Source of the DNA: a virus
Lineage: Duplodnaviria; Heunggongvirae; Uroviricota; Caudoviricetes
Virus record (IMG/VR): IMGVR_UViG_3300032030_000019
DNA: 64,000 nucleotides
Strand: one strand, 5' to 3'
Part shown: positions 1-64,000 of the stretch, in pieces
Layout: each line of letters starts with the position of its first letter
Position numbering within the stretch: position 1 is the first letter of the stretch
Made by a program: the position numbers and the translations under genes
The notes under the pieces: generated by a model
Databases searched by the model: none
What the model was told of the DNA's origin: nothing
Seen by the model: the letters and a program-made list of their open reading frames with translations, nothing else

Positions 1-43
1 GAATGGTCATACATAGGCGGAATAGGGCAATCTTTACATCGCA

Positions 44-958
44 TTAGTTCCCCTGTATACTACCTGACTGAACAGGAATCGGCCCATAATTGTTTGTCGG
101 AACATATTTACCGTCCCACTTACTTATACGAGCTATCTCCTCTTCATGCTTCCACTCAGCCTTTTTCATCTCGGCTGCCTTTGCGAGCTGCTGTGCCATA
201 TAGAGATCCGCATCCGCCTTAACCTTTACTGCTTCTGCCTCCAGCTTCTTTGCCTCGAGGTCTGCTAATGCGTTCAACTTTTTAGCTTCCAAGTCAGCCT
301 TAGCAAGTGCCACTTTCTTTTGCGACTCGGTCTCTACGATCTTCAAATCCTGCTCTGCCTTCTTTGCTTCCTGAGCTGATTTCATTGTAGACTGTATTGA
401 CCTATCGAACTCCTCACTCCAGTCATAATTCGATACCGATACCTTTATAATAGATACAGGCATATTTAATTCGCTCATAATCTTTGCAAATTCGGCCTGT
501 ACTTCCGACGTAATTTTATCCTGGTTCGCAGTTACGTCGTATATACTGTATTTACCTATGACCGTTTTAATTGCAGGACTTAAGTTACGTTTAAACGTTT
601 CCTCAATGATACTATCACCAAAGTCAGTCGCAATTAACATAATACCACTTTCTTCATACCTATACGTGATATTAGCCTCAAGTCCGATTGATTGCATATC
701 CTTTGTTACAGCGGCATCACTTCCGAACGTGAATTTGATAGTTGAGTTCTTTGGTGCAATGCTATACGTTTTAATGTTACTCAAGAACGGCGTATGTAAT
801 TTCACGCCGGGCTGAATTACGTCTCCGTTCACACGTCCAAGAAAGTACTCTACGCCACGCTCACGTTGTTGAATAATTGAACATGAGTTAAAACCCAATA
901 TAATTACCAACAATATTATACCTGCTACTACAAATAAACCAATGTGTTTTTCTTCCAT
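44..958 (-). CDS. SPFH/band-7 (prohibitin/HflC-like) membrane-anchored protein
   Basis: N-terminal TM helix (LFVVAGIILLVIILGF), SPFH-like core, long Ala/Lys/Glu coiled-coil C-terminus (ADLEAKKL repeats). Confidence 0.6.
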   Translation of the reverse strand: MEEKHIGLFVVAGIILLVIILGFNSCSIIQQRERGVEYFLGRVNGDVIQPGVKLHTPFLSNIKTYSIAPKNSTIKFTFGSDAAVTKDMQSIGLEANITYRYEESGIMLIATDFGDSIIEETFKRNLSPAIKTVIGKYSIYDVTANQDKITSEVQAEFAKIMSELNMPVSIIKVSVSNYDWSEEFDRSIQSTMKSAQEAKKAEQDLKIVETESQKKVALAKADLEAKKLNALADLEAKKLEAEAVKVKADADLYMAQQLAKAAEMKKAEWKHEEEIARISKWDGKYVPTNNYGPIPVQSGSIQGN

Positions 959-1000
959 GTCTATCTCCTATTTTTTTGTTTTTTTTTACTTACATCCAAA

Positions 1001-1237
1001 TTAGTTCCATAAATCTTCCGACTCCCAACCCTGATGTAAGTGCATTCCTAACAACGTTTGAAACGTAAACCAAAGTGAGGCGTTACGTGGACCCCCATTT
1101 AACGTTTCACCAACAAAACATAAATTTTCCTGATGGGGCATACAATACAGACATTTAACCCGATATCTAGTCATATGTGATGTCAATACATCTATCGTGC
1201 ATGTATCCCCAACGTTTACATCATACTTTATCCCCAT
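1001..1237 (-). CDS. hypothetical protein (78 aa)
   Basis: minus-strand ORF; start ATGGGGATAA overlaps upstream stop by 10 nt. Confidence 0.4.
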   Translation of the reverse strand: MGIKYDVNVGDTCTIDVLTSHMTRYRVKCLYCMPHQENLCFVGETLNGGPRNASLWFTFQTLLGMHLHQGWESEDLWN

Positions 1238-1539
1238 ACGTCTGAATCACCAATGTTGTTCCACACGTAGGTCTGAAGTTTGGTGAGATTAGTATGCATG
1301 TTTTCAGCTAAATCCCAGTTCGTACCTTCGCACAAAACGACTTGAGAGTCATCATCTACATAATTATATAGTGCCTTAAACTCCCACTCATCTATTACGG
1401 CGAACCTATGTGGACTTTGTGCTAACTTTACTTGGATAATTCTACGTGTATCCCCTATACATAAAGTCCTATTTTTGCTCATTGTATTATTCCGCATTGA
1501 CGTAACGTGAAGAAGAGAACTACAATGCCAAATATACAA
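1228..1539 (-). CDS. hypothetical protein, 'D-x-D-x-W-G' tail family
   Basis: C-terminal ...GDSDVWG shared with 4905..5189 and 1656..1889; true start probably the internal Met at about 1482 (MSKNRTL) coupled by ATGA to a small upstream ORF. Confidence 0.4.
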   Translation of the reverse strand: MYIWHCSSLLHVTSMRNNTMSKNRTLCIGDTRRIIQVKLAQSPHRFAVIDEWEFKALYNYVDDDSQVVLCEGTNWDLAENMHTNLTKLQTYVWNNIGDSDVWG

Positions 1540-1628
1540 CCAGCCAAAATAAGTCTAGCTATATCAGCGGTCCCATCTTTCTCACTATCACTTTCAGGAA
1601 ATAATTCGATTATATACTTTCGTCCCAT
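1480..1628 (-). CDS. small membrane peptide (49 aa, below the ORF-track cutoff)
   Basis: manual translation: MGRKYIIELFPESDSEKDGTADIARLILAGCIFGIVVLFFTLRQCGIIQ; one TM helix; stop overlaps the next ATG (ATGA). Confidence 0.25.
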
Positions 1629-1655
1629 ACACGCCTCCAACGTTTACATCATAAT

Positions 1656-1889
1656 CTAATCCCATATATCCCTGTCATAGCTGAATTGCCCCCAACGGTA
1701 GGTATTAAGTTTGGACTCGTCACTATAGGCGTTACCACTTAAATCCCACGAGGCGGGTTCACACCAAGTCACAAGACCAAATGTATATTCATATTGAACT
1801 AAAGCCTTGAGTTCCCAGAAATTCTCTACTACAGGTGCGACGTTGTGTTTTACTCCACGTATTATCTGAATATCACCAATGTCCATCAA
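1656..1889 (-). CDS. hypothetical protein (77 aa)
   Basis: ORF in the one-strand gene chain; C-terminal ...YDRDIWD resembles the D-x-W tail family. Confidence 0.4.
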   Translation of the reverse strand: MMDIGDIQIIRGVKHNVAPVVENFWELKALVQYEYTFGLVTWCEPASWDLSGNAYSDESKLNTYRWGQFSYDRDIWD

Positions 1890-2431
1890 ATTATTTTACA
1901 TTGGCACGAACGCATAACCTCAAGTGCAGCCTCATGTTTTTCCTTCGTTAGCCCAGCACACGCATCGGCCACGATAGTTACGTCCACACCTTCGATGGCT
2001 TTTATGGCCAACGCATTGGAAACGACGCAAATGTCAGTGCACGTACCAACCATCGTAACTGTTGAATGCGGCTCAATGAATGCACCCCACTTATCATATC
2101 CGAAGTGGGATTTATTGAGAATTGTATCATCTAACATAGGTGCCAACTCTTTTGTAATCTCCCAACCTTTAGTCTGATAGAGACAATGCGGCACAGGAAG
2201 ATACGTACCCTCTAACGTATTCAAATAATCTTCCTTGTGCGTGTCACGTGTGTAAATAATGTGATCACCACGTTTACGCGCCTCGCTTAACAACGTTTTA
2301 ATTTTGGGGATAATCTTCACTGCGTCCTCATTTGCGAGTGCCCCCGTTGTAAAATCGTTCTGCATATCAATAACCACAAAATATGCAGACGGTGTGTTTT
2401 CCTTTTCACTGCTTACTTTTTTTGTAAACAT
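1886..2431 (-). CDS. pncA: nicotinamidase / isochorismatase-family hydrolase (PncA-like)
   Basis: VVIDMQNDF (D-x-Q-N-D-F), DTH, catalytic-Cys motif VGTCTDICV; start set at the internal Met (MFTKK) with GAAGGAG SD right after the nadD stop. Confidence 0.75.
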   Translation of the reverse strand: MFTKKVSSEKENTPSAYFVVIDMQNDFTTGALANEDAVKIIPKIKTLLSEARKRGDHIIYTRDTHKEDYLNTLEGTYLPVPHCLYQTKGWEITKELAPMLDDTILNKSHFGYDKWGAFIEPHSTVTMVGTCTDICVVSNALAIKAIEGVDVTIVADACAGLTKEKHEAALEVMRSCQCKII

Positions 2432-2432
2432 A

Positions 2433-3053
2433 TTAGGCTCCTTCTTCCCTAAGATTTTTCGCATAAATTTTCACTAACTTCACACTCGATACATCAATCA
2501 AGTGCTGTAGCGATTTCCTCACTTCCGTTGCGCTTCCATCGCCGACGTATGCTACGTGTTCAACGTTTGTGCGTATGTTAATATTCTCAGACGTATACCC
2601 TGGACGATCCACTACAAGAATATCAGACTCACGTAGAATAACTTCATGTTTACGCCATAAGTGTAACATCTCGAAAGAGTCACCACCTATAACTGTTGTA
2701 AACGTATATTCGTTGCCCCATTTTTTCTTAACATCAAGTAACGTGTCAGCGAATCCACGTGTCGTATCCCTCAAATACGCAATTTCCATATCATCCACAA
2801 CTACGTTGCCCCAATTATCCGTAGCCTCACGTAACATAGCAACACGTTCAATGAAGTCAAAATTATATTCGTCTTCATCCTGTTTTTTACGATGCCATGT
2901 TACTGTAGTCGGAATGACCACTACCTGATCAAACCGATCCTTAAGCATCTCAATTATGCCTATATGTGTGGATGTGACAGGGTTAAATGTCCCACCATAT
3001 ATTGCTATTTTCATTCTAGTCTCCTGTTTACCATAATTTCTCCTGTTTACCAT
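2433..3053 (-). CDS. nadD: nicotinate/nicotinamide mononucleotide adenylyltransferase (NadD/NMNAT family)
   Basis: GGTFNPVTSTH (GGTFxPxHxGH-like), VIGGDSFEMLHLW...VVDRPGY, GSATEVRKSL match the NadD signature blocks; an alternative start is the Met of MKIAIYGG at 3014. Confidence 0.8.
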   Translation of the reverse strand: MVNRRNYGKQETRMKIAIYGGTFNPVTSTHIGIIEMLKDRFDQVVVIPTTVTWHRKKQDEDEYNFDFIERVAMLREATDNWGNVVVDDMEIAYLRDTTRGFADTLLDVKKKWGNEYTFTTVIGGDSFEMLHLWRKHEVILRESDILVVDRPGYTSENINIRTNVEHVAYVGDGSATEVRKSLQHLIDVSSVKLVKIYAKNLREEGA

Positions 3054-3412
3054 GATTCGACTCCAAAACCTATTCCCGGGTTGTAATATCCGTAATTCTT
3101 TTGGACCCCATATAATTCTATAAATATACCCAAATGTTCTGAAATCAAGTGACCGTCACACAGGTTCAACACAACCTCGTCCCGTGCTTCCCCTAAAAAT
3201 TGTCTACTATCATCATAGACCACAATACTAGCAAACAAATAGGTACCGACTTCTATTTTTTTCTTCATGTATTTACGCCCATGTATCCGTTTGCACCTTA
3301 AATGCACGATACGTTTTTGATGGATGTACCATGTCCGTACGTACGTGATAACTTTCATGTGGAAACGACCATTGATTACTACAGTCAGGGAAACGTAACA
3401 GGCCAAATTCAC
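3047..3412 (-). CDS. small protein, NPG-x-x-F...E-x-W tail family
   Basis: C-terminal YYNPGIGFGVESW; 7-nt stop/start overlap (ATGGTAA) with nadD. Confidence 0.5.
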   Translation of the reverse strand: MNLACYVSLTVVINGRFHMKVITYVRTWYIHQKRIVHLRCKRIHGRKYMKKKIEVGTYLFASIVVYDDSRQFLGEARDEVVLNLCDGHLISEHLGIFIELYGVQKNYGYYNPGIGFGVESW

Positions 3413-3537
3413 CGATTATGTGTCCACAAAGTTCTGTATATCTATTCCATGAACGAAATAAGCATAGTAATGTAAAGTCAACCTTACTTCCATTGCATAA
3501 AATCTTACGTTGGTAATAATCACCTACGTCTTTTGGT

Positions 3538-4449
3538 TTACGTCCCACTTTCAAACTCCAACGTTACACCACAATGAGGACATGTATTCTGTTCTCCTGT
3601 AAACTTTCCACCACATTCAGGACATTCGTACTCTTCCTCCTCATCCTGTACCTCAATCATATCGCACAAGTATTCATACGTATTCGCCGACATATGTTCT
3701 TTACCCTTGCCATACGTAACCAAGTCGGCAAGATCGTCAGAAGAAAACAGGCGCGCACGTACAAGATCTGAGATGATGTGTATAGGAAATTCCTGATGAT
3801 ATATAAAATCATCCGCGAGTGCTTGTACACTGATCTTATAATCCAAGAGCTCCATAGCTAATCTTAGATTAACCCTATTTCGTCCTAACGTAATCCCCAT
3901 CATATCATTAGGTACGTGAACCAATGCATGACGTCTCCACTCATCTAGATCGACTCTCATTGGTAATGTTAAATTAAGTGCATCAAGTATAAGTTTTTCC
4001 TGTCTCTCATTACCTGTAATCTGAATAACATCCATCGCACGATCATGCAGTACTTCACACAGATGTTCTTTATTAGCACCCCACTTTCCAATGAACGCAC
4101 CCATGTCACCCATAACACTGATCTTTGATCGTTCTCCGGGAACACGTACGGCTTTATATACGGTTACGTCACCATTACGTACGCCATCAATATCTTGCGT
4201 TAGTTTCAACAGATAATCAACGTTTCTGTCTAAGCTCAACGTATATCCTGTTGGCGTACGTTGAATACCTGTTACAAGTACATCTATGCAACTTCCGGTA
4301 TCACGTTCACTGATATACGGGACGTGAGCTTTCGGAAGTAATCCATCGATCTTTTGGTGATGAAACAAGATTAACCACTTGTTATTAACGTCTTGTGCGA
4401 TCTCCCCCGTTAATACGTCGCCTACGTGTTTTTCCAAACTACTTTTCAT
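3538..4449 (-). CDS. NusA-like RNA-binding protein (S1 + KH + C-terminal Zn ribbon), paralog 1
   Basis: S1-like N-terminus (VGDVLTGEI...GLLPKAHVP...TLSL), KH GxxG motif (AFIGKWGANK...MDVIQITGNE), CPECGG...CPHCG zinc ribbon. Confidence 0.5.
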   Translation of the reverse strand: MKSSLEKHVGDVLTGEIAQDVNNKWLILFHHQKIDGLLPKAHVPYISERDTGSCIDVLVTGIQRTPTGYTLSLDRNVDYLLKLTQDIDGVRNGDVTVYKAVRVPGERSKISVMGDMGAFIGKWGANKEHLCEVLHDRAMDVIQITGNERQEKLILDALNLTLPMRVDLDEWRRHALVHVPNDMMGITLGRNRVNLRLAMELLDYKISVQALADDFIYHQEFPIHIISDLVRARLFSSDDLADLVTYGKGKEHMSANTYEYLCDMIEVQDEEEEYECPECGGKFTGEQNTCPHCGVTLEFESGT

Positions 4450-4479
4450 AACGTTATATCCCTCCCACGTTATAATAAA

Positions 4480-4914
4480 TTACAAGCATATAGACATATT
4501 GGTCATAGCGGGTTCATACTCATAATTTATGTTTCTATAGATATTTACTTGACACCATCCTATACATCCAAACTCGTCATCCTCGGTATCATCCCACTCT
4601 TCACCTATACGCAAAAAGTGGACTCCATAATCCTCGTTGTCTAAATCCCGCACCTTGTGCATATAGTTCGTGAGAAATTGCGAATAGAGCATGCAAGAAG
4701 GGTCCCATCTTACACAATCGAAACATAAACATATATGTGCAACATCTTCGGGTCTTGATACACCGCACTTTGTTATGTACCCGCTTTGTATAATTGACTC
4801 TATAGCCTGAGGATCAGTAGCTTTTGTTTTTCTCATTTCATCCAAAAGCAACTCATATGCCTTTGGGGTCATTTCTATTACTATATCATGAGTGTAGCCC
4901 ATAATCACCCCCAC
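4480..4914 (-). CDS. hypothetical protein (144 aa)
   Basis: minus-strand ORF; start overlaps upstream stop by 10 nt. Confidence 0.4.
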   Translation of the reverse strand: MGVIMGYTHDIVIEMTPKAYELLLDEMRKTKATDPQAIESIIQSGYITKCGVSRPEDVAHICLCFDCVRWDPSCMLYSQFLTNYMHKVRDLDNEDYGVHFLRIGEEWDDTEDDEFGCIGWCQVNIYRNINYEYEPAMTNMSICL

Positions 4915-5189
4915 ATGTCAGCATCATCAGTATTAAATCTAACTATATTATCGATATATCCTTGCTTATCCAGTCCCGTATGTACAAAGCATTCTCCGTC
5001 ATGATTTACCCTGCCTATTTCAGATATACAATACCAATAACCAGATTGATATAGAATAGTAGCAGGTAAAGTCGTATTATTCCATGCATGTACATACGTT
5101 ACCTTTCCTCCTACATCACTCTCATTATAACTCATACGTGTGTCCTTACACTTAACACACAACATATTTCGAATACGAACAGACCCCAC
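4905..5189 (-). CDS. hypothetical protein, 'D-x-D-x-W-G' tail family
   Basis: C-terminal ...TDDADMWG, same coupling geometry as 1228..1539. Confidence 0.4.
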   Translation of the reverse strand: MGSVRIRNMLCVKCKDTRMSYNESDVGGKVTYVHAWNNTTLPATILYQSGYWYCISEIGRVNHDGECFVHTGLDKQGYIDNIVRFNTDDADMWG

Positions 5190-5596
5190 GTTACTAAGAT
5201 CTGTCCAATATGTAGAGCTTGATCAGCAATTAAGTTAAGAACACCAAGGTTCGCCTTCGCATGGTCTATACGCGCATGTAAGTCCATATTTAAAAAGAGT
5301 GTACCGAGATATGCTATCCAAACGTACCATTCGTATATATGAAAATAAGCCAACGTTACTACGAATATTGGCAAGAAAATAAAACACGCCCACTCAAATG
5401 CGTGTAAGTACAAACACATTATGAAGTCATTTTTATACGTGGCGTAATTGCATCCAAGTTCGTTACACTTACGTTCCCACCAACTTGATTGTTTGAGATC
5501 GCAAAATATACCTTGTAGATGGAAGTCTGATATAATATGCAGTAAAAGTGACGAAAAAAGTGTTAAACCAAATACAATGATATCAAGTTGTTCCAT
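5132..5596 (-). CDS. integral membrane protein (about 4 TM)
   Basis: several hydrophobic helices (IVFGLTLFSSLLLHII, ACFIFLPIFVVTLAYF, IAYLGTLFL). Confidence 0.45.
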   Translation of the reverse strand: MEQLDIIVFGLTLFSSLLLHIISDFHLQGIFCDLKQSSWWERKCNELGCNYATYKNDFIMCLYLHAFEWACFIFLPIFVVTLAYFHIYEWYVWIAYLGTLFLNMDLHARIDHAKANLGVLNLIADQALHIGQILVTWGLFVFEICCVLSVRTHV

Positions 5597-5598
5597 TA

Positions 5599-5934
5599 CT
5601 ACATCTCCTCCTCAATATCATCATAATCTTCCTCATTCTCGTCGTCCTCGTCATCCTCGTTGCTCTCATCTTCATCGTCACCATACTCACTGACGAAGCC
5701 TTTATCCCAATCATCAAATTCATCTTTGAACATCTCATAAAACCCGGCTGGACCGTATTCTATAAGATCGAAGTAGTATTCCGTGGCTTTCTTGGGGGCA
5801 TTACACAAATCAGGATCTTCCTTACACATCTGGCGTACTTCATCCCAATCGTCTTCAGGAAGTCCACACTCGAAGTCCATCTTTACCCATTCCTCAATAC
5901 GACGTTTTTGTTCGGGGGTTAGCTGTTTACTCAT
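5599..5934 (-). CDS. highly acidic small protein
   Basis: C-terminal DDEDESNEDDEDDENEEDYDDIEEE; start moved to an internal Met just after the upstream stop (the track ORF begins 5' at 6021 inside the previous gene). Confidence 0.4.
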   Translation of the reverse strand: MSKQLTPEQKRRIEEWVKMDFECGLPEDDWDEVRQMCKEDPDLCNAPKKATEYYFDLIEYGPAGFYEMFKDEFDDWDKGFVSEYGDDEDESNEDDEDDENEEDYDDIEEEM

Positions 5935-6358
5935 TGTCTTCATCCTCCTCATCATTTTCATTCGCTTCATACTCATCACTATACTCTTCATTTGCCTCTT
6001 CTCGCTCACTGAATACCTCATAAAACGCGTAAGGTGCCATACAGCAACGCGCTATCACATCCAGGGTTTCCCAGGCTCCATCTCTTACGTCTTGCAAGAA
6101 TCGTTCTGCATCGCAAAATTCCCCATATGCAAACGCAACTGTGGGTAAATCAGATAACACACAATCTCGCGCCTCTCCGCTATTACAGAAGTACGACCCT
6201 GTCATATTGCCTGTGATCTCATCACTGTTCATAACCTCTTCTTCTATTTGCTCCTTAGTCATGTGCAAGCATTTCTCTTCGTTATTATCGAGCCATTCCT
6301 CAACGTCCGCTCGTACAGCCTCATAGTAATAATCGCTGTCTTCTGAAGGTTCAAACAT
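5927..6358 (-). CDS. acidic protein (143 aa)
   Basis: Asp/Glu-rich termini (EYSDEYEANENDEEDEDNE); coupled to neighbours. Confidence 0.45.
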   Translation of the reverse strand: MFEPSEDSDYYYEAVRADVEEWLDNNEEKCLHMTKEQIEEEVMNSDEITGNMTGSYFCNSGEARDCVLSDLPTVAFAYGEFCDAERFLQDVRDGAWETLDVIARCCMAPYAFYEVFSEREEANEEYSDEYEANENDEEDEDNE

Positions 6359-6974
6359 CTTGCTCCTCCTGACCGTTCATTGCTTCCCATAATGACGCAC
6401 GTAAAAGCGAAAGTTGCGATAATGCGTGTGTGACGTTGTACTTACGTTCATCCGTTTCCTCAAATACGTCAGCAAACTCATCATATGTCATTTCTATAAC
6501 TTCAATATCCTCTGCCTCATCTAATTTTTGATCACCCGCTTTTTCACATCCTAACGCACAGTAGATATATACGTTATTAGTTTGTATAGCTGGATTAACA
6601 CTGTATTTTCCAACGAAATGCCAATTATTACTCGTATATCCTGTTTCTTCAAGTAATTCACGTTTAGCTGCATTAAGTGCGTCTTCACCTTCTTCGATTG
6701 TACCTGCTGGCAATTCGTACGTAACTTCATTCGATCCTATACGATGTTGTTTTACGAATAACACACGTCCATCCTTTGTTTTTGCGTATATATGTACCCA
6801 ATCACTCATTTCAAGTCCTACAAACGTACGTGTAAGTTGTTTTGACGGTAAGTACGCTCTAATCTCGATTGTGTTAAATATACGATTATGTCCCATTGTG
6901 TTTACATCTTTTATCTGCCAGACGTGATTTTCAAACCCTTCTTTGTTTTTTGTGTTTTTATTATATCCGAACAT
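6351..6974 (-). CDS. NUDIX hydrolase
   Basis: Nudix box GTIEEGEDALNAAKRELLEETG (G-x5-E-x7-REUXEEXGU). Confidence 0.8.
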   Translation of the reverse strand: MFGYNKNTKNKEGFENHVWQIKDVNTMGHNRIFNTIEIRAYLPSKQLTRTFVGLEMSDWVHIYAKTKDGRVLFVKQHRIGSNEVTYELPAGTIEEGEDALNAAKRELLEETGYTSNNWHFVGKYSVNPAIQTNNVYIYCALGCEKAGDQKLDEAEDIEVIEMTYDEFADVFEETDERKYNVTHALSQLSLLRASLWEAMNGQEEQDV

Positions 6975-7054
6975 TCTTACTCCTTACTTAACACCCATAA
7001 ACAAACTGCCCCGGCTAACACAAGCACGAGGCAGCGAATTAATATTTCTTCCAC

Positions 7055-7510
7055 TTAGAACTGTTGAGGTGGCATCTGGAATGACGATGCCGGTACCGCC
7101 TGTGGTGCTACAGGTTGTGCATTACCTGTAGATTCAGGGTTGAAGTACGGGTTTGCCTCAGGTGCATAATGGTCAGTCTGAGGTGCTGGTTGCTGATCAC
7201 CCTTTGCCCGACTCAAAAACTGAATGTTGTTTACAATTACCGTCAGTTTACTATGCTTTGCCCCTGTTTGATCTTCCCATCGATCCTGTCGTAAGCTACC
7301 TTGTACACATACCTGCTGACCTTTCTGACAGTACTGATTAATAAGATTTGCCGTACCCTCAAACGCTTTACAATCAATAAAACTCACGTCATTTTCTTTC
7401 ATACCATTTACTGCCAATGTGAACGTAACCCGTGGATGTCCTGTCTGTGACATTGCATAATCAGGGTTTGCTGTTAATCGTCCAATAAGTCCTAAATTGT
7501 TGTAATCCAT
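7055..7510 (-). CDS. ssb: single-stranded DNA-binding protein (OB-fold SSB)
   Basis: NLGLIGRLTANPDY...RVTFTLAVNG...KLTVIVNNIQFL matches the SSB OB-fold; Gln/Pro-rich tail ending ...PPQQF. Confidence 0.85.
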   Translation of the reverse strand: MDYNNLGLIGRLTANPDYAMSQTGHPRVTFTLAVNGMKENDVSFIDCKAFEGTANLINQYCQKGQQVCVQGSLRQDRWEDQTGAKHSKLTVIVNNIQFLSRAKGDQQPAPQTDHYAPEANPYFNPESTGNAQPVAPQAVPASSFQMPPQQF

Positions 7511-7512
7511 CT

Positions 7513-7896
7513 TTATCTCCTGGAAAAATTGTCTTTAAGGGTACGATGAAGCACCCACATAAAATGATTCATCTCCTCTTCGGTCATATTATTTAATGAT
7601 AAAGTCTCAAACCACTCAGGCTCTGCCTTGTCCATATGAGTAGTGCATAGTAGATTATCATTCTCATCAACCCACGCATCACAAAAGTATTTTCTATCTG
7701 GGATCCATTCGCGAGTCTGTAAATAATAATCATCTATTCTATCTACTAATATCCCATGATCATCATCCAATTTTATTTTACTGTGAGGCTCGTTTTTGAT
7801 ATATATCTTTATATATTGTATAGCCTCACTTCTTGATTGATGACAATTCAGGATATGTTTCCACAGCAAGGCTGCTAAATCTTCAGCGCTTACCAT
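7513..7896 (-). CDS. hypothetical protein (127 aa)
   Basis: ORF in the gene chain. Confidence 0.45.
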   Translation of the reverse strand: MVSAEDLAALLWKHILNCHQSRSEAIQYIKIYIKNEPHSKIKLDDDHGILVDRIDDYYLQTREWIPDRKYFCDAWVDENDNLLCTTHMDKAEPEWFETLSLNNMTEEEMNHFMWVLHRTLKDNFSRR

Positions 7897-8123
7897 GCGT
7901 CACCCTCATCCAAAGGGTTGAACCCCGTCTCAGTACGCTTTACCGCATTCTCTTTGCCACTCGGGAATTCATACGCCTCGAAAGTCTGATCCTTATCCTT
8001 ACCATGAGCTATTTCGAATTTTGCGCCCAAATCTACAGTTAATGCTTTCTGTTCTTCTTCTGTAACAACTGTACTCATTTTACACTCCTTAAACAAAGTT
8101 ATCGATTGACATTTGATACCCAC
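7890..8123 (-). CDS. hypothetical protein (77 aa)
   Basis: ORF; 7-nt overlap with the downstream gene; tail ...EGDAW. Confidence 0.4.
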   Translation of the reverse strand: MGIKCQSITLFKECKMSTVVTEEEQKALTVDLGAKFEIAHGKDKDQTFEAYEFPSGKENAVKRTETGFNPLDEGDAW

Positions 8124-8658
8124 GATATTTCTGATCGTCGGTTACATCTCTGACGCCCCATTCAGGTACCTTGAAATTCTTAGCAGCCTCTTCACTAGGA
8201 AATTCCTGTTCACCTGTTATGATTGTTTTTCCATTCGGGAATCGGCGTACAAGGACAACACCCTGATCATTCTCCATTTTGTACACCGTGTTATACGTAA
8301 TCCCTATTAATTGGTCCTTGTGTTCCTGTAAGTAGTGATCAAAGAAAACCTTCGAGACCGTATCAGTCATTTCAAGACGTTTAGTTCCACTTATAGTCTT
8401 CTTTACCAACTTCTTATACGTATGCTTAGGATCTTTCTTACGTATATACTTATCTACCATACGTACTATTTCTCCGCCCACGTTGAAGTAATAGTGTTCT
8501 ACGTAATGTGAAAGTGTGCCATGTTTTTCCACGTCAGCCAAATTTTTACACAAATACGTACGTTCAATTTCCACCTCCTGTCTTTTTACGTTTACGGGTT
8601 TAGAACCCTTATTCTCAAGAAACCTCAATTCTTGTTCTTCTAGATCCAACGCCCCCAT
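8089..8658 (-). CDS. hypothetical protein; possible CYTH/triphosphate-tunnel-like fold
   Basis: E-V-E-I-E-R (ExExK-like) motif near the N-terminus and a size of about 190 aa; weak. Confidence 0.35.
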   Translation of the reverse strand: MGALDLEEQELRFLENKGSKPVNVKRQEVEIERTYLCKNLADVEKHGTLSHYVEHYYFNVGGEIVRMVDKYIRKKDPKHTYKKLVKKTISGTKRLEMTDTVSKVFFDHYLQEHKDQLIGITYNTVYKMENDQGVVLVRRFPNGKTIITGEQEFPSEEAAKNFKVPEWGVRDVTDDQKYRGYQMSIDNFV

Positions 8659-8668
8659 TAAAACCTCC

Positions 8669-8932
8669 TTATAACAGTAGCTTTGCGGCTTTAGGGTTGA
8701 TAATTATTGTGCCCACGGTTAACGCCACTGATAACAATGAGCAAATTCCGCATATGAGTTGAACAACCGCATGCGAATCCATTTTTCTTTTCACCATACC
8801 CTCTTGTTGTGGCTGTACCTGAACGACTTCTTGTGCACGTACGGGTGGTTTCTCTATCAGACCCAAACGTATTTTTGTAGCTAAAATTCGTTCATCCAAC
8901 TCTTTTAATCTCTGACGTTCCGCTATTGTCAT
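8669..8932 (-). CDS. hypothetical protein with C-terminal TM helix
   Basis: VVQLICGICSLLSVALTVGTIII hydrophobic stretch. Confidence 0.4.
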   Translation of the reverse strand: MTIAERQRLKELDERILATKIRLGLIEKPPVRAQEVVQVQPQQEGMVKRKMDSHAVVQLICGICSLLSVALTVGTIIINPKAAKLLL

Positions 8933-9109
8933 GTAGTCTCCTATCTCTCACGTGTAAACTTAATTACCTTTCCATCCTTAAATACAAGTACGTCATCGCG
9001 AATGTAAGGTGGAAGTGGGCATGTACGTTTAGGCTTACGTGTGCTTAACCATAATGTAACACTGCCTAATAAGCACGTAACAATGCCCGTGATCCAACGT
9101 TTCCACATC

Positions 9110-9391
9110 TTAAAAATGTTCCCTCACGTCTTCCCCATCTATGAAATGTACGTTATCGCCATCAACCTCATACGTTGCGATTACGTGTTCTTTGGGTACG
9201 AACCGAGCTAACTCAGGGCTTTCCCATGTTTTATTCCATTCATCTTCCTCATATTGAAAACCCCATTTGTCACCAAAACTCTTAAACATTGCGTTACGTG
9301 TTTCAGTATACGTACCATATATTCGGACAGCGTTACCACCTAAACGTTGTCCACTTCCAAATGTAAATATGTATGCTTTACGTTCATTCAT
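9110..9391 (-). CDS. hypothetical protein (93 aa)
   Basis: ORF. Confidence 0.4.
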   Translation of the reverse strand: MNERKAYIFTFGSGQRLGGNAVRIYGTYTETRNAMFKSFGDKWGFQYEEDEWNKTWESPELARFVPKEHVIATYEVDGDNVHFIDGEDVREHF

Positions 9392-9393
9392 AA

Positions 9394-9876
9394 TTACGCC
9401 TCCTTAATGCGCATATTCTCAGGTGGTAACGTCGGCTCGGAAATTGTTGAACAGTAATAGTCCATATAATCACCTCCGTACGCACGTGCGAGCACATTTG
9501 ACCACCCACGTAGCGAATATTCAAGGCGATACGTATTGTTTATTATGGGACAACCGAATTCACCATGTTGATGATAATCAGGATCAAACTTAATGTTCGT
9601 TGCCTTCAAATAATCAACAAGTACGTTTTCACAACTATCCATGAACAAACTTATGTCGCCACCTTTGTACCTATCCCAGTCTGTAAATTGCGTATCACCC
9701 CAATGCGTAAAACCGGTGACTTTGTACAATGGATCGGTAGCCTCTGTAACCTTACCGGTTGTCACATTAAATCCACAAGCTATGAGTGCGTTTTTTACGG
9801 AATTAAGATGATTATTGACTTCTTCCTTTGTTAAGTCATCAGGTATTTCACATTCAAAGATAATGTTTACATTCAT
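9394..9876 (-). CDS. hypothetical protein (160 aa)
   Basis: ORF. Confidence 0.45.
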   Translation of the reverse strand: MNVNIIFECEIPDDLTKEEVNNHLNSVKNALIACGFNVTTGKVTEATDPLYKVTGFTHWGDTQFTDWDRYKGGDISLFMDSCENVLVDYLKATNIKFDPDYHQHGEFGCPIINNTYRLEYSLRGWSNVLARAYGGDYMDYYCSTISEPTLPPENMRIKEA

Positions 9877-10058
9877 TATGCATCCCTTTTAAGTCTGATT
9901 ATTGTCTTCTTATTTTTAGTTGTCTCTTGATCTGTGTCGGTGTGTAATTGTGGAATATTTTTTGCTACTTCTTTCATATGTTCCCATCCAACAAGAACGA
10001 ACCCTACACATATACACCCACAGACAACAGAGATAATCGCACATATAATACTAAACAT
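9876..10058 (-). CDS. small membrane protein (60 aa)
   Basis: N-terminal TM (IICAIISVVCGCICVGFVLVGW). Confidence 0.35.
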   Translation of the reverse strand: MFSIICAIISVVCGCICVGFVLVGWEHMKEVAKNIPQLHTDTDQETTKNKKTIIRLKRDA

Positions 10059-10075
10059 CTTTACCTCCTTGTGTA

Positions 10076-10312
10076 TTAGTTCTTATCCTCCCAATCATCA
10101 AATACGCCTTCTTCTGTGCAATCCTCTTCCACCTCGATTGAGTCAAGGAAAAGCTTATCACTAATATCTACATTTTCGTGTATTATTTTCACTCTTGGCA
10201 GCTCATTCACGACTGCACGTTTTAATTCATTCTCTGTTACACCGTAAGGCGTACGTATTGCTAATGTTACATTAAAAACAATACCACCCTCTTGAACTCT
10301 AGATACATTCAT
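10076..10312 (-). CDS. hypothetical protein (78 aa)
   Basis: ORF. Confidence 0.4.
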   Translation of the reverse strand: MNVSRVQEGGIVFNVTLAIRTPYGVTENELKRAVVNELPRVKIIHENVDISDKLFLDSIEVEEDCTEEGVFDDWEDKN

Positions 10313-10326
10313 TTTTCACTCCTTTA

Positions 10327-10578
10327 TCATACCCTATGAGAGAATTCTTTATTTAATTTTGACCCATGTGCTGCAAGCATTTGTGCAATTTCATTGCGAT
10401 TATAATAGAGATGGTCCTCATACATCTCCTGTAAAAACGCTTCTGTCTCGCCATCTTCTTCAAGAGTACAAAACAGTGAAGTCCCTACGTCTTCTAATAG
10501 ATCATCCCTATCCACAATAGTCGGATAATCATGATCAGCCAAGTATTCCTCAATGGCTGATGCTACGTACCCGTTCAT
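10327..10578 (-). CDS. hypothetical protein (83 aa)
   Basis: ORF; ATGA overlap with the upstream gene. Confidence 0.4.
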   Translation of the reverse strand: MNGYVASAIEEYLADHDYPTIVDRDDLLEDVGTSLFCTLEEDGETEAFLQEMYEDHLYYNRNEIAQMLAAHGSKLNKEFSHRV

Positions 10579-11123
10579 ACATCGCTCCTTTTAAAACCCT
10601 TTAGTTCCCCTTTCATCCACTTGCATGCCTGTTCACAGATATTATCAAAGTCCTCCATGTATCTACAGATACGCCGCCACCAAGCATCATCTGCGATTAA
10701 CGTACATGTGTCAATGTGATGGAATTTATCAGGATTATTACCCCACGTAGCATCAATTCCAACTTTGTAGACACGGGGTGGATATGCTGAATTTGTATTT
10801 GGAAACAATACAAGATAATGCAACAATTGATCCGTTGTATTTAAATAAGTTTGAAGTCCTAAACCCACCTCACCATCAGATGGCAAAAAGAATGCCCATA
10901 GCGTTTCAGGAACCAAATAATGAAACTTCCCTTTGCCATTAGACATAAATTGCTCACATCTTTTTAGCAGTTCTACCAACTCGAGCAATGTAGCGTTGTT
11001 TTCCTTAGTCCAGGCACCCCATCTCTCCTCGCGCTCCAACAATTTCTTTTGATACTCTTTTTCTTCGTTATCTTTTGCCTCTTCGTATTCTTTCAGCATC
11101 GCATCTAATTCTTCGTCTAACAT
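10575..11123 (-). CDS. hypothetical protein (182 aa)
   Basis: ORF. Confidence 0.45.
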   Translation of the reverse strand: MLDEELDAMLKEYEEAKDNEEKEYQKKLLEREERWGAWTKENNATLLELVELLKRCEQFMSNGKGKFHYLVPETLWAFFLPSDGEVGLGLQTYLNTTDQLLHYLVLFPNTNSAYPPRVYKVGIDATWGNNPDKFHHIDTCTLIADDAWWRRICRYMEDFDNICEQACKWMKGELKGFKRSDV

Positions 11124-11134
11124 TTGTATCCCCC

Positions 11135-11392
11135 TTAACCAAATACGTAATACGGGTCACCAATTCTCGTAGCTATTTTATATACAGTACCACCTTCTGT
11201 ATTATCCTTATTAGCCATTTCTTCGTCTTCATACAAATGGTGTTTTATATCAAAATTATCTGACCAATTTTCACCATCAAAGAATTCCCATGTTTCCGCA
11301 TCGAGGCTTGCGTGTTTGTATATACGTGCAATCACGTACATTGTTTTGTTAAACTCACAATCCTTAATGTAACCATCAAATCTCCCTGCCAT
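11135..11392 (-). CDS. hypothetical protein (85 aa)
   Basis: ORF. Confidence 0.4.
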   Translation of the reverse strand: MAGRFDGYIKDCEFNKTMYVIARIYKHASLDAETWEFFDGENWSDNFDIKHHLYEDEEMANKDNTEGGTVYKIATRIGDPYYVFG

Positions 11393-11393
11393 T

Positions 11394-11660
11394 TTAAATG
11401 CCTCCTACTTCCACCCAAATGCTTCTGCGCTTATCAAAAGCTCCAGCACATAATACGTCAACAAATTCATGACTTCGTAGCCACTTCCAATCTGTAGCTA
11501 ACAATGCTCTTCCATTAACTCTTTCCTCACCAATTACTGATCCATTTGCTACAACCATAGACCCAGCAAAAAGAGCTGACCATTCATCAACGACATAATC
11601 ACAACCAATGTCTTTTAGTATGAATAGTCTCTTTGTTACAGGGGTTCCTTTTCTTTGCAT
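11394..11660 (-). CDS. hypothetical protein (about 88 aa)
   Basis: likely start ATG at 11660 (MQRKGT) with AAGGAG 8 nt upstream and a TAATG overlap with the preceding gene. Confidence 0.45.
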   Translation of the reverse strand: MQRKGTPVTKRLFILKDIGCDYVVDEWSALFAGSMVVANGSVIGEERVNGRALLATDWKWLRSHEFVDVLCAGAFDKRRSIWVEVGGI

Positions 11661-11878
11661 TACCACGTCTCCTTTTTAAATGGTAGTCCGGGGTTTAAGT
11701 ACCCACATGTGGGAGCTCCTATACCAACTATCCAATCCAAAAACTCTGTGATAATTACATTACGATGGTAATGCAACGACTTACTACAAAAGGATTGATC
11801 CCCACGCCAAAAGAGGGTGTGCTCATTATACAATTCAGTCAGATAGTATGATACTCCAATTTCTGAACTTGTTACCAC
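11660..11878 (-). CDS. small protein, NPG tail family (YLNPGLPFKKETW)
   Basis: conserved C-terminal tail; its Lys-Glu codons (AAGGAG) form the SD of the next gene. Confidence 0.5.
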   Translation of the reverse strand: MVTSSEIGVSYYLTELYNEHTLFWRGDQSFCSKSLHYHRNVIITEFLDWIVGIGAPTCGYLNPGLPFKKETW

Positions 11879-12087
11879 TTATCCTCCTTGAACCGAAAAC
11901 CCGGATTTAGAAAGCCATAAGCATGCTCGTTAGTAGCATACCTATGCGAAAACTCACCTATATACTCACTACTTTCAAGCTCTAAGAAAAAAGGGTCATC
12001 ATAGTCTATAGGAATACTATCATTACCTATTATCAAATCAATAAATATTGCTTGTAGATGCCATCTTGTGCCCACTTCCATCACCAC
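11872..12087 (-). CDS. small protein, NPG tail family (FLNPGFRFKEDKW)
   Basis: same tail and the same 7-nt overlap geometry. Confidence 0.5.
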   Translation of the reverse strand: MVMEVGTRWHLQAIFIDLIIGNDSIPIDYDDPFFLELESSEYIGEFSHRYATNEHAYGFLNPGFRFKEDKW

Positions 12088-12314
12088 ACCTCCGAGTCAA
12101 AGCTAAAGCCCGGATTGTAATGTGAGCGTTGTAGATTCATATGAAAATCGAACGTTTCATTGAACTCCAGGATAAATGACGAGCGGTTTTGATAGAGTAA
12201 GACGTCAATGTAATTACAATAAATGTAATAACAACCAAAGACGCCCTCTCCATCCTCAGACATGCTACGGCACAGATAGGAGTTACCAATTACGTTAGCG
12301 ATCACGTTTGTCAT
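12081..12314 (-). CDS. small protein, NPG tail family (YNPGFSFDSEVW)
   Basis: same tail; GGAGGTG SD and a TGATG overlap with the next gene. Confidence 0.5.
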   Translation of the reverse strand: MTNVIANVIGNSYLCRSMSEDGEGVFGCYYIYCNYIDVLLYQNRSSFILEFNETFDFHMNLQRSHYNPGFSFDSEVW

Positions 12315-13422
12315 TATTGCAACGTGAGCACAACATTTGGCAATTTTCTTCCACAGTACGTCCGCCCTTTGACCATGGCACTACGTGATCACCTTGCATG
12401 TCCTCAAACGTAAACTCACCACCACATATAGCGCACTTATGCCCCTGACGTTCATACATACGTCTCTTCATTTGTTCAGGGAACGTACGTATGGATAAGT
12501 ACTTCTCATCGTGAGTTGTACGTTCAGACAATATGTACGGAATTATACCTGTTTGTTTAGTTACATCCTCATCCATAACCAACTTATTTATGGTTTCACG
12601 TAATTCATTTGTGTTATATACGTGGCCATGATATTTGTTATAGAGTGTGCCCCAATCCTGATTCTCCGTTAACTTTTTCGGTACGTCAGGGAACATACGT
12701 TTGGCCCACGATATAACCTCTTGAAAGTACAACCACAATTCGTTGGCATCCACGTCATGCTGATGTAGGGCCATGTACTGTTCCAACGTTATGCCGTCAC
12801 GTTCAGCTATCCACGTCAATGCCTTTTCCAAATATTCCTGACGTATGGAGTTCGCCTTTACATACCCGTCTGACATTTGTGCCGCAGCGCACCCACGTTT
12901 ACTGAAATAACGTTTGGCGTCTGAGATGAACGTTCCGGCATACGTAGCGTTTAACAATTCTTGGTTTGTTAATGGTACACCTGCAATGTTTATAATCTTG
13001 AACCATGCCAAACGTTCCTCTGTTGTACCCTCACATATGTATACTGTAACCTCGTAATCAAGTATACGTTGCTGCTCAGTTTCGGTAAGGTTACGCATGT
13101 ATTTTTCATGTCCGTCAATTTTAATAGGGTACATATTCTCCAAATACTGACCTATTGAGATCGTACGTTGCTGTCCATCAATAACCTCATATTCTGAGTC
13201 TGACACTTTTGACCAATACATCGTGTTCAATGGGAAACCATTGTAAACTGAATTAATGACAGCTCTACGTTGTTGATCGTTATACACAAACTCACGCTGA
13301 TACATGGGGCGTACAGTTAACTTATGATCAGCATTGTAATACGTGAATACGCCATCATCTTTAAGATCTATATACCCCTCACATAGATCTCGTACTTTAA
13401 TTTTTGCTTCTGTTATCTTCAT
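12295..13422 (-). CDS. DUF262 (ParB/GmrS-like, DGQQR motif) + C-terminal HNH endonuclease fusion
   Basis: YQREF...VIDGQQRTISIGQYL (DUF262 hallmark) and C-terminal HKCAICGGEF...GDHVVPWSKGG...NCQMLCSRCNNDK (HNH); 26-nt overlap with the upstream methyltransferase. Confidence 0.7.
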   Translation of the reverse strand: MKITEAKIKVRDLCEGYIDLKDDGVFTYYNADHKLTVRPMYQREFVYNDQQRRAVINSVYNGFPLNTMYWSKVSDSEYEVIDGQQRTISIGQYLENMYPIKIDGHEKYMRNLTETEQQRILDYEVTVYICEGTTEERLAWFKIINIAGVPLTNQELLNATYAGTFISDAKRYFSKRGCAAAQMSDGYVKANSIRQEYLEKALTWIAERDGITLEQYMALHQHDVDANELWLYFQEVISWAKRMFPDVPKKLTENQDWGTLYNKYHGHVYNTNELRETINKLVMDEDVTKQTGIIPYILSERTTHDEKYLSIRTFPEQMKRRMYERQGHKCAICGGEFTFEDMQGDHVVPWSKGGRTVEENCQMLCSRCNNDKRDR

Positions 13423-14347
13423 CTTGTGCTCTCCTTTTAATTAAGATTCTAAAATACGGACATTGTCCATTAATGCTTAGATCTTTGTCATTGTTACCTT
13501 TACGAAATTTAATAATTTCAAATTGTTCAGGATTGTACTTATCTACAAAGGTGACGGGGACTCCCATAACTCCGTAATAATCTTTAGGAATCAGAGCTAT
13601 ATCTCCGACTCGTTCCTTCTTTTTGTTTGTTTTCCCGATATCAATGGCATCATAATTATCATATTTAGGGAATTTCATAGGGTCATATGTTTCCCATAAG
13701 ATGAGGTCTTCATGACGCTTTTGTATATCTAAGTTTGTAAACCAACGACATAACCCCGAAACTTTCTTTGTAGTTCCACTTGGTGTATCAAATTCATTAG
13801 GACTAGTATAACCTAACCATACTCGATTATCCTTGATTAACGGAAATATCTCTTTATAAGTTATGCTATTTTTATTTCCAACAATCAAAAACTTTTTATT
13901 ATATTTCATCAATAATTCTATATAGTCACGAAAAAGACTAAATGGTGGGTTAGTCACAATGATGTCAGCTTCCTTTAACAACTCAACACATTCTTCGCTT
14001 CTAAAATCTCCATTACCACTTAGAAACGATTGTGTACCAATATCAATATCATTATCATTACCGCCTTCGTATTCGAGTTTATATGAAAACTTATCGCGTT
14101 CATAATGCGTAGATATGAGTTTTTTTAACCCTAACAACTGAAATTTAAGGTGGAAGTATTTCCAAAAAGCAGATGTTGTTGGGTCATCGCAATTACAGAA
14201 TACGATCTTATTTTTGAAATGTTTGTCATAATGGCACAGTTCGTTGGATACATCATCTAATTTTGTATAAAATTCATCATTCTTTTCTTTCTTTGCCTTA
14301 TGTAAATTCTTATTACTCATGTTTATTACCCCTCCTATACTCACCAT
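13397..14347 (-). CDS. N6-adenine DNA methyltransferase, EcoRI-methylase-like
   Basis: IVTNPPFSLF (motif IV NPPF), KNDEFYT, KIVFCNCDDP, YYGVMGVPVTF...NPEQFEI; from memory this resembles M.EcoRI-family enzymes. Confidence 0.65.
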   Translation of the reverse strand: MVSIGGVINMSNKNLHKAKKEKNDEFYTKLDDVSNELCHYDKHFKNKIVFCNCDDPTTSAFWKYFHLKFQLLGLKKLISTHYERDKFSYKLEYEGGNDNDIDIGTQSFLSGNGDFRSEECVELLKEADIIVTNPPFSLFRDYIELLMKYNKKFLIVGNKNSITYKEIFPLIKDNRVWLGYTSPNEFDTPSGTTKKVSGLCRWFTNLDIQKRHEDLILWETYDPMKFPKYDNYDAIDIGKTNKKKERVGDIALIPKDYYGVMGVPVTFVDKYNPEQFEIIKFRKGNNDKDLSINGQCPYFRILIKRRAQDEDNRSKN

Positions 14348-14631
14348 GTCTCCTCATTAAATCTCCTAGCAGGATTATACCAACCAAGCCCATGTTTTAA
14401 GATACGGGAATCTAAGTAGAACTCACTACAGTACCACACATCAAAATCCCCACCCGCAGCTAAAGCTTCTGTAATACAATACAAAAGCTTCATGGGGATG
14501 TGGGGTTTAAGTATATACCATGTATCGTGATGATTCCATGCACTATGTTTTAGTAGTGAAGTACCAGGTTGTAGGATCTCCATGTGATTAAACGTATCCC
14601 CGACGTCCGCCATGATGTTTGTCTTACGCAT
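14341..14631 (-). CDS. small protein, NPG tail family (WYNPARRFNEETW)
   Basis: conserved tail; 7-nt overlap with the methyltransferase start. Confidence 0.5.
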   Translation of the reverse strand: MRKTNIMADVGDTFNHMEILQPGTSLLKHSAWNHHDTWYILKPHIPMKLLYCITEALAAGGDFDVWYCSEFYLDSRILKHGLGWYNPARRFNEETW

Positions 14632-14634
14632 GCC

Positions 14635-14997
14635 TTACGTACTCAAAACGTCTTCATTCACGTTTGCAAAATCGTCTGTACCATATGGACTACGTAAAGT
14701 AAAGTTTTTTCCGTTATACGTTTTTGCAGGACGTTTAGGTATATCCACATATTGCCAACGTTCTGCCCCATCGAATGACTGACGTTTAAGATACCAATCA
14801 TCCCCTACGATTAAAATATCATCCACAATCTCCTGTATGCCGTACCCACTATCATAATCAAGTACTGACGCGACATCCTTAAACGCGTCAATATCAAGTT
14901 CAATCTCACGTGTTCCAACCCAGCGTACATCATTCCACGTTTTGTGATTACGCGACAGCACATGATTTGTCTCGGTTAAAAAATTTATCATCTTCAT
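14635..14997 (-). CDS. hypothetical protein (120 aa)
   Basis: ORF. Confidence 0.45.
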   Translation of the reverse strand: MKMINFLTETNHVLSRNHKTWNDVRWVGTREIELDIDAFKDVASVLDYDSGYGIQEIVDDILIVGDDWYLKRQSFDGAERWQYVDIPKRPAKTYNGKNFTLRSPYGTDDFANVNEDVLST

Positions 14998-15177
14998 CTC
15001 CTTAATATATTGGATTACCCCATTGTGTGACGTCTATCTCGGCGTATTCAGATAAATCATGCATATTTGAACATATACCTCGAATGAGCTTCTCGAACTT
15101 CTCTTGATAAGATTCATCCTTCAGACCGTTATTCAGAATATCTTCATATAACTCATCGAATTCTTCATCTTCCATTT

Positions 15178-15483
15178 TTATACTCCTTCTGAAGGTGGTA
15201 ATGTCTTACATTTCAGTTTATTCTGAGTACATCCCTTACACGATTCACTACGTGTAGGATCGAGTTTGAGGTGTAGGTTAATAGGATCTTTAGCTGTGGT
15301 CATTCCTCGCAGACTCAGATATGGCACATCTTCTAAGTTAGGACTCCATGCCATTTTAACACCTAATCTCCGTAAATGTTGATCATCCACAAAACCTTCT
15401 ATCGTAACTATTTTTATAATCTCTTCTGTAAACGGACAATGTACATACAGATATATCATATTATGTCTCCTTAAAAAAAACAT
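15178..15483 (-). CDS. hypothetical protein (101 aa)
   Basis: ORF. Confidence 0.4.
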   Translation of the reverse strand: MFFLRRHNMIYLYVHCPFTEEIIKIVTIEGFVDDQHLRRLGVKMAWSPNLEDVPYLSLRGMTTAKDPINLHLKLDPTRSESCKGCTQNKLKCKTLPPSEGV

Positions 15484-15522
15484 ACGTTAGCGCCACGTAC
15501 GGCACTAACGTATATACACACG

Positions 15523-16509
15523 TCAGAACGAATAACGACCACTTGCTTCCATTTCACCCTTGATCCAATTACGAATACGGTGGAAATCATCTGAACCAAC
15601 GTAGGTCTCACGTAAGTTCTCAGGTACAGCCGACTCAAGTGAGAGGAACGTATTCATGATGTCCTGTGTATGTGAGAAGTATGCTGACGGACGTCCTTTC
15701 ATACCACCACGCTGTTCAGTCAGGAAGTCTATGATATCCTTACGTCGCTGCCAGAACTTATGCAAACGTTCAGCCTGTTCGTTTTCCAACAGTGAGCCCT
15801 CAAGTATCTCCTGTAAATGGTCAACCCAATACGTGTTCTTTACGTACAGACAATACAGAAGTACGCCTGTTTTGACATCATCGTATCGCCCAACGTTACG
15901 CCCAAACTTAAAGCTCAAGCCTGTTAACGTAAATGGCGACTCCGCGTTGTAACGTTCAAGTACCTCATACATTGCTTTCGTTACTGTCAACGGATCCCAG
16001 CCAACACGTGTGAACGATGCCACATTCTTAAGCACGGACGTCTCAGTCTGTGGCTTACGTAAGGCATCAGCAATTGAACGTTTACGCTGACGATCGATGG
16101 TCTCATATGCGTCATCACGTTCGCCCATACTTAATTGTACGACACACTCACCTGGTATATGTCCCCATACGTGTCGAATTGCCTCAAGACGATGCTGACC
16201 ATTCAACAGGACCCACGATTCTGATATTCCAATACCCTGCTCAGGTGCATATATCAATCCTGAGTTTACAAGACTATTTTCAAGTTTCTTTTTAGCATCT
16301 GCACTCATGGTACGATTAGCCTCATTACGTTCCAACAGTGCCTCGATAAGTGGAAGTGTCAGTTTTACAGCAGCCGTAACCACACCATTATACTCGGTTG
16401 CTATCCCATTTCCTGCATATTCCACTTTTTCGCCATCACAAAACAGTTCGGTGCCTCTTAACTCCAACTGATGTTTCTTAATGGTCTTTGAATTTCTAAC
16501 TACTCTCAT
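15523..16509 (-). CDS. DGQHR-domain protein (DndB/ParB-like nuclease-fold family)
   Basis: WVLLNGQHRLEAIRHVWG contains the (D/N)GQHR signature of the DndB/DpdB-like ParB-fold family. Confidence 0.55.
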   Translation of the reverse strand: MRVVRNSKTIKKHQLELRGTELFCDGEKVEYAGNGIATEYNGVVTAAVKLTLPLIEALLERNEANRTMSADAKKKLENSLVNSGLIYAPEQGIGISESWVLLNGQHRLEAIRHVWGHIPGECVVQLSMGERDDAYETIDRQRKRSIADALRKPQTETSVLKNVASFTRVGWDPLTVTKAMYEVLERYNAESPFTLTGLSFKFGRNVGRYDDVKTGVLLYCLYVKNTYWVDHLQEILEGSLLENEQAERLHKFWQRRKDIIDFLTEQRGGMKGRPSAYFSHTQDIMNTFLSLESAVPENLRETYVGSDDFHRIRNWIKGEMEASGRYSF

Positions 16510-16527
16510 TTTTGAGCTCCTTATATT

Positions 16528-16558
16528 AATTTATTTTATATTTTTTATTATATAACCC
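16528..16558 (-). promoter_or_regulatory. candidate sigma70-like promoter for the DGQHR gene
   Basis: minus-strand TATAAT at 16547..16552, about 30 nt upstream of AAGGAGCTCAAAAATG; weak -35 (TTCGGG). Confidence 0.3.
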
Positions 16559-16872
16559 GAATTTGATTCCCGAACACTATATCCGCCTTCTTCTAGCTCA
16601 TAGGCGTCCTCCTTTGATACAAAACCTCTGTATTCGATCTCGATAGGTTTATAGTGATCAGCCATATCAAGACAATTTTTTTAAACGTTCCCACACACTC
16701 ATGCTTGCCTCTTAAAAATTTTATCTATCCAACGTATCAGCTTGTCCAACCAACTTGCCTTGCCATATTTCCTACAACGGTTGATTCTGAATTCATCAAT
16801 AGACATCATTTTTTCTATTTTCCCTTTTGGTCTTTCTTGATACACTTGCATAGCCCCTCCTCATACAAGCTT

Positions 16873-17256
16873 CTATATCCACCTTTTCTTACGTGTCCAT
16901 GTCATCGGTCGTAAACACGGGAACGCCTCCGTGAACTGACTTAAATGTTTAGTTGTAGTAGCCGATAGATAACGTGGCCATAACGCGAGATCTGTATCCA
17001 CCCATAGCTCCGTTCCATCGCTATTTAAATGCCACTTATTTGACAGTGTGATGATAGGTGTGCTGTATGAAATTAATGTGACCTCTTCAGAACCCGTATC
17101 TTCTAACTGTCGTCTTTTCATAACAGCTTTTCGTCTGGCTCCGCCTGCTTCTTTCGTTTTGTATGTTTTAGTTTTCCAATCATATCTTTGGATATAAAAT
17201 GGCTCATACCCATACCATTTTGCCTCAGATAGCGTCCAATACATATACTGTCCCAT
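16873..17256 (-). CDS. hypothetical protein (127 aa)
   Basis: ORF with AAGGAG SD. Confidence 0.45.
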   Translation of the reverse strand: MGQYMYWTLSEAKWYGYEPFYIQRYDWKTKTYKTKEAGGARRKAVMKRRQLEDTGSEEVTLISYSTPIITLSNKWHLNSDGTELWVDTDLALWPRYLSATTTKHLSQFTEAFPCLRPMTWTRKKRWI

Positions 17257-17258
17257 AC

Positions 17259-17570
17259 CTACTCCTTTGGCCTGTTTTTATATTCTTTCCATTGTTGCAT
17301 ACGTTCTTCCTCCGTAAGTTTAACTTTTTCATCCGTAAGTTCAACGTTTGGATTTACGTGTTGCTTTGCTACGAACATATCACATAAATATGCGTCACCC
17401 ACGTAAGCATCTAAGTAATCACAACGTCCAAACATAATGTGATCACAATTCGCACAACACGTCGAACTACGCCTATAATGAACTTTGTCTTTTAATAAGG
17501 CTTCCACTTGCTGACGTAATCTCTCATTCTCCGCACGTAACTGTTCTATCGTTTCCATTATGCCCTCCAC
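17259..17570 (-). CDS. hypothetical protein, coiled-coil plus Cys cluster
   Basis: N-terminal coiled coil (IEQLRAENERLRQQVEALLK), then CCANCDH...GRCDY...LCD. Confidence 0.4.
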   Translation of the reverse strand: MEGIMETIEQLRAENERLRQQVEALLKDKVHYRRSSTCCANCDHIMFGRCDYLDAYVGDAYLCDMFVAKQHVNPNVELTDEKVKLTEEERMQQWKEYKNRPKE

Positions 17571-18190
17571 GTATCAGCATCCACATCAAACAATTGACGC
17601 TTATTCATTGGTCGTAATGTTGTTAATGTGTGTCCATCCACAAACTTATAGAACACATCCCCCAACGTCTCACTTACGAACAAACGTCTGCCATTATCCC
17701 CGTATTCATCCCCGTCAAACACATAGAGCACGTGCTGTTCGTAGTCTTCAAAATTATCCCACAACGTTGACATGCGTACACCAACGTCAAGCTCGTATAC
17801 GTATGGTGACATCGGGTCTACGTTGGCTGGACTTCCACAACGTTCGCTCTCACGCATCACGTCTAGTGTGTTGTCTATTGCATACTCTATATCACTATCC
17901 TCCAAAGATGAATAATTACTAAGTTCATCAGTGAGATCATCTAAAAACATTCGTTGTAAGTGTGGATTACTATGAAACTCGTCAATCTTAAATGGTAGGT
18001 CGTGATCTTCTTCATTATACCCATCGAAATATCTGTCTTCAAGTTCAGCCAGACAATCCGTAGCCACCCAATATTGATATGCAATAACATTCGGATGAAA
18101 CAGATTAATAGCGTTAGAGTTTTCTGATTTTTCTTGCACCCTCCATCCACTATCACCAACAGGGATTTGTTCTCGTTCCCATCTTGTCAT
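17558..18190 (-). CDS. acidic hypothetical protein (210 aa)
   Basis: GAGGAGG SD; preceded by the conserved intergenic motif. Confidence 0.45.
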   Translation of the reverse strand: MTRWEREQIPVGDSGWRVQEKSENSNAINLFHPNVIAYQYWVATDCLAELEDRYFDGYNEEDHDLPFKIDEFHSNPHLQRMFLDDLTDELSNYSSLEDSDIEYAIDNTLDVMRESERCGSPANVDPMSPYVYELDVGVRMSTLWDNFEDYEQHVLYVFDGDEYGDNGRRLFVSETLGDVFYKFVDGHTLTTLRPMNKRQLFDVDADTWRA

Positions 18191-18203
18191 ATCGCCTCCT
18201 CGC

Positions 18204-18227
18204 TCGGTGCTAAAAAATGACGAAAAG
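18204..18227 (-). promoter_or_regulatory. conserved intergenic motif (minus sense TTTTCGTCATTTTTTAGCACCGA), about 35 nt upstream of the 17558..18190 start
   Basis: near-identical 20-mer also at 29031..29055; related copies at 30671, 32098, 32336 and 36161. Confidence 0.4.
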
Positions 18228-18373
18228 AATAATCAGCCGAAATCCCGCATTAGAGCGAGAAGACGGCTGACTAATGGTATTAAGATTTCTTCGAAGCTAA
18301 CACATTAAATACAAATACGGCTGCCGTTGTTACCAACGTACCGACTGATTTAATGAGTTTACTGAGATCTTGA

Positions 18374-18691
18374 TTATCCATTTGCAGCCTCCTCATCAAT
18401 AATTTCTACATTACTGTTTACCAATTCTGTTCTACTATTGTCGACCAAAAGAACATCCTTGTTCTGTTGACTCAATGAAACTGCCGAAGCAACAATATCA
18501 GTTATTGCCTGGCCTCCTTGTGCAATTAGCGAAGAAACATTTGATATATGTTCCTCACGTAACTGTTTCTTTTTGGTCCTGTTCGACGATAATAAATTGA
18601 CGAGATTGGTTGTTGAAGAAGCTACCGAGATCCCAAGATCCAGCAACAATCGAATAGTACTTAACTTCATTAACTTCATACTATACCTCAC
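18374..18691 (-). CDS. hypothetical protein (105 aa)
   Basis: ORF. Confidence 0.35.
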   Translation of the reverse strand: MRYSMKLMKLSTIRLLLDLGISVASSTTNLVNLLSSNRTKKKQLREEHISNVSSLIAQGGQAITDIVASAVSLSQQNKDVLLVDNSRTELVNSNVEIIDEEAANG

Positions 18692-18824
18692 TAACCCATT
18701 GTACGTAGCATAAACTACGCATGCGCCTTAATGTTTTCACATTATGCGCCCATATTCTCGTCCACAATCGTCGAGGTTACGGTCCTAATATCATGTCGTG
18801 TACCTCCTACGTGAGAATTTGGTT

Positions 18825-19055
18825 TTACTTTTTTGGTTTCCACCCACGGTGTATTACAGGCGACCTGCTCGAAGTCGTGTGAAAATAACCACAGTGGGGA
18901 CACTTGTATATACGATCGGGAATACGTTTACCATAACGTTTTATTCTCGACCGTCTTCTTCTGTGTGCTATATTTACTACTCTCTGCGCCTCTTGAGAAG
19001 AGTAGCATACTTTTCCACTCGCGGGGCAGATTTCGTATTCGTTTTTGTCCTCCAT
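18825..19055 (-). CDS. small zinc-ribbon protein (76 aa)
   Basis: CPASGKVC...CPHCG pairs (C-x4-C ... C-x2-C), basic. Confidence 0.4.
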   Translation of the reverse strand: MEDKNEYEICPASGKVCYSSQEAQRVVNIAHRRRRSRIKRYGKRIPDRIYKCPHCGYFHTTSSRSPVIHRGWKPKK

Positions 19056-19157
19056 GACTATCCTCCGAATACCTTTCTTTCCATCCCATTGCGAGCCTTG
19101 TATTTTGTATATACATATATACTCCTTATAATTTTCTCTTTTCGCTCCCTCAAAAAA

Positions 19158-19958
19158 TTATTTCGTGAATTTACGTACAAAGTATTTTGCCAAATCAATT
19201 TTCTTTTTTCCGTATCTAAGGTAATACCTTGTTGGAATCCGTAAGTGAGCCTTACCCTGTTCATCCTTAAATGCTATAGGCGTTGTTTCGGATATTAATG
19301 TAAGGGTAGAATCTATCACCTTGAGTAGCGATTCGGATACCCCTAATACCTCAGTACCCTTTGTATGAATGAGGTATAGAGTTTTGATGTTGCCCCCCGT
19401 AGTGCGGCCTGTGATCTTAAATGTCCCAGCATGAAGAGACATCAAGCAGTGTGTGGCTAGAGGAGCAACCTTTTCCATTTCCTCCCATGCACTAAAGGGG
19501 TCTACGTCTTCAAATATAGCTCCTCCGTTTCTTGCAATGAACATACATTCGGATGTTCTCTTGCGATCCTCGCTATCTAGTCCCTGAGAATAATTCTTCA
19601 AGAGGAGGATCCATACGTTCTCTACATGATACCCTGATGGTGTAGGGTGTTTGTTTTGTGTGACCCACAAAATATGATCCTGTTCATCGCCCAGTTTCCC
19701 ATGACAAGTTAGTTTTAACCACTGAGTGCATTTTTCATGCTCTATCTCCATGATTTCAAACTCATCAGTATCGGGTGATCCAATCACAGGGATCAATACC
19801 GTTTCGCCAACCCTTGGATCAAATTGTACTAATTTCTCTTTCCCATTCCAAGGCAAATTATTCTCGATAATCCACCTTTTGTATAAGTTATGCAACTTCT
19901 GTTTATTTCCCCATTTCCATCCTAAAAACTTATTACTATTTACTTTACTATTGCTCAT
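19158..19958 (-). CDS. hypothetical protein (266 aa)
   Basis: ORF. Confidence 0.5.
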   Translation of the reverse strand: MSNSKVNSNKFLGWKWGNKQKLHNLYKRWIIENNLPWNGKEKLVQFDPRVGETVLIPVIGSPDTDEFEIMEIEHEKCTQWLKLTCHGKLGDEQDHILWVTQNKHPTPSGYHVENVWILLLKNYSQGLDSEDRKRTSECMFIARNGGAIFEDVDPFSAWEEMEKVAPLATHCLMSLHAGTFKITGRTTGGNIKTLYLIHTKGTEVLGVSESLLKVIDSTLTLISETTPIAFKDEQGKAHLRIPTRYYLRYGKKKIDLAKYFVRKFTK

Positions 19959-19970
19959 ACCCGGCCTCCT

Positions 19971-20375
19971 TTAGCCTACTAACAATGTTATAACCATCTT
20001 AAAGATCTCACCATCAAGATCTCCCAACTCCACGTCTGTCACTACGTTCGTTACGTCCCCATACGTAAGCGTATAATCCACACACGCAGGTTCCCCGTAA
20101 CCTTTGCTGTAAATACGTTTAATCTTACATTTAGCAACAACGTATTCGTCTTCGCCTTCGCCGGACGTTCCGAACGCTTTTGCCGGTACAGCTATACGTG
20201 TGTACAACGGACCGGTAAACGTATACTCTGATTGTGGTAAATTGTAGATACCGTCTGCGATGTCCTGAGCGATCTTTTTGTAATCGCTCTTAATTTCTGA
20301 GAAAGTTTTAATCATTTCAGCCTCCTTCTTAATAATATTCCCATATATCCTTATTTGGTGGAAGCTCGAGTACAC
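19971..20375 (-). CDS. hypothetical protein (134 aa)
   Basis: ORF. Confidence 0.45.
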   Translation of the reverse strand: MYSSFHQIRIYGNIIKKEAEMIKTFSEIKSDYKKIAQDIADGIYNLPQSEYTFTGPLYTRIAVPAKAFGTSGEGEDEYVVAKCKIKRIYSKGYGEPACVDYTLTYGDVTNVVTDVELGDLDGEIFKMVITLLVG

Positions 20376-20634
20376 CTCCTGTAACGAGCCCCCGTAATCC
20401 TAACAACTCAGTGTCTATAGCCGTTTGTTGTCTTGTTACATCCCTATTAACGCCGAACTCATTAACCCAGTAAGCTCCATAAGCCGTTTCCATGAGTTCA
20501 TCTAACACACGACCCGTAACTGTACAAGGTTCGAAGCAATGCAACGTTCCTGCTATACGTGACGGTTTAAACCGAGTTGTTATTTTCCATCCGATTCTCA
20601 TATATTGTGGGCCCAATTGAATAACGTACACCAC
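20329..20634 (-). CDS. hypothetical protein (101 aa)
   Basis: ORF; overlaps neighbours, so the start may be internal. Confidence 0.4.
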   Translation of the reverse strand: MVYVIQLGPQYMRIGWKITTRFKPSRIAGTLHCFEPCTVTGRVLDELMETAYGAYWVNEFGVNRDVTRQQTAIDTELLGLRGLVTGGVLELPPNKDIWEYY

Positions 20635-20984
20635 ACCATTGCTTCTACGTTATCAGGTAAGTGATCTACGTATGTCTCTACGATTACTCCATTAGTGGGT
20701 TCCTCGTATGAATCCATGTAGTCCTTCATTGGGAAAAAGGCTACACAAGCTTTCAACCGTGAGACGTCTGAACGGTATACAGATCGCACTTGACATATAT
20801 ACCAAGGTTCATCCGCAGAATACCCCTCGATTTCCTCAGCGATCTTATAATTCCCGTAGATATCTGTTGGAATATTCAATCCCATTGAATCGAATACATG
20901 ACAACGAGTGTCTTCAATCTTCGCTATCACATCCCGTTTCAATTCCTCATAAGATGCATGTACTTCATTCCATGTTTTGACCAT
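20598..20984 (-). CDS. hypothetical protein (128 aa)
   Basis: ORF. Confidence 0.45.
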   Translation of the reverse strand: MVKTWNEVHASYEELKRDVIAKIEDTRCHVFDSMGLNIPTDIYGNYKIAEEIEGYSADEPWYICQVRSVYRSDVSRLKACVAFFPMKDYMDSYEEPTNGVIVETYVDHLPDNVEAMVWCTLFNWAHNI

Positions 20985-21030
20985 TGTAAGCTCCTTTTAC
21001 TCTAAAAACAGCGAAAATTACGTATCCAAC

Positions 21031-21067
21031 AAAAAAAACCGACGCATATATAACATACACACGTCGG
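21031..21067 (-). terminator. rho-independent terminator after 21100..22125
   Basis: minus-strand stem CCGACG/CGTCGG with loop ..tatgttatatatg.., followed by T8. Confidence 0.55.
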
Positions 21068-21099
21068 CCTATCTAATATAAGGACACAATAATTTTAGC

Positions 21100-22125
21100 C
21101 TATTCCACTACCTCAAGACGATGTCCACACTTTGGGCATTTGAATGCGAGAACATTATCAGGCATTTCAATTTCCGTCCCACAATCAGGACATGTCGTCT
21201 CAATACACCCTTCTTTTCCCTCATCCTTTTCCTCATCATCCTGGAACTTAAAATCAAAAAGCCCCTCAATGATTCGGAATGTTTTATCGGGGATCCTTCC
21301 GTCAGGGTTGCCCGCATTTACGATCTCTGCGAGTTCCGCTGTTGTCTTAATCCCTTCCGCCAACAGATCATGCATACACGCTGATGGTAGTTCTTTGCCT
21401 AATTCAGGGAAATAGTTGGATTGCACATCTAATATTATTTTATACCCAACAAGTTTCTGAATCAGAGCTAAGTTCGTGCCCTTACGTCCGAGGATTTTGA
21501 ATACATCCTGACGTTGGCACGTTACGTGGGCTGTACGTTCAACCATATTCACGTTGATACTACTCACGTGAATATCATGTAAGGCGTTACGTATATACTT
21601 AGATACGTCAGCATCCCACATGATAAAGTCTATTGGCTGACGTATAACCTTTTCGATGTTGTACTTTTCAGCCGTACGTATTGCCGACGTTAGCACAGGA
21701 AATGGATCCGTATACCCATTTGACGTTATGGCTACTTTGATACCACAACCTTCATATACAAACCCCTTAATCTGAATATCACCGTCAGCAATAGGCGTAC
21801 ATATGCTGGCAAGAACGTACGGCAACTGTTTTCGTCCACGTGCCAACGTATAGACAACTTGTGTTTTATTGTCTACACTATTGAACAATTCTCCGATTAT
21901 TGTTGCCCATATTTTCTTGCCAACGTTTGTGTCTACGTCGGGCTTACATTTGTGCTGACGTCGACCCTTCTTTTCTTCCTTGGGTCTATTATCTTTCGGA
22001 ATGTTATCAGCTGGCAAAAAACCTATTCGTTTTCTACCAGCTTCAACGAAAGTACACATATATTGCCCTTTCGTCTCATTCCGAATTTCTGCTTCAACCG
22101 TTCTCCCAATTAGTCGTTCGCTCAT
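21100..22125 (-). CDS. NusA-like RNA-binding protein (S1 + KH + C-terminal Zn ribbon), paralog 2
   Basis: S1-like N-terminus (GRTVEAEI...RIGFLPADNI), KH motif VFKILGRKGTNLALIQKLVGYKIILDV resembling NusA KH1, CPDCG...CPKCG zinc ribbon. Confidence 0.55.
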   Translation of the reverse strand: MSERLIGRTVEAEIRNETKGQYMCTFVEAGRKRIGFLPADNIPKDNRPKEEKKGRRQHKCKPDVDTNVGKKIWATIIGELFNSVDNKTQVVYTLARGRKQLPYVLASICTPIADGDIQIKGFVYEGCGIKVAITSNGYTDPFPVLTSAIRTAEKYNIEKVIRQPIDFIMWDADVSKYIRNALHDIHVSSINVNMVERTAHVTCQRQDVFKILGRKGTNLALIQKLVGYKIILDVQSNYFPELGKELPSACMHDLLAEGIKTTAELAEIVNAGNPDGRIPDKTFRIIEGLFDFKFQDDEEKDEGKEGCIETTCPDCGTEIEMPDNVLAFKCPKCGHRLEVVE

Positions 22126-22249
22126 ACAGAGCCTCCTTATATAAAAAAAAAGAGGACGTTAACTGGCAATGTGACACGCACGTGCTGCTAACGTCCCTGT
22201 TCTATTAGGTACTTTGTTATTCTTAAGCTTCGCTCATTTTCATGCCTCC

Positions 22250-22468
22250 TTAGTAATCTTCATCTTTCCAACCCTCTATAACGAACACTCCTCCACCATT
22301 CCGTGTCATGGTAGCCCGTACGTTCGTTTCGCCGTTTTGGGGATATTCACTGTTTTGGGGATAGTTGATACGTACCGTAACCTCATCATCGGGACTATCA
22401 GCTAACTGTAAACATTCAATCAGGTCTTTCACAGTCATGGCCGTACCCACGTCCCCTCGAATACCCAC
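22250..22468 (-). CDS. hypothetical protein (72 aa)
   Basis: ORF. Confidence 0.4.
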   Translation of the reverse strand: MGIRGDVGTAMTVKDLIECLQLADSPDDEVTVRINYPQNSEYPQNGETNVRATMTRNGGGVFVIEGWKDEDY

Positions 22469-22701
22469 ATCGGAGCACCATTGTTAGAGTCCACTCCGAG
22501 GAATGTTACGTTTTCATAACATACTTCGTCATGCCAAGTGCTTGTTCCCCTCACATCACCATACGCATACTGATACGTAGTGGTAGTATTGGGTGCGTAC
22601 ACCGTCAACTTGGCTTTCGCCTTGTTGTACAAAAAGTTGTCTACGGCGGTGATTACGTACTCGTCACTATCCTTATCCTTTATCTTTAATACATGTGACA
22701 T
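22435..22701 (-). CDS. hypothetical protein (88 aa)
   Basis: ORF. Confidence 0.4.
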   Translation of the reverse strand: MSHVLKIKDKDSDEYVITAVDNFLYNKAKAKLTVYAPNTTTTYQYAYGDVRGTSTWHDEVCYENVTFLGVDSNNGAPMWVFEGTWVRP

Positions 22702-22720
22702 TTTATACCTCCTTTGTCAC

Positions 22721-23080
22721 TTACGCTGCTTTTTCCAAACCCATTTTTGCTCGAAGCTCTGACGGAAGCCCTACTAACGTGTATGCTTCGAAGTCCAAGT
22801 CAGGGCATCGATTATACACGACTGCATGATCTTTTGAGATAAGACGAACGTAGGACTTAAATTCCTTGCCACTCACGTGATTAACCTGTGTAAGGTATCT
22901 ATGAAAATCACCTAACTCACGTGCCTCGTATGAGTTAACCGTTCCCTCGTCTTTGAAGGACTTGTCGAAGTGTTCAGGATGTTCCATTACATACTGAAGG
23001 GCCTCGGGATACTTGTGCTGATCCTCGATTAATTCACCGTTTGTTTTCAACTCTTCTAACATTTTTCCAAACCATGTCAT
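22721..23080 (-). CDS. hypothetical protein (119 aa)
   Basis: ORF. Confidence 0.45.
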   Translation of the reverse strand: MTWFGKMLEELKTNGELIEDQHKYPEALQYVMEHPEHFDKSFKDEGTVNSYEARELGDFHRYLTQVNHVSGKEFKSYVRLISKDHAVVYNRCPDLDFEAYTLVGLPSELRAKMGLEKAA

Positions 23081-23164
23081 ATTATATCCTTTCGCGTACT
23101 TCTAGGGCTCGCGACACCACATAATAATTTAACTTCACTTATCCGTACGACACGCGCTAGATGG

Positions 23165-23208
23165 AAGTTAAAAAGAAATAAGCCCCTCACGTATAACGCA
23201 AGAGGCTT
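23165..23208 (-). terminator. probable terminator after 23236..23676
   Basis: imperfect stem AAGCC(c)TC/GA(g)GGCTT followed by ATTTCTTTTT. Confidence 0.35.
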
Positions 23209-23235
23209 ATCGTTATAATGACGAAAAACTTATCA

Positions 23236-23676
23236 TCAGAACTTCTTCTCGACAGCCACTACAAATCGAGAAAGGGATTCAGGGTCATCGCCCTTCAGTT
23301 CATCACCATTAATCCAATAAACAATAAGTTCATCACCTGACCCTTTAGGGAAATATCCTACATAATCAGGGAAAAGCACTACATTGTCATTTTCATCATG
23401 AAAGATGTACTTTGGGGCTATATACCGACCCTTACTTTGATCGAAACATACTGTAATAGTCTGACTCTGTGTACAATTTGCCACAACATGTCGTACTCCG
23501 TTTTTGAATTCGATCATTTCCTTAGACAGTAATACAAGCTTCTGACAATCAGGTGTCTTTAAGATAGGCGTACATAATGTCATTCCTATCTCGAGATTTT
23601 GCAACAGAAGCTTCTCCTGTCCTGGAATATTTTTTAATTTCTGATCCTTGATAAATTTTTCTGCCAATTTATGCAT
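23236..23676 (-). CDS. hypothetical protein (146 aa)
   Basis: ORF. Confidence 0.45.
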   Translation of the reverse strand: MHKLAEKFIKDQKLKNIPGQEKLLLQNLEIGMTLCTPILKTPDCQKLVLLSKEMIEFKNGVRHVVANCTQSQTITVCFDQSKGRYIAPKYIFHDENDNVVLFPDYVGYFPKGSGDELIVYWINGDELKGDDPESLSRFVVAVEKKF

Positions 23677-23739
23677 ATAGCTACTCCCTTTGAATAAATC
23701 TTCTTTGTATTGCCATATGCTCCCTCCTGTAATACTGGT

Positions 23740-25062
23740 TTATCCAGCTGGGAATACAACCTCAAACTGTTTATATGGGCATGTATCCATTATATTGTTT
23801 GTCAGAACAACAGTCTTGTCTTCAAACAACACAGGACTCCAATCAGTATAATTGTCTGTCATAATAACAATCAAATCAGGATCCATTCTATGGTCCTGTA
23901 CATATACGCTGATCGCACCCATATCTGTACCACCACCTTCTGTAGTAAGCACTTCGCTTTGACATACATCAAAGTCCTGTATTACACGACAAACAGCAGT
24001 GTCACATTCAAGGATAGTGACTTTAATCTCAAGATCATCGGAATCAGCTATTGATTTCATAATTCCATACATCTTTTCGGTTAAGCCACTCATACTCCCC
24101 GACACGTCCATTCCGATGACAAGATTTAATTCAGTGACATAATCTACACGTGCCGGATAAATTATGTTTTTAATTAAGCCTTGTAGTCTACGATTAGGTT
24201 TTCTGAATGTTCTATGCTCGAATCCATACTGCATCTGTGATGACTTCGTATGTAGCACAGCCTTGAATACATCCTCCCAATTGTAGACAATCTTTTCCAC
24301 TTTTTTCAATGCATCGCTCGGATTAGAACCCTTTCCTTGGGCTTGCGCTGCCGCGGATTCACATTCGCCTCTGAGCTTCTGCACGGCCGTCGTGGTTTTT
24401 CCATCCTTGTATCCTTTCATGCTTATATCCATACCATCAGGACCTAATGGTACACCTAATGGCACACAGTTCTTACACTGTGGATATTGGCTAGGATCGA
24501 AAGGCATAGGAATAGGATTCCCATTCGCATCTTTTGGACAATTCTTGCAATCTTTACAAGAAGATGCAGATTGAACCAAGAGTTCCAAATACTCCTCATA
24601 AGTTCGATACTCAGGGAACGGCCGACCATCCTTCAGCTTGTAATTACTTGGCATTTGTGGTGTTCTATGAGGATACTCAATATACTGATTTATCTCCATA
24701 TCTGCCGCAATATTATGCACGAGAAAATTTACATCCTGACGTGGGCTACGTTTGATACGCGTATGATGATCAAATATATAATGCATTAATTCATGCAGTA
24801 TATGACCACACAACTCTTGACTCACGACATTCTCTTTATCAGTGTTTGTCATTCCCGTACCTTGAGGCTTATACTTTTCATAAAGTTTCTTTACATATTC
24901 CCTATTAAAAGAATACTCAAGGTTCGCTGACATCGCACCTGTATCGAGTGTTTCGTTGTCTTCCGCATAGCGCATCTGTGTAATCACAGGTCCGTAAAAA
25001 GGATGATCTTTCGCAATCTTTCTCAAGGCAACCATGATCATATCGATTACTTCATCGACCAT
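23740..25062 (-). CDS. von Willebrand factor A protein with N-terminal HExxH metallopeptidase-like region (DUF2201-like), MoxR partner
   Basis: HILHELMHYIFDHH (HExxH), MIDAS motif LVIGMDVSGSMSG (DxSxS), adjacent to an AAA_5 ATPase. Confidence 0.7.
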   Translation of the reverse strand: MVDEVIDMIMVALRKIAKDHPFYGPVITQMRYAEDNETLDTGAMSANLEYSFNREYVKKLYEKYKPQGTGMTNTDKENVVSQELCGHILHELMHYIFDHHTRIKRSPRQDVNFLVHNIAADMEINQYIEYPHRTPQMPSNYKLKDGRPFPEYRTYEEYLELLVQSASSCKDCKNCPKDANGNPIPMPFDPSQYPQCKNCVPLGVPLGPDGMDISMKGYKDGKTTTAVQKLRGECESAAAQAQGKGSNPSDALKKVEKIVYNWEDVFKAVLHTKSSQMQYGFEHRTFRKPNRRLQGLIKNIIYPARVDYVTELNLVIGMDVSGSMSGLTEKMYGIMKSIADSDDLEIKVTILECDTAVCRVIQDFDVCQSEVLTTEGGGTDMGAISVYVQDHRMDPDLIVIMTDNYTDWSPVLFEDKTVVLTNNIMDTCPYKQFEVVFPAG

Positions 25063-25110
25063 GTTTACCTCCTTTTACTAACACACCATATTCTCCCATT
25101 GTCCCGTAAC

Positions 25111-26319
25111 TTACCAACCGATATAAGGCGATAATTCGTCGTATCCCTCTATCATGCTTGACAAATCAATACCTTTACCTTTCAATTCCTTCGGCTGAAT
25201 AATACCCTGTTCAATCAGGATATCAATATGACCGCGAAGGAACTTCATGATAAGAGTCGGGTATCCATGGTAATCACCGTATTTGCCATCTTTGTTATAG
25301 ATGACATTAATAACCTGAGCCCAAAGAGGTAAATACTTCTTAGGATCAAGCTGAAAGTAATATGCCATGGATGACATAATCTTGCTCACCTGGTCGTGTT
25401 CTTCTGGGTCTGGTAATTTGAAGTCTTTCTCATGACCGACGAAAGATGATAATTCGATACCGAGACCTTTGTAATCACGACAAAATGACAAGAAAAGCGG
25501 AGCCGCGGCAATACCTACTGTACCACACAATATCTCCAACAGGTAATCCGGTTCGTTCTGATCCAATGTTGCCATAATCTGAGTTGCAAGATCCCACGTT
25601 CTACCCGTTGGGAATGCTACATCGGTTTTCTTCACAATTGTCGTCGGCGTGATATTATGCATATCAGGATTCTGTTTAATGAAATCCACAGTTGCCAAAC
25701 GATATTGTAGAAGTTTCTTCCGACGTGTCTCAAGATCGTTGATGATCGGACGCTCGTAGCTCTGGAAGCCACTTACAAGTCCTTCACACCACTGCACCGG
25801 ATCAGGTTCTACAAACAAGTGTACAAGTCGATTCATCAATGCTGTACTCATCTGTTTGTTGCCTGCTGTATCCGTATAGTTTCCTGCTGCTACACGGAAT
25901 GTTGTCTCAGGGATACTAAACTCTCCATAATTACAATCCTGAATAATAGAGAGCAACGCTACCTGGATACTCATTGGACAAGTATTAATCTCATCAAAGA
26001 AGATGATACCATTTCGACACTTTTCCAACTGTTTGATGTGTAACGGAACAGAATATTTCATTTCCATTCGTCCATCTGCACCTGTATCCAAATACGGAAT
26101 ACCTCCGAGGTCCGTCGGGTCTGCCTTATTACCCGACTTGATATATGTGGGCACTTTTAAGATCTTGCCCATGAACTTTACGGTGGCTGTTTTACCACAG
26201 CCTGGCGTACTCCAAATCATTGTTGGGACACCTGCATGATACAGTCCCAACAGTAATTTAATTAAGGAGTTATGCTTTACCACTGGATTAACTCCACCGT
26301 CCACTTTCTTTTTTGCCAT
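25111..26319 (-). CDS. MoxR-like AAA+ ATPase (AAA_5 family)
   Basis: Walker A STPGCGKTAT, Walker B IIFFDEINTC, size and sensor region typical of MoxR/RavA/CbbQ-type ATPases. Confidence 0.8.
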   Translation of the reverse strand: MAKKKVDGGVNPVVKHNSLIKLLLGLYHAGVPTMIWSTPGCGKTATVKFMGKILKVPTYIKSGNKADPTDLGGIPYLDTGADGRMEMKYSVPLHIKQLEKCRNGIIFFDEINTCPMSIQVALLSIIQDCNYGEFSIPETTFRVAAGNYTDTAGNKQMSTALMNRLVHLFVEPDPVQWCEGLVSGFQSYERPIINDLETRRKKLLQYRLATVDFIKQNPDMHNITPTTIVKKTDVAFPTGRTWDLATQIMATLDQNEPDYLLEILCGTVGIAAAPLFLSFCRDYKGLGIELSSFVGHEKDFKLPDPEEHDQVSKIMSSMAYYFQLDPKKYLPLWAQVINVIYNKDGKYGDYHGYPTLIMKFLRGHIDILIEQGIIQPKELKGKGIDLSSMIEGYDELSPYIGW

Positions 26320-26379
26320 TTAAGGCTCCTTTTACTAACACACCATGTTCTCCCATTGTTAAAAAAAATATTCAAAACG

Positions 26380-26637
26380 TTATTTTACGTCATCTTTTGT
26401 ACCCTCCTTTGGCACATACATAGGCAGGTATGACCATTTCAAAACGTCTTCTACGTGGATTACGCCTGTGCCCTCGTATTCCCAATATCCAAAGACGTTA
26501 GAACGTTTATCATAATATCCAGCCACAGGTACGCCCGCGTTTACGTTTGCGTACGGCTGAATAATGATCGTCTCGTGATGGGGTGGTAATTTATCTTTAA
26601 GACTGTACCACTCCATAATTGGTTGCATGCCGCTCAT
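26380..26637 (-). CDS. hypothetical protein (85 aa)
   Basis: ORF. Confidence 0.4.
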   Translation of the reverse strand: MSGMQPIMEWYSLKDKLPPHHETIIIQPYANVNAGVPVAGYYDKRSNVFGYWEYEGTGVIHVEDVLKWSYLPMYVPKEGTKDDVK

Positions 26638-27175
26638 TTGTACCTCCTATCCTCTCGATTGGGGCTTCTTTTACCATAATCGAGAATTTCTCCATATCTA
26701 TAAAATCCTCCAATATCCCATTCTTGACAAATAAAATTGGGAGGATATTTATCTTCTCACCGTTCGGAAACTTCTTAATTGGCTGCCACGTAAGAAGCAT
26801 ATCCTTACGTTCATCTTTCAGGTCAGTATTATACGTACTACGTCTGTACTGATCTACAACCGATGGGGAGAAGAACCGACGTAGCTTCTCAACGTCGGCA
26901 GCATATGGCTGAACCTTTTCCCAATCGTAGGCAAACAGCACCACGACGTCTTGACATTCAAGCACCTCATGTATAACCATATTCTTGAATGTTCGTCGAG
27001 TAATACGGCTGATATGCTGGACCTCATTTCCGACTTTTACGCTTGCACCGACGTGAAAACCACCTATATGCGTGGTTTTAGGGTGCTCCTCGCTCATAGC
27101 CTCGCCCTGAAACCAGTTCGGCACGTATTTCTCGTCTATTTTTGCTAGCGTTATCACTCTTTTGTTCTCAACCAT
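26597..27175 (-). CDS. hypothetical protein (192 aa)
   Basis: ORF. Confidence 0.45.
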   Translation of the reverse strand: MVENKRVITLAKIDEKYVPNWFQGEAMSEEHPKTTHIGGFHVGASVKVGNEVQHISRITRRTFKNMVIHEVLECQDVVVLFAYDWEKVQPYAADVEKLRRFFSPSVVDQYRRSTYNTDLKDERKDMLLTWQPIKKFPNGEKINILPILFVKNGILEDFIDMEKFSIMVKEAPIERIGGTNERHATNYGVVQS

Positions 27176-27449
27176 TCTTAGCCTCCGTTTTTGTATTTTG
27201 GGATTTTAACTTATCCCTTAACTCACAAGCACGTGAATACTTAACTTGCCCACGTGCATACAACCATGCGACGTAATCGCCCTCATGCGAACCGTCGATG
27301 ATTTTTAATAACTTCGCATCATCGCGATGTTGTGCTTTCTGACCATTTACCCAGATTTTGCACAGACCATGATAATACTCTACCTCAATTGACCGTAATA
27401 TCATGACCCCATCTTCATTACTAACGTACGTATAAGCTCTATTCCTCAT
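27168..27449 (-). CDS. hypothetical protein (93 aa)
   Basis: ORF. Confidence 0.4.
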   Translation of the reverse strand: MRNRAYTYVSNEDGVMILRSIEVEYYHGLCKIWVNGQKAQHRDDAKLLKIIDGSHEGDYVAWLYARGQVKYSRACELRDKLKSQNTKTEAKNG

Positions 27450-27585
27450 ATATACTGCCTTGCCTTATACATACCACACACTGCCTCAGGACTATGTGAC
27501 TGTAGATCCCGAGAACACACAGGCATAATACTTGATCCACACCTGTATGCACAATTCTTACAACATTCGCTCATATGCAACCTCC

Positions 27586-27801
27586 TTACACGCCAAGAAA
27601 GAGTTTAACTGCACCTATCATGAAGATACAGAAACTCACACCCGTTATGATTGCTGACACCATACCAACGTATGCCGCAATCGTGGCAATTACGTCGGTT
27701 GTATCTTCCTTTCTCGCTGTTAACACGAGAGAAGATAGTATCGTTACAGCGACTGAAATTATCATTGTAACGAAAACCCAAAACAAGAACACCTTAAACA
27801 T
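27586..27801 (-). CDS. small two-TM membrane protein (71 aa)
   Basis: two hydrophobic helices (VFLFWVFVTMIISVAVTILSSLVL; VGMVSAIITGVSFCIFMIGAV); holin-like topology, unproven. Confidence 0.35.
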   Translation of the reverse strand: MFKVFLFWVFVTMIISVAVTILSSLVLTARKEDTTDVIATIAAYVGMVSAIITGVSFCIFMIGAVKLFLGV

Positions 27802-27866
27802 ATTGTACCTCCTTTAGAAATCTATATGTCCTTAATAAATTTTCTCTTTTCGAAACCCCACCAATT

Positions 27867-28988
27867 TTATCCTTTCAAAACCATTCTAGCTTGTTCTGCA
27901 TTTTCAAAGATGCACTCCTTGCCGTTTATGATTATCTTAACTTTATTGTTAGAAGAAGTATTGTTGACTTTTACATCTACATTTACTTCAATCTTTGGTT
28001 CTGACGTTTCCTCAGGTTTAACACGGAACTCGAACCTCTCATCGTCAAAATACTCAGGTTTTATAGTTACCATTTTAATCCCAGGACAAAGATCTCCCCA
28101 TTCATTCGTTGAGCTTCGTCGTATCTGAATAGGCTTGTCCTCCTTGAAATACGCCCATTTAACCTCATAGTTTGGGTCGTAGTAGGCGAATCTATAGTAT
28201 CCTGCGCTACCTTGAAGACAAAAGGGATACACATCGCTCTCTGAGTAGTGTGATAGTGTGCCCATCTCGCTAGGTCCTTTATGATGAATCGCCCTTTGAA
28301 GGGTTTCTATATAATCACCACAAAACACTTTTTTCCCACGCAACACCTCATCCCATTCAAAATGTACGAATTTTGAATTGTATAAGTTCACTTCTTTTCT
28401 CTTTTCGGTGTTGTTCGTTTCAGTCATATTAACCTCCTTTTTTGGTCTCCTAGTTATAGCACAATCAGAATCGACTATTCCTTCCGGTCTAATCTCTAAC
28501 TGTGCGGGTATTGAAATATTTTTCAGGTTAGAACAACCAAAGAATACATGGCTACCAATACTTGTTACGCTATCGGGTATCGTGATACGAGTTAGACTGT
28601 TGCAATACTTGAATGCTAGATCACCTATATTCGTCACACTGTCAGGTATAACCACATTCATCAAACTGTAGCAGTCTCTGAATGCATTATCGCCTATGTT
28701 CATCACGCTGTCAGGCATCGTCACACTCGTCAAGCCAGTGCAGCCATAGAATGCATAGTCACCAACAATTGTTACTCCGTCCTTTATTACGACTGACTCA
28801 ATCTGCTGACACCCGTAGAATAGGAAATCGGGAACCACGCTATTCTTGCCCGTATTTATGACTACTTCCTTGATGTCATAATACCCCACTAGACCATTAT
28901 AAGCTGGTCCACTAACACCTTCGAACGACCAGATTACTAGCCGATCATCGTCTATACAGAAATCGTTCTTTATTCTAAGAATACCCAT
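27867..28988 (-). CDS. BspA-type leucine-rich-repeat protein
   Basis: tandem units of about 23 aa (IPDSVTNIGDLAFKYCNSLTRIT / IPDSVTSIGSHVFFGCSNLKNIS); start set at MGILRIK with AGGAGG 6 nt upstream. Confidence 0.7.
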   Translation of the reverse strand: MGILRIKNDFCIDDDRLVIWSFEGVSGPAYNGLVGYYDIKEVVINTGKNSVVPDFLFYGCQQIESVVIKDGVTIVGDYAFYGCTGLTSVTMPDSVMNIGDNAFRDCYSLMNVVIPDSVTNIGDLAFKYCNSLTRITIPDSVTSIGSHVFFGCSNLKNISIPAQLEIRPEGIVDSDCAITRRPKKEVNMTETNNTEKRKEVNLYNSKFVHFEWDEVLRGKKVFCGDYIETLQRAIHHKGPSEMGTLSHYSESDVYPFCLQGSAGYYRFAYYDPNYEVKWAYFKEDKPIQIRRSSTNEWGDLCPGIKMVTIKPEYFDDERFEFRVKPEETSEPKIEVNVDVKVNNTSSNNKVKIIINGKECIFENAEQARMVLKG

Positions 28989-29030
28989 TTTACGCCTCCT
29001 ATTGCTACGCAACCGTTTCGCTCACGCTCA

Positions 29031-29055
29031 TCGGTGCTAAAAAAATGGCAAAATT
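29031..29055 (-). promoter_or_regulatory. conserved intergenic motif (minus sense TTTTGCCATTTTTTTAGCACCGA), about 45 nt upstream of the LRR gene start
   Basis: shares the GGTGCTAAAAAA(A)TG(A/G)C core with 18204..18227; lies between a terminator and the next RBS. Confidence 0.4.
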
Positions 29056-29096
29056 ATGTGTTAAACAAAAAAAAACCTGACGTACATATAACATAC
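29055..29096 (-). terminator. rho-independent terminator after 29135..29674
   Basis: 8-bp stem CTGACGTA/TACGTCAG, loop tgtatgttatatg (nearly the same loop as the 21031 terminator), then GTTTTTTTTT. Confidence 0.65.
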
Positions 29097-29134
29097 ATAC
29101 GTCAGATCTGATTGATATAAAAACAGGAAGTTTG

Positions 29135-29548
29135 CTATGCCACGTCAGACATATCAACCTTTAAGGTATACTGAAATGTATTTTTCGTCCCAGCCGTGGT
29201 TCTCTTCATGACAAAATTCGACTGTGAGCTGTTTATGTCATTTAAGATCATTTCAAGCTCTTTGTCATCTTTGATCTCATGACCTGTGATGACGACTGTG
29301 CCACGGACGAAATAGTTGTTCCCCTCTCGGTCAAGGTTTTTATAACCCTTATCTTTGAGCTGCCTCTTAATATCCGCCAACGCCGCATTCAGAAAAGCTT
29401 GACGTTTGGCATTTATCATCACCTTTGCTTCGCCGAGAACATCACCAATAGTCACTATCTCTTGACATGACTTAATACGGTCATTCGGATTGAATTTCTT
29501 CTCTGTTTCATATTTTCTCATTTCGGTTGGTTTAAATTCATCAAACAT
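29135..29548 (-). CDS. hypothetical protein (about 137 aa)
   Basis: ORF; start moved to the internal Met (MFDEFKP) just after the upstream stop. Confidence 0.4.
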   Translation of the reverse strand: MFDEFKPTEMRKYETEKKFNPNDRIKSCQEIVTIGDVLGEAKVMINAKRQAFLNAALADIKRQLKDKGYKNLDREGNNYFVRGTVVITGHEIKDDKELEMILNDINSSQSNFVMKRTTAGTKNTFQYTLKVDMSDVA

Positions 29549-30245
29549 TTTGTGCCTCCTCTTTGCACTCTGCTCGAAATGCCTTAATCTGTTCGGGCGT
29601 AAATCCAATACTCTGAAGCTCCTGATCTGAAAACGCATCCCCATTGTACTTAATCGTACCCGTTTTCTGATCATACGTACCTTTACTTTTAGGAATTATA
29701 TGAAGACACACTTCCCCATATATTTCCTTGTTAAAATGCCCTGCAACCCACGTCCACGGGATAATGTGGGGTACCTGTCCCCTATAATCAAGTAACCACG
29801 TTGACGGTTTATCCTCGTGGTACATGCAATAGAAGTACGGAGTACCCTGCACGCTTGCCCACGTAAAAAGATACGTAGCTTTTGCGTCCTCCCAAATTAT
29901 GTTCGTTACGCGGTCTTCGACACCTAACGTAACCACTTTTGGGGTAGACGTGACGGGGATAAGTTGGGGTGTCATAATCAATACGTCACCCATTTTGAGC
30001 TTTGTTGCCTCTGTAAAGGGCTCTTGAGGCAACTGATCACCGAAAAGGTCTTCGAATAATGGTTTTTCTTTTACCACTTTTCGTAAAAACTTTGGCTTAT
30101 TCCGTTCAATCTCTTTATCCCATTTCTTCTTCTTTGCCATGGCAGCTTTGTATTTGCGTTCCTGTTCCATGGCTTCCTCACGTTGAGCCTTTTCCCAACG
30201 TTCTTTTACCTCACGTGGGGATAAGGTTTGTTGTACATCGCTCAT
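29541..30245 (-). CDS. hypothetical protein (234 aa)
   Basis: ORF. Confidence 0.45.
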   Translation of the reverse strand: MSDVQQTLSPREVKERWEKAQREEAMEQERKYKAAMAKKKKWDKEIERNKPKFLRKVVKEKPLFEDLFGDQLPQEPFTEATKLKMGDVLIMTPQLIPVTSTPKVVTLGVEDRVTNIIWEDAKATYLFTWASVQGTPYFYCMYHEDKPSTWLLDYRGQVPHIIPWTWVAGHFNKEIYGEVCLHIIPKSKGTYDQKTGTIKYNGDAFSDQELQSIGFTPEQIKAFRAECKEEAQNV

Positions 30246-30394
30246 TTGTACCTCCTATTTTATTTCGATTCCGATCTGTTGAAACCAAATATCGGAATTC
30301 AATTCATACTGATATGTTCTTGTGCGTGGGTGTTCTACATTCCACGCCATCTACTCCAGTAGAACCTCGATCTGCATATCGATTTGCTTGTTTG

Positions 30395-30655
30395 TCATAT
30401 TGTCTCCTTATCTGCCGAACATGTCTTGCTATCCGTAATTTTTGTTGAGAGAACACCAGCTTGGAAAATATTATTGTAAACATAATCGGCTATTTCTAGA
30501 CTATTCTTGAAACCAGCCTGTTTACAAATATTCTCTAATAATGAGGCAGTCACCTTCTTATGTCTAGTTAATAACCGCTCCTTATACTCTGGCGAATCCT
30601 CATCTACATAAGGTTGAATTTCCTCAATGATTTTTACTACATCTATTGCGTCCAT
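30395..30655 (-). CDS. hypothetical protein (86 aa)
   Basis: AAGGAGG SD 5 nt upstream; preceded by the conserved motif and a terminator. Confidence 0.45.
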   Translation of the reverse strand: MDAIDVVKIIEEIQPYVDEDSPEYKERLLTRHKKVTASLLENICKQAGFKNSLEIADYVYNNIFQAGVLSTKITDSKTCSADKETI

Positions 30656-30672
30656 CTTAGCCTCCTTATACT

Positions 30673-30726
30673 AAAAAAAATGGCGAAAAAAAGAATCCCA
30701 ACAAACTTCGTGAAAAGCTGTTGGGG
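30673..30726 (-). terminator. rho-independent terminator after 30745..31170
   Basis: stem CCCCAACA/TGTTGGG, then ATTCTTTTTTTCGCCATTTTTTTT. Confidence 0.55.
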
Positions 30727-30744
30727 TCTAAGAAAGAAAAATAA

Positions 30745-31170
30745 TTAGAGTCTGTCGTGCAGGAGGCATGCTAATCGTAAGAACATGCACTGCTCGACGT
30801 CAGGGTGAAACTCAGGATGACGTGGATTCGGCGTTAACACATCACGTAACGCACGCTCGACGACGTCCCATGTTATCATGTCCCATGTTACGTCTTCGTC
30901 AGGTGCATCGATGAACGTCTTTACACACGTACTAAAATACGTCTGCCCGCACGTATCCATGACACGTAGGGCGAACGATACGTCTTCGTCCGTGGGTAAA
31001 TAGTCACGTAGGGCCCAAATCCAATCCTCCATTTCCTTCTTCCCCTGCTCTATTATTTTCTCTTTCCTAGAATCACTTCTCGCCAAAATCTCCCGATGAA
31101 CCTGTTCCTGAAGACGATCAAGAGAGTCGTCATCTAGGTTTTTAATATCAACCTTCAAGTCTTCGCTCAT
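30745..31170 (-). CDS. hypothetical protein (141 aa)
   Basis: ORF; terminator hairpin 20 nt downstream. Confidence 0.45.
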   Translation of the reverse strand: MSEDLKVDIKNLDDDSLDRLQEQVHREILARSDSRKEKIIEQGKKEMEDWIWALRDYLPTDEDVSFALRVMDTCGQTYFSTCVKTFIDAPDEDVTWDMITWDVVERALRDVLTPNPRHPEFHPDVEQCMFLRLACLLHDRL

Positions 31171-31396
31171 AAAGAGCCTCCTTTTGGGCTGATACCTTCT
31201 TGTTGTAGAGGTACCATACGAGAGCCTCTAGAATATTGAATAGGAGGAGTGCAGCGAAGGATATACCTAAGCCTATCCAACTCCACTTTACTGTTGCCCA
31301 TATCATTACGGCTAATTGCCACAATGCATGGAAAACATTCAAACAAATACTGAGTATCAGCGCCCAGTAAACGCTTTTGATAAATTTTAAGATCAT
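31148..31396 (-). CDS. small membrane protein (about 82 aa)
   Basis: start at MILKFIK with AAGGAGG SD; 2-3 TM helices (WALILSICLNVFHALWQLAVMIW; GLGISFAALLLFNIL). Confidence 0.4.
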   Translation of the reverse strand: MILKFIKSVYWALILSICLNVFHALWQLAVMIWATVKWSWIGLGISFAALLLFNILEALVWYLYNKKVSAQKEALYERRLEG

Positions 31397-31511
31397 TTTT
31401 AACCTCCTTTGATCTGAAAAACAATAAATAAACAGAGGAATATGTAAGAAGGAGTCAAAATACAAGTGGAGTAAATGGAGCTCACATATCCTCTGAATTT
31501 AACCACACACA

Positions 31512-31973
31512 CTACTTATTGGCCTTGAACTTCATCTCGCCTTTTATATCAAGGCTAGACTCCATTCCCCGGACTGCGTCAGCGAACTTAAGCAGCCGAT
31601 ACTCGTATCCGGAGAAATCGACGTCATTGCTGCGACCTACAAGATCCCAGTATTCGTCGTTTTCCCATTCCCATATAATCTCTGCTGCCGTCTTAATGAG
31701 ACCTCTTTTGAACGCCTCATACATTACTTCCCCGTATGGGCCTGTTATTTCATCATCAGAATCCCATACCCGAAGTTTGTACTGGTCTGGCCCGAGTCGA
31801 TACAGATCGAGCCAATCTCCAGTCATGGCTTTTGTTGCAATCCCTACACCTCCTTCCTTCATGGGCTCAAAGCCCGGTACTTTCTTCATCTCTTCTCGAA
31901 ATTCCGAAAGAGTCCCCTTCATAATCCGAACCATCTTCCCACTTTTCTTGTTAAAAATTTTGATGTCAATCAT
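31512..31973 (-). CDS. hypothetical protein (about 153 aa)
   Basis: start at MIDIKIF with AAGGAG 6 nt upstream. Confidence 0.45.
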   Translation of the reverse strand: MIDIKIFNKKSGKMVRIMKGTLSEFREEMKKVPGFEPMKEGGVGIATKAMTGDWLDLYRLGPDQYKLRVWDSDDEITGPYGEVMYEAFKRGLIKTAAEIIWEWENDEYWDLVGRSNDVDFSGYEYRLLKFADAVRGMESSLDIKGEMKFKANK

Positions 31974-32097
31974 TTGTGTCTCCTTATATATGAAATTACC
32001 AATAAAAGCGGACGTGAGGCTAACGTTGTGCAACACACATGTCGTCTCACGTCCTATTGATTATTCAAAGTTCACATTAAAGCCATTACGTTTAGCC

Positions 32098-32129
32098 AAA
32101 AAATGGCGAAAAAATGGCGAAAAAAAAAT
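32098..32129 (-). promoter_or_regulatory. tandem duplicated AAAATGGCGAAAA motif (plus-strand sense), iteron-like
   Basis: caaaaaatggcgaaaaaatggcgaaaaaaaaa; a third copy at 32336..32356. Confidence 0.4.
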
Positions 32130-32158
32130 TTCTGACGTAATCATGGTCATTACGTCAG
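32119..32158 (-). terminator. strong rho-independent terminator at the end of the structured non-coding island
   Basis: 10-bp stem CTGACGTAAT/ATTACGTCAG, 7-nt loop, followed by AAATTTTTTTTT. Confidence 0.7.
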
Positions 32159-32335
32159 ATAAGAAAAAGAAAATGCCAACGTCAATGCGTAATACAAAAA
32201 TATTTGGGGAGGTTGTACTACTATGAGCTGACGTAACGTTTAGGGTAATACGTACACAACATACGTAGGGGACGTTACGCCAACATGCGCATTAACGTTG
32301 GCATATATTTTTATCTTCTCGCCATCCTTACGTAG

Positions 32336-32356
32336 TGTAAAAAATGGCGAAAATAT
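32336..32356 (-). promoter_or_regulatory. third copy of the AAAATGGCGAAAA motif
   Basis: gtaaaaaatggcgaaaatat inside the structured non-coding island. Confidence 0.35.
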
Positions 32357-32505
32357 ATCCTCTGCTTACGCTTCGGATACACGTCTCGGGTTATGTCCTT
32401 GACGTCAGAATCCAGGTGGGTTACACGTACAACTTCCCCTGGACGGAAGTCATACGTGATGGGCCTTGCACCCATACGTCCTCATGCCCACGAATGGCTG
32501 ACGTA

Positions 32506-32841
32506 TTAGTACGTGAATCGTGTCACGCCTAAGATACGTCCACCCTCGTCTCGTACAGCAGTCTTACCTGTGTCAGGACATATAACGTCCTCACGTTCAG
32601 CAAGACCATCTTTAACGAGTCGGCTTACGACGTACATTACACCTTCTTCTGGTGTTGGAACGCCTTCAGCCTCACCAAAGACTGTACGAGCGAGAGTTGT
32701 GCCATTTACTTCGCCAACGATTTCCTCGCTTACGGCACGTCTTGCGACGTTACCTGATGTGGGGATCTCGTATGCAATCTCACCATCCTTGTAGATTGTG
32801 AGGGCATGCGGAGTCAAATTCACAAAACGGATTTCGCTCAT
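32506..32841 (-). CDS. hypothetical protein (111 aa) in a GC-richer island flanked by long non-coding regions
   Basis: ORF with ACGT-rich codon usage; flanked by about 350 nt of non-coding DNA on each side. Confidence 0.45.
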   Translation of the reverse strand: MSEIRFVNLTPHALTIYKDGEIAYEIPTSGNVARRAVSEEIVGEVNGTTLARTVFGEAEGVPTPEEGVMYVVSRLVKDGLAEREDVICPDTGKTAVRDEGGRILGVTRFTY

Positions 32842-33144
32842 TTTGCTTATCCGTGAGCCTTTTTACCGTTGCTCAGGGTCTAGTGTAGGATCAACCTCAA
32901 TCTCTGGTCGGATAACCATCAATGTATTAGTATTAGCTCAACAAGCTTTCACCTACTCCCGTCTGCTTTTGATTTGTTCAGGATGTACAGCTTCAACCTG
33001 AGGACCCGTCTTCGTTGACTTTTTTCAGATCAACGCCCTGAAATGGGTGGTCCTTTAAAATAGTGCCCCTACATAATAATACACGTGCGTACACACGTAA
33101 CGAGACCGCGGGCAAACAATCTCTTGTATTATTATTCATATATG

Positions 33145-33182
33145 AGTGTTTTAAGTAAATTTTTGTGCTTACTCAAAACACT
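33145..33182 (-). promoter_or_regulatory. near-perfect 14-bp palindrome/hairpin just 3' of 33190..33948
   Basis: AGTGTTTTAAGTAA-atttttgtgc-TTACTCAAAACACT; no U-tract follows, so it may be an operator or RNA structure rather than a terminator. Confidence 0.4.
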
Positions 33183-33189
33183 TATGATT

Positions 33190-33948
33190 TTACATGTACT
33201 TGTCATCCTCCTCTTCTACAGGAGGATCCTCGTGACAAGCCTCGGGGGTTCTGTCGATGATGGCCTGATTGGCCTCACGACAGGCTTCGACAGTACTATA
33301 ATAGGTACCGTCTAGGGCGAAATGTGGGCCGTCGTCATCCCACTTACTGTACCCGTTCATGAATACATCCTGTCTGAATGTATTCGCGACCTGCCTCTCG
33401 TATGGGGAGTTTTCTTTCCCCTCGAATATCCCCGACACTCCTTCAGAGGAAATCTCAGGCTCTTCAAGGGAGTCGTTGATTATCTGATACACTCGCCCTT
33501 CTTCAGGGGTGTATCCTTCGAGATCAGCGGGATGATATAACTTCCATCCCATTGCATCTACCAAGATCTGAATCAAATCAGGAAGAAACATTTTTATCCC
33601 TTCATTAAATTTTCCTGCTGAAGAGATGTGCAGCGAATCCCTGAACTGCCATCCAAATGGCGTCCAGGTAAAGATTTTGTGATCTACGCACCCGGACATC
33701 CCGTGACGAACCGACAATTTAATGGCATCATGTCTTTTATAAGACTTGATACAGTTAAAGATTACATCCCGAATTTCAGGGATGGCGATCACGTAATCCA
33801 GATCTACCTGGTCCAAAGCAACGCCTTTCAGCGTTGCAATGGTAATAGTCGGAGCGTCGCTTTCCGACCATGTTTTCGATAATGCGACACCAATCAGTGT
33901 CTTTTTAACTATTATATCATTATTTTTAACATTAACCTGAATTTTCAT
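33190..33948 (-). CDS. hypothetical protein (252 aa)
   Basis: ORF; strong palindrome right after the stop. Confidence 0.45.
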   Translation of the reverse strand: MKIQVNVKNNDIIVKKTLIGVALSKTWSESDAPTITIATLKGVALDQVDLDYVIAIPEIRDVIFNCIKSYKRHDAIKLSVRHGMSGCVDHKIFTWTPFGWQFRDSLHISSAGKFNEGIKMFLPDLIQILVDAMGWKLYHPADLEGYTPEEGRVYQIINDSLEEPEISSEGVSGIFEGKENSPYERQVANTFRQDVFMNGYSKWDDDGPHFALDGTYYSTVEACREANQAIIDRTPEACHEDPPVEEEDDKYM

Positions 33949-34104
33949 TTTTGTGTCCTTTCCTTATCTTTTTACAACTTTGGGCTGTTGTTTCGATTTT
34001 TTTGGTTCGTAATTACCGACATCCTTGTCAGATAACCACTTAAGCCCTTGCAACCTATAGGGCATTTTTCAGGATCAAGATAATAAGTCTTCTTCATACG
34101 AATA

Positions 34105-35340
34105 TCAACCTCTTGTCCCTTCAGCAAATCTATTTTTTTTAATATGCACTCTTTTCGGAAATGCATTTTCCCCGATTAATACTCCACTGGGTATAGTTAC
34201 ACTCGTCAGTTGAGTACAATCCTCGAATGCATAATCACCAATGCTCATTACACTGTCAGGTATTGTTACACTCGTCAGTCTGCTACAACACAAGAATGCA
34301 CCACTGCCTATGTCTGTCACGCTGTTACCTATTGTTACACTCGTCAGACCATCACAGCCACTGAATGCATAATCACCTATGCTTGTCACGCTGTCAGGTA
34401 TTGTTACACTCGTCAGACCATCACAGCCACTGAATGCATAATCACCTATGCTTGTCACGCTGTCAGGTATTGTTATGCTCGTCAGACCGATACAGCCACT
34501 GAATGCATAATCACCTATGCTTGTCACATTACTCGGTATCGTCACACTCGTCAGGCCGCTGCAGTTATAGAATGCATGGCTGCCTATGCTCGTCACACTG
34601 TCTCCTATCGTCACACTCGTCAGACCATCACAGCCACTGAATGCATAATCACCTATGCTTGTCACACTGTCAGGTATTGTTATACTCGTCAGACTACTAC
34701 AACCGTTGAATGCATGGTTGCTTATACTCGTCACGCTGTCAGGAATAATCAAGTCTGTAACAAGCTTTCCATCCACCTCAAGTTGGTAGGTGAAATTAAA
34801 AGGCCAAGGAGCCCAGTGAATGTGACACCATTGCTCGATAGTCCCCTTATATTTTATTAGGAGGGACTGATTTAACAATGCATTCTCCCCAATATAGCTA
34901 ACAGTATCTGGGATCACGACACTGTCATTTTTCATATATGAGATCAATCCAAAGGGTAGATACACAATCCCTTTCATGAAGACCTTGTATCTTTTTTCCT
35001 CAAACTTGGGGCCTTCATCCTTGTCCCAACCGAGGCTATTTACTTCCTTGACCTCTTGAAGATACTCATCCAGGATCTGGGTATCATTTAAAACATAATC
35101 CTTCCACTCTATTACATTGGAGTATGGAAGTTTGTATCTGTTTTTATAGAGGAGTCCCCAATTATACTCCTCAAGGTTTTGATGTTTTGCCCTGTTCATT
35201 ACAGAGAGAGCAGTGGTTCTGTTAATTGTCTCCATCTTTTGGATCTTGGCTTTTTCTTTGTCAAACTCCTTCATACCCGGCGTCCTCCTTAACAAACACT
35301 TACGTCCGACATAACGCAAGAGAGGTTTTACGGAACCCAT
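34105..35340 (-). CDS. BspA-type leucine-rich-repeat protein with near-identical tandem repeats
   Basis: at least 9 consecutive units of 23 aa (IPDSVTSIGDYAFSGCDGLTSVT) encoded by near-identical 69-bp repeats. Confidence 0.7.
   Translation of the reverse strand: MGSVKPLLRYVGRKCLLRRTPGMKEFDKEKAKIQKMETINRTTALSVMNRAKHQNLEEYNWGLLYKNRYKLPYSNVIEWKDYVLNDTQILDEYLQEVKEVNSLGWDKDEGPKFEEKRYKVFMKGIVYLPFGLISYMKNDSVVIPDTVSYIGENALLNQSLLIKYKGTIEQWCHIHWAPWPFNFTYQLEVDGKLVTDLIIPDSVTSISNHAFNGCSSLTSITIPDSVTSIGDYAFSGCDGLTSVTIGDSVTSIGSHAFYNCSGLTSVTIPSNVTSIGDYAFSGCIGLTSITIPDSVTSIGDYAFSGCDGLTSVTIPDSVTSIGDYAFSGCDGLTSVTIGNSVTDIGSGAFLCCSRLTSVTIPDSVMSIGDYAFEDCTQLTSVTIPSGVLIGENAFPKRVHIKKNRFAEGTRG
34190..34770 (-). repeat. 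69-bp near-identical tandem repeats (coding; LRR units)
   Basis: e.g. ccatcacagccactgaatgcataatcacctatgcttgtcac... recurs almost verbatim at a 69-nt period; this also explains the spurious plus-strand ORF 34210..34860. Confidence 0.8.
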
Positions 35341-35369
35341 ACGTACTCACCTCTACAAGTACGCACGGG

Positions 35370-36059
35370 TTAGAGACGAATCACATGATAGGGTCGTATC
35401 AAGTCCTTAAACTCTTCCGACTCTATCATTTCAATAAACCCCTCACTCATCTCCTCTATGAGAGGTTTACCCGTTCGTCCGATAATCTCCGCAGTAGCCG
35501 AACGGTCTTCACCACTGCGGATAGCCTCACGCACACGCTCTCGGCATAATTCAGAGTCGCGTGAGGCTGTTTCGAGAATTACGAAGATTGGTTCGTAGCC
35601 ATAGGCCAAAACCATCTCGAGCTCATCCCGAATACCCTGAAGCCAAAGGTGAGTTTCGCTGAGGTAGATGCCTCGCTCACCGAAAGACATCTCCCTACGG
35701 AGGAAGTGATGACACAGATCAAACACCTCCGCGTTCCTTGTTTGATCTGAGACTGAACCAGTACAAATCCGTCGAATCGCGTCTGGTTCAATCATTACAG
35801 AATTCACGAAGCGGGTCTCATGGAGGTAATTCTTCCCTGCCCCGCTAATACCAACAGGGAAGACAACTATGCGAGTTGCTGGGACAAATGCCGTATCCCA
35901 TCCGTAGGAACGGAGAGGGTTCTCTGTATGTCCCATGTAGTGAATCACCCACGTAAGTCCACTACTTAACTCACTGAGCTTGTATCGAATTTGGGTTACC
36001 TCAAACCCATTTCGACGCTGTTTTTGAATCCACAGCTGGATATCTTTCGGGTGTTTCAT
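35370..36059 (-). CDS. P-loop kinase, polynucleotide-kinase-like (AAA_33 family)
   Basis: VVFPVGISGAGKNYL (Walker A) followed by SVMIEPDAIRR resembles the T4 Pnk kinase N-terminus (TIGCPGSGKST...NRDDYRQ). Confidence 0.5.
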   Translation of the reverse strand: MKHPKDIQLWIQKQRRNGFEVTQIRYKLSELSSGLTWVIHYMGHTENPLRSYGWDTAFVPATRIVVFPVGISGAGKNYLHETRFVNSVMIEPDAIRRICTGSVSDQTRNAEVFDLCHHFLRREMSFGERGIYLSETHLWLQGIRDELEMVLAYGYEPIFVILETASRDSELCRERVREAIRSGEDRSATAEIIGRTGKPLIEEMSEGFIEMIESEEFKDLIRPYHVIRL

Positions 36060-36165
36060 GATACCTCCTTCATGCCCAAAAATTCAGTATATACAAAGGG
36101 GCAATCAATCTCTTTATATATACTTCAATAATGAGAATTTTAAGTATATTTTTGATCCATGGTAT

Positions 36166-36200
36166 TTTTGACGAAAAAAAAGTACCCCTCAAAAGAGGGA
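36166..36200 (-). terminator. rho-independent terminator after 36215..36424
   Basis: stem CCCTC-TTTT-GAGGG, then TACTTTTTTTTTCGTCA. Confidence 0.55.
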
Positions 36201-36214
36201 TAACTTTCTAAACA

Positions 36215-36424
36215 TTACGCAGACCAAAGTGCGAAATCGTTGTCCATTCCACATTGCCCACGTTCGAAATACGTACACTCACCTGATTGCCCACGTACGC
36301 ACGTAGAACAATCACGCGACGTATTCCTGTCTGCCTCATCGTATGCAAACTCGTCCTCATCGTTAAAGTCGACATTAGAAAAGTTTACGCCATGACTATC
36401 CAAATCACGATTATCAATATACAT
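36215..36424 (-). CDS. small Cys-rich protein (69 aa)
   Basis: CSTCVRGQSGECTYFERGQCG. Confidence 0.35.
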   Translation of the reverse strand: MYIDNRDLDSHGVNFSNVDFNDEDEFAYDEADRNTSRDCSTCVRGQSGECTYFERGQCGMDNDFALWSA

Positions 36425-36433
36425 ATGTACACC

Positions 36434-37153
36434 TCACAATAACGTATCTGACTCTATACGAACGTAAGTCAGATTGTCAGTATTAATTACACCGAAGTAC
36501 CCCAAATCAGGTTGACTAGGATAATGTTGATAAGGTGGGGATACAGAATAGTCTTTACCAATTACCTCACCATTATTATTCTTATGTGGGAACTCTACCG
36601 GCGAATGTATATCCCCAAAAATACCCAACGTATAATCCCCAATAGGTTCTTGACATAAGCCCAAAGAGACGTGACCAAGTGCAACATCACAGTCCGTAAA
36701 TTCAATTTTATCCAAAGGTTGCCAGTTCTTGAAATGAAACGTACGTCCCCCAAGTTCGAGATGTTCATCATGCATGTACGTAAAGTTTGGTCCGTTAAAC
36801 ATGCTTATGAACGTATCATTTACATCGATGGTCTCAACTTTCGCGTCCATGTCATGTTGCCCAAGTATATAGAACGTATTAAACTGCGTTGTTAATATTT
36901 CTATAAAACGTCGGCATGTATGTACGACGCGAGGTGAGGACCGAGGTTTATTGATTATGTCACCCAAAAGAAACAAATTGCTTATATTCTCACGTTTACC
37001 ATACTTAACTAAACCTTGAGCAAACGTCAGGCATTGATTGAGACGATAGTCTTCGATATTGCCTGTAAGATCAAGCTTATCATAGTCCTCACGTGAGGGA
37101 TTAAAGTAACGGTAGTCATCAATATGAACATCCGCAATACAACATATTTTCAC
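36434..37153 (-). CDS. calcineurin-like metallophosphoesterase
   Basis: CIADVHID (DxH), LLGDIIN (GD), ILGQHD (GNHD-like), further His residues downstream. Confidence 0.75.
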   Translation of the reverse strand: MKICCIADVHIDDYRYFNPSREDYDKLDLTGNIEDYRLNQCLTFAQGLVKYGKRENISNLFLLGDIINKPRSSPRVVHTCRRFIEILTTQFNTFYILGQHDMDAKVETIDVNDTFISMFNGPNFTYMHDEHLELGGRTFHFKNWQPLDKIEFTDCDVALGHVSLGLCQEPIGDYTLGIFGDIHSPVEFPHKNNNGEVIGKDYSVSPPYQHYPSQPDLGYFGVINTDNLTYVRIESDTLL

Positions 37154-38481
37154 GATGTGCTCCTGTCATAATACGTAGAGTAAGTTCTTAATATTTTCTC
37201 AGCTGATAATTCGGTAAAGTACTCGCAATGATTAACCGATTGAAATACACGTACCTTAGATGGATCCACAAGATGTACACGCATGAATATCGCAAGATCA
37301 CGTGCAAACACTTCCATATCCTCATTATCTTTGACGATTATATGGAATTCGTAATCCTTGAAGTAGAGATGAAAGTACCCCCAGTGATTAGTTCCATCCC
37401 CACCTTGTCTCAGGAAATCGAAGAAGTATCGGTCTAAGCGACCTTCCATTTTTATATACAGTGGCTCAGTATTCCCCTCGAGCTCATACCTGCATATTCC
37501 ATCAAAGACATACCCTAGTTCCGATTTCATATAGTTCGATACACCACCAGGCCCGTAATATAGCATTGGATTAAACCAAGCAGCAAAGACATCCTTAGAG
37601 AGAATGCGTTGGTAGTCCTGTTGAAGACAATAAGTCATCTTACCACCACCAAAGTCAGATGAGAATACGAAGCGAACCTTTTGATTCTTTGCCTTGTTTT
37701 GCAACTCGTATAGATTCACGGACGGATCAAACTCAATGGGCTCGAGTGCGTTGTTTTTAAAGCGAATTGTGCGTGTAGCGATCCAGGCGCGTTCATGCTG
37801 TTGCTCCTCAGGGGATTTTTCACGCTCCTCACTTAAGAGAATTATGGTTATATCTCCGTAGCAATCACAAATGTAGCAACGGCAAACATGGACGAACCAG
37901 GAGTTCAGCTGTAGTTTATTCGCGAGTTCCATCATATACACGAATTCATTCGACCCGTTTTTTTTGGCTTCGCACCCCTGTAGATAACAAGCATGCACGT
38001 GATTCTCAAATTCCTTCTCATTGAATGTGCACATATTGAAGTGTTCATTAAGATGCCGATATTGTCTTTCATCAGCCCCTGAATGATCAAACTTGATGAC
38101 TATTGGGGAATGTTCCTCATCAGTAATATAATGGTCAATGAAATCACGAAAGAATATCATATCCGTAAAGACTGGTATGGCATATCCAATATCACGTAAA
38201 GTCTTTTCAAGTATTGCCTTAATATTCGGACGATAATCCAATGTAATATCAAAGATTGCAATGATATTCATATCATTTTGAGGATACAGTTTGTGTAAAC
38301 GTAAAAACGTAATCATATCTTTCGTTACTGTTGCCAAGACTACACGTTTAGATTTGAGATAATCAATAGGCTTCCATAGCTCAGGGATATCCATTGTACA
38401 CCAATTAGTACAATTTGACTCCATAGGGTTCCAGGGAACAGGTGTTTGAGAGGACATTTCCTGTGGCTGTAATTCATTCAT
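37150..38481 (-). CDS. hypothetical protein (about 443 aa)
   Basis: start moved to MNELQPQ with GAGGAG 7 nt upstream and right after the upstream stop; central Cys cluster HVCRCYICDCYGD. Confidence 0.45.
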   Translation of the reverse strand: MNELQPQEMSSQTPVPWNPMESNCTNWCTMDIPELWKPIDYLKSKRVVLATVTKDMITFLRLHKLYPQNDMNIIAIFDITLDYRPNIKAILEKTLRDIGYAIPVFTDMIFFRDFIDHYITDEEHSPIVIKFDHSGADERQYRHLNEHFNMCTFNEKEFENHVHACYLQGCEAKKNGSNEFVYMMELANKLQLNSWFVHVCRCYICDCYGDITIILLSEEREKSPEEQQHERAWIATRTIRFKNNALEPIEFDPSVNLYELQNKAKNQKVRFVFSSDFGGGKMTYCLQQDYQRILSKDVFAAWFNPMLYYGPGGVSNYMKSELGYVFDGICRYELEGNTEPLYIKMEGRLDRYFFDFLRQGGDGTNHWGYFHLYFKDYEFHIIVKDNEDMEVFARDLAIFMRVHLVDPSKVRVFQSVNHCEYFTELSAEKILRTYSTYYDRSTS

Positions 38482-39184
38482 AAGATTGCTCCTCTTCATC
38501 CATTGGGTCACTTTTCCACTTAAACGCATACGGTATCTGTTGTTCAGAAAAACCAAGACTTTGTTTTTCTTTCTGATTTTTCTTGATAAGCTGTAGAATA
38601 TCAGTCGTAGTGAGCCCATATGGAGATAAGTATTGATTGCGAACTATGTAATACCCTGATTTAGGGTTCCATTTAAAATACTTCTTCAGATATTCCAATT
38701 CAATGTAAGCTCTGAAATCCTTATCCCCATAATCATCCTGTGTCAATAAAGCAAGAATACCAAGAATAGTAATATCATGTCTCTGGATCCGATATTTTTC
38801 TTGTTTCTTCTTTCGCTTATTCCCCTCGTTTTTCACAGATAACCCCGGATATTCAAGTAAACCTCGCATGCGCCCTGGTTTCGAAAACACGAGAACACCA
38901 TTGATCAAAATAAAGAACCTTCCGTAATCAGCACTAAAATCTAGACAATTCAGAGATGGATCTCCTTCGATAATGACCATTTGTTTCTGAAGATTATGGA
39001 TGTTTTCGAACGACAAGTCATATGGTCTGTATTCAACTCTTTTTTGACTAAGATCACTAAAATTAAATCGGCTAACATACGGCTCGTCATACGACATTGT
39101 GTGCCTGTCATTTGGATCATACAATACTCGCTTATCAAGAGTCGGATCCATCATATGATCCAGTTTTTCCAACAAATTCATCAT
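38474..39184 (-). CDS. hypothetical protein (236 aa)
   Basis: ORF. Confidence 0.45.
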   Translation of the reverse strand: MMNLLEKLDHMMDPTLDKRVLYDPNDRHTMSYDEPYVSRFNFSDLSQKRVEYRPYDLSFENIHNLQKQMVIIEGDPSLNCLDFSADYGRFFILINGVLVFSKPGRMRGLLEYPGLSVKNEGNKRKKKQEKYRIQRHDITILGILALLTQDDYGDKDFRAYIELEYLKKYFKWNPKSGYYIVRNQYLSPYGLTTTDILQLIKKNQKEKQSLGFSEQQIPYAFKWKSDPMDEEEQSYE

Positions 39185-39194
39185 TTCTTACTCC

Positions 39195-42100
39195 CTACCC
39201 TGCAAGTAGCTTATTAGCAATATCTACAGGATATATTTTTGATGGATTATCACGTATATGAAGACTCTGTTTATTTTGAGCCTTCTCCTCATCATCCTCC
39301 ATTCCTGGTATTAAATGTTCATCCCATCGCTTTACCTTGTCAAAATACGATGGAATACCCAATGGCTTTGTTGCAGTTTCAATACCACGTACGTGACGAT
39401 TTACCTTAAATTTTACAGTACGTATATACGGACTCAAAAACTCAGGATAATCACAAATATAATGTGGTTTCGCACGTGGCCCACCTGTTGGGTTCTTAAT
39501 GAACTCGCCGATAGGATCCACTAACCCTTTATCAGGATTATCCGTTATCTCATCCTCAAGTATTGTAATATCAGGCTCAGTCAAATATGTAAAGACATAA
39601 TCCACAGAACCTTTTGGACCTGAGATCTTACCTTCCATTGTCTCAACATCAAGAGAATACGACATATGCTCACATGAATTGTACAAAATATCCAAGTCAT
39701 ATTTAAAGTCGATGCCATACTTCTCGAAAATGTACTTGCGGAAGTAGTTGCGATAACATATGTCGGCTTCAAACAAGTCACGTATAGGCAAGTTATTCTG
39801 ATTTGAGTCATGTATAACGCTTTCAGCACTAACGTCAATATCCAACGCACGTATGTTCATAATAGACAATTCAAAGCCCTCGTTCGCAACAACAGACGCA
39901 TTTCCCTGATTACCATAATTAACGGCCGTCGTAAATGCGTCGTCTTTGTCTCCATGTAAACGATCCCCTAAGAACGTTTCAATTTCACCCGTTTGCTGTA
40001 AATAATGAAGTTTGTGCTGACGTAAACGGTCAACTTCCCTCCACGTACCAAACATAGCACGCTTCATCTCTGTCACACGTTCCGTAGTTACACCCGCACG
40101 TGCAGCTAACCCTGCATCTCCTTGCCCATATATCGATGAAATCATACATGTTTTGGCAATCCCTCGATATTTAGCTTTAAAGTCGGGGTCGTTAACGTGA
40201 TCAGGCCACGTAATCTTCGCAAGCTCCATATACGCATCTTTGCCTGAGTTGTATATATCCATAAATACAGGATCATGGGATATATAACAAATTGAACGTG
40301 GCTCCATTTGTGATACGTCGAAATACGTTTTTATACGTCCTGGCTCTACGATAAGGCACTTCATTGTGTCGCTGTGTGGCAAGAACGTATGGTAGCCTGA
40401 CGTACATCGCTTTGTTGCCAACGTATTCATCGCGAACGTTGGCACATACGTATCTTTCGGACCATTATCAGAAAAATAGCCTGAATGTACACCTGGATAA
40501 AAGATCTTATGTTTACCGTTAAGTATGTTTTTCAGGTACGTATTCAGCTCTTTACTTGCTACTGACGCAAAATCCGTAAGAAAGCCAAGTTTTGCAAGAA
40601 GTTGGTACGTATCATCAGGAAGTTCAGTCGTCATATTGTTACGAGGTTCATCAAATAAATACTGAAAATATTCCTCAGCAAAAGTAACCCCGTCGCTAAT
40701 AAACTCCTTTTTCCATACGGCTGGCTCACGTTTCATAATAGACACACGTCCACCTTCTTCGCGTGAGTAGTAACTTCCTATTTCTACTTCAGGCATAAAC
40801 AAGTCTAATGCATCTGACTGGTTCAGTAAGTCTATTTTACTTTCAAAGACGGTTAGTAGTTCACGTATCTTTTCAGGTGTACGTTCGACATTGTTCGCCT
40901 TGATGTATTGCCACGTAGAGTACATAACAAGATAGTTATCCCTATATTCGTGTTTCAACATAGCACCGAAGATCTCAGGAAATTGATCGTTCGAGCTGTA
41001 CTTACATACTTTCTCAAAATACAGCTTATCTCGTCCTTCATAGATTGTACCAACGAACGGGTCCTCTGTTACACGTATATGTTCATCAAATCTTGTAATT
41101 TCTTCAGCACACGCACGTAAACGCAAATAACGATATGCGGATATTTCAGGATGTGTAATGCCGTCAAACTCCTCTGCAACAGCTTTAGGCACAATAGTAG
41201 ATAGATCGAACTGTAAATAGTAATCATCATCTAAATCCCGTAAATCATAAACCTGAGCAAGAGTGGATACCTGTTTCTTGGGTTCAAATATGGTCACCTC
41301 ATTATGCACTTCCTCCAATAACCATCTCAAGTTATTTTCAGGTATGTCTTCCGCAACACCATGAGTCGTTACACCCAAATCTATACTCACTTTCTTAAAA
41401 CGTGAACATAACGTATCATATAACGTAACCGTCACATCTTTCTTGCCCCTCTTCGTTTGCGCCTCAATTTTCGTCCCGTACTTTTTATACCATGCACGTG
41501 CAACATCGATTGCGATCCATGCGTCTTCCATACGTATATACTTTTGTAAAGGCGACCACATATACGTTAAACCTGCGTTCTTAATATACTCTTTTAACGC
41601 AATATAAACGTCAGCCACTATAAATCGATTAAACGACTCCACAAGTTCAGACAAATGTATCATAGTCTGTATAAACTTACCGATAGGTTCAGCTGTCTTT
41701 TTCTTACGTGTATACGAATCAAGCCCCTGTGACATAGCTTCTTCGTCTAAAACAGAAGAAACCTCATCACTTACGTCATATCCGAACATGTCATTCAAGA
41801 ACGTACTCGGAATATTCCAGTCAGGCTTTTTCGGACACAGTCTTCCTAACAGTATCTTTGTGATCTTCATTGGATCAGCTTGGCATACCTCAGGATATTC
41901 GGCTATAATACGTAAAGTCTGTTTAGGTATCTCGATTGTACACCACTTATTCTGCTTCATATACGAACGTAGGAAGATCTTATTCAATAAAATCTCGTAG
42001 TTACTACATATGTTTTGGCAATATTTCGCATACTTTGTGGCTTTCTCAACATCTACCTTGATCCCTGACATTTTTAATTCCATGCCCAGATATTTATTGA

Positions 42101-43319
42101 ACAAGAACACAGGATAACAGTTAGAACCGTAAGCGGGGAATAACTTCTCTGCCAATTTCACACCATAAAAGGCATCATAGCAGCAATATACACCCAGTTT
42201 TTCAGGATCACAAGCATACCAATCAGAATACTCATCCCAATAGTTGCTAAGAAGGTTAAAGAGATGTCCATTGTTATTTTTTACATCCTGTACGTAAAAT
42301 TCGCATGCATCAATATACGTTTGTGGCAATTTCTCTTTCGGATCCAACACCTGTCTTACGTTATCCTCTTGATCTAAACAGAAGTACAACGCGGACTTAA
42401 ATGAAGCAAACGTAGGATGCTGCGCACGTATGGCTTTTATGTATGCCTGTTCAGTACTCAACGTATCATTCCATGATGGTGCATGTAGGTAATACTGTAC
42501 GTTATACTTAAGTGAGTGTTTTTGATCGTCAGCTGTTGTAAGGGCGTACGCATCCTGAATGTAGTAGAAACGTTGGTACATTCTGTACAGAACCATCATT
42601 TCAAACGCACAGTTATACGCCCATACGTTTGCAGCATGCGTATCCATATATTGTTTGAACTTAATCATGAATTGTGACGCAAAGAACATACTGTCAGGTG
42701 TTTGTTTGGACTCATCGTAATCGAAATCCTTACGAAAATCAAAGAAATATGCGGTATCTTTAAGTGATAACGCAAATCCTGAAATCCTAAAATCCTCATC
42801 TTCAGGAAATCCAGCTGTCTCAAAGTCCAATCCTACCCACGTAGTTTTATCGGGCATAAATACTGTCTCAATTATACGTGTGCCTTCCTTCAGCCCAACG
42901 CAAATCGTCTCAGGCAAGAACGTATGTCCACCTTCCACCCCATCAGACAAGAAGTATGTGTATTTTGAATCCACCAATACATCCTCATCTACGGAAGGTT
43001 TGGTTCCAAATACGAGTACGTTCTTGCCTATATGGATTGACGGTAGGGCTGTAAATGAGGCATATGTAAACTTACGTAAACCTATGTGTATTTTTAATGC
43101 CCGATGTAATTCCAATAGTTTATCATATATTTTACGCCCATACGCAAGGAATACGTTATTCTCAGACGTTTGTATTAAATTAAAAAACGTATCCTCATCT
43201 ATCAACTCAATTGTACCCTCAGGAAGAGTTGAATAATGATTTTTAATTCCTCGATGTAAACCTTGTTTATCTTTTACAATATAGCGCATGTTATAATCCT
43301 TTAGAAAAGTTGTGAGCAA
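39195..43319 (-). CDS. family A DNA polymerase with 3'-5' exonuclease domain (1374 aa)
   Basis: Exo I motif GLDFETAG; motif A DVSQMEPR; motif B RGIAKTCMISSIYGQG (R..AK....G..YG); motif C VIHDS. Confidence 0.85.
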   Translation of the reverse strand: MLTTFLKDYNMRYIVKDKQGLHRGIKNHYSTLPEGTIELIDEDTFFNLIQTSENNVFLAYGRKIYDKLLELHRALKIHIGLRKFTYASFTALPSIHIGKNVLVFGTKPSVDEDVLVDSKYTYFLSDGVEGGHTFLPETICVGLKEGTRIIETVFMPDKTTWVGLDFETAGFPEDEDFRISGFALSLKDTAYFFDFRKDFDYDESKQTPDSMFFASQFMIKFKQYMDTHAANVWAYNCAFEMMVLYRMYQRFYYIQDAYALTTADDQKHSLKYNVQYYLHAPSWNDTLSTEQAYIKAIRAQHPTFASFKSALYFCLDQEDNVRQVLDPKEKLPQTYIDACEFYVQDVKNNNGHLFNLLSNYWDEYSDWYACDPEKLGVYCCYDAFYGVKLAEKLFPAYGSNCYPVFLFNKYLGMELKMSGIKVDVEKATKYAKYCQNICSNYEILLNKIFLRSYMKQNKWCTIEIPKQTLRIIAEYPEVCQADPMKITKILLGRLCPKKPDWNIPSTFLNDMFGYDVSDEVSSVLDEEAMSQGLDSYTRKKKTAEPIGKFIQTMIHLSELVESFNRFIVADVYIALKEYIKNAGLTYMWSPLQKYIRMEDAWIAIDVARAWYKKYGTKIEAQTKRGKKDVTVTLYDTLCSRFKKVSIDLGVTTHGVAEDIPENNLRWLLEEVHNEVTIFEPKKQVSTLAQVYDLRDLDDDYYLQFDLSTIVPKAVAEEFDGITHPEISAYRYLRLRACAEEITRFDEHIRVTEDPFVGTIYEGRDKLYFEKVCKYSSNDQFPEIFGAMLKHEYRDNYLVMYSTWQYIKANNVERTPEKIRELLTVFESKIDLLNQSDALDLFMPEVEIGSYYSREEGGRVSIMKREPAVWKKEFISDGVTFAEEYFQYLFDEPRNNMTTELPDDTYQLLAKLGFLTDFASVASKELNTYLKNILNGKHKIFYPGVHSGYFSDNGPKDTYVPTFAMNTLATKRCTSGYHTFLPHSDTMKCLIVEPGRIKTYFDVSQMEPRSICYISHDPVFMDIYNSGKDAYMELAKITWPDHVNDPDFKAKYRGIAKTCMISSIYGQGDAGLAARAGVTTERVTEMKRAMFGTWREVDRLRQHKLHYLQQTGEIETFLGDRLHGDKDDAFTTAVNYGNQGNASVVANEGFELSIMNIRALDIDVSAESVIHDSNQNNLPIRDLFEADICYRNYFRKYIFEKYGIDFKYDLDILYNSCEHMSYSLDVETMEGKISGPKGSVDYVFTYLTEPDITILEDEITDNPDKGLVDPIGEFIKNPTGGPRAKPHYICDYPEFLSPYIRTVKFKVNRHVRGIETATKPLGIPSYFDKVKRWDEHLIPGMEDDEEKAQNKQSLHIRDNPSKIYPVDIANKLLAG

Positions 43320-43837
43320 ATGTCATTATACTCTTGCCATATTTTGGTATTATGTAAGGGCTTACGTAATGCCTCACATATGCCTTTGTAATACCACCCC
43401 TGATCCACTTTACCTCGGTTGAACTTGGTCCAAACTATATCACCTTTCGTGTTAACTTCTTTGAGTAATGAACGTACGTTAGATAATTTATCAGCTAAGC
43501 AAATCATCTGTACGTCATGACTTTCTTTAGGTAATTGTGAGATCGTATGCAATTTACGTTGCTCCCACGTTTTTGTTTTATCTTCAGACTCAGCTTGTAC
43601 TAACTGCAATACGTACGGTCCGAATAAGTTCTTGATCTGTGCTGACGTAGTAGACGTATCCTCAAGTGTGTCATGAAGTAAGCCCGCAATTTGCACCAAC
43701 TCAGGTTCACCATTCTCACGTAATATACGTGCCACCTCAAGTGGGTGCACAATATACGGCTCACCTGTTGACTTACGTTGTTGCCCTTTATGAGCTTCGG
43801 TAGCAAATTTTTCTGCTTTTATATATAAATCTGTCAT
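43301..43837 (-). CDS. RelA/SpoT-type HD-domain (p)ppGpp hydrolase (small alarmone hydrolase)
   Basis: EAHKGQQRKSTGEPYIVHPLEVARIL...IAGLLHDTLEDT, the canonical SpoT HD signature. Confidence 0.75.
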   Translation of the reverse strand: MTDLYIKAEKFATEAHKGQQRKSTGEPYIVHPLEVARILRENGEPELVQIAGLLHDTLEDTSTTSAQIKNLFGPYVLQLVQAESEDKTKTWEQRKLHTISQLPKESHDVQMICLADKLSNVRSLLKEVNTKGDIVWTKFNRGKVDQGWYYKGICEALRKPLHNTKIWQEYNDICSQLF

Positions 43838-43846
43838 ATATCCCCC

Positions 43847-43880
43847 GAAAAAAGAAAGGGGCTGAATAACTCAACCCCTT
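43847..43880 (-). terminator. rho-independent terminator after the 5'-3' exonuclease gene
   Basis: stem AAGGGG/CCCCTT, then TCTTTTTTCGGGGG. Confidence 0.55.
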
Positions 43881-43882
43881 AA

Positions 43883-44929
43883 TTAAATACTCTTGAATCC
43901 CTCAACAAAAGAAAAATAATTTTCAAACCCTGTATCTAAAAAGTTATCAAAACAATAATACGTGAATTGCCCAGGCTCATATGTGAAATGTTCAGGATCA
44001 ATAGCCTGTTTCACAAGATCCTCAGTATCATGTTTGTAAGTCTCTGTTGATCCGGGAACGGTGCCTTCAAGCATATTCATAGCATAATACGCATCATGAA
44101 GTAATTGATAATCTATTAAAGTAGTATCGCCATTCATAAAACGTGCAATAGCCTCTGGTCGCTTAATGTTACGATGCGACCATACGCATGCGTTATTGTG
44201 CGATTTATGCATTAATTCTTCCAAGATTCCATATTGGAATCTTAAAAGTTTACATGGTTTTCCATACAGTTTCTCAGAAGCATCATTGATTTTCGTATTG
44301 ATCTCTTCGAATTCTTCTGTGAGATTATAGTAGTTTGACCAGTTATACGTTGAAAGAAAGTCCACCCCAGGGAGTTGAAAGTTTGCCCAATCTTTATCAG
44401 CCGTTAATAAAACAGCATTATTCGACTCATCCTGTTTATACAATTCTGATATCTGACAGGATGCAAAGAATGCAAGATCATCCGCTTCGTACCCTTGTTT
44501 GATTAATGAGTGAAATCCGTATTTACTCATATCCTTAATAAACTTACTTTTAACATAACTCGTTGTCTCAAAATTTGCTTGATCTAACCGTATTTTTCTT
44601 TGTTGTTCAATTATCTCTATAAGACGTAGTGGGGACGCGGTAGCTTTTTCAGCTTCAAGTGCGTCGTACTCCTCATCTGTTCCTACCCATCTATCCGCCT
44701 TATAAGCCTGTAATGTTTTGAGCTTGTGATATGGCGATTTATCCCATATGTATAAGGGATACATACAATCGCCCTCGTACTTTAGCTTCATAAAAGACTG
44801 CAATACTGACGAGAAAAGTTCGTGACGTGGAATTGGTTCCTTATCATACTTACTCGCCAATATTGCTTTATTACGAAACAAAATGTAGTTTGCGTCAATC
44901 AAGCCCCATTTGTACGCATATTGATGCAT
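43883..44929 (-). CDS. 5'-3' exonuclease / flap endonuclease (T4 RNase H / T5 D15 / Pol I 5'-nuclease family)
   Basis: GYEADDLAFFAS and LLTADKDW (GxEADD and TxDKD motifs). Confidence 0.8.
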   Translation of the reverse strand: MHQYAYKWGLIDANYILFRNKAILASKYDKEPIPRHELFSSVLQSFMKLKYEGDCMYPLYIWDKSPYHKLKTLQAYKADRWVGTDEEYDALEAEKATASPLRLIEIIEQQRKIRLDQANFETTSYVKSKFIKDMSKYGFHSLIKQGYEADDLAFFASCQISELYKQDESNNAVLLTADKDWANFQLPGVDFLSTYNWSNYYNLTEEFEEINTKINDASEKLYGKPCKLLRFQYGILEELMHKSHNNACVWSHRNIKRPEAIARFMNGDTTLIDYQLLHDAYYAMNMLEGTVPGSTETYKHDTEDLVKQAIDPEHFTYEPGQFTYYCFDNFLDTGFENYFSFVEGFKSI

Positions 44930-46119
44930 TATGTATTACTCGTAGGCATTTGAAATCCTGGAGTAAAAGATGTCTGTTGTGCCTGTATTGGTTGTTGTGG
45001 CGTAAACGTTGTGCTCTGTTCCCATGGCGGTACCTCTGAACCCAATGGCATGGACTGCGACTGTTGCTGTTGTTGTACAGGCTGTGCCGATTGTGTTGTG
45101 GAAGTATTCTGATATTGTGAAGCATACCCTACGTTAATTGTGTTTGTTGTAGTAGTTTTAGGCTGTTCCAATGATGTATATGGAGGTGTCTGTAATGTAG
45201 ATACCCCATAAGTTTGTTTCTGTGCTTCCATAGCGTCATCAATGTAGCTTTGTATTCGATTCGTCAAAGATACATAATAATCAGCATTGAAGGTAGTCAC
45301 GTCGGCCATTTGTGCGTACAAATCAGTACACTTAGCAATATCGGCTTCCGTAATATCAAACGGAGCTACATCCATAAATTGGACATTATTAGAATAACCT
45401 TTAACTCCTCCCGGAGGATTCAGTACGGTATTGACTGACATTACCCCAGTAAATGTACCAGGAGTATGCCCCATGAACTTAGCTGTCCATGCACCATTGT
45501 CTCGCATAGCATCAGTTCGCATTCTCATTGCATTGGTCCATGTAGACAAGAAACCTGTACTTATATGTTTACATAGTTTAACAGTCGGCTCAGTAATAAT
45601 CGACTTGCCCTGAAGGTCAGTTGCTGAAAGGATTTTTGCCCAAAAGAGAATAACCTGACTTCGGAACTTAACCCCTAGTTTTGTCGGCGTCTGATCCTGT
45701 TTAATGACACCCGACTTCAACAATGACTCGTAATTTCTCAATACATCAACCAACTTATTCATAATTCCCATCTGTTCAGGTGAAAGTTTCAACAGATTGG
45801 AAACAAAGTTGGATTTTGTCGGGTCGGCAGTAGGAATTACCGTATTGGTATAATCCACCCAAGGTTTGCCCTCTTGCGTAACCTTTGGTGTACCATCAGG
45901 ATTGTAAACAGGAGTTGACTCGAATAACTCATAGCCATAAGAAATAATTCGATACGGCTTACCTAATTCATCAGTTATCGGTCGTAATGTTACTGTACCC
46001 TGATTTTTCTGTGCGCACATATTAAATAACAGTGCGTCATTCTTGCCACTAGATGCAGTCGTCATTGCGTCTACCTTTTGCTGCATCTGATTAAAATAAC
46101 CCATTACATTTTCATCCAT
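44929..46119 (-). CDS. hypothetical protein with Gln/Thr-rich C-terminal tail; candidate ssDNA-binding/annealing protein
   Basis: sits in the exonuclease-X-RusA recombination cluster; low-complexity Q/T/P-rich tail (QPVQQQQQSQ...). Confidence 0.4.
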   Translation of the reverse strand: MDENVMGYFNQMQQKVDAMTTASSGKNDALLFNMCAQKNQGTVTLRPITDELGKPYRIISYGYELFESTPVYNPDGTPKVTQEGKPWVDYTNTVIPTADPTKSNFVSNLLKLSPEQMGIMNKLVDVLRNYESLLKSGVIKQDQTPTKLGVKFRSQVILFWAKILSATDLQGKSIITEPTVKLCKHISTGFLSTWTNAMRMRTDAMRDNGAWTAKFMGHTPGTFTGVMSVNTVLNPPGGVKGYSNNVQFMDVAPFDITEADIAKCTDLYAQMADVTTFNADYYVSLTNRIQSYIDDAMEAQKQTYGVSTLQTPPYTSLEQPKTTTTNTINVGYASQYQNTSTTQSAQPVQQQQQSQSMPLGSEVPPWEQSTTFTPQQPIQAQQTSFTPGFQMPTSNT

Positions 46120-46170
46120 AAGCTTAAATCTCCAAAATATAAAAAATATAAACCAAAATAAAGAAAAAAA

Positions 46171-46707
46171 TTAATCTTCCAAGTCCACTACTTCCGTCGA
46201 TGTCTCTTGCGTTTGATTCTCAAGAGGGTGTTTCAGTGGACTTGTCATGAGATCACCCTTTGAAAACAAACAACCAAATACGTAGTCCTCAATTTCCTTA
46301 CGTATTTCATCAGGACAGGCATTAACAAACTCAGCTAAGTCTTTGTGACGTATACTGTACAAAAACATAATGAGTCGTTTAATGTCATTGTTCATTGCCG
46401 TACCGAAGAGACCACGATACGGCATACTATCACGAATGAGACGTTGCTCTGTAAAGTCAACAAACTCGGGACGTATTGTTAAAGTCATATCGAGTTTATG
46501 ATCGTACGGATCAACATTCTCATCCTGTAGCACTTTAAAAATGTAGTACTGATCATTATTGTAGTACTGATAGGCACCATAGTTGTTAAACTCAACGTAT
46601 ATACCTTCAGGTACACGTTTCATGTCATAATATTCAAACGTATACATAGGTGTATTCGTAGCATTTAGTAGCAACATATTGAACTCAAAATCGTTTATTA
46701 ATGACAT
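46171..46707 (-). CDS. hypothetical protein (178 aa)
   Basis: ORF. Confidence 0.45.
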   Translation of the reverse strand: MSLINDFEFNMLLLNATNTPMYTFEYYDMKRVPEGIYVEFNNYGAYQYYNNDQYYIFKVLQDENVDPYDHKLDMTLTIRPEFVDFTEQRLIRDSMPYRGLFGTAMNNDIKRLIMFLYSIRHKDLAEFVNACPDEIRKEIEDYVFGCLFSKGDLMTSPLKHPLENQTQETSTEVVDLED

Positions 46708-47138
46708 TATTTTTGCACTCCAAACTTTCCTATCAAAGTCTCCATATCTAATTTTTGGTCAGCACTTACATCTTCTTTAATACGGTAGAACAATAAATCT
46801 TCCTCACTACCCACCAAAGCACGTTTATATGTTTTGATAGAATACACACGATTATCGTTAAACCCATAATATTGTGACAATGTGTCTATAATGAATTTCA
46901 GACAATTGTCGAGGTCTTTTCGTCCAAGTGAGGTGTGTAAGTAAAAACCTAACTCGAGCGATAATTTCACCTTATCAGGTACTGTAGCCCCCACGTCGAC
47001 TTTACTCATTTGTGAGAATGCGTGCTCACGTATCGCAACACATTCGGGATTCATACATTTCCTACGATGTGCCAATATATACATCGAATTTACTGATGGA
47101 AAGTATTTTACCTTAAATACGCCTTGTACATCATACAT
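46707..47138 (-). CDS. rusA: RusA-family Holliday junction resolvase
   Basis: RKDLDNCLKFIIDTL matches the RusA D-x-D-N-x-x-K-x-x-x-D motif; size about 140 aa. Confidence 0.65.
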   Translation of the reverse strand: MYDVQGVFKVKYFPSVNSMYILAHRRKCMNPECVAIREHAFSQMSKVDVGATVPDKVKLSLELGFYLHTSLGRKDLDNCLKFIIDTLSQYYGFNDNRVYSIKTYKRALVGSEEDLLFYRIKEDVSADQKLDMETLIGKFGVQK

Positions 47139-47167
47139 TGGGAACTACACTCCATATAATAACAAAA

Positions 47168-47884
47168 TTATTCCGTTTTGTCAAGTACTTTTTCTTCTTT
47201 CAGTACTTTTTTCTTCTTTTTCGATTTGATTGGAACCTGTTCGTTTTGCAAGGCTCTTTTGTTTTCTTCGATCATTTCCTCGATTGTATCAACTTGCTTT
47301 ATCGGCGATGCAAAAACCTGTTCCGCTTCCTCAACCTTATTTAGAATAGCCTTTCCATCTTTATCAATTCCGCCAAATACTAATTTTTCTGTCTGAACTT
47401 CATTTCCGCCATTCTCAGATGGTATCTGTGTATGCCTATAAGTATCTTCCTCGTAGCGCTCACCCGCCCCCAAAACAGCATTGTTGTCTAAATCCACCAT
47501 ATGAGTACTATAATAAGCTCGTAAACGTGTATCAGCAGCCTTGTCAAGATCACCGTTGTAAGCTTCCTTGTCGTTCTCTAGTGCCTGATTAGTATAAGCT
47601 CGCCCAATACGTATGGAAGCATCTAGATCTTCTTTCTCATCATTATCTTTTGCTGCCTGTGCGTTTTTCTTTTTAGCTATTTTTTCTCGAAAACGTTTTA
47701 CCACAGGCTTAACCTTTGACTCATCTACGGGTGGGAACTCAACCTTACCATACTTCTCAAAGTCATGTCTCTTTTTGTCGAAGATTTTCTCTAGTTTCAG
47801 TTCATTGGTGTCTTTTTTAACCGCAAGTAACATGATAAAAATATAAGCCACTACAATCAAAAAGAAATTAACCATACTCAACAT
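47168..47884 (-). CDS. membrane-anchored Lys/Glu-rich protein
   Basis: N-terminal TM (FFLIVVAYIFIMLLAV), then a charged low-complexity region. Confidence 0.45.
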   Translation of the reverse strand: MLSMVNFFLIVVAYIFIMLLAVKKDTNELKLEKIFDKKRHDFEKYGKVEFPPVDESKVKPVVKRFREKIAKKKNAQAAKDNDEKEDLDASIRIGRAYTNQALENDKEAYNGDLDKAADTRLRAYYSTHMVDLDNNAVLGAGERYEEDTYRHTQIPSENGGNEVQTEKLVFGGIDKDGKAILNKVEEAEQVFASPIKQVDTIEEMIEENKRALQNEQVPIKSKKKKKVLKEEKVLDKTE

Positions 47885-47887
47885 AAA

Positions 47888-48454
47888 TTACTCCTTAGTT
47901 TTTTGTGCATTTGTTATTGCTATTTGAAAAGCTTCCTTGGTTTCAAACAATTCGCTTCCATTCCCATAAAAGACCACGTTATAGCGAAGCATTTCACGTA
48001 CGAGCGACGAACTAACGTACGCTATACTTGGGTCAGACATAATATATAACGTTTGTACGTACCCATTAAGCCTACGATTAATATGTTCGAGATTTTGTTC
48101 ATAACTCAAATCTGACACATCACGTAAGCCACGTATAAGCGCTTCAGCACCTACTTCAGCACAATATTGCATGGTCGTACGATTAGGTGCAAGCGTACGT
48201 ACGAACAACTTTTCCCTATGTGGCATATCCCCTTCTAACGACGCAAAAATAATATCCATGCGAACGTCCGTGCTAAACATAGGTGCTAACTTTCCAGGAT
48301 TAGACGCAACAAGAATATGCACTTCATCAAACACATCCAACGTCATGACTTTACGTATAATCTCCGTATGCCCCTTTGTAAACGGATCAAATGTACCTGG
48401 AAATACCGCTATCTTATTTTTACATTCTCTATCGGTAGACACATCGCTTGGCAT
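47888..48454 (-). CDS. coaD: phosphopantetheine adenylyltransferase (CoaD/PPAT)
   Basis: IAVFPGTFDPFTKGHTEII, LIRGLRDVSDLSYEQNLEHINRRL, SSSLVREM align block by block with bacterial PPAT. Confidence 0.85.
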   Translation of the reverse strand: MPSDVSTDRECKNKIAVFPGTFDPFTKGHTEIIRKVMTLDVFDEVHILVASNPGKLAPMFSTDVRMDIIFASLEGDMPHREKLFVRTLAPNRTTMQYCAEVGAEALIRGLRDVSDLSYEQNLEHINRRLNGYVQTLYIMSDPSIAYVSSSLVREMLRYNVVFYGNGSELFETKEAFQIAITNAQKTKE

Positions 48455-48466
48455 GGTCCCTCCTTG

Positions 48467-48952
48467 TTATTTTTCTTTAGACTGCTTCTCCCAAAACTCA
48501 ATAAGATATGGATACTCGTAGCTAAAATTCGTTTCAAGCCATTTTATAGTATCGAAATCATATTCCCTAAAACTTACTCTGTTTCTATCACGTACGTTTT
48601 CATTACTTAACCCACGTCCAGCCGCAGCACTTGATGCAAAGTTTGACGCACGTTTTCGCACCTCTATGGATGAAACGTCAGTGTTACGTATGGTTTCTTT
48701 AAAAGGTTCGAAACCTAAGTACACACTACGTATCCATCCAAAGTTGGTGCGTACCCATCCATCCGTTTGTAAACCTAACGTCATTACCAACGTATTTTGT
48801 GTTAGAATATGTAGCTTCAACGATTGTACATTTGGTTCGGAATATGTCACGGATTTACGTGGTAACACATACATTTCCTCACATAGGCTTACGTATGCGC
48901 TTATCCATAGTAAAAACGTAGAGATTAATGCCATTTTATATAATCTTTTCAT
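48467..48952 (-). CDS. secreted or membrane-anchored hypothetical protein
   Basis: N-terminal signal-like helix MALISTFLLWISAYVSLC. Confidence 0.45.
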   Translation of the reverse strand: MKRLYKMALISTFLLWISAYVSLCEEMYVLPRKSVTYSEPNVQSLKLHILTQNTLVMTLGLQTDGWVRTNFGWIRSVYLGFEPFKETIRNTDVSSIEVRKRASNFASSAAAGRGLSNENVRDRNRVSFREYDFDTIKWLETNFSYEYPYLIEFWEKQSKEK

Positions 48953-48960
48953 ATTTACCT

Positions 48961-50316
48961 CTATTTCGCTTTAAGAAGGGGTATGTTATTTAGATCTACT
49001 TCTTTATTAGAATCTGCACAGCCTGAACCGGGAAGTGTTACGGGGTCAAGACAGTTTTTGAGCCATTCGTAAAGATCGCGACTGATTTCCTCAAATCTCC
49101 CATTCTTGTCCATAAGATAATGTGTGCTAGCCAACATACCACCGCGGTACTTCGGCACATTGATAACCCCAATATGATTCTGTCCACCCTTAAAAGGAGG
49201 GAAGGAAATTGTAATCATATTATCCACAATTTGCTGCTTTCGGCTACTCTCATTACCCGACTCTAGAGGAAGTATTTCTTCACTGTAATAATTGGGTTTA
49301 GGCTGACATGCTACAAAGACCCATTTCCCTGGTCGGTCACTGAGGGCCTTGAGCTGATTGTATGTCGTTTCACCCTTTTGATACATTTCTTCCTCAGAAG
49401 CAAAGTTACTGTCATAATCAGCAATAAACACATCGTACTCATCATAATACCCCTTTGATTTAATAAATGAGATCCAGTTAGTACAAGATATCTGATCAGG
49501 CGTGAAATACTGTATCAAGAGGTTATCAAGCCACTTCATCTCAGGGTCATTCATAGCTTGAGTATATACGGTTCTGAAGGTAGTCGCAACACGCGTCATG
49601 GACATACGATATTGCTGGGCCAAAATACGTGTGACAAAATGGAATTCGTTCATATCCCCGAGAGCAAGATACAAGACTTTTTTGCCCTGTTTACAGAACT
49701 CACAGGCCTCCTGGATTAAGAACAGTGATTTACCAGATCCTGGCTTACCACTTACCATAGTTAATGTACGATCAATGTATCCACCGAGAGGTGAACAGTA
49801 ATTAATCATATTCATGGATGACTTCAATGCATTACCTGTCACTTCCTCTTCAAGCTTCGCAATATCGATCTCAGTAAACTTTGACTCTCTGTATATACGT
49901 TTATCCACGTCTTGTATGTTATCAACGTTAAATCCCTGAATTGCACGTACAAAGTCAATAGGTGAACTGAAGTTTTCACGTTTGCATTTATTTATAGCCT
50001 CATTCGTGATTACGTTAGATAATGCATTACGTACAGCATGCAATTCATCTTCAGTGTAGTTCTGCATCTTCTGAAACGCCTGATCCATAACCTGTATCAT
50101 ATCAGACGTATAAGATAAGCTAATCAAGTCATTCTGAAAAGTGGTCTCAGTGTAATTCCCCTGTGAGATAATATCATATTTATCATCAATTAACTTCAAT
50201 AATTTCTCGAATTCAGTATATCCAAAGTATTTCGACTTCAGATATTCCATATTCGATTTAGCTATTGAAGCTACACTTGGATTAAAACAAGAAATTATCA
50301 AATCTACTTCTTGCAT
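48961..50316 (-). CDS. replicative DNA helicase (DnaB / T4 gp41-like SF4)
   Basis: GGYIDRTLTMVSGKPGSGKSLFLIQEA (H1/Walker A); DVFIADYD (Walker B-like). Confidence 0.7.
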   Translation of the reverse strand: MQEVDLIISCFNPSVASIAKSNMEYLKSKYFGYTEFEKLLKLIDDKYDIISQGNYTETTFQNDLISLSYTSDMIQVMDQAFQKMQNYTEDELHAVRNALSNVITNEAINKCKRENFSSPIDFVRAIQGFNVDNIQDVDKRIYRESKFTEIDIAKLEEEVTGNALKSSMNMINYCSPLGGYIDRTLTMVSGKPGSGKSLFLIQEACEFCKQGKKVLYLALGDMNEFHFVTRILAQQYRMSMTRVATTFRTVYTQAMNDPEMKWLDNLLIQYFTPDQISCTNWISFIKSKGYYDEYDVFIADYDSNFASEEEMYQKGETTYNQLKALSDRPGKWVFVACQPKPNYYSEEILPLESGNESSRKQQIVDNMITISFPPFKGGQNHIGVINVPKYRGGMLASTHYLMDKNGRFEEISRDLYEWLKNCLDPVTLPGSGCADSNKEVDLNNIPLLKAK

Positions 50317-50325
50317 TTTAAACTC

Positions 50326-51354
50326 CTAAAAAGATACACAAATTTGCAATGGTTTAGTCGCATCAATCAGTTTGCAAGGTCTTGTCGTACAAACTTTATC
50401 AAAATTAACCCGAATTCCACTATCAAGACAATTCTTTATTCTTCGTCTAAACTCCTCTAATCCATATTGCATTAGAAGCTCTTCTGAATCGGCCCCTGAT
50501 GACGGTATTATGTCACTTTTAATTCCTTCACCCCGTAATTTTTTAACCACGTCATTCGATAATTTGGTCTCATCCATCATTGAATACACCTTACCGAATA
50601 AGCCCAAATGTTGTAATAACTGTATTTGATATGGAGTAGGAACCTTGCCTAAAAGCGCGACTACATTTACAGCGTCTCCTACTACTATCTTCAATGCGAT
50701 TGCTGTTAAAGCACCCTCAACCAAAATAGTTGTGCTTTTCTTCCCCCATTCAACATGCCCGTTAAAGTTGGGTACGATATAAACAGGTTTTTTATCTATC
50801 GGTGGATTAAAGTACTTCGACCCCGTCGGACTAAGGTTTACATCTATATACCTGAATTGGTAGTAATACGGCCTCTGATGTAAATCAAAATAAGGAATGA
50901 TTATTTTGGGAGCCTTAAACTTTAGTCTACAAAAATTCTGACGCACATCATAGAATTTATTCCGATTATGTATATAGACACCACCTGCATTCGCATTAGA
51001 CACAAATTCAGCACCATCGTACGCACGTGTGTCTATCCTACATAACTCAAACTCCTCTTCATCAGGTCCGGATAAAAGCACGTCTAGATCTACTTCTCTA
51101 CTTAATTCAGCTAATTTGTCCTTAAAAACAGCCTCACATCGAAAACATTTACCCCACGTACAGTCCTTATTTATACTGAGGTTCTTTTTATCATAACGTA
51201 AGTTGCCTCGTCGTTCATTACGTTCTTTACATCGTGGGCAAACGCAACGAACGAACTCACCACTGTCTACTACGTCTTCCGAACGTATTAAGTCCTGTAA
51301 CTCACCTTTCTCACATTCAATTACTTCAAAACCGTCTGTCTTGTTCCATTGCAT
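50326..51354 (-). CDS. DNA primase (DnaG-like: zinc-binding + TOPRIM)
   Basis: CPRC...C..C zinc ribbon; TOPRIM ILVEGALTAIAL ... GD. Confidence 0.7.
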   Translation of the reverse strand: MQWNKTDGFEVIECEKGELQDLIRSEDVVDSGEFVRCVCPRCKERNERRGNLRYDKKNLSINKDCTWGKCFRCEAVFKDKLAELSREVDLDVLLSGPDEEEFELCRIDTRAYDGAEFVSNANAGGVYIHNRNKFYDVRQNFCRLKFKAPKIIIPYFDLHQRPYYYQFRYIDVNLSPTGSKYFNPPIDKKPVYIVPNFNGHVEWGKKSTTILVEGALTAIALKIVVGDAVNVVALLGKVPTPYQIQLLQHLGLFGKVYSMMDETKLSNDVVKKLRGEGIKSDIIPSSGADSEELLMQYGLEEFRRRIKNCLDSGIRVNFDKVCTTRPCKLIDATKPLQICVSF

Positions 51355-52015
51355 GTTCTGCCCTTATTACATCCTTTACAAGTGTACGTCTATCAACATG
51401 TTTCTTGTATGGATAGATTTCTTGTTCAATATAGTTATAAAAATCAACAATAGACGCAGGTTGATGTGGTTTGACCTGTTTACGTGTTGCATATTTCATT
51501 TCTTCACACTCATTCGGAAATGAACTCAACATCAAATAAACCATGTCTGACGTTAAATATCCTGGATATCGTAAGTCGTCCATCATGACTCTAAACTTAC
51601 CACCATTGACTATTGTGCCTGTCAAGTCAAAATTATCTACGTCGTTATATATACAAAAATCAGGCTCAAATGAATCCAACGTTGTGCGTACACGTAAAAA
51701 GAGCACACGTTTGGCTTCTATTACTGTGATAAGGTTCCATAGCCCACGTGCCTCTAACGTTACGCCTACGTCAAATAATATTTCTTCGTTCAAAACCACG
51801 GCTGGTGTCATAACCAACGTAAACTTATAATTGTTATTACGTAAATACGACGCAAGTGCATAATTCTGTTCAGTCGTGGGTAGCGTGTACATGATGAAGC
51901 GTACGTCCTTATACTTAGCTAACATCATTTTATTCGCTTCAATGGTATCCACGTAGTCGTTTAGGCACGCACGTAGACCATCATGATACAAAATTACATC
52001 TAACATTAAAATCAC
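51326..52015 (-). CDS. hypothetical protein (229 aa)
   Basis: ORF. Confidence 0.45.
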   Translation of the reverse strand: MILMLDVILYHDGLRACLNDYVDTIEANKMMLAKYKDVRFIMYTLPTTEQNYALASYLRNNNYKFTLVMTPAVVLNEEILFDVGVTLEARGLWNLITVIEAKRVLFLRVRTTLDSFEPDFCIYNDVDNFDLTGTIVNGGKFRVMMDDLRYPGYLTSDMVYLMLSSFPNECEEMKYATRKQVKPHQPASIVDFYNYIEQEIYPYKKHVDRRTLVKDVIRAEHAMEQDRRF

Positions 52016-52167
52016 CTTTCAAAAAGAATGAGGGGTTTGCTTCTTACCTCAATCGGACAGGCCGAGAGCGACCGTGAAACCCCTCGAAAAACGTGGAGCA
52101 TTAAAGGAGGTGTAGGCTTTTTACGGAAACCTACAAAACCGTATTAAGAGGAATAAATGACTTAATA

Positions 52168-52602
52168 TTAAACCAATTCCTCGATCGGTGAGTTGTTTAA
52201 CCCATCTACGTATAATCGATCGTAAATGAGTGAACACCACTGAAGGAGTTTTTGAATTGATTTTGTATCAGAAAAAGTCATAATCATACCAATATCTTTA
52301 ACTCGTTCCTCAATCGGTTTTTTACCAGTTGGATCTGACTCCAACTTCACCAAAACGAGACCAGGGACGTCACTAAAATTAAGCTGCGTTACAGCCACGT
52401 CAGGCGAACTCATGTCTACCCCTACGACTGCGATTTTGCCTGTATTTGGGTCACGTCCCTCTTCCATCTTTGCGATTACAGCATCATTAAATCGCTGTAA
52501 AGCGGTTTTTTGTACTGTTGAGGCCCCCTGAGCGAGTTCTGCCTCATTCTTTACTACTTCGTCTTCCATTTCAGAATACTCCTGTTTCTTTTCCTTGTAC
52601 AA
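52168..52602 (-). CDS. hypothetical protein (144 aa)
   Basis: ORF. Confidence 0.45.
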   Translation of the reverse strand: MYKEKKQEYSEMEDEVVKNEAELAQGASTVQKTALQRFNDAVIAKMEEGRDPNTGKIAVVGVDMSSPDVAVTQLNFSDVPGLVLVKLESDPTGKKPIEERVKDIGMIMTFSDTKSIQKLLQWCSLIYDRLYVDGLNNSPIEELV

Positions 52603-53482
52603 CGTTCATGATGTCGTCCACACTAGGCATACGTACGATACTCGGTGATACGCCCAATGGTTTGAAATACGGCTGCGAATTTACTACATTTTTTGCACAA
52701 ATATTTTTATTGCAATTATATCCAAAGTGTTCGGGTTTTGTTTCGCCCCAAATAACTGTGATGTCTGCACCTACGCCTGTTGTCATGTGTTGTAATGACG
52801 AATCTGTACATATAATTTTATCAGCATACTTTGCCAATACGTGATATACTAGATACGGCATAACCATTTTGATAGCACCTTCATAAGAAGGTTCATTTTG
52901 TAATGCGTAATGCAATATGGAACGTCCTGGGTATGCTTTCTTCAGTGCATCAATCAACTCTTGACCTTTATGAAAATTCCTGTGGATCGGTTCAACGGTG
53001 TCATTATAGCCTTGCACTGGCTGAACGGGACTCTGACCACCACAGAACTGAACAATAATGAATTTTCCGAGTTGTTTCTTTACATCTGCTACTATAGCGT
53101 CAATATTAGGGATAGGCTTCTCAATCTGATCAAGAATTGGGACATAATCCATAGCAGGCTTACTCAATTCAATACCATACTCCTGCGCCCATGCATCAAA
53201 CAAATGACATTGTTTTTTGATAAACTTTTGATTGGAGTAGGGCTCTCTCCAAAGCACATCACACTCATCGTCAAGTACTAATTCTTGATATAACGATCCT
53301 TGTCCCATAGGGAATGCATCCGTGACCACGGAACATGCTTTGAATATATCTACATACGGTGAAACTACGTACAACTCTTCGTAGTATTTCGCTAAGTCGG
53401 GCAAGATTGAAGTAAGCATAACATTCTTGCCAACACCACCCTCTACTGTAATGAGGGCACGTTTATTTCTAAGTTCTGACAT
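52571..53482 (-). CDS. glycosyltransferase family 9-like (heptosyltransferase fold)
   Basis: C-terminal ICTDSSLQHMTTGVGADITVIWGET resembles the GT9 signature (NDSGxMHLAAAxGxPxVALFG). Confidence 0.5.
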   Translation of the reverse strand: MSELRNKRALITVEGGVGKNVMLTSILPDLAKYYEELYVVSPYVDIFKACSVVTDAFPMGQGSLYQELVLDDECDVLWREPYSNQKFIKKQCHLFDAWAQEYGIELSKPAMDYVPILDQIEKPIPNIDAIVADVKKQLGKFIIVQFCGGQSPVQPVQGYNDTVEPIHRNFHKGQELIDALKKAYPGRSILHYALQNEPSYEGAIKMVMPYLVYHVLAKYADKIICTDSSLQHMTTGVGADITVIWGETKPEHFGYNCNKNICAKNVVNSQPYFKPLGVSPSIVRMPSVDDIMNVVQGKETGVF

Positions 53483-53530
53483 TAATAACTCCTGTCATTA
53501 ATATAGAGGGGCATTTCACCCCTCTCATTG

Positions 53531-53725
53531 TTAATCTCGGCAAACATACCAATCTCGACTTATAGGCGTAATTGAGATAGGTGCTGTAAGATCTACTGAA
53601 GTTAAGTCTTCTTCGATTACCATTTTCATATTGTTGATTCGTAGAAGGTTCTTGTCGCCATCCTTTCTAAATCCCCAATCGATAGTCTCCATTACACTGT
53701 TTGTGTCTGCAATTTTAAAAATCAT
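53531..53725 (-). CDS. hypothetical protein (64 aa)
   Basis: ORF, ATGA-coupled. Confidence 0.35.
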   Translation of the reverse strand: MIFKIADTNSVMETIDWGFRKDGDKNLLRINNMKMVIEEDLTSVDLTAPISITPISRDWYVCRD

Positions 53726-54420
53726 TTATCTTCACCTTTCTTTTTCTTTACAACTTTAATTTTTTGTTTACCTTCTGAAGATACCACTTTCTTTTCCGAT
53801 GCTTTCTTAACAAGATCGGGTTTACCTTCGTCTGTGATGATTTTAGATACGAGTTCATCTATAAATGCTTCGGCAGCGTCGCCATCGCCATGAACAATCA
53901 CGGTAACACTACTGTCACCGTCCTCATCATCCTCATCGTCCTCATCATCTTCGTAATCCTCGTCGTCATCCTCGTCAACGTCGCCTGCAAATGGACAATC
54001 TGCGCAATCGCCATCACATATGTTGTCGTCATCTTCATCAACGTCTTCATCTTCATCGATGTCCTCATCCTCGTCAACGATTTCGAGTATGGCATCATCA
54101 TCTGTGAGGTTTCGGTCAGCGTCAAATACACACTCGTCAGGATCGAATTCACAACCCTCACATGTGTCTTTACTACACATAAATCCTGCAGCAGATGTTA
54201 ATTCCACACCGCTATCAAACGCTACGGTATCTTGTATGCGTGCTTGCAAAAGTTGTGCATACTGTGATAATGTGGCAATTTGAAGACTAATCAAGATACC
54301 TTCCATGGACTGTTGATGCTTCATTTTTGAGTAAATACATGATAAGTCATGGATTTTCTCCATAACCTTATCTTTTTCGTTCTTTAAATCGACTACTAAG
54401 TCAAATACTGCTTTTTCCAT
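53722..54420 (-). CDS. extremely acidic low-complexity protein (possible DNA mimic)
   Basis: about 80-residue run of Asp/Glu (DEDEDIDEDEDVDEDDD...DEDDDEDYEDDEDDEDDEDGD). Confidence 0.5.
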   Translation of the reverse strand: MEKAVFDLVVDLKNEKDKVMEKIHDLSCIYSKMKHQQSMEGILISLQIATLSQYAQLLQARIQDTVAFDSGVELTSAAGFMCSKDTCEGCEFDPDECVFDADRNLTDDDAILEIVDEDEDIDEDEDVDEDDDNICDGDCADCPFAGDVDEDDDEDYEDDEDDEDDEDGDSSVTVIVHGDGDAAEAFIDELVSKIITDEGKPDLVKKASEKKVVSSEGKQKIKVVKKKKGEDK

Positions 54421-54435
54421 TTTTGTTGTCTCCTG

Positions 54436-54630
54436 TTAAATTTTATATTCTTTTCGGTCCTCGAACTCTTGTGCTCTACCTTTGTTCCAATTTTTAATAG
54501 CCCGATAATACCCAACGATGCGAGAATATACCTCGGTCTCTTGGTCTCTCTTGCCATCAAGTATGTCTTTACGTCGTTGTTCTAGATCGGCTAAGCGATC
54601 TGTAAGTTCTTGTTTACTTGCTACTCGCAT
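54436..54630 (-). CDS. nrdD: glycyl-radical domain of NrdD encoded as a separate, overlapping ORF
   Basis: SRIVGYYRAIKNWNKGRAQEFEDR matches the RxxGYxxxxxxxNxGK glycyl-radical tail of NrdD, but lies in the -1 frame, overlapping the nrdD stop by 10 nt. Confidence 0.6.
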   Translation of the reverse strand: MRVASKQELTDRLADLEQRRKDILDGKRDQETEVYSRIVGYYRAIKNWNKGRAQEFEDRKEYKI

Positions 54631-57600
54631 TTGTTTGTTTCCTCCATTTCTCGTTTCTGAATAGCTTCTTTAACTTCACGAATTTGAGCATCCACTCTTG
54701 CAAGCTCCTCATCCCGACATTTAGGACAAAATTTTTGTTCACCATCCAAATATCCATGTTTGGGGCAAATAGAGAACGTTGGTGAAATCGTTAAGTATGG
54801 AAGTCTGTAATTAGTAAAAATTGTTTTTATAAGTTCAGCACACGCTTTCCAGTTGTGTATCCGTTCGCCTAAGTACGCATGAAACACAGTTCCACCTGTG
54901 TACTTTACTTGAAATTGATCTTGGATATCAAGAGCCTCGAAAATATCATCAGTAAAAGTAGCAGGTAACCAAGTGCTATTGGTATAATACGGATCTCCAT
55001 TATCATTTGCTGTGATAATATCGGGGTAGTTTTTCTTGTCATGTAAAGCAAATCGATACCCAGTACCTTCAGCAGGGGTTGCCTCTAGATTAAACAATAA
55101 ACCAGTCTCTTCTTGAAAATCAGATAACCTTGAATTAATGTAATCCATTAGTTCGTTTGTAAAGGCTTGCCCCCATTCATCAGTAATATCATGCTCGTCA
55201 TTAGTGAAGTTTCGTATACATTCATTGCATCCATTGATACCTATTGTATTAAAGAAGGTGTCATAAGACTGAACATAAACTTTACTGTACGGATAGAATT
55301 GTCCTTCAAGTAACTCTTCAATGGTCTTCCGCTTGATTACTAGAGACTCTTTGGCCATAACCAAGAGACAATCAAGCTCTTTATAGAACCCCTCTTTATC
55401 TCCCTTGAACCTATAGCCAAGTTGTGGTAAATTAATTGTAACAACACCAGTAGAACCAGTTTTTTCAGCAGCTCCAAACAGACCACCACCTCGCTTCATT
55501 AACTCTCTTTTATCGAGTCTGAGTCGGCAGCAATTATGTGTCAAGATATTATTAGCATAGAATGTATGTCCTAACGACTCACTTTGATTATAATCGTCGG
55601 GAGAGTCAACTTCAAGATCATAAACTAATCCATCATAATCAATCAGCTCGATAGATACTATTTCATCTCTATAATTGATGTAACCACGATATGAATCGTC
55701 ATTATTGCTTGGATCGAATACCAAAAGATTGTATCCTGCATTACGAATAACCTGATTCCAAGGCTTCTTTACGTATGGGGAATCCTCAATCTCATCATTA
55801 TAGTAACAATGTGTATCTCCTGAAAAATTAGTCTCTAATTCTATTACTAAATTCTTTGAGGGGATATAGAAATCCGCGATCCCAGTAAAGTTGCCATTAG
55901 AATCATTAATAACAAACTGATGCTTATACTCAAGCCCCAATGCGTCCAACTCTTTTCTGAATTTAAATTCCCAGTCAGAAGCTATGGTTGTGTGCCCATT
56001 AGTTTCTTGAACATGATCCCAATAGCCTTGTGAATGGATTGGGTTATTGGCTTTCCATCGTTCACTAGACGCTTTTCGACATTTTTCGCTAACTGGATGC
56101 CCCATACTAGTTTGTGATATTTTTTTCATGCGTTCACGGTTTTGTTCATCGGTCATGGTACGCATAGGATTGCTATTTCCTTGCCATCTACCAAGTCTTT
56201 TATTTCTATCGGAACACTTTTGTCGATAAAGTTTACCTTTTTCTTCACCGAAACGCTCTTCACATGTTTTACCACGATTCTTGTTATTCCACAACTGAAT
56301 AGTATTTTTCTCATATCTAACAGAGAATTTATCGCCAACTTTTAAGTCTTTTGCTTGACGAATGATCAATGATTTATCATTCTTATTTCTTTCTGCATAG
56401 ATTAAGTGCGGATGATCTGGTGTTGTAATGAGAATTTTACCAGATTGAGTTGTAAACTTGTACATCTTTCCAGAATACTTGATAACTATTTTCCTCTTGA
56501 TCGGATAGTATCCCCAACGTGTGAGAACTTTAATTTCATTCTCATCATAGTTATCGAATATATTCTTAATAGAGTCCTCTTCCCACTTACCATCTGGATT
56601 CAGAATTCTGATAACGGTATCAGGCATTATACACATGCTTCTTATATCACTTGGGCTTAGATCAGAATTGATGAAGTTCTGGAAATAAGGCATACCATAT
56701 TTACATGTTATTTCAAATAGCTTCTTGGCATTTGATGATTCCCAATCGAAATCCTTAGTTATGGAGTAAGTACAGATTGGGTAACTGTACAATCTGCCAT
56801 CTGCATCGCCCTTCTCGAACAAATCAAGAAGAACTTCATTAAACATATCCATCTCTTTCTGACAATCTTTATACTTGAAATCTACTTGTTTTCCACCGAC
56901 CCAACAATATGTTTCTGCTAAATCATTAGGAACAATCCAATCTAGAGTAAAGTTACTGAAGGGTGCTTGACTATTCGCCGATATAAATTCATGTCCATTA
57001 ATGTCTTGAAAGAATACTACGCCATTATCTGTTGTAGGGCACCAAACTTCTCCGTCATAAGGTATTTTCTCGACCTCAACTGGAATATTTATACGCTCAA
57101 TAGATTCAAATTTCGAGGTTAAACCAAACCCCTCATCTACGCTTAATGGAACAGTAAAATTAGCCTCTTCATCTAAGAACTCATATGCTCTGTGAATTTC
57201 TCCGTTACCAGTATATACCCGATGCTCATATGATACTATTTGCTCATAATTACAGTCTTTGTTATATAATTTAATCAAGAACTCTTTATCATTAAGCTTC
57301 CGAGTTATTTTCTTAACTGAGTTAAATTCAACTTTACGAGTCTTAGGATTTACCGTATATACCACATCTCCGATCTTAACTTCAGAACACTGTTTCCAAC
57401 CATCCTGTGTTAAGAGTCTTGTTGAGATCGGTACACACCCCCATCTACTACTACAATTGAGACCAAACAAAAGCGACTGAACACATTGATAAACCTCTTT
57501 GCGAGAAAGGTTATCTATTTTTATAAAAGGAGCCACATAAGTATCAACACTAGAATACGCCATGGCTCCAGAATTTTCGTTTTGTAGTAGGCCATTGTAG

Positions 57601-58199
57601 TTAACTAGCTGATTGAAGAGTGTGCTTAAATGCTTAGCTGGTTTTGATGTTATTTTGCCGGGCACACCACCAATACCTTCCCTGATTAAATCTAGGAAAT
57701 TATGTCCAACGCAATAACATGCCAACATACTTAAGTCATGTATATGAAACTTGCAAGCTCGATGTGCATCGCCTATCTCTTTGGGATATATCTTATTCAA
57801 CCAGTAGTTAGCCGTAACAGCCCCACTATTATTGAGAATCATCCCACCAAGTGAGAAACCCACAGACGCATTCTCCTTAACACGCCAATCACTTTCGTCT
57901 AGATATTTGTCAACCAAGTCTATCGGACGTATGCTACGTAACTGCTCACGATTATACCGATATTTGATGTATGCACGAGCGACGTTAGGATTGTACTTCA
58001 TCAGAACTTCTTCTATCATATCCTGAATCTGTTCTACGTTCATTTTGTCTACGAGCCTATCCTCTAATTCATGAAAAACAAAGTTTCCCATCTCAGGCTC
58101 ATTTGTTGCATGGCAGGCTTTATCGACGGCATCTTGTATTTTCAGACGGCTAAATTCGACTTCTCTACCATCACGTTTAATAACTGTTTTTAATTCCAT
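54621..58199 (-). CDS. nrdD: anaerobic (class III) ribonucleoside-triphosphate reductase NrdD precursor interrupted by two inteins
   Basis: N-terminal ATP cone; NrdD blocks (YSSVDTYVAPF, SQAPFSNFT, CCRLRLD...GGGLFG) and a C-terminal Zn ribbon; exteins total about 670 aa. Confidence 0.9.
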   Translation of the reverse strand: MELKTVIKRDGREVEFSRLKIQDAVDKACHATNEPEMGNFVFHELEDRLVDKMNVEQIQDMIEEVLMKYNPNVARAYIKYRYNREQLRSIRPIDLVDKYLDESDWRVKENASVGFSLGGMILNNSGAVTANYWLNKIYPKEIGDAHRACKFHIHDLSMLACYCVGHNFLDLIREGIGGVPGKITSKPAKHLSTLFNQLVNYNGLLQNENSGAMAYSSVDTYVAPFIKIDNLSRKEVYQCVQSLLFGLNCSSRWGCVPISTRLLTQDGWKQCSEVKIGDVVYTVNPKTRKVEFNSVKKITRKLNDKEFLIKLYNKDCNYEQIVSYEHRVYTGNGEIHRAYEFLDEEANFTVPLSVDEGFGLTSKFESIERINIPVEVEKIPYDGEVWCPTTDNGVVFFQDINGHEFISANSQAPFSNFTLDWIVPNDLAETYCWVGGKQVDFKYKDCQKEMDMFNEVLLDLFEKGDADGRLYSYPICTYSITKDFDWESSNAKKLFEITCKYGMPYFQNFINSDLSPSDIRSMCIMPDTVIRILNPDGKWEEDSIKNIFDNYDENEIKVLTRWGYYPIKRKIVIKYSGKMYKFTTQSGKILITTPDHPHLIYAERNKNDKSLIIRQAKDLKVGDKFSVRYEKNTIQLWNNKNRGKTCEERFGEEKGKLYRQKCSDRNKRLGRWQGNSNPMRTMTDEQNRERMKKISQTSMGHPVSEKCRKASSERWKANNPIHSQGYWDHVQETNGHTTIASDWEFKFRKELDALGLEYKHQFVINDSNGNFTGIADFYIPSKNLVIELETNFSGDTHCYYNDEIEDSPYVKKPWNQVIRNAGYNLLVFDPSNNDDSYRGYINYRDEIVSIELIDYDGLVYDLEVDSPDDYNQSESLGHTFYANNILTHNCCRLRLDKRELMKRGGGLFGAAEKTGSTGVVTINLPQLGYRFKGDKEGFYKELDCLLVMAKESLVIKRKTIEELLEGQFYPYSKVYVQSYDTFFNTIGINGCNECIRNFTNDEHDITDEWGQAFTNELMDYINSRLSDFQEETGLLFNLEATPAEGTGYRFALHDKKNYPDIITANDNGDPYYTNSTWLPATFTDDIFEALDIQDQFQVKYTGGTVFHAYLGERIHNWKACAELIKTIFTNYRLPYLTISPTFSICPKHGYLDGEQKFCPKCRDEELARVDAQIREVKEAIQKREMEETNKCE
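55533..56633 (-). mobile_element. intein 2 (367 aa) in NrdD with embedded Vsr/DUF559-like (PD-(D/E)xK) endonuclease
   Basis: starts CIMPDTVIRIL, block B TTPDHPHL, ends VYDLEV...GHTFYANNILTHN followed by Cys +1 at the CCRLRL active-site region; internal WEFKFRKELDALGLEY...GIADFYIPSKNLVIELE resembles DUF559. Confidence 0.75.
56973..57437 (-). mobile_element. mini-intein 1 (155 aa) in NrdD
   Basis: starts CVPISTRLLT (block A), TxxH-like block B (SYEHRVYT), ends YDGEVW...NGHEFISAN followed by Ser +1; parallels the end of intein 2. Confidence 0.65.
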
Positions 58200-58230
58200 A
58201 ACAAATCTCTATTATTCACAAAGTATAGTC

Positions 58231-58623
58231 TTACGCCAGCACAAACGTAATTGCATACGTTTTACCCAAGAAGAACGTAGGCGTTTGCGCATCACGTGAG
58301 GTAACAAGATTTGCACAAACGTATGAGCAACCATCTGTACTTTCTAAATCCATGAACGAATATACGAATCCGTTTTGGTCACCCACGTTTGCTTCAACGA
58401 GTTTGCCATGCACGTAAATTGCATCTGACGTTGGCGCCACACATGTCTCGTCGTCCTCGCCTTCAATGGCACACGTGAACTGTTGACCTAAGTATAAGTC
58501 AAAGTCAGGTATAGATGTTTGTAGGCTGAATGTATCGTGTGGGTTTGAGTTACTTGTGAGTGTCAGACTTACGTTATTATCTGACATAGACATATTAGTT
58601 AATGTTAAATACGAAAAATTCAT
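58231..58623 (-). CDS. hypothetical protein (130 aa)
   Basis: ORF. Confidence 0.4.
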   Translation of the reverse strand: MNFSYLTLTNMSMSDNNVSLTLTSNSNPHDTFSLQTSIPDFDLYLGQQFTCAIEGEDDETCVAPTSDAIYVHGKLVEANVGDQNGFVYSFMDLESTDGCSYVCANLVTSRDAQTPTFFLGKTYAITFVLA

Positions 58624-58632
58624 ATATGCTCC

Positions 58633-59307
58633 TTATTTATCCTCGAGAATTTCTTTTAATGTTCGTTCTTTTACTAAATCTAGTCTACCTGTCATAACAA
58701 TAGAGTTAGACCAGTACATATAAGATTCGTAATACGGTGTCTTTACGCCAATTTGAGACAATAGTTTGCTTACGTATTGTGCTGATGAGGCAATTTCAAC
58801 TTTCTTATAGTCTACTTTGTCAACTTCAGCATAGATTTTATCATTAATAGCCTCTACCGTCTTCGTTTCATGTCCCTTATAGAAATACATGATAACCTGT
58901 ATCACGAACGGTACACCCCAATTCAAATGTTTCATACCCAATGGCAGATGAGCTAAAGCACGTTTCATATATTCTGTCTTATACAACGCTAATTCAGGAT
59001 AATATGGTTTAATACCTGTGCTTACTTGATCCTTACGTGGGGGAAACATTGCGTTCAAACGTGCCAGCCCTGTAAGGTTACGTCCGAAAATGGGTTCACC
59101 TGTTGATCGGTCAAGTACCTTAAGCTCAATAACGTCAGCCTCATATTTACTTACGTCCAATGTGTTCATGGGCTCAAGCAGGGTGACGTATGATGGCACT
59201 ACAGCAACGTATTTCTTTGTAGCTTTGCCTAAGAATATCTTGAGGTTGTCCATGATATTCAAGCCATCGTATTGGTATTCATAAAAATCGATATCTTTGT
59301 TTTCCAC
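58633..59307 (-). CDS. hypothetical protein (224 aa), GTG start
   Basis: AAGGAG SD 6 nt upstream of GTG. Confidence 0.45.
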   Translation of the reverse strand: MENKDIDFYEYQYDGLNIMDNLKIFLGKATKKYVAVVPSYVTLLEPMNTLDVSKYEADVIELKVLDRSTGEPIFGRNLTGLARLNAMFPPRKDQVSTGIKPYYPELALYKTEYMKRALAHLPLGMKHLNWGVPFVIQVIMYFYKGHETKTVEAINDKIYAEVDKVDYKKVEIASSAQYVSKLLSQIGVKTPYYESYMYWSNSIVMTGRLDLVKERTLKEILEDK

Positions 59308-59317
59308 TAGTTACTCC

Positions 59318-59491
59318 TTAATAGACCGCATTAAACTCGTCAGATACACCTTCCTTGGATGACTTACGAGTTTTTGGAGGTCTTTCGTTTGCTTCTACGG
59401 GGATAGTCTCAACAGACTCATCCTCGTATTTTACATTGATCGTTATCTGTTTTATATCTCTTTCAGATTCTGCCTCAATCTTAAACTTCAT
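59318..59491 (-). CDS. small protein (57 aa, below the track cutoff)
   Basis: manual translation MKFKIEAESERDIKQITINVKYEDESVETIPVEANERPPKTRKSSKEGVSDEFNAVY; AGGAGG SD 6 nt upstream. Confidence 0.3.
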   Translation of the reverse strand: MKFKIEAESERDIKQITINVKYEDESVETIPVEANERPPKTRKSSKEGVSDEFNAVY

Positions 59492-59524
59492 TTGCATCCT
59501 CCTGCGAGAGGGAGTAGGAAGAAT

Positions 59525-60145
59525 TTAAAGAATAAGGCTGTCAGGCCCAAGAACAAGGTCACTCCTAGTCCGATTGCTACTCCAACTATCTTTTTTGTCA
59601 TTTAGGTCTCCTTCTACCCTGTACCATGGTCTTGACGCGATCATGTCAGCGTAATGTAAAATTACTATTTCCTCAGGCAATACATCAGCATTTGTGTCGA
59701 ATTCAGGATTATCAAAGCGCCCCATATGCGACTTAACAATCTCAGAAATAAAATTAACATCACATTTTAAGGTGCTGTCTTTGATTGTAGTTGCGACAAA
59801 AGACAATTCATCAGCCGCGCGTTTAGCATGATCTTTTACAGTCCACTTTGATGATGTGCTGTACTTCCACATATCATGTAGAATAGCTGCCGCGTAGAGA
59901 CAATCCCAATTCAATGATGGTCTAGCCTCTTGAATCGCCGTTAATATCTGTATCACTGCTTTTGTATGCCTCACCAATCCCCCATACCCCAACGCAAACG
60001 GAGGATGGTGTTTTCCTGTACTTGATGCTGGTTTCTCAAAATTGATAGGATTAACATAGTGATCAAGTACAGAGATAATTACGTCTCGAAGTTCTGATTT
60101 CTCAATCCTCTCGAGATCGTCCTTGAAAACTTCTGATCCTCTCAC
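59525..60145 (-). CDS. HD-domain phosphohydrolase
   Basis: KHHP ... H..AV ... AAILHDMWK (H...HD motif). Confidence 0.6.
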   Translation of the reverse strand: MRGSEVFKDDLERIEKSELRDVIISVLDHYVNPINFEKPASSTGKHHPPFALGYGGLVRHTKAVIQILTAIQEARPSLNWDCLYAAAILHDMWKYSTSSKWTVKDHAKRAADELSFVATTIKDSTLKCDVNFISEIVKSHMGRFDNPEFDTNADVLPEEIVILHYADMIASRPWYRVEGDLNDKKDSWSSNRTRSDLVLGPDSLIL

Positions 60146-60975
60146 AAAAGCTCCTTCTGGTGCAAGAAATTCACCATTTCCTTTGGTTTTATCGTGGAGA
60201 AGAGATAATTAGCGATCGTAGAGGGTAATTTATCATGTTTTTCTCGTGTAAATAGTGTTTTAAGCCACTTTTTAACGTTTCTTACCCACTTGACGATATT
60301 TTTTGCCCACTTAACGAAAAATAATGACTTTTTTGCATCGTTTTTCAAATCTTGTGCTTTTTCATCACTTTTTTTAGTTTTTTCGTCAATTTTTTGTGTT
60401 TTTTCCTGATTTTTTGGGATAATTTTGACTTTTTTCAGTTTTTTAGGACAATTTTTCATAACATATCCTAAAATATACGCGTTCCCAGGCTGATTGAGGT
60501 CTACTACAAGATAGTCATCCTGTTTCTTTAAGTAGTCATCAAAAAATGAGTACGTGTGCTGATTTAAAGTCTTTAAGATCGCCTTAATACCTTCTTTCTT
60601 ATTCCAGAAATGTCCGATGAAATCAAAATAGATAAATGAGAATGGGGCGATTTGGTTGTTCTTATCGTCCCATCCGTAAGTAAATTTATGGTGGTAACCT
60701 AACCAAAAGTAAAAATCTTCTTCAGGGACGCCCTTGCGATACACAATACTATTATCTGAAAGAAGATAACCTGCTGAAGACGCTTTCAATAAGTATTTCG
60801 CTTCTTTTTTTGATGGTTTAGTCAAAAAATTAGCGTATTCAGCATAAATCGAGCAAATATTGTGATACTTTTCGTGAACGGCGACTAAATGTCTTGGAAT
60901 CATTGCCGATAATAAATAGTACTTATACATGTGCTCTTCCTTTGGTAAATCCTTGTAAGTTACCGTCACGCCCAT
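60142..60975 (-). CDS. hypothetical protein with Lys-rich low-complexity C-terminus
   Basis: ORF; the K-rich segment (KIDEKTKKSDEKAQDLKNDAKK) is encoded by T-rich repetitive DNA at 60290-60450. Confidence 0.45.
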   Translation of the reverse strand: MGVTVTYKDLPKEEHMYKYYLLSAMIPRHLVAVHEKYHNICSIYAEYANFLTKPSKKEAKYLLKASSAGYLLSDNSIVYRKGVPEEDFYFWLGYHHKFTYGWDDKNNQIAPFSFIYFDFIGHFWNKKEGIKAILKTLNQHTYSFFDDYLKKQDDYLVVDLNQPGNAYILGYVMKNCPKKLKKVKIIPKNQEKTQKIDEKTKKSDEKAQDLKNDAKKSLFFVKWAKNIVKWVRNVKKWLKTLFTREKHDKLPSTIANYLFSTIKPKEMVNFLHQKELL

Positions 60976-60978
60976 ATT

Positions 60979-61227
60979 TTACTCCAATTCACCCTTGAAA
61001 TAAGCGATGATCTCTCCGTCACTAACAAAACGCTTAACTTCTTCGTTGTTGTCATCTAAAATGATTAAAGTAGGTGCTGCCTTTACTTTGTGATCAATGG
61101 CGAACTCTCTACCGTCATCTTCTGATGCATTTAGGATTTTAAGATCATTCACAGGGTTTTCATTCAAATACTTCTCTACTTCCTTGCATTTTCTACAAGT
61201 TTTGGATTTTATCAACACTTTTTGCAT
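60979..61227 (-). CDS. glutaredoxin/thioredoxin-like protein (NrdH-like redoxin)
   Basis: CRKC CxxC motif near the N-terminus of an 82-aa protein; sits near the RNR genes. Confidence 0.55.
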   Translation of the reverse strand: MQKVLIKSKTCRKCKEVEKYLNENPVNDLKILNASEDDGREFAIDHKVKAAPTLIILDDNNEEVKRFVSDGEIIAYFKGELE

Positions 61228-61363
61228 ATTCTATCCTCTTGTGGCATAATTAGCAACGACCATCGTCGCCCACTCCACCTGCACCCCATATAGGGCAAGT
61301 CATCTGAATTTTTCTCATATCCGTTACAAAACTCACGTATGGATTATTCATTTTCGACTCCTT

Positions 61364-61951
61364 TTACATCCATTCACATGGCCAGCTCACGAGTTCGTTT
61401 ATTTTATAACTAGAAGCGTAAATTTTTTCCATAGTTCGATCTAACTCTTCTATGCTCTTTCCACGGTTTCTACGTCCATAATTAAACAGAATATACTCAT
61501 CCTGACCTTTGAATTTATATACACAATCGTAGTGCCAAAAAGCAGGTTTCGCACTCAGTTCAGCATAACCACGAGTTTTACAGTACTCCAAGTCTTTTCC
61601 ATACATTGATTTAAGTTTCTGACAGATATAATGGCCTACATCATCACAGTCACCGAAATCAGTAAAAAACTCGATAGGGAAGTTATTATGATCAAATAAA
61701 CCCTTAGGGCCATCCCATTTGTACTGATAAACATTCTTGATGTATTCAGCTAACTCATTGTCATCGATCACTGAATTCCATCTCTCTACGTTGCCCTTGT
61801 ATCGTACGTAAGCCTGTTTATCCTTACGTATCAGCAACATGTATCTAACGTGTACAAAGAAACCGAATACGTTCGCCCAAATTACACGTAACCCATGATG
61901 CATATACCACATAAAGCCCTTTCTGATTGCTTTTATAAATTTATTTTGCAT
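61364..61951 (-). CDS. hypothetical protein (195 aa)
   Basis: ORF. Confidence 0.45.
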   Translation of the reverse strand: MQNKFIKAIRKGFMWYMHHGLRVIWANVFGFFVHVRYMLLIRKDKQAYVRYKGNVERWNSVIDDNELAEYIKNVYQYKWDGPKGLFDHNNFPIEFFTDFGDCDDVGHYICQKLKSMYGKDLEYCKTRGYAELSAKPAFWHYDCVYKFKGQDEYILFNYGRRNRGKSIEELDRTMEKIYASSYKINELVSWPCEWM

Positions 61952-61954
61952 CTA

Positions 61955-62479
61955 TCAATCCTCTTTCTTTTTCCGTTTACGTTTTTCGACTACGTAATGA
62001 TTAAGGAACATGGCATTGCAAAGAACGTGTGCGATATGTGGAAGACCTGATTCATCATCAAGTCCGTCAGGGTCATCCATGTACCGACACAAATGTCTTA
62101 ATAATGCGCCGATGTATCTGTCTGCGCTTACGCGTGTCCACGTCCAATCACCGTATTTTTCAGCACCTGACGTAAGCACGTCTCCAAGCGACTCATATAA
62201 AGACGTAGGTATAAGTTCCAAACGTCTCTTTCCTGCGTCTGTTTTCACACGTTGATCACGTTTGTTATTCGTATGTCCTTCTTCATGTACGATGTAATTT
62301 TCCGGAGGATTTTCAACCGGATTCTTTAGTTTTTCAAGCCCTTTCCACCACTCACCAACCTTCACTCCCAGTTCATCAGCGGCCCCCTCTATTTTGTCTT
62401 TTGCGTTTTTCAGAACCTCGCCGGTGAACTTAGGAATGTAGTTGGCAGGATTAAGGGTAGAGGTAGTTGTTTGTTCCAC
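61955..62479 (-). CDS. MazG-like / DUF550-type nucleotide pyrophosphohydrolase
   Basis: LELIPTSLYESLGDVLTSGAEKYGDWTW...RYIGALLRHLCRYM..DESGLPHIAHV resembles all-alpha NTP pyrophosphatases in phage dATP/dGTP pyrophosphohydrolase modules. Confidence 0.45.
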   Translation of the reverse strand: MEQTTTSTLNPANYIPKFTGEVLKNAKDKIEGAADELGVKVGEWWKGLEKLKNPVENPPENYIVHEEGHTNNKRDQRVKTDAGKRRLELIPTSLYESLGDVLTSGAEKYGDWTWTRVSADRYIGALLRHLCRYMDDPDGLDDESGLPHIAHVLCNAMFLNHYVVEKRKRKKKED

Positions 62480-62489
62480 ACCTTACTCC

Positions 62490-62705
62490 TTACGATTTCT
62501 TAGACTTTACGATGCCGAACATCATACCACCAAACAGGCATGAAATTACAACAAAAACAATATTAAATACCCATAAAGCATGAGCACTTCCCAATTTAGC
62601 TGTGGCATCGGCAATTGTAGCGCCAACCAATATCAGCGTATTCAGGATCTCTACGCCCAACGTAATTATTAACGTGAGCGGATGTTGAAAGAATTTTTTA
62701 AGCAT
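62490..62705 (-). CDS. small two-TM membrane protein (71 aa)
   Basis: two hydrophobic helices. Confidence 0.4.
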   Translation of the reverse strand: MLKKFFQHPLTLIITLGVEILNTLILVGATIADATAKLGSAHALWVFNIVFVVISCLFGGMMFGIVKSKKS

Positions 62706-62708
62706 ATG

Positions 62709-62996
62709 TTACTCCTCGATAATTCCCAAGATTTCTTTTGCCTCGATGATCCAGTATTTCTCACCCGTCTCATCTTCATATTCCTCGAAAGCTACATTTT
62801 TGTTGTAGTAGATCTTTGAGCCGACTTTTATAGCACTGAATTTATCTTCAATGCCAATGCCCACCGCCGTTACCTCAGCCTCGACAAGTGGTTTATAAGG
62901 TTTCTTAGATAAAACAAACCCTGAAGCTGTCTTATCATCCTCATCTTTCTCAATCGGCTGTTTTACCAATACTCTGTTTCCAAGTGGTTTTAACAT
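62709..62996 (-). CDS. groES: co-chaperonin GroES (T4 gp31-like function)
   Basis: MLKPLGNRVLVKQ...TASGFVL...VTAVG.G...IKVGSKIYY matches GroES block by block. Confidence 0.8.
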   Translation of the reverse strand: MLKPLGNRVLVKQPIEKDEDDKTASGFVLSKKPYKPLVEAEVTAVGIGIEDKFSAIKVGSKIYYNKNVAFEEYEDETGEKYWIIEAKEILGIIEE

Positions 62997-63033
62997 TCGT
63001 TACTCCTTATTCTGTACGTATTTACGAAATTCT

Positions 63034-63999
63034 TTATGCATTGACGAAGTTGATTGTAATAGTATTCTCAGCTCCAATGACTTTATCGCTGCCTTTCTCT
63101 GTTGCTTTGAATGTGATTATCTTCGGTGTCTCAGCAACAACTTCTGCTTTAATCCACAGAATAATATCACTTGTACCATCAATTCCAAGATCCTGTGCTG
63201 CAGTGTACTCTGACTGTGGTAAGATACTTCCGTTGTAATAAACATCAGCGTTATTTGCGTTGTATGTAGTATTTACGATAAGCGCAACCCATTTACCATC
63301 ACCCTGACTCGGATCTGACGATGTACTTGTTTGCAATGCCTCGAGGCTACCTGTAACCGTTACTGTAGCACCATCCTGAGTTACTGTTACGGCATCTTGG
63401 TTAGCCTTACAGACCCCCTCATTAGCGTCTTTTGGTGCATTAGCTGACGGTAACTTTGTGATTGTTACACCCAATACAGTCGGCTCGGTATCGCTACCAC
63501 TATCCTCACCCTTCAGTTCAGCGTACAATGCATCATCAATTTTAACTTTCATGCTACTTGACTTCTCAACGTCATCCAACGTAGCCGTAACCGTAATCAC
63601 ACCCGTCTGTGCCAACGTATCGCCCGACGTAAAGGACAATGTAGTACCACTTACGTTCCAGCCTTCGGTTTCTGTTGTAAGTACCAACGTAGCTCCACAA
63701 CCTTCCTCAAGTACCTGGATTATGTCAGCAAAATCAATACCGTCACTGTAATTATCTTTTGTAACTTTAAACGTATAATTTTTCTTGTTTCCCTTGAAGT
63801 CAACGCTAATCAGGTCATACACAACAGTTTCACCCTCAGGAATCGGCTCAAGTCGGTATACTTTCTCAACGTCCTTCATAAGTCTGTACAAAACAGGTTT
63901 TTCTGTGTTTGTTTTAGGGATCACGAAGCTCCAATTCGGTCGCATACATCTCTGATTTACAATTGCGTTAATCTTGTTGAAACGTACGTTCTTAAACAT
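63034..63999 (-). CDS. Thr/Val-rich beta-rich protein, probable virion structural component (possibly Ig-like domains); may be truncated at the window edge
   Basis: TVTVT/GVITVTATL beta-strand repeats; first Met at 63999, one nucleotide from the window end. Confidence 0.4.
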   Translation of the reverse strand: MFKNVRFNKINAIVNQRCMRPNWSFVIPKTNTEKPVLYRLMKDVEKVYRLEPIPEGETVVYDLISVDFKGNKKNYTFKVTKDNYSDGIDFADIIQVLEEGCGATLVLTTETEGWNVSGTTLSFTSGDTLAQTGVITVTATLDDVEKSSSMKVKIDDALYAELKGEDSGSDTEPTVLGVTITKLPSANAPKDANEGVCKANQDAVTVTQDGATVTVTGSLEALQTSTSSDPSQGDGKWVALIVNTTYNANNADVYYNGSILPQSEYTAAQDLGIDGTSDIILWIKAEVVAETPKIITFKATEKGSDKVIGAENTITINFVNA

Positions 64000-64000
64000 A

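Follow-up and report, generated by a model that had tools for sequence, protein, structure and literature searches.

A predicted restriction-modification cassette in an uncultured rumen phage, with an EcoRI-family adenine methyltransferase translationally coupled to a DUF262-HNH nuclease

Virus-encoded restriction-modification (R-M) systems, such as CviAII of chloroviruses and EcoP1I of phage P1, combine a self-protecting methylase with a nuclease able to degrade unmethylated DNA of the host or of a competitor. In the EcoRI system of E. coli plasmids the restriction gene precedes the methylase gene, and R.EcoRI has a PD-(D/E)XK fold. A locus encoding a methylase of the EcoRI family (50% identical to M.EcoRI over aa 9-306) was analysed in an uncultured rumen phage of ~133 kb, using the window, that is, the whole analysed stretch of 64,000 nucleotides. 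As in the EcoRI system, two genes form a Type II-style cassette on mobile DNA, whereas the gene order is methylase then nuclease, and the nuclease is a DUF262-HNH protein, unrelated to the R.EcoRI family. The enzyme families also differ from those of CviAII and EcoP1I, and the function of the rumen phage pair is a predicted one. We consider the pair to be a mobile, conventional R-M cassette, in which modification blocks restriction, with a probability of roughly 0.8. The features of the locus are as follows.

12295-13422, minus strand: nuclease ORF (375 aa), the predicted restriction endonuclease of the pair
13397-14347, minus strand: longest ORF (316 aa) of the predicted EcoRI-family N6-adenine DNA methyltransferase
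13397-13436, minus strand: coupling region, with the nuclease SD, the nuclease ATG and a 26-nt overlap
14341-14631, minus strand: small paralogue (96 aa) with the C-terminal sequence ...YNPARRFNEETW, aligned with three downstream paralogues
12081-12314, 11872-12087 and 11660-11878, minus strand: three tandem small paralogues, defined by alignment and junction sequences
15523-16509, minus strand: NGQHR protein (328 aa), containing LLNGQHRLEA

The nuclease consists of an N-terminal DUF262 domain of the GmrS type (ParB/Srx) with QR and DGQQR motifs (GmrSD_N, PF03235, E 5.6e-20, aa 36-161), a helical middle domain at about aa 164-310, and a C-terminal classical HNH domain (PF01844, E 4.9e-14, aa 330-375) with the residues C330, C333, D345, H346, N360, C365, C368 and N369 and a predicted CCCC zinc site typical of classical HNH domains. 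Its sequence motifs are VIDGQQRTISIGQYL and HKCAIC...GDHVVPWSKGG...CSRCNNDK. In Pfam the C-terminal part matched only the HNH families PF01844 and PF14279, and DUF1524 (PF07510) was absent. The catalytic residues, the zinc residues and DGQQR (D82-R86) were invariant across 43 homologues. The PADLOC profile PDLC03418, whose REase_II label may derive from a characterised enzyme or from no more than a REBASE prediction, matched residues 1-372 of 375 with E 5.2e-121. Four contigs in JGI, Logan and ENA data encode the identical protein.

The methylase carries the motifs KNDEFYT, NPPF (catalytic motif IV) and YYGVMGVPVTF...NPEQFEI and matched both EcoRI_methylase (PF13651, E 4e-104) and the PADLOC profile PDLC03297 (MTase_II, E 3.3e-108) over its full length; a PDB sequence search returned 0 matches. 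The domain matches of both proteins are far beyond chance, and the calls of an EcoRI-like methylase and a DUF262(DGQQR)-HNH protein made in the first-pass annotation are thereby established. The more likely methylase start is the ATG at 14320 (307 aa, 13397-14320), because an SD sequence, AGGAGG, lies upstream at 14336-14331, homologues align only from about residue 10 of the 316-aa ORF onwards, and one gene caller picked this codon. The nuclease ORF overlaps the 3′ end of the methylase ORF by 26 nt (13397-13422); its ATG (13422-13420) is preceded, 8 nt upstream, by the SD sequence AAGGAG at 13436-13431, which lies within the 3′ end of the methylase gene, so that canonical SD sequences precede both cassette genes. 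Alignments with nuclease homologues start at residue 1, where neither M1 nor I3 varies, and the start and the overlap are therefore taken as real; the translational coupling proposed earlier accordingly stands.

The pair is not specific to the rumen phage; it is also present in bacterial genomes, on plasmids and in other phages. The cassette family is very large, with more than 8000 proteins at E<=1e-10. Methylase and nuclease stood in this order on the same strand at 14 of 15 GTDB genome loci (the fifteenth having too short an upstream sequence to judge), which span Clostridia, Bacilli, Chloroflexota, Synergistales, Melainabacteria/Vampirovibrio, Vicinamibacteria and Alphaproteobacteria. An adjacent methylase was present in about 43 of 43 plasmids having the full-length nuclease, among them the 7.5-kb plasmid pLa3_1, whose four annotated genes are the methylase, the DUF262 protein, rep and one for a MerR regulator. 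Relatives of the nuclease are encoded on at least 155 IMG/VR viral contigs, and the methylase lay upstream of the nuclease at 78 of the 80 viral loci examined; the exceptions were L075, where the 4 kb upstream contained no methylase, and L112, where the gene order is reversed. A methylase partner also accompanies the nearest homologues (67-69% identity), which occur in ICE-like Gram-positive contexts. Three GenBank phage records carry the cassette (Flavobacterium phage vB_FspS_laban6-1 gp07/gp08, and MT835503 and MT838873, two phage contigs lacking annotation), and megablast of positions 12000-17000 against GenBank phages gave 0 matches. A third component in loci with the two genes spaced 1.2-2.6 kb apart was considered and rejected, the inserts being incidental: an E. 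dispar plasmid has the resistance gene optrA between the two, and locus L009 has an unrelated ORF of 189 aa. Literature searches on DUF262 with HNH and methylase, on PF13651 and on the source of the PADLOC/REBASE profile turned up no paper in which the architecture is named or characterised.

The locus has the features of a Type II R-M system: the genes are adjacent and separate, the nuclease matches a restriction endonuclease profile, and the methylase has motif IV and the full-length fold. Type II enzymes are further defined by cleavage that is site-specific and prevented by methylation from the partner enzyme, and by independence from NTP; from the latter this nuclease may depart, given its intact DGQQR and QR NTP-binding motifs. 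In the proposed mechanism, the methylase would place N6-methyladenine on a short target sequence, and the nuclease would be translated by coupling from the SD sequence within the methylase gene. Its DUF262 domain probably binds NTP and may gate or target cleavage, by analogy with BrxU and SspE, and its HNH active site would cut DNA without the mark of the methylase. The phage itself should be protected, since its DNA would be methylated when packaged and hemimethylated during replication, and unmethylated DNA of the host and of co-infecting phages would be cut. The likely, if speculative, benefit to the phage would be breakdown of host DNA, exclusion of competitors or both. We infer this polarity of sensing solely from synteny, as the other nucleases known to have DUF262 (GmrSD, BrxU, SspE and DndI) depend on modification or sense it.

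In the phage genome the cassette occupies a slot bordered by small paralogues. The paralogue at 14341-14631 lies directly upstream and marks the left border, and the tandem paralogues at 11660-12314, each ending in NPG(F/L)xFxxExW, lie directly downstream and mark the right border; the ORF at 12081-12314 was called by neither gene caller. The nuclease, methylase and NGQHR genes are all on the minus strand. Related phages lack the cassette at the syntenic position yet keep the NGQHR gene, from which it follows that the cassette is an accessory insertion, within a hypervariable stretch of early-region genes, and the NGQHR gene an unlinked part of the backbone. A Z-genome or another hypermodification altering the R-M system was also considered and set aside: the window encodes a protein with a MazZ-like dGTP diphosphohydrolase domain and HD-domain proteins, but window ORFs of at least 90 aa and the gene calls covering the ~10 kb past its high-coordinate end contained no PurZ, DpdA or hydroxymethylase domain.

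The first-pass annotation had linked the NGQHR protein, as a DGQHR protein of the DndB/DpdB family, to the pair, and neither the link nor the family label was upheld. Four small ORFs separate its ORF from the methylase, and its gene co-occurred with the cassette at 0 of 80 viral loci and 0 of 15 genome loci. The protein matched no Pfam family even at E<=10, nothing in NCBIfam or PADLOC, and nothing in PDB by single-sequence or profile searches, and comparison of its profile with that of DUF262 revealed no similarity (hhalign probability 0.7%). Membership of DndB/DpdB (PF14072 / TIGR03187) was rejected given the lack of a profile match and of a dnd/dpd cluster: the gene is surrounded by small phage genes of unknown function, and window ORFs of at least 90 aa contained no Dnd or Dpd domain. 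A ParB/Srx fold in its N-terminal half is weakly supported. The NGQHR gene is thus a neighbouring backbone gene outside the R-M module.

GAATTC occurs 19 times in the window against 25.2 expected (O/E 0.76, z -1.2) and, as noted earlier, is not avoided, which for a self-methylating genome is uninformative about specificity. No A-containing palindrome was significantly depleted in the window, so none points to the target site; GGCC was the only depleted palindrome (O/E 0.51), and ACGT was enriched (O/E 1.22). TACGTA was present in 76 copies against 86 expected from lower-order composition, dispersed and with no shared flanking consensus. The GAATTC specificity of M.EcoRI is not transferable at 50% identity, which is too low against the threshold of 80% identity used in a published pipeline for motif transfer. 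The methylase tree and conservation profile revealed no clearly hypervariable recognition region. In an NJ tree M.EcoRI nested inside the methylases linked to DUF262-HNH nucleases. Together these two results suggest that the methylases of the group have related specificities, and a target with an AATT core or similar to GAATTC is plausible.

Three other explanations were weighed against a conventional R-M cassette. The first-pass annotation had favoured an anti-restriction methylase next to a GmrSD-like weapon, that is, a stand-alone methylase acting against host restriction and an independent Type IV nuclease directed at phages with modified DNA. Orphan methylases are common in phages, and the DUF262 domain with DGQQR is common to GmrSD, BrxU and SspE, but an independent enzyme needs no partner, whereas in bacteria, plasmids and viruses methylase and nuclease almost invariably stand together. 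The conservation of the cassette, the full-length match of the nuclease to a Type II endonuclease profile, the absence of DUF1524 and a length of 375 aa, compared with about 580 aa in BrxU, also argue against two independent enzymes, and make this arrangement quite improbable. The evidence favours instead the alternative raised in the same annotation, a phage-borne R-M-like module acting on unmodified DNA. A weapon of the opposite logic, in which the methylase marks host DNA, the nuclease cuts only m6A-marked DNA and the phage escapes through another base modification, would suit a domain that typically serves as a modification sensor, and the MazZ-like and HD-domain proteins of the window hint at nucleotide-pool manipulation; since small plasmids and chromosomes of bacteria carry the pair too, and such a weapon would there kill its carrier, and since the window ORFs of at least 90 aa and the adjoining ~10 kb of gene calls gave no PurZ, DpdA or hydroxymethylase domain, we regard this as barely credible.

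The pair might also be a selfish passenger, or a partly decayed cassette from a Gram-positive mobile element, of no benefit to the phage, with a nuclease that is silent or a homing-type HNH enzyme. R-M cassettes are selfish mobile units, and both the ICE-like Gram-positive setting of the closest homologues and the dispensability of the pair in related phages fit such an origin. Against decay, neither ORF is disrupted, each has a good SD sequence and no invariant residue is missing, and the number of viral contigs with nuclease relatives, together with the upstream methylase at nearly all viral loci examined, suggests recurrent retention by viruses; an idle passenger is thus unlikely.

An extension of the conventional R-M reading, which we hold only tentatively and consider doubtful in its full breadth, is that DUF262-HNH nucleases with EcoRI-family methylases form a widespread class of NTP-gated restriction enzymes, in which a ParB/Srx sensor of the GmrSD type, with reversed polarity, would license HNH cleavage of m6A-free DNA, and that a lytic rumen phage would use such an enzyme against the DNA of its host and of rival phages. 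The main yield of the window is one of annotation, namely what is probably a standard mobile R-M cassette and an NGQHR gene that is not to be grouped with it. The cassette family joins a DUF262 NTPase-type domain, otherwise found in modification-dependent nucleases, to a predicted protective methylase. The biochemistry of one member (target site, cleavage pattern and NTP need) would provide the annotation for thousands of genes and would show whether the DUF262 sensor works in both polarities.

Compared with the GmrSD family, the phage nuclease shares the N-terminal DUF262 domain with DGQQR. It differs from GmrSD/BrxU and SspE/DndI in ending in a classical zinc-bound HNH domain rather than DUF1524, in being about 200 aa shorter, and in being partnered with an m6A methylase; in contrast to Type IV enzymes of the GmrSD kind, DUF262-HNH nucleases have a cognate methylase adjoining them at nearly every locus. 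Its logic would be to cut DNA without the modification, not DNA carrying it, and a reversed polarity of this kind would parallel SspE, with phosphorothioate there and m6A here. The same cassette in laban6-1, MT835503 and MT838873 (nuclease 37-48% and methylase 36-44% identity) belongs to other lineages of phages with other hosts. An overlap, of 4 nt, exists in laban6-1 too, but there the pair forms a reverse-oriented insert among tail genes, whereas the rumen phage pair is co-directional with its neighbours in an early-gene array.

Two genes of the pair were assigned on the minus strand, which carries every gene of the 64-kb window:

13397-14347, minus strand: full-length EcoRI-family N6-adenine methylase (Pfam PF13651, E 4e-104; NPPF and KNDEFYT motifs)
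12295-13422, minus strand: DUF262-HNH nuclease (N-terminal DUF262/GmrS-type domain, PF03235, E 5.6e-20, with DGQQR; C-terminal classical HNH domain, PF01844, E 4.9e-14)

The domains, motifs and 26-nt overlap described in the first-pass annotation were confirmed as written. The ATG of the nuclease at 13422 lies 26 nt within the methylase ORF, with an AAGGAG Shine-Dalgarno sequence 8 nt on its 5′ side, and because the alignments of 42 homologues begin at residue 1, both this start and the coupling are real. For the methylase, ATG 14320 (307 aa) is a more likely start than 14347; it is preceded by AGGAGG, and alignments with homologues begin at about the tenth residue of the longer reading frame. 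Both genes of the pair carry strong Shine-Dalgarno sequences.

In PADLOC-DB, the nuclease was matched end to end by PDLC03418, "Type II restriction enzyme" (E 5.2e-121), and the methylase by PDLC03297, "Type II methyltransferase" (E 3.3e-108). The nuclease has a very large family (at least 8000 relatives at E ≤ 1e-10, that is, all 8000 scored candidates, many of them 60-69% identical), and viral carriage is common, at least 155 IMG/VR contigs encoding a relative. What decides the identity of the pair is synteny: the nuclease is immediately preceded, on the same strand, by an EcoRI-family methylase in 14 of 15 GTDB genome loci from many phyla (the fifteenth has 838 bp of upstream sequence only), in 78 of 80 IMG/VR viral loci, in all three GenBank phage records, including Flavobacterium phage laban6-1 (gp07/gp08), in all examined closest metagenomic homologues (67-69% identity), and in essentially 43 of 43 plasmids with a full-length nuclease. 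The four annotated genes of pLa3_1, a 7.5-kb plasmid of Ligilactobacillus agilis, encode a MerR regulator, the methylase, the DUF262 protein and rep. Inserts, where the two genes are separated, are incidental: optrA (oxazolidinone/phenicol resistance) at 1164-3131 of locus L031 (Enterococcus dispar plasmid pK205-4b-C), and an unrelated ORF at locus L009. A comparable gap of ~2.6 kb was observed in E. hirae plasmid NZ_CP088184. The cassette also occurs, as a 44%-identical version with the methylase downstream of the nuclease, on IMGVR_UViG_3300028888_000074, a 116-kb viral contig that comes from the metagenome of the window phage but is unrelated to that phage.

Since the nuclease almost never occurs without one particular methylase and is tolerated by small plasmids, the best reading of the pair is that of a restriction enzyme blocked by modification and the methylase that protects against it. 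The idea favoured in the first-pass annotation, an anti-restriction methylase beside a GmrSD-like weapon against phages with modified DNA, found no support, given this near-constant partnership and the lack of DUF1524, whereas its alternative, a phage-borne restriction-modification (R-M) module, is supported by the synteny and the Type II profiles. Membership of the nuclease in the GmrSD family was ruled out by the missing DUF1524, a length ~200 aa shorter than that of BrxU, and the tie to the methylase.

An AlphaFold2 model of the nuclease (pLDDT 82.8) divides into an α/β domain at the N-terminus (about aa 1-160), a middle domain made up entirely of helices (about aa 164-310) and a ββα HNH domain (aa 316-375). 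Q42, R43, D82-G83-Q84-Q85-R86, the zinc cysteines C330, C333, C365 and C368, and D345, H346, N360 and N369 are invariant in 43 homologues; DUF262 therefore retains its NTP-binding-type motifs, and the HNH domain its active site. On the model of BrxU, GmrSD and SspE as described in the literature, the DUF262 domain may bind an NTP and gate or target HNH cleavage, in which case the label "Type II" would be only approximate.

The window methylase shares 50% identity with M.EcoRI, which is encoded on an E. coli plasmid behind the R.EcoRI gene (order R then M). In a neighbor-joining tree, M.EcoRI nests among methylases linked to DUF262-HNH nucleases. This nesting and the absence of any strongly hypervariable segment from the methylase alignment would fit related recognition sequences across the group, without identifying one. 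Two tandem EcoRI-family methylases lie upstream of the nuclease at loci L004 and L005 (2743-5011), from Clostridia and Bacilli MAGs, which speaks against a single palindromic site shared by all; the target of that variant might be asymmetric. No palindrome that contains A shows depletion in the window, as expected of a genome that methylates itself, and GAATTC is indeed not avoided (19 copies versus 25 expected). Across the window as a whole, GGCC is strongly under-represented (50 observed versus 97 expected, O/E 0.51), which suggests a HaeIII-type host restriction system as the pressure, and ACGT is enriched (626 versus 515 expected).

The pair is embedded in a tandem array of four small paralogous ORFs (71-96 aa), each ending in NPG(F/L)xFxxExW:

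14341-14631, minus strand: paralogue upstream of the pair
12081-12314, minus strand: paralogue downstream of the pair, missed by both gene callers
11872-12087, minus strand: paralogue downstream of the pair
11660-11878, minus strand: paralogue downstream of the pair

Consecutive array ORFs overlap by 7 nt (GTGGTGA/GTGGTAA-type), each downstream ORF starting within the final codons of the one before it, and no match was obtained in Pfam or PHROG. Three related phage contigs share with the window the NGQHR gene (15523-16509, named for its pentapeptide; 66-68% identity), three genes upstream of it (16873-17256, 17259-17570 and 17558-18190) and the phrog_3972 gene (14635-14997), and L023, the one contig extending far enough, also shares SSB. 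The R-M pair is absent from all three. The variable slot between the NGQHR and phrog_3972 genes is occupied in each by a ~300-aa radical-SAM gene (L023, 11412-12332; L024, 11827-12732; L025, 10233-11138), and in the window phage by other small genes, with the R-M pair slightly further on. Being absent from relatives and seated inside the array, the pair is an accessory insertion. The surroundings of its nearest homologues are Gram-positive and ICE-like and include Cna_B and Ltp lipoprotein genes, which hints at a Bacillota host and donor.

The NGQHR protein, linked to the pair as DndB-like in the first-pass annotation, was rejected as part of the module, as its gene never accompanies the R-M pair among the genome and viral loci compared. 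Assignment to DndB/DpdB was likewise rejected, with no match in Pfam (even at E ≤ 10), NCBIfam or PADLOC; phrog_5931 (function unknown) was the only profile match. Close homologues are confined to a few related phage contigs. An exhaustive HMMER scan brought up about 100 distant relatives, 250-300 aa long (consensus, N.NR...DGQHRL.AI...ID...KRS.AD); none of 40 sampled matched a ParB/DGQHR-type Pfam family, and for the NGQHR protein itself, hhalign against the DUF262 alignment gave a probability of 0.7%. The protein probably has a ParB/Srx fold and belongs to the backbone of this phage lineage.

Contigs of ~132-134 kb from rumen-type metagenomes (JGI 3300028888, Logan SRR9006805 and ENA ERZ27257205) were 100% identical to the window over the ~21 kb of each compared around the pair, and no close relative was found among the GenBank phages searched. 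The window, about half of the genome, encodes phage proteins for replication and nucleotide metabolism (a family-A DNA polymerase, a DnaB-like helicase, SSB and NrdD), and no integrase domain was detected among its ORFs of ≥90 aa. The polymerase ORF (39195-43319, 1374 aa) is unusually long, polymerase profiles matching only its C-terminal ~200 aa, and NrdD (anaerobic ribonucleotide reductase, 54621-58199, 1192 aa) is split by an intein (PF14890). A MazZ-like protein with an N-terminal dATP/dGTP diphosphohydrolase domain (PF18909) and two HD-domain proteins (61955-62479, 59525-60145 and 43301-43837) resemble part of the Z-genome (2-aminoadenine) toolkit; a PurZ-like adenylosuccinate synthetase was not found in the window or in gene calls of the next ~10 kb. 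Paralogous proteins at 27867-29012 and 34105-35340, both matching PHROGs 18805 and 35892, are probably the two BspA-type leucine-rich-repeat proteins of the ORF set (LRR_5, E 2.8e-76), an unusual cargo in a phage replication region.

As a restriction enzyme with its protective methylase, the pair would act on DNA according to its methylation: phage DNA would be methylated by the time it is packaged and hemimethylated while it replicates, and host or rival DNA without methylation would be cut by the nuclease. By analogy with the R-M systems of chloroviruses and P1, the likely benefit to the phage would be host-DNA breakdown, superinfection exclusion, or both.

The cassette belongs to an already catalogued family, and no publication on the biochemistry of DUF262-HNH nucleases was found in the literature search. 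It is possible, though we consider it less likely than not, that the family forms an NTP-gated, methylation-blocked enzyme class using the DUF262 sensor in reversed polarity. In function, the cassette may be likened to a Type II R-M system with a methylase of the EcoRI family; in architecture, the catalogued restriction-enzyme profile family of the nuclease has borrowed the DUF262 sensor of Type IV and phosphorothioate-linked nucleases.

Follow-up and report, generated by a model that had tools for sequence, protein, structure and literature searches.

A divergent N4 gp24/gp25-type pair of AAA+ ATPase and metallopeptidase-vWA genes in a large uncultured phage, a candidate two-polypeptide protease or maturation factor

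What does a phage gain from a MoxR-like AAA+ ATPase encoded beside a protein that joins a metallopeptidase-like HExxH head to a von Willebrand factor A (vWA) domain? Such a pair lies in a 64,000-nt stretch (here, the window) of a large, uncultured phage genome of ∼133 kb, and the original prediction cast it as a metal-insertion or maturation chaperone that might serve assembly or anti-defense. Both ORFs are present at the positions given, and both are on the minus strand, with a gap of 48 nt between them (Table 1). We regard them as real genes because they have strong homologs (E values of 1e-124 to 1e-230) and because three to five independent metagenome contigs encode identical proteins. The motifs on which the prediction rested are all found: PGCGKT (residues 39 to 44) and FFDEIN (107 to 112) in the ATPase, and HELMH (90 to 94) and DVSGSMSG (319 to 326) in the vWA protein. 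Megablast found nothing matching the 4.2-kb region among 50,697 phage records, and the phage therefore has no close cultured relative.

Table 1. Features of the gene pair and its surroundings, given as nucleotide positions in the window or as protein residues (res).
Feature	Position	Strand	Description
Intrinsic-terminator-like hairpin	29073..29109	-	Strong; 15-17 bp stem and T-run; predicted to close the preceding transcription unit
Three small ORFs	26380..27449	-	93, 192, and 85 aa; upstream (5') of the ATPase gene, inside the pair's predicted terminator-bounded unit
32-nt leader, copy 1	26326..26357	-	Ends 6 nt ahead of the start codon for the ATPase; sequence AATGGGAGAACATGGTGTGTTAGTAAAAGGAG
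AAA+ ATPase ORF	25111..26319	-	402 aa
AAA+ core of the ATPase	∼res 20-185		N-terminal; helix-2 beta-hairpin insert and pre-sensor-1 hairpin
C-terminal region of the ATPase	∼res 190-402		All-helical
32-nt leader, copy 2	25069..25100	-	31/32 identical; ends 6 nt before the vWA start codon
Peptidase-vWA ORF	23740..25062	-	440 aa
Zincin-like domain	HELMHYIFDH, res 90-99		N-terminal; HExxHxxxxH, DUF2201_N
Helical linker			Between the zincin-like head and the vWA domain
Cys-rich linker insertion	24466..24558	-	C169-x2-C172-x2-C175 ... C196-x2-C199, from the translation
Minimal vWA domain	res ∼311-436		C-terminal, ∼130 aa; MIDAS D319-x-S321-x-S323, T379, D403
146-aa ORF	23236..23676	-	Immediately 3' of the vWA gene; final gene of the unit
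Intrinsic-terminator-like hairpin	23177..23211	-	Strong; 14-16 bp stem and T-run; predicted to close the pair's unit

The ATPase matches the Pfam model PF07728 (AAA_5) with 27.6 bits against a cut-off of 22 and the MoxR-proper model PF07726 (AAA_3) with 19.9, under the cut-off of 27; it can therefore be called MoxR-like broadly speaking, but not MoxR sensu stricto. It also matches phrog_1297 (4.6e-43), its best PDB sequence match is to the AAA domains of Midasin (3e-26), and its best Foldseek matches all belong to the helix-2-insert clade (MCM, MoxR 2r44, and NorQ). The AF2 model (pLDDT 85.9) has two strands (residues 75 to 79 and 85 to 89) that separate beta2 from beta3 and, ahead of beta4, short strands at ∼130 to 135. 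Walker A (PGCGKT) and Walker B (FFDE, 107 to 110) are both intact, and G40, G42, K43, D109, E110, N147, R164, and R240 are invariant in an alignment of 19 ATPase homologs. From their positions in the model and the Midasin alignment, N147, R164, and R240 are assigned as the predicted sensor 1, Arg finger, and sensor 2, respectively, and by its motifs the enzyme appears to be catalytically intact.

The vWA protein matches PF13203 (DUF2201_N) with 34.5 bits against a cut-off of 23.2, and its head aligns by profile to the M48 peptidase 3c37 over a strand and the HExxHxxxxH motif (E value of 2e-4), with the same segment also matching MJ1213 and BepA. In the AF2 model the HExxH lies on a helix (residues 82 to 96). 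There are two candidates for the third zinc ligand: D121, on the helix at 113 to 125 and conserved in 35/36 sequences, and E156, which has M48-like spacing and is invariant in the closer homologs but present in 22/37 of the wider set. The head is a predicted peptidase with an active-site segment of M48/minigluzincin-like type, in which the HExxHxxxxH is accompanied by an invariant Asp/Asn helix. A T-Y-x-[RK]-P-x-R-R loop at residues ∼285 to 293 is also conserved. The fold of the vWA domain is supported by structure matches that include the NorD VWA. H90, E91, and H94 are invariant or nearly so across homologs, the catalytic Glu is retained in 35 of the 36 sequences covering the motif, and the five MIDAS residues are present in 36 to 37 of 37; overall, the catalytic and MIDAS residues are retained in 34 to 37 of 37 sequences, which argues that the predicted activities are retained. 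A Cys-rich insertion in the linker is specific to the window protein, being missing from its closest aligned homologs, and has low pLDDT in the model; we infer that it may be a zinc knuckle. Pfam searches, alignments, AF2 models, and fold matches thus bear out the domain assignment made at the outset (a MoxR-class AAA_5 ATPase with a protein carrying a DUF2201_N HExxH head and a vWA domain with a MIDAS).

Profile comparisons identify the pair as a divergent member of the N4 gp24/gp25 family, which is widespread and already described. A search with the vWA protein by tblastn found only one phage record; profiles were needed to link it to N4 gp25. With HMM profiles of the window family, N4 gp24 reaches 156 bits and N4 gp25 149 bits. 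The vWA-protein profile finds 31,630 cluster representatives, and the family spans N4-like phages, jumbo phages, many uncultured phages, and gene pairs in actinobacterial (Streptomyces) chromosomes. Pairing is strictly conserved: in all 29 IMG/VR loci testable by having upstream DNA available, the ATPase gene is followed by the vWA gene on the same strand, and the same order is seen in N4, Salmonella phage TR2, PA5oct, a Vibrio jumbo phage, four close relatives, and Streptomyces. In PA5oct the true partner of the ATPase is the next gene, EST35_0340, as identified by a profile match; the "putative homing endonuclease" three genes past the ATPase is unrelated to the window vWA protein.

The window and N4 pairs are alike in order, strand, domain architecture, AAA+ motifs, the invariant HExxHxxxxH / D / N motif, MIDAS residues, and a nonstructural genome position near replication genes. 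They differ in that identity is only ∼18 to 25%, the ATPase of the window exceeds its counterpart by 50 aa, the Cys-rich insert is a feature of the window vWA protein, and the host phage is a ∼133-kb uncultured one rather than an N4-like podovirus. DUF2201_N scores ∼34 bits in the window protein versus 293 for N4 gp25, and PF09967 (DUF2201, VWA-like) finds gp25 with 158 bits but does not detect the window vWA domain. That so divergent a branch keeps all catalytic residues strengthens the case for functional peptidase and MIDAS sites. The domain pair itself is to be expected in a phage and raises no new question. No biochemical or genetic data on function were found for any family member in literature searched for DUF2201, COG3864, N4 gp24/gp25, and Schitoviridae with von Willebrand; there are annotation-level mentions only.

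A new detail of the pair is a shared 32-nt leader, which occurs exactly twice in the 64 kb (0 expected by chance), with one copy immediately ahead of the ATPase gene and the other immediately ahead of the vWA gene. The leader contains a three-codon mini-ORF and gives no RNA-structure signal (z of -0.2 and +0.35); it has no exact match in IMG/VR, and in the closest relative (L038) the vWA gene is preceded by a degenerate form of it. Both genes of the pair are predicted to lie in one unit bounded by terminator-like hairpins, the second of which is placed 25 nt past the 146-aa ORF. A scan for sigma-70 promoters was not used, as the 26 found were not above the 21.6 expected by chance. A homolog of the 146-aa ORF occupies the corresponding place in L038 (2.5e-75), and another lies elsewhere in a second relative, L039 (3e-29). 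The ORF is absent from the other related loci and has no Pfam or PHROG match; it appears from this distribution to be a lineage-specific companion. Three small ORFs, which the original prediction placed downstream of the pair, are in fact upstream of the ATPase gene, because every gene in this region is encoded by the minus strand. The suggestion that they belong with the pair is supported no further than a shared transcription unit: they are probably cotranscribed with it, yet they do not appear to be conserved partners, with no family match in Pfam, PHROG, NCBIfam, or PADLOC and no phmmer homolog in any of ∼35 related loci. When 13 flanking window ORFs were compared with all related loci by phmmer, only three gave matches, namely the 146-aa ORF and a KH/Zn-ribbon protein, each in the nearest relatives, and a BspA-type LRR protein encoded within the pair's unit, whose matches are marginal (E values of 2e-4 and 5.5e-3).

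In one rival reading, proposed by Iyer et al. (2021) and also the first option of the original prediction, the pair is a chaperone of virion assembly that processes structural proteins by proteolysis and would fold or assemble parts of the tail or head; we consider this a real possibility, though short of an even chance. A MoxR-vWA chaperone, as originally framed, agrees with the published prediction for such phage pairs, made for group 2.2 jumbo phages with the same architecture (a MoxR AAA+ and a vWA protein with an N-terminal metallopeptidase) and with the tail-growth MoxR/vWA proteins of Acidianus two-tailed virus (ATV) as precedent (PMC7824862). The window-family profiles pick up the pairs of PA5oct and of the Vibrio jumbo phage, and the PA5oct ATPase was detected by mass spectrometry in virion preparations (annotation note; PMC7318152). 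A "second structural module" adjoins the gp24/gp25 homologs in N4-like roseophages and LIT1 (PMC4193335), in TR2 the pair has a tail-fiber-like gene 2.5 kb upstream, and the status of the pair as core genes suits an essential morphogenetic role. The jumbo phage prediction was, however, made by analogy only, whereas the window and most related loci have replication neighbors. In the window the pair follows a block of DNA polymerase, helicase, primase, and NrdD genes, and there is no structural gene anywhere in the 64 kb. Across 118 adjoining ORFs from ∼33 phage loci, the families that recur are those of DNA polymerase (10), of its exonuclease (4), and of nucleotide kinases, and no head or tail family is among the top 25. 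The survey points to no target, but it points away from virion assembly and towards a replication-phase role, and the assembly reading is weakened because the usual neighbors are replication and not virion genes. Moreover, N4 gp24 and gp25 are transcribed in the middle rather than the late phase, and neither is one of the five N4 virion proteins named in the same study (gps 52, 54, 56, 59, and 67) (PMC4193335), and the Streptomyces chromosomal pairs have no virion context. ATV p618 (MoxR) and p892 (vWA), likened here by description, are also virus encoded, but ATV is an archaeal virus, its proteins have no peptidase domain, and their function is linked to the growth of tails outside the cell (cited in PMC7824862 and PMC7159879).

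A position in the nonstructural, early/middle part of the genome would also suit a host-takeover or anti-defense protease that recognizes a host protein early and destroys or disables it (for example, a defense factor, nucleoid protein, or protease), as would a transcription unit shared with the LRR protein, a typical protein-protein interaction module. Anti-defense genes are usually accessory and fast-turning, and an accessory role of this kind is disfavored because the pair is core in lytic N4-like phages. Overall we consider this reading unlikely: the 14 core genes that N4-like phages share across very different hosts include gp24 and gp25 (PMC4193335), the pair is conserved in bacteria themselves, and near-invariant catalytic and MIDAS residues give no hint of diversification in an arms race. 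Bacterial conflict systems do make use of MoxR-vWA cores, and the vWA-MoxR-VMAP systems share this core (Kaur et al. 2020, PMC7159879), but the metallopeptidase here is a constant N-terminal domain and not a variable effector; no VMAP, effector, or EAD domain is present in the pair or six flanking ORFs, and PADLOC finds no defense-system match to the pair, only weak generic AAA matches. Metal-cofactor insertion of the chelatase-like kind (NorQD, CbbQO, CoxDE, or CobST type), with the HExxH as a mere metal site, is less likely again, although both folds match NorQ and the NorD VWA and most characterized MoxR-vWA pairs act on metalloenzymes (PMC9976466). The metal-insertion part of the original prediction finds no support, as chelatase and cofactor-enzyme neighbors are absent and no recurrent metalloenzyme client gene lies beside the pair. 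No NCBIfam or Pfam match above cut-off to CobS/CobT, BchI/BchD, NorD, CbbO, or CoxE was found (VWA_CoxE falls under its cut-off), and near-universal retention of the HExxH Glu is as expected for a hydrolase and not for a site that only binds metal. NorQ-NorD, CbbQ-CbbO, and RavA-ViaA likewise set a MoxR-class hexameric AAA+ (a hexamer is predicted for the window ATPase by analogy) beside a MIDAS-bearing vWA gene, but their partners lack a peptidase head, and the metalloenzyme on which they act is known and has its gene close by. Unlike those partners, the window vWA domain is minimal and shows no evident pore-inserting, NorD-type finger in the AF2 model, and its docking mode on the ATPase may therefore differ. 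That the second protein is instead an HNH or homing endonuclease beside an unrelated ATPase has next to no probability: it derives from database labels only (PHROG 1314; RefSeq for N4 gp25 and TR2 gp15), and the HNH label is refuted, with no HNH Pfam match in the window protein, N4 gp25, or TR2 gp15.

The explanation that we favor, and hold to be probable, is that this divergent N4 gp24/gp25-type module acts as a two-polypeptide AAA+ protease or maturation factor in the replication and early-assembly phase. Following what is described for MoxR-vWA couples (PMC9976466, PMC13036017), and by analogy with NorQ-NorD, CbbQ-CbbO, and Rea1, an ATPase hexamer would dock one vWA protein, whose MIDAS metal would capture a carboxylate on the surface of a specific target. 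ATP hydrolysis would then pull on the vWA protein and remodel the target, after which the fused zincin would cleave the target or an adaptor, making the module substrate specific. Action in the infected cell during replication and early assembly is expected because the pair is core and middle phase in N4-like phages and lies among replication genes; the object would be a phage or host complex that all of these phages need, with maturation of a phage protein complex as the leading guess. FtsH, like other AAA+ zinc proteases, also combines an AAA+ motor with an HExxH zincin, and it carries the motor and an M41 peptidase in one membrane-anchored chain. It is a functional analog only: the window module would be two soluble proteins joined via the vWA domain, and its zincin resembles M48/minigluzincins rather than M41.

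A bolder version, which we put forward as doubtful, is that the pair represents a new architectural type of ATP-dependent protease, in which a MoxR hexamer would work with an M48-like zincin tethered through the vWA domain on a separate chain, with a single target selected by the MIDAS. It would be used by N4, jumbo phages, and the 133-kb phage in the replication phase to cut one phage or host protein, and the 32-nt leader with its mini-ORF would keep the two subunits in step. The N4-type pair is common to all N4-like phages (among only 14 such genes), and in many records the vWA protein carries the wrong label of HNH endonuclease. If this reading is true, two Schitoviridae core genes of "unknown function" would gain a function, and MoxR-vWA couples would carry out proteolysis besides remodeling.

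The region at 23740..26319 encodes a divergent member of a two-gene module that has been described before and is widely distributed. The ATPase and vWA genes are separated by 48 nt on the minus strand and both are real; proteins identical to theirs are found on several independent metagenome contigs, the longest of ∼133 kbp (JGI 3300028888), and the best homologues match at 1e-124 (vWA protein) and 1e-230 (ATPase). Every motif quoted in the original prediction is present in these ORFs, and that observation is confirmed, with its interpretation supported in part. The ATPase motifs, the zincin motif, and the MIDAS are all intact.

The 402-aa protein is a MoxR-like ATPase. The anticipated AAA_5 domain is recovered by Pfam (27.6 bits, with a curated cut-off of 22), the AAA_3 model for MoxR proper falls under its cut-off (19.9 versus 27 bits), and PHROG 1297, "ATPase," matches at 4.6e-43. 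In an alignment of 19 homologues, G40, G42, and K43 of Walker A, D109 and E110 of Walker B, and N147, R164, and R240, positioned as expected for sensor 1, the arginine finger, and sensor 2, are invariant. In an AlphaFold2 model (pLDDT 85.9), helix 2 carries an inserted beta-hairpin (strands 75-79 and 85-89) and a second, short hairpin comes ahead of beta4; both are hallmarks of the AAA+ clade containing MoxR, MCM, the chelatases, and midasin/dynein. Foldseek matches in the PDB are MCM subunits, the MoxR protein 2r44, and NorQ, including NorQ-NorD complexes, and the top PDB sequence-profile match is to the AAA_5 modules of Midasin (3e-26). Helices alone make up the C-terminal ∼210 residues, whose conservation is restricted to the protein's own family.

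The 440-aa protein is a peptidase-like head joined to a vWA domain. Of the DUF2201_N plus VWA architecture predicted, DUF2201_N ("putative metallopeptidase domain") is recovered by Pfam at 34.5 bits (cut-off, 23.2), and VWA_CoxE is matched under its cut-off (22.3 versus 26.4 bits); PHROG 1314 matches at 8.4e-34. Alignments of 38 to 62 homologues, together with 37 phage and bacterial loci, show as invariant or near-invariant the HExxHxxxxH residues H90, E91, H94, and H99, with N117, D121, and N125 on the next-but-one helix, W262, and a complete MIDAS (D319-x-S321-x-S323, T379, and D403); the HExxH core is substituted in just two of the sequences compared. A profile built from the N-terminal domain alone aligns over the edge strand and HExxHxxxxH with the M48 peptidase 3c37 (E 2e-4), minigluzincin MJ1213 (4e-3), and BepA (0.04). 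There are two candidates for the third zinc ligand: the near-invariant D121, and E156, which is kept in just 22 of 37 sequences and lies 62 residues past H94, an M48-like spacing. The linker has a Cys-rich insert (C169, C172, C175, C196, and C199) that is peculiar to this protein and lacking in its closest homologues; in the same linker region, a CGS motif is conserved among cellular homologues.

The gene pairing is obligate. The two genes co-occur in related loci, with an ATPase detected by profile match and encoded on the same strand ahead of the vWA gene in all 29 IMG/VR loci having upstream DNA; they are adjacent or overlapping in most, and separated by other ORFs of up to a few kilobases in a minority. 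The order is the same in coliphage N4, Salmonella phage TR2, a 349-kbp Vibrio phage, and PA5oct, where the genes are 3 kbp apart with small ORFs and a homing endonuclease in between, as well as in four closer relatives, one probable bacterial contig, and Streptomyces, where they overlap by 4 nt. We also note a 446-kbp metagenomic contig (L045; ENA ERZ25068966) with two DUF2201 and two AAA_5 genes in tandem (vWA, ATPase, ATPase, vWA), preceded by an SMC/AAA_23-type ATPase and with a Metallophos gene nearby, perhaps a distinct, enlarged form of the module. On a 74-kbp contig (L007; JGI 3300027864), a close homologue of the pair (vWA protein, 35% identity) follows an HTH_XRE regulator and has CsgG-like, Y1 transposase, GyrI-like, and ParE toxin genes as neighbors, a setting that looks more like a bacterium or mobile element than a lytic phage.

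The family is large: when 1.84 billion cluster representatives were searched with a profile, 31,630 proteins matched at E≤1e-3, of which 12,090 reached E≤1e-30. The proteins described here belong to a divergent branch of it: ∼29 metagenomic relatives match at E<1e-38, followed by a gap down to the main family at E∼1e-12, and the vWA protein is ∼18% identical to N4 gp25. HMMs built from homologues of the two proteins give scores of 156 bits for N4 gp24 (an AAA ATPase) and 149 bits for gp25. N4 gp24 and gp25 were earlier remarked to be "similar to S. coelicolor proteins 1 and 2." PHROG 1314 and RefSeq label N4 gp25 and TR2 gp15 "HNH endonuclease"; this is a propagated misannotation, because N4 gp25 strongly matches DUF2201_N (293 bits) and DUF2201/PF09967 (158 bits), and Pfam finds no HNH domain in these DUF2201_N plus DUF2201/vWA proteins of N4-like phages.

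The two genes also share a leader and a transcription unit. A 32-nt sequence, AATGGGAGAA[C/T]ATGGTGTGTTAGTAAAAGGAG, ends 6 nt ahead of each start codon; the copies are identical at 31 of 32 positions and are the only two in 64 kbp even with 3 mismatches allowed (chance expectation, 0). In order, the leader carries GGGAG, which resembles a Shine-Dalgarno sequence, a mini-ORF of three codons (ATG GTG TGT TAG), and AAAGGAG, the genes' own Shine-Dalgarno sequence. It gives no RNA-structure signal, IMG/VR contains no exact match to it, and the closest relative (L038) has a degenerate version ahead of its vWA gene. We infer a shared translation-initiation or regulatory element coordinating the two subunits. 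Our scan of the whole minus strand for strong hairpins followed by T-runs identifies seven, and two consecutive ones (29109-29073 and 23211-23177) enclose a 5.9-kbp unit containing a BspA-type LRR protein, five small ORFs, the pair, and a 146-aa ORF. The three small ORFs at 26380..27449, predicted to lie downstream and perhaps to belong with the pair, are upstream of the ATPase, since every gene here is on the minus strand. They have no family match in Pfam, PHROG, NCBIfam, or PADLOC, and no counterparts were found among the ORFs of related loci; bracketed as they are by terminator-like hairpins, they are thus probably cotranscribed with the pair, but are not conserved partners of it. The 146-aa ORF has a homologue at the same position in L038 (2.5e-75) and at a different position in the related locus L039 (3e-29), with none in the other related loci.

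Long-stem hairpins split the minus-strand gene array into units. Those at 29109 and 21070 have most of their sequence in common (GACGT[A/G]TGTATGTTATAT...CGTC) and the stem at 32159 shares a TCTGACGTA core with the former, so that at least these three look like a repeated terminator element.

Features of the ATPase-vWA region and of related loci
Feature	Location	Strand	Remarks
ATPase ORF	25111..26319	-	402 aa
vWA protein ORF	23740..25062	-	440 aa
Leader copy before ATPase	26326-26357	-	
Leader copy before vWA gene	25069-25100	-	
Cys-rich insert (CxxCxxC ... CxxC)	24466-24558	-	residues 169-199; linker between zincin head and vWA domain
146-aa ORF	23236..23676	-	just 3' of vWA gene
Three small ORFs	26380..27449	-	93, 192, and 85 aa
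Two tiny ORFs heading the small-ORF run	27446-27801	-	71 aa (looks by eye like a two-span membrane protein) and 44 aa (Cys-rich peptide)
BspA-type LRR_5 protein, first	27867-29012	-	1.3e-35; opens transcription unit containing the pair
BspA-type LRR_5 protein, second	34105-35340	-	phrog_18805, 9e-67; a further LRR_5 gene lies just beyond in related locus L004
Terminator-like hairpins with T-runs	29073-29109, 21036-21070, 32131-32159, 15480-15515, 23177-23211	-	stems 11-15 bp
NusA-like KH protein	21100-22125	-	341 aa; 1.6 kb after the pair; C-terminal LysW-type zinc ribbon
Related KH proteins	L039:9422-10402, 12117-13034		near the pair
Zinc-ribbon protein	3538-4449	-	303 aa; C-terminal PHROG 9188 in common with the 341-aa KH protein
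NrdD-like ORF	54621-58199	-	1192 aa
Mislabeled N4 gp25	L042:2165-3307		RefSeq NC_008720
Mislabeled TR2 gp15	L001:5029-6129		RefSeq NC_055921
Tandem array	L045:3382-9392		
Close homologue of the pair	L007:4276-7122		

Upstream of the pair, in transcription order, are genes for an NrdD-like reductase, primase, DnaB-like helicase, exonuclease, and a 1374-aa DNA polymerase, followed by the two BspA-type LRR proteins; downstream are many small ORFs, the KH/zinc-ribbon protein, methyltransferases, and an HNH protein. The NrdD-like ORF is of unusual length for NrdD, with its C-terminal ∼300 aa matching anaerobic ribonucleotide reductase (1e-67) and a long N-terminal extension partly matching an unknown PHROG.

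The original prediction offered an assembly chaperone or an anti-defense module as candidate roles, and Iyer et al. proposed virion assembly for such a pair by analogy with the ATV virus (PMC7824862). There are, however, no recognizable structural genes in the 64-kbp window. When 118 neighboring ORFs (≥165 aa, within 4.5 kbp) from ∼33 phage loci were compared with PHROGs, the commonest families were DNA polymerase (10), its exonuclease subunit (4), nucleotide kinases (3), and HNH endonuclease (3), counts that are not independent because the loci form a few related groups; no head or tail families are among the 25 commonest. N4 gp24 and gp25 belong to the 14-gene core of N4-like phages and are transcribed in the middle phase (PMC4193335, PMC2784036, PMC10783043). 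Taken together with the gene context, this middle-phase expression favors action inside the cell during replication over a part in late morphogenesis. Other evidence favors assembly and keeps it a credible explanation, as mid-expressed structural genes adjoin the pair in N4-like roseophages and LIT1 (PMC4193335), TR2 has a tail-fiber-like gene near it, and mass spectrometry of PA5oct virion preparations detected the ATPase.

An accessory anti-defense role is unlikely, as these are core genes with near-invariant active sites and a PADLOC search of the pair finds nothing. Metal insertion, also raised in the prediction, has neither a client enzyme nor support from family models. Roughly apportioned, maturation of a phage assembly is a tentative but substantial possibility and host takeover a rather improbable one, the remainder falling to other replication-phase remodeling.

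In the NorQ-NorD system, the vWA protein inserts a "finger" into the pore of the hexamer, carboxylates on the target are bound at the MIDAS, and the linker of the vWA protein is pulled as ATP is hydrolyzed (PMC9976466, PMC13036017). By analogy with NorQ-NorD, CbbQO, and Rea1, an ATPase hexamer would dock one vWA protein, whose MIDAS would capture a specific target by one of its acidic residues; the target, remodeled through ATP hydrolysis, would be cleaved by the fused M48-like zincin. We favor, with some reserve, this biochemical picture, in which the pair would serve as a substrate-specific AAA+ protease or maturation factor made of two chains.

Follow-up and report, generated by a model that had tools for sequence, protein, structure and literature searches.

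Why should a single gene of 111 codons be flanked on both sides by long stretches that are dense in hairpins and repeats? The gene lies within a 64,000-nt stretch of the genome of a large uncultured phage, hereafter the window, every gene of which is carried by the minus strand. A preliminary description had pointed to the region around it (31974-33189, here the island) as a replication origin, a packaging site or a structured untranslated RNA. Nearly all the features it listed were recovered where it had placed them. The lack of credible genes in the flanks holds: 31974-32505 (532 nt) and 32842-33189 (348 nt) contain no supported open reading frame, and 32037-32310 is the longest ORF-free stretch of the window, even when all minus-strand ORFs of at least 45 aa are counted as coding. 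Candidate ORFs in the flanks are those of 54 aa (minus strand, 32475..32311), 48 aa (minus strand, 33139..32993) and 62 aa (plus strand).

We consider it probable that the island is a series of RNA-level signals stacked on the minus strand around an accessory, moron-like anti-defence cassette within a hypervariable region. Read 5' to 3' on this strand, the cassette would consist of a Y-shaped element, a leader of about 160 nt, a gene of the Crn4b type, and a chain of stable hairpins of about 375 nt ending in an intrinsic terminator. The features are collected in Table 1. Transcription from the minus strand is suggested by the common orientation of all genes and by the orientation of this intrinsic terminator.

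Table 1 Features of the island in minus-strand order, with the analyses that define them
Feature	Position	Strand	Basis
AT-rich hairpin, 17-nt arms, 10-nt loop	33142..33185	-	inverted-repeat search, MFE fold
11-bp stem AUAAUAAUACA/UGUAUUAUUAU	33073..33135	-	inverted-repeat search, terminator scan, MFE fold
Y-shaped 5' element, 52 nt	33002..33053	-	alignment to related phage, folds of both phages
Leader between Y element and start codon, non-conserved	32842..33001	-	alignment, folding
Crn4b-type ring nuclease gene (predicted activity), 111 aa	32506..32841	-	sequence, profile, predicted fold
Domain A, three-way junction right after the Crn4 stop codon	32404..32502	-	folds
Hairpin B, 8 bp, running into U-run/CGCCAT	32353..32382	-	fold
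Boundary-motif copy 3, TTTTCGCCATTTTTT	32353..32339 (within 32317..32353)	-	inverted-repeat search, fold, motif scan
Domain D, ~155 nt	32162..32316	-	inverted-repeat search, folds, covariance model
Canonical intrinsic terminator (predicted)	32122..32159	-	terminator scan, folds
Tandem boundary motifs T9-CGCCAT-T6-CGCCAT-T6	32098..32128	-	the tandem 'iterons' of the preliminary description
9-bp hairpin GGACGUGAG/CUCACGUCC, then GCUUUUAUU	32011..32055	-	read off sequence

The identity of the central gene, which the preliminary description had missed, sets the context of the island. By family its product is a Crn4b-type cyclic-oligoadenylate ring nuclease, with the activity predicted from sequence and model. 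A single-sequence search against the PDB returned Crn4a (E 3.6e-7) and Crn4b (E 1.2e-4) over residues 5-106, and a profile of 30 relatives matched Crn4b (9r7b, E 3e-17) and Crn4a (E 9.5e-14) over positions 2-108, while identity to the solved Crn4 proteins is only about 25-27%. Chi et al. implicated a Thr/His/Arg triad in binding and catalysis by Crn4 (Nat Commun 2025, PMC12830947; PDB 9r7b, 9sma, 9qs9). The triad is represented here by T10 and H12 of NLTPH and by R97 of AVRDEGGR, which aligns to the VRD of Crn4b; among 30 aligned family members there is no variation at H12, R34, R83 or R97 and hardly any at T10. The AlphaFold2 model (mean pLDDT 96.9) found seven matches with E <= 0.001 in a Foldseek search of the PDB, all of them Crn4 chains and the best being 9r7b (TM 0.77, rmsd 2.6 Å); the next match had an E of 2.7. 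The Crn4 fold is unrelated to any other known structure (PMC12830947).

What would such an enzyme do in a phage? Crn4 is a homodimer that converts the cyclic oligoadenylates cA3, cA4 and cA6 to linear products in vitro, and Crn4b orthologues reported from phages and plasmids were put forward as anti-CRISPRs (PMC12830947). Membership in this family therefore makes the gene a candidate anti-CRISPR or anti-signalling gene, whose product would be expected to degrade the cyclic oligoadenylates of type III CRISPR systems and possibly of CBASS, in line with the anti-CRISPR/anti-CBASS role proposed for viral Crn4 members. The same kind of degradation directed against type III CRISPR is expected of the viral ring nuclease AcrIII-1 (DUF1874), although its fold is unrelated to that of Crn4 and its substrate range is narrower than the cA3, cA4 and cA6 cleaved by Crn4 in vitro (PMC12830947). 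The match to Crn4b extends over the full length, with the same size, the triad kept and the same fold predicted; unlike the published cases, the gene is found in a large uncultured phage without a CRISPR locus and is flanked by long structured untranslated sequence. The family was described only in late 2025, and the central gene contributes to it a Crn4b-type member carried by such a phage.

Homologues are common: in metagenomes they form 5270 representative clusters, and cultured phages gave matches in 22 records. Against PHROG the matches are confined to the C-terminal part of longer profiles, and some phage orthologues carry an N-terminal extension (PMC12830947). The 111-aa gene has none; an in-frame stop lies eight codons upstream of the ATG, and an extension is therefore ruled out. 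Long flanks were considered as a general trait of phage Crn4 loci and rejected, the median of the crude gaps being about 100 nt. No Aca-type HTH regulator was detected adjoining the Crn4 gene in either the window or the related phage discussed below. The gene had also been called GC-rich, which does not stand: its GC content of 0.49 exceeds the window mean of 0.40, and its neighbours are alike.

Are the flanks structured beyond what their composition would give? The minus-strand RNA of 32120-32510 folds with -144.5 kcal/mol, corresponding to a z of -8.5 against dinucleotide shuffles and of -7.7 against shuffles in which every ACGT was kept. When 1273 windows of 391 nt were scanned with correction for GC, the seven strongest folders all fell within 31951-32691. 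The minus strand folds lower genome-wide (mean difference -16.7 kcal/mol, G/T skew), and because of this we dropped the strand asymmetry of the folding energies as evidence for an RNA. The exceptional folding, together with two sub-elements that are kept in a related phage amid unalignable sequence, supports the proposal of a structured leader or 3' RNA. Known families do not account for it: Rfam gave no match at gathering score in the 64 kb, and with E up to 10 the matches in the island were at chance level, reaching 24 bits at most and falling far short of gathering; the island of the related phage returned nothing meaningful, and ARAGORN found no tRNA or tmRNA. The two sub-elements, the Y element and domain D, are thus conserved RNA elements absent from Rfam.

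The related phage is the main witness for this conservation. When the two genomes are aligned as DNA at the island, only the 5' element and the gene align, and the neighbouring genes differ on both sides. Within the flanks, conservation was found for the Y element and domain D; the rest is unalignable. Further relatives were sought widely. There is no DNA similarity to cultured phages, IMG/VR scans that took the Crn4 protein or that of the 252-aa neighbour as seed gave no relatives, and a metagenome scan that recovered 80 Crn4 loci showed the flanking elements only in the two lineages already known. One contig (L078) considered as a variant was rejected, as it is 100% identical to the window.

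Within the 5' flank the Y element stands out. Its outer stem GGACC/GGUCC encloses the hairpins CCC-AUUUCA-GGG and CGUUGA..UCAACG, which places the GTTGA..TCAAC and GGACC..GGTCC repeats of the preliminary description (33002-33053) in one structure. It occurs once in the window, with about 160 nt between it and the Crn4 start codon further downstream, and 39 nt of it are 92% identical to the related phage between flanks that cannot be aligned. The same Y shape is predicted for both phages: the second hairpin carries one compensatory pair (G-C to A-U), and the relative builds its outer stem differently, from GCGCCAA/UUGGUGC. A pattern scan for the 5' element found nothing. The leader that follows does not fold significantly (z -0.6, -0.9).

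Downstream of the gene, domain A contains a 14-bp hairpin (32458..32424) and the hairpin AUGGGU..GCCCAU (32475..32459), the latter also present in the relative. At the far end of the chain the strong terminator of the preliminary description is borne out, as an 11-bp stem (32159..32131; UCUGACGUAAU/AUUACGUCAGA) with a 7-nt loop on the minus strand, followed by AA and a run of nine T (U9 in the RNA); its function is predicted from sequence. The related phage lacks the extra ~300 nt of the window at the 3' end of its Crn4 gene, and the enzyme must therefore be independent of them.

What, then, are the repeats? The preliminary description had read AAAATGGCGAAAA as an iteron-like sequence, and its three copies are indeed there, as a tandem pair (32098-32125) and a single copy (32339-32353). 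As a repeat specific to the island it fails: an exact copy, the fourth, is found at 30675-30692, with variants at 29053 and 18226. From these we define a strand-specific boundary motif, T-run/CG[C/T]CAT/T-run, which occurs six times on the coding strand and never on the opposite one, where 0.3 are expected per strand. All six are intergenic, marking gene boundaries across 14 kb. Four of them come right after a terminator-like hairpin and T-run; hairpins of this kind immediately precede the copies at 32128, 30692 and 18226, and one lies 16 nt ahead of that at 29053. The third copy in the island pairs in the fold with an inverted partial copy, GGATGGCGAGA, giving a 15-bp hairpin C (32317..32353). 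A dispersed repeat family was rejected, as self-BLAST of the island gives just the 15-18-nt boundary motif, and a sigma-70 -35/-10 element was dismissed on inspection for its unsuitable spacings; a consensus promoter scan of 31000-34500 found no minus-strand promoter at any motif copy. The related phage has one copy at the corresponding place after its Crn4 terminator and another 17 nt upstream of an ATG. The motif would punctuate gene cassettes, usually right after a terminator hairpin.

The closest known analogue, by likeness of arrangement, is the PeSL (promoter-early stem-loop) terminator/promoter cassettes in the hyperplastic regions of T4-like phages (PMC2839356, PMC4122927). In both, a stem-loop terminator and a conserved motif recur between genes at the boundaries of small accessory genes, in regions that differ between close relatives by insertions or deletions of whole genes, and the juxtaposed and 'empty' boundaries of the window resemble exchange products of such signals. 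Unlike PeSLs, the conserved part is here the T-run/CG[C/T]CAT/T-run and contains no sigma-70 -35/-10 element, and there are only six copies in 64 kb. Another parallel is with morons, accessory phage genes with a promoter and terminator of their own (PMC2839356): a single accessory gene with its own 5' element and intrinsic terminator stands among unrelated neighbours, and the Crn4 unit recurs in the relative beside different ones. It differs from morons in its untranslated parts, which are far longer and more structured than usual.

How could so many signals come to lie together? In the related phage a 153-aa gene separates the motif after the Crn4 terminator from domain D; in the window the motif after the gene leads almost straight into domain D. 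The window would accordingly hold an 'empty' cassette, having lost the gene that the relative keeps between motif and domain D. Added to a second terminator and a pair of abutting motif copies, this 'empty' cassette would leave boundary signals stacked without an ORF between them, and the density of hairpins and repeats would be due to just this stacking. A decayed copy of the relative's extra gene in the gaps was considered and rejected, as tblastx gave no signal. A Crn4 unit with conserved 5' and 3' RNA structures in a gene-swapping region hints at how anti-defence genes may be insulated, expressed and moved.

Domain D is the element for which the most alternatives have to be weighed. The long-range inverted repeat noted earlier (32173-32188 / 32289-32304) is real; it extends to 25 nt with 84% complementarity and forms the 16-bp closing helix of the domain (32304..32289 with 32188..32173), with a 7-bp extension. 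Inside the helix are two hairpins, one of whose loops, CCUCCCCAA (32212..32204), bears CCUCCCC, and a U-rich tract follows the helix. Folded alone, the domain has a z of -8.6, and the MFE structure equals the centroid. A covariance model found domain D once per genome region, with a match in the related phage of 26 bits (E ~1e-4 to 5e-4). In this one pairwise comparison, between the only two sequence lineages that the collections searched contain, 16 of 16 pairs of the closing helix are kept, and in four of these both partners have changed; slid controls were 25-37% paired, and a shuffle control was weak (39/500). The arms mismatch at a single position, which is identical in both phages and forms a U.G wobble on the coding strand; the phages also share CCUCCCC(C)AA in a loop and the U-tract after the helix. 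In the relative, domain D begins 7 nt past the stop codon of the 153-aa gene, with no motif copy upstream. Two versions of an arm-pair pattern had no match in IMG/VR or in 185,579 species genomes; one match to a loop-plus-arm pattern was due to chance and rejected by the covariance model. Domain D is a conserved structured RNA whose putative function is most likely that of an elaborate terminator or a 3'-end RNA.

Might domain D instead be an independent transcript? C-rich loops of Firmicute sRNAs such as RsaE/RoxS pair with Shine-Dalgarno sequences. A trans-acting sRNA of about 210 nt (~32337..32125), started from the CGCCAT copy upstream and using its CCUCCCC loop to pair with phage or host mRNAs at their G-rich Shine-Dalgarno regions, is a reading to which we give a minor but appreciable chance. 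The motif copy directly upstream (32353..32339), the U-tract and canonical terminator downstream, the well-defined fold, and the C-rich loops of both phages would suit it, as would the strong Shine-Dalgarno sequences of the window's genes (e.g. AAGGAGG). The likeness to RsaE/RoxS resides in the looped CCUCCCC, the terminal U-tract and the GGAGG-type Shine-Dalgarno sequences, but there is no sequence or Rfam relationship to these sRNAs. The loop region GUACAACCUCCCC could also pair with 32439..32427 in domain A, 12 of the 13 positions being complementary, although a 13-nt complementarity of this kind has, by a rough estimate, a chance of about 5% in a region of this size. Against this reading speaks the relative, whose domain D, motif-less upstream and so close to a stop codon, resembles a 3' UTR or terminator, not a separate gene. 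The consensus scan found no sigma-70-like promoter before domain D, and the motif would be a putative promoter at most.

A bolder form of this idea is somewhat less likely again: domain D could represent, as its first member, a hitherto unrecognised class of phage structured RNAs (~150-210 nt) that act in trans and accompany anti-defence cassettes, with the T-run/CGCCAT/T-run as a new promoter or processing signal. If true, the class would be marked by a helix closing the 5' and 3' ends, a CCUCCCC loop exposed as an anti-Shine-Dalgarno sequence, and a U-tail, and its RNAs might silence host or phage mRNAs or work alongside the ring nuclease during takeover.

Could the conservation reside in the DNA? 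A conserved inverted repeat with parallel changes in its arms would also fit the 16-bp terminal inverted repeats of a MITE-like element, or half-sites TGCCAACGT / ACGTTGGCA of a protein whose specificity the changes track. The two phages agree in the outer 9 bp of both arms but not in the interior, domain D lies beside different genes in the two genomes, and TGCCAACGT is enriched in the window (9 exact copies; 39 with at most one mismatch against 11.5 expected), a second inverted pair occurring 11 nt apart within the polymerase gene (40416-40444). We nevertheless find a DNA-level element improbable. No target-site duplications were seen at the ends of domain D in either phage, the covariance model gives a single copy per genome region, there is no transposase gene nearby, and the arm-pair patterns are absent from the collections scanned above. 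In both phages, moreover, the element is oriented alike with respect to transcription, with the U-tract after the 3' arm and the conserved loop motif, and the wobble at the sole mismatch falls on the coding strand.

The replication origin or packaging site fares worse still, and we regard it as a false lead that the island does not convincingly support. In this reading AAAATGGCGAAAA would serve as initiator-binding iterons and the A/T-runs as a DNA-unwinding element. The direct and inverted repeats are genuine, GC content dips locally to 0.33 at 32050-32200, and the window encodes a DnaB-like helicase (48961-50316) and a DNA polymerase (39195-43319). Like iteron-type origins (lambda ori, plasmid oriV), the island combines short direct repeats beside an A/T-rich stretch with inverted repeats; unlike them, its repeats are too few, too short and strand-specific, being just three copies of 13-15 nt of a coding-strand motif that marks six gene boundaries over 14 kb, mostly after terminators. 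AT-richer stretches exist elsewhere (e.g. 13501-14500), and just two short sub-elements of the island align or are detectable in the relative. The cumulative GC skew is monotonic through the locus, with no inflection, no DnaA box was matched between 31507 and 36525, and no initiator or terminase gene adjoins, the flanking genes being without Rep-like matches. On sequence evidence, an origin of a kind that lacks these hallmarks keeps a small probability.

That the flanks are really coding, through small genes, a decayed gene or stop reassignment, is very improbable: the 54-aa and 48-aa ORFs exist, a gene caller reported the latter on the source contig, and extended Crn4 orthologues with C-terminal PHROG matches might have suggested a longer gene, but the 54-aa ORF has no homologue, is itself missing from the protein collection and is cut after nine codons in the relative, the 48-aa ORF overlies the conserved 5' element where the relative has no ORF, tblastx of the gaps against the relative's extra genes shows no protein-level similarity, the stop upstream of the Crn4 ATG excludes an extension, and, because TAA, TAG and TGA are mixed in all six frames, no single stop reassignment opens a long frame.

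The island had further been said to be unlike the rest of the window. This is true of its folding, the strongest of the window, but not of the repeat, which also occurs outside, nor of ACGT. The nested ACGT hairpins were recovered by the inverted-repeat search; the window as a whole has 626 ACGT sites against 222 expected, and the island's ACGT cores follow from this patchy, window-wide excess. The remaining hairpins lie towards the edges. The '14-bp palindrome at 33145' is really an inverted repeat with 17-nt arms and a 10-nt spacer (33142-33158 / 33169-33185), which forms the AT-rich hairpin that the upstream 252-aa gene has right behind its stop codon (33190). The neighbouring 11-bp stem holds two small hairpins, one of them terminator-like (33099..33080) and followed by UUAUUAU. 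At the opposite edge the hairpin at 32011-32055 is present as described and sits in the leader of the next gene, which has the Shine-Dalgarno sequence AAGGAG and an ATG at 31973.

A large uncultured phage is the source of the window, which carries genes for an NrdD-like reductase, a DNA polymerase of 1374 aa and a DnaB-like helicase. At the DNA level it resembles no cultured phage, and the helicases of cultured phages reach no more than 32% identity with its own; the same sequence recurs, 100% identical, on a 133-kb JGI contig and several shorter contigs. Since every real-looking ORF of at least 130 aa lies on the minus strand, the repeat-rich island around the 111-aa gene was read on that strand. 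The NrdD-like protein (1192 aa, 54621-58199) matches anaerobic ribonucleotide reductase profiles over residues ~886-1170 only; the sole match of its long N-terminal part is a weak one, to a PHROG of unknown function (626-791). Two LRR_5 (BspA-like) leucine-rich-repeat genes lie at 34105-35340 and 27867-29012. The former contains a 69-nt tandem repeat in eight copies (34190-34743), and a related phage lacks both this gene and the adjoining 252-aa gene.

Features of the island and of the related motifs in the window
Feature	Position	Strand	Remark
252-aa gene, stop	33190	-	followed by 348-nt gap
111-aa gene	32841..32506	-	followed by 532-nt gap
Domain A	first in 3' region	-	three-way junction; includes small hairpin common to the relative
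Hairpin B	second in 3' region	-	MFE fold
Hairpin C	third in 3' region	-	motif copy 3 paired with inverted partial copy
Domain D	32316..32162	-	closed by the 16-nt inverted repeat
Canonical terminator	last in 3' region, after domain D	-	MFE fold
153-aa gene, ATG (window)	31973	-	3' of 532-nt gap
Boundary motif sites	32349, 32119, 32108, 30685, 29050, 18222	-	pattern search
ACGT clusters (examples)	21484-21723, 30797-31006, 32012-32630, 40296-40448
TGCCAACGT sites	40416-40444; also 14753, 21511, 21841, 21918, 63610		first in polymerase gene

The 111-aa protein has no match in Pfam or NCBIfam, and a PHROGs search returns two families of unknown function. A sequence search of the PDB matches Crn4a, Crn4 H15A and Crn4b, and a profile built from 30 relatives aligns with Crn4b over its full length (E 3e-17). 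The Crn4 ring nucleases, a family first reported in December 2025, degrade cA3, cA4 and cA6, with T13, H15 and R112 as conserved residues for binding and catalysis; their phage and plasmid Crn4b orthologues have been proposed as anti-CRISPRs (PMC12830947). The window protein carries T10 and H12 (in NLTPH) and R97, and its AlphaFold2 model (pLDDT 96.9) finds only Crn4 among PDB structures (TM 0.77 to 9r7b). The family comprises 5270 representative clusters and has matches in 22 cultured-phage records, every one annotated hypothetical. The gene, noted earlier as small and GC-rich, is therefore an ordinary new member of the Crn4 family, a known but recently defined group with a proposed anti-defence role.

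A second phage lineage (contigs L001-L004 and L012-L014), here called the relative, also has the Crn4 gene, 88% identical in amino acids and 78% in nucleotides. Gene order agrees between the two for the polymerase and several others, but not around Crn4: extra genes of 489, 411 (LRR) and 252 aa lie in the window, and extra genes of 52, 153, 57 and 80 aa in the relative, which makes this a hypervariable accessory region. The 489-aa gene (37150-38619) has no family match and its two flanking genes adjoin each other in the relative; it has been inserted in one lineage only, into a block that is syntenic apart from it. DNA-level alignment is confined to the Crn4 gene and a 39-nt block (92% identity) ~170-200 nt upstream. 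The block forms the centre of a Y-shaped 5' element of 52 nt (33053..33002), which adopts the same fold in both phages, with a compensatory change from G-C to A-U in hairpin 2 and an outer stem of GGACC/GGUCC in the window and GCGCCAA/UUGGUGC in the relative. Of the island, the gene, the Y element and domain D (~155 nt) are kept in the relative; elsewhere the leader shows neither conservation nor significant folding, and the extra ~300 nt of the 3' region have no BLAST counterpart in the relative.

The preliminary description of a repeat-rich structured island holds. Its terminator, three copies of AAAATGGCGAAAA, 16-nt long-range inverted repeat, nested ACGT hairpins and GTTGA/TCAAC and GGACC/GGTCC pairs are all in place. 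As minus-strand RNA, 32120-32510 reaches a folding energy of -144.5 kcal/mol (z -8.5, or -7.7 when shuffles retain every ACGT), and a GC-corrected scan places its seven strongest-folding windows, out of 1273, all within 31951-32691; the structure exceeds chance. The lower folding energy of the minus strand is a genome-wide effect and therefore not by itself proof of an RNA. The proposal of a structured RNA is supported by this exceptional folding and by the two conserved elements. The MFE fold of the 3' region has 126 pairs. In the same region, 12 of 13 positions are complementary between GGGGAAGUUGUAC (32439-32427, minus), part of domain A's 14-bp hairpin, and GUACAACCUCCCC (32218-32206, minus), which takes in domain D's C-rich loop; the match may be due to chance (rough estimate ~5%) or mark an alternative long-range pairing.

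A covariance model of domain D alone matches the gene strand of the relative (L001 6970-7116; 26 bits, E ~1e-4 to 5e-4) and three more contigs of that lineage. There domain D begins 7 nt past the stop codon of the 153-aa gene downstream of Crn4, and T7 follows the element. The closing helix forms 16 of 16 pairs in both phages, compared with 25-37% in slid controls. Between the phages its nine outermost pairs and a U.G wobble do not differ, and four consecutive inner pairs are altered on both sides (AU, AU, UA, GC to CG, GC, CG, AU). Both versions fold well (z -8.6 and -5.9) and carry CCUCCCC(C)AA in hairpin loops. With two lineages only, this covariation is suggestive rather than conclusive. 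Might domain D instead be a MITE-like or protein-binding DNA element? The conservation of its arm ends and the over-representation of TGCCAACGT in the window would fit, but target duplications are lacking, there is one copy per genome region, nothing was found in the public collections searched, and the U-tract and conserved loop count against it. Domain D would serve as a terminator of elaborate form or as a 3'-end RNA; its anti-Shine-Dalgarno-like loop could conceivably act in trans, though support for this is lacking. The relative has an ORF-free island of its own (L001 6974-7521, 548 nt) that includes the domain D homologue, a 28-nt long-range inverted repeat (7204-7231/7284-7311), three copies of CCGAAATTAG (two direct, one inverted) and two of AACGTTCAGACGTA.

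On the coding strand the supposed iterons read T-run/CGCCAT/T-run. Searching the window for [CT]G[CT]CAT followed by at least five T gives six minus-strand sites and none on the plus strand (~0.3 expected per strand), all six intergenic. Three (32119, 30685, 18222) come immediately after a terminator-like hairpin with its T-run, and 29050 sits 16 nt after such a hairpin; the relative has one copy at the equivalent place after the Crn4 terminator and another 17 nt before an ATG. These motifs are transcription-unit boundary signals rather than origin iterons. With the repeats so explained, and with no GC-skew inflection or DnaA boxes at the locus and no initiator or terminase gene nearby, the suggested replication origin or packaging site is not supported. 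The motif does not fit a sigma-70 promoter; it may be a processing site, belong to the terminator, or serve a different polymerase or sigma factor as promoter. The closest known analogues are the PeSL terminator/promoter cassettes of T4-like hyperplastic regions, which flank accessory genes and mediate gene shuffling (PMC2839356, PMC4122927). The copies of T-run/CG[C/T]CAT/T-run at 18226-18185, 29053-28990 and 30692-30655 (minus) lie 0-16 nt after terminator-like hairpins, with start codons 25-55 nt downstream; those at 18226 and 29053 are also both followed by AGCACCGA, a hint that regulatory cassettes recur. A further intergenic stretch that lacks ORFs and folds well (18185-18400, minus; -67.4 kcal/mol, z -4.1) terminates with a terminator hairpin and boundary motif.

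Hidden coding sequence in the gaps is rejected: all six frames contain a mixture of the three stop codons, a 54-aa ORF has no homologue, and tblastx shows no similarity of the gaps to the extra genes of the relative; neither the 348-nt nor the 532-nt gap holds a supported ORF, as first described, and 32037-32310 is the longest uncovered stretch in the 64 kb even when every minus-strand ORF of at least 45 aa is counted as coding.

The Crn4b-type gene, exceptional folding, strand-specific boundary motif and two conserved structured elements are established. We infer a unit transcribed on the minus strand, with a conserved structure on its 5' side and stacked terminators at its end. In the relative, Crn4 is followed by terminator, motif, 153-aa gene and domain D; in the window it is followed by domains A-B, motif, domain D, terminator and two motifs. 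By this comparison the window looks like a version of the relative without the gene between motif and domain D, with two further abutting motifs. Loss or exchange of cassettes would let hairpins and repeats pile up with no ORFs in between. The flanks represent a novel form of familiar types of phage regulatory architecture, and two RNA motifs within them are absent from Rfam and narrow in known distribution.

The ACGT cores of the island reflect a patchy excess across the window, where 626 sites occur (222 expected from base composition) and account for 24% of all CpG. Genes fall into two density classes, with ~1.5-2.8 sites per 100 nt in many and 0-0.3 in others (13397-14347, 23236-26319, both LRR genes, 33190-36059 and NrdD). 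The three codon frames do not differ in density, nor do coding and intergenic sequence, which makes the excess a DNA-level property rather than one of codon usage. Patches span 100-350 nt (620 nt in the island itself) with 3-6 sites per 100 nt. The relative is also enriched, with few sites in common. The excess could stem from selection for a site of binding or modification, or from mosaicism, with native DNA next to DNA acquired recently. The 9-mer TGCCAACGT, the arm end of domain D, occurs in nine exact copies and in 39 with at most one mismatch (11.5 expected); one pair, within the coding sequence of the polymerase, makes up a perfect hairpin of 9 bp around an 11-nt loop. Further over-represented 8- and 9-mers (GCTGACGTA, CCATACGTA, GCCCACGT) are ACGT extensions too.
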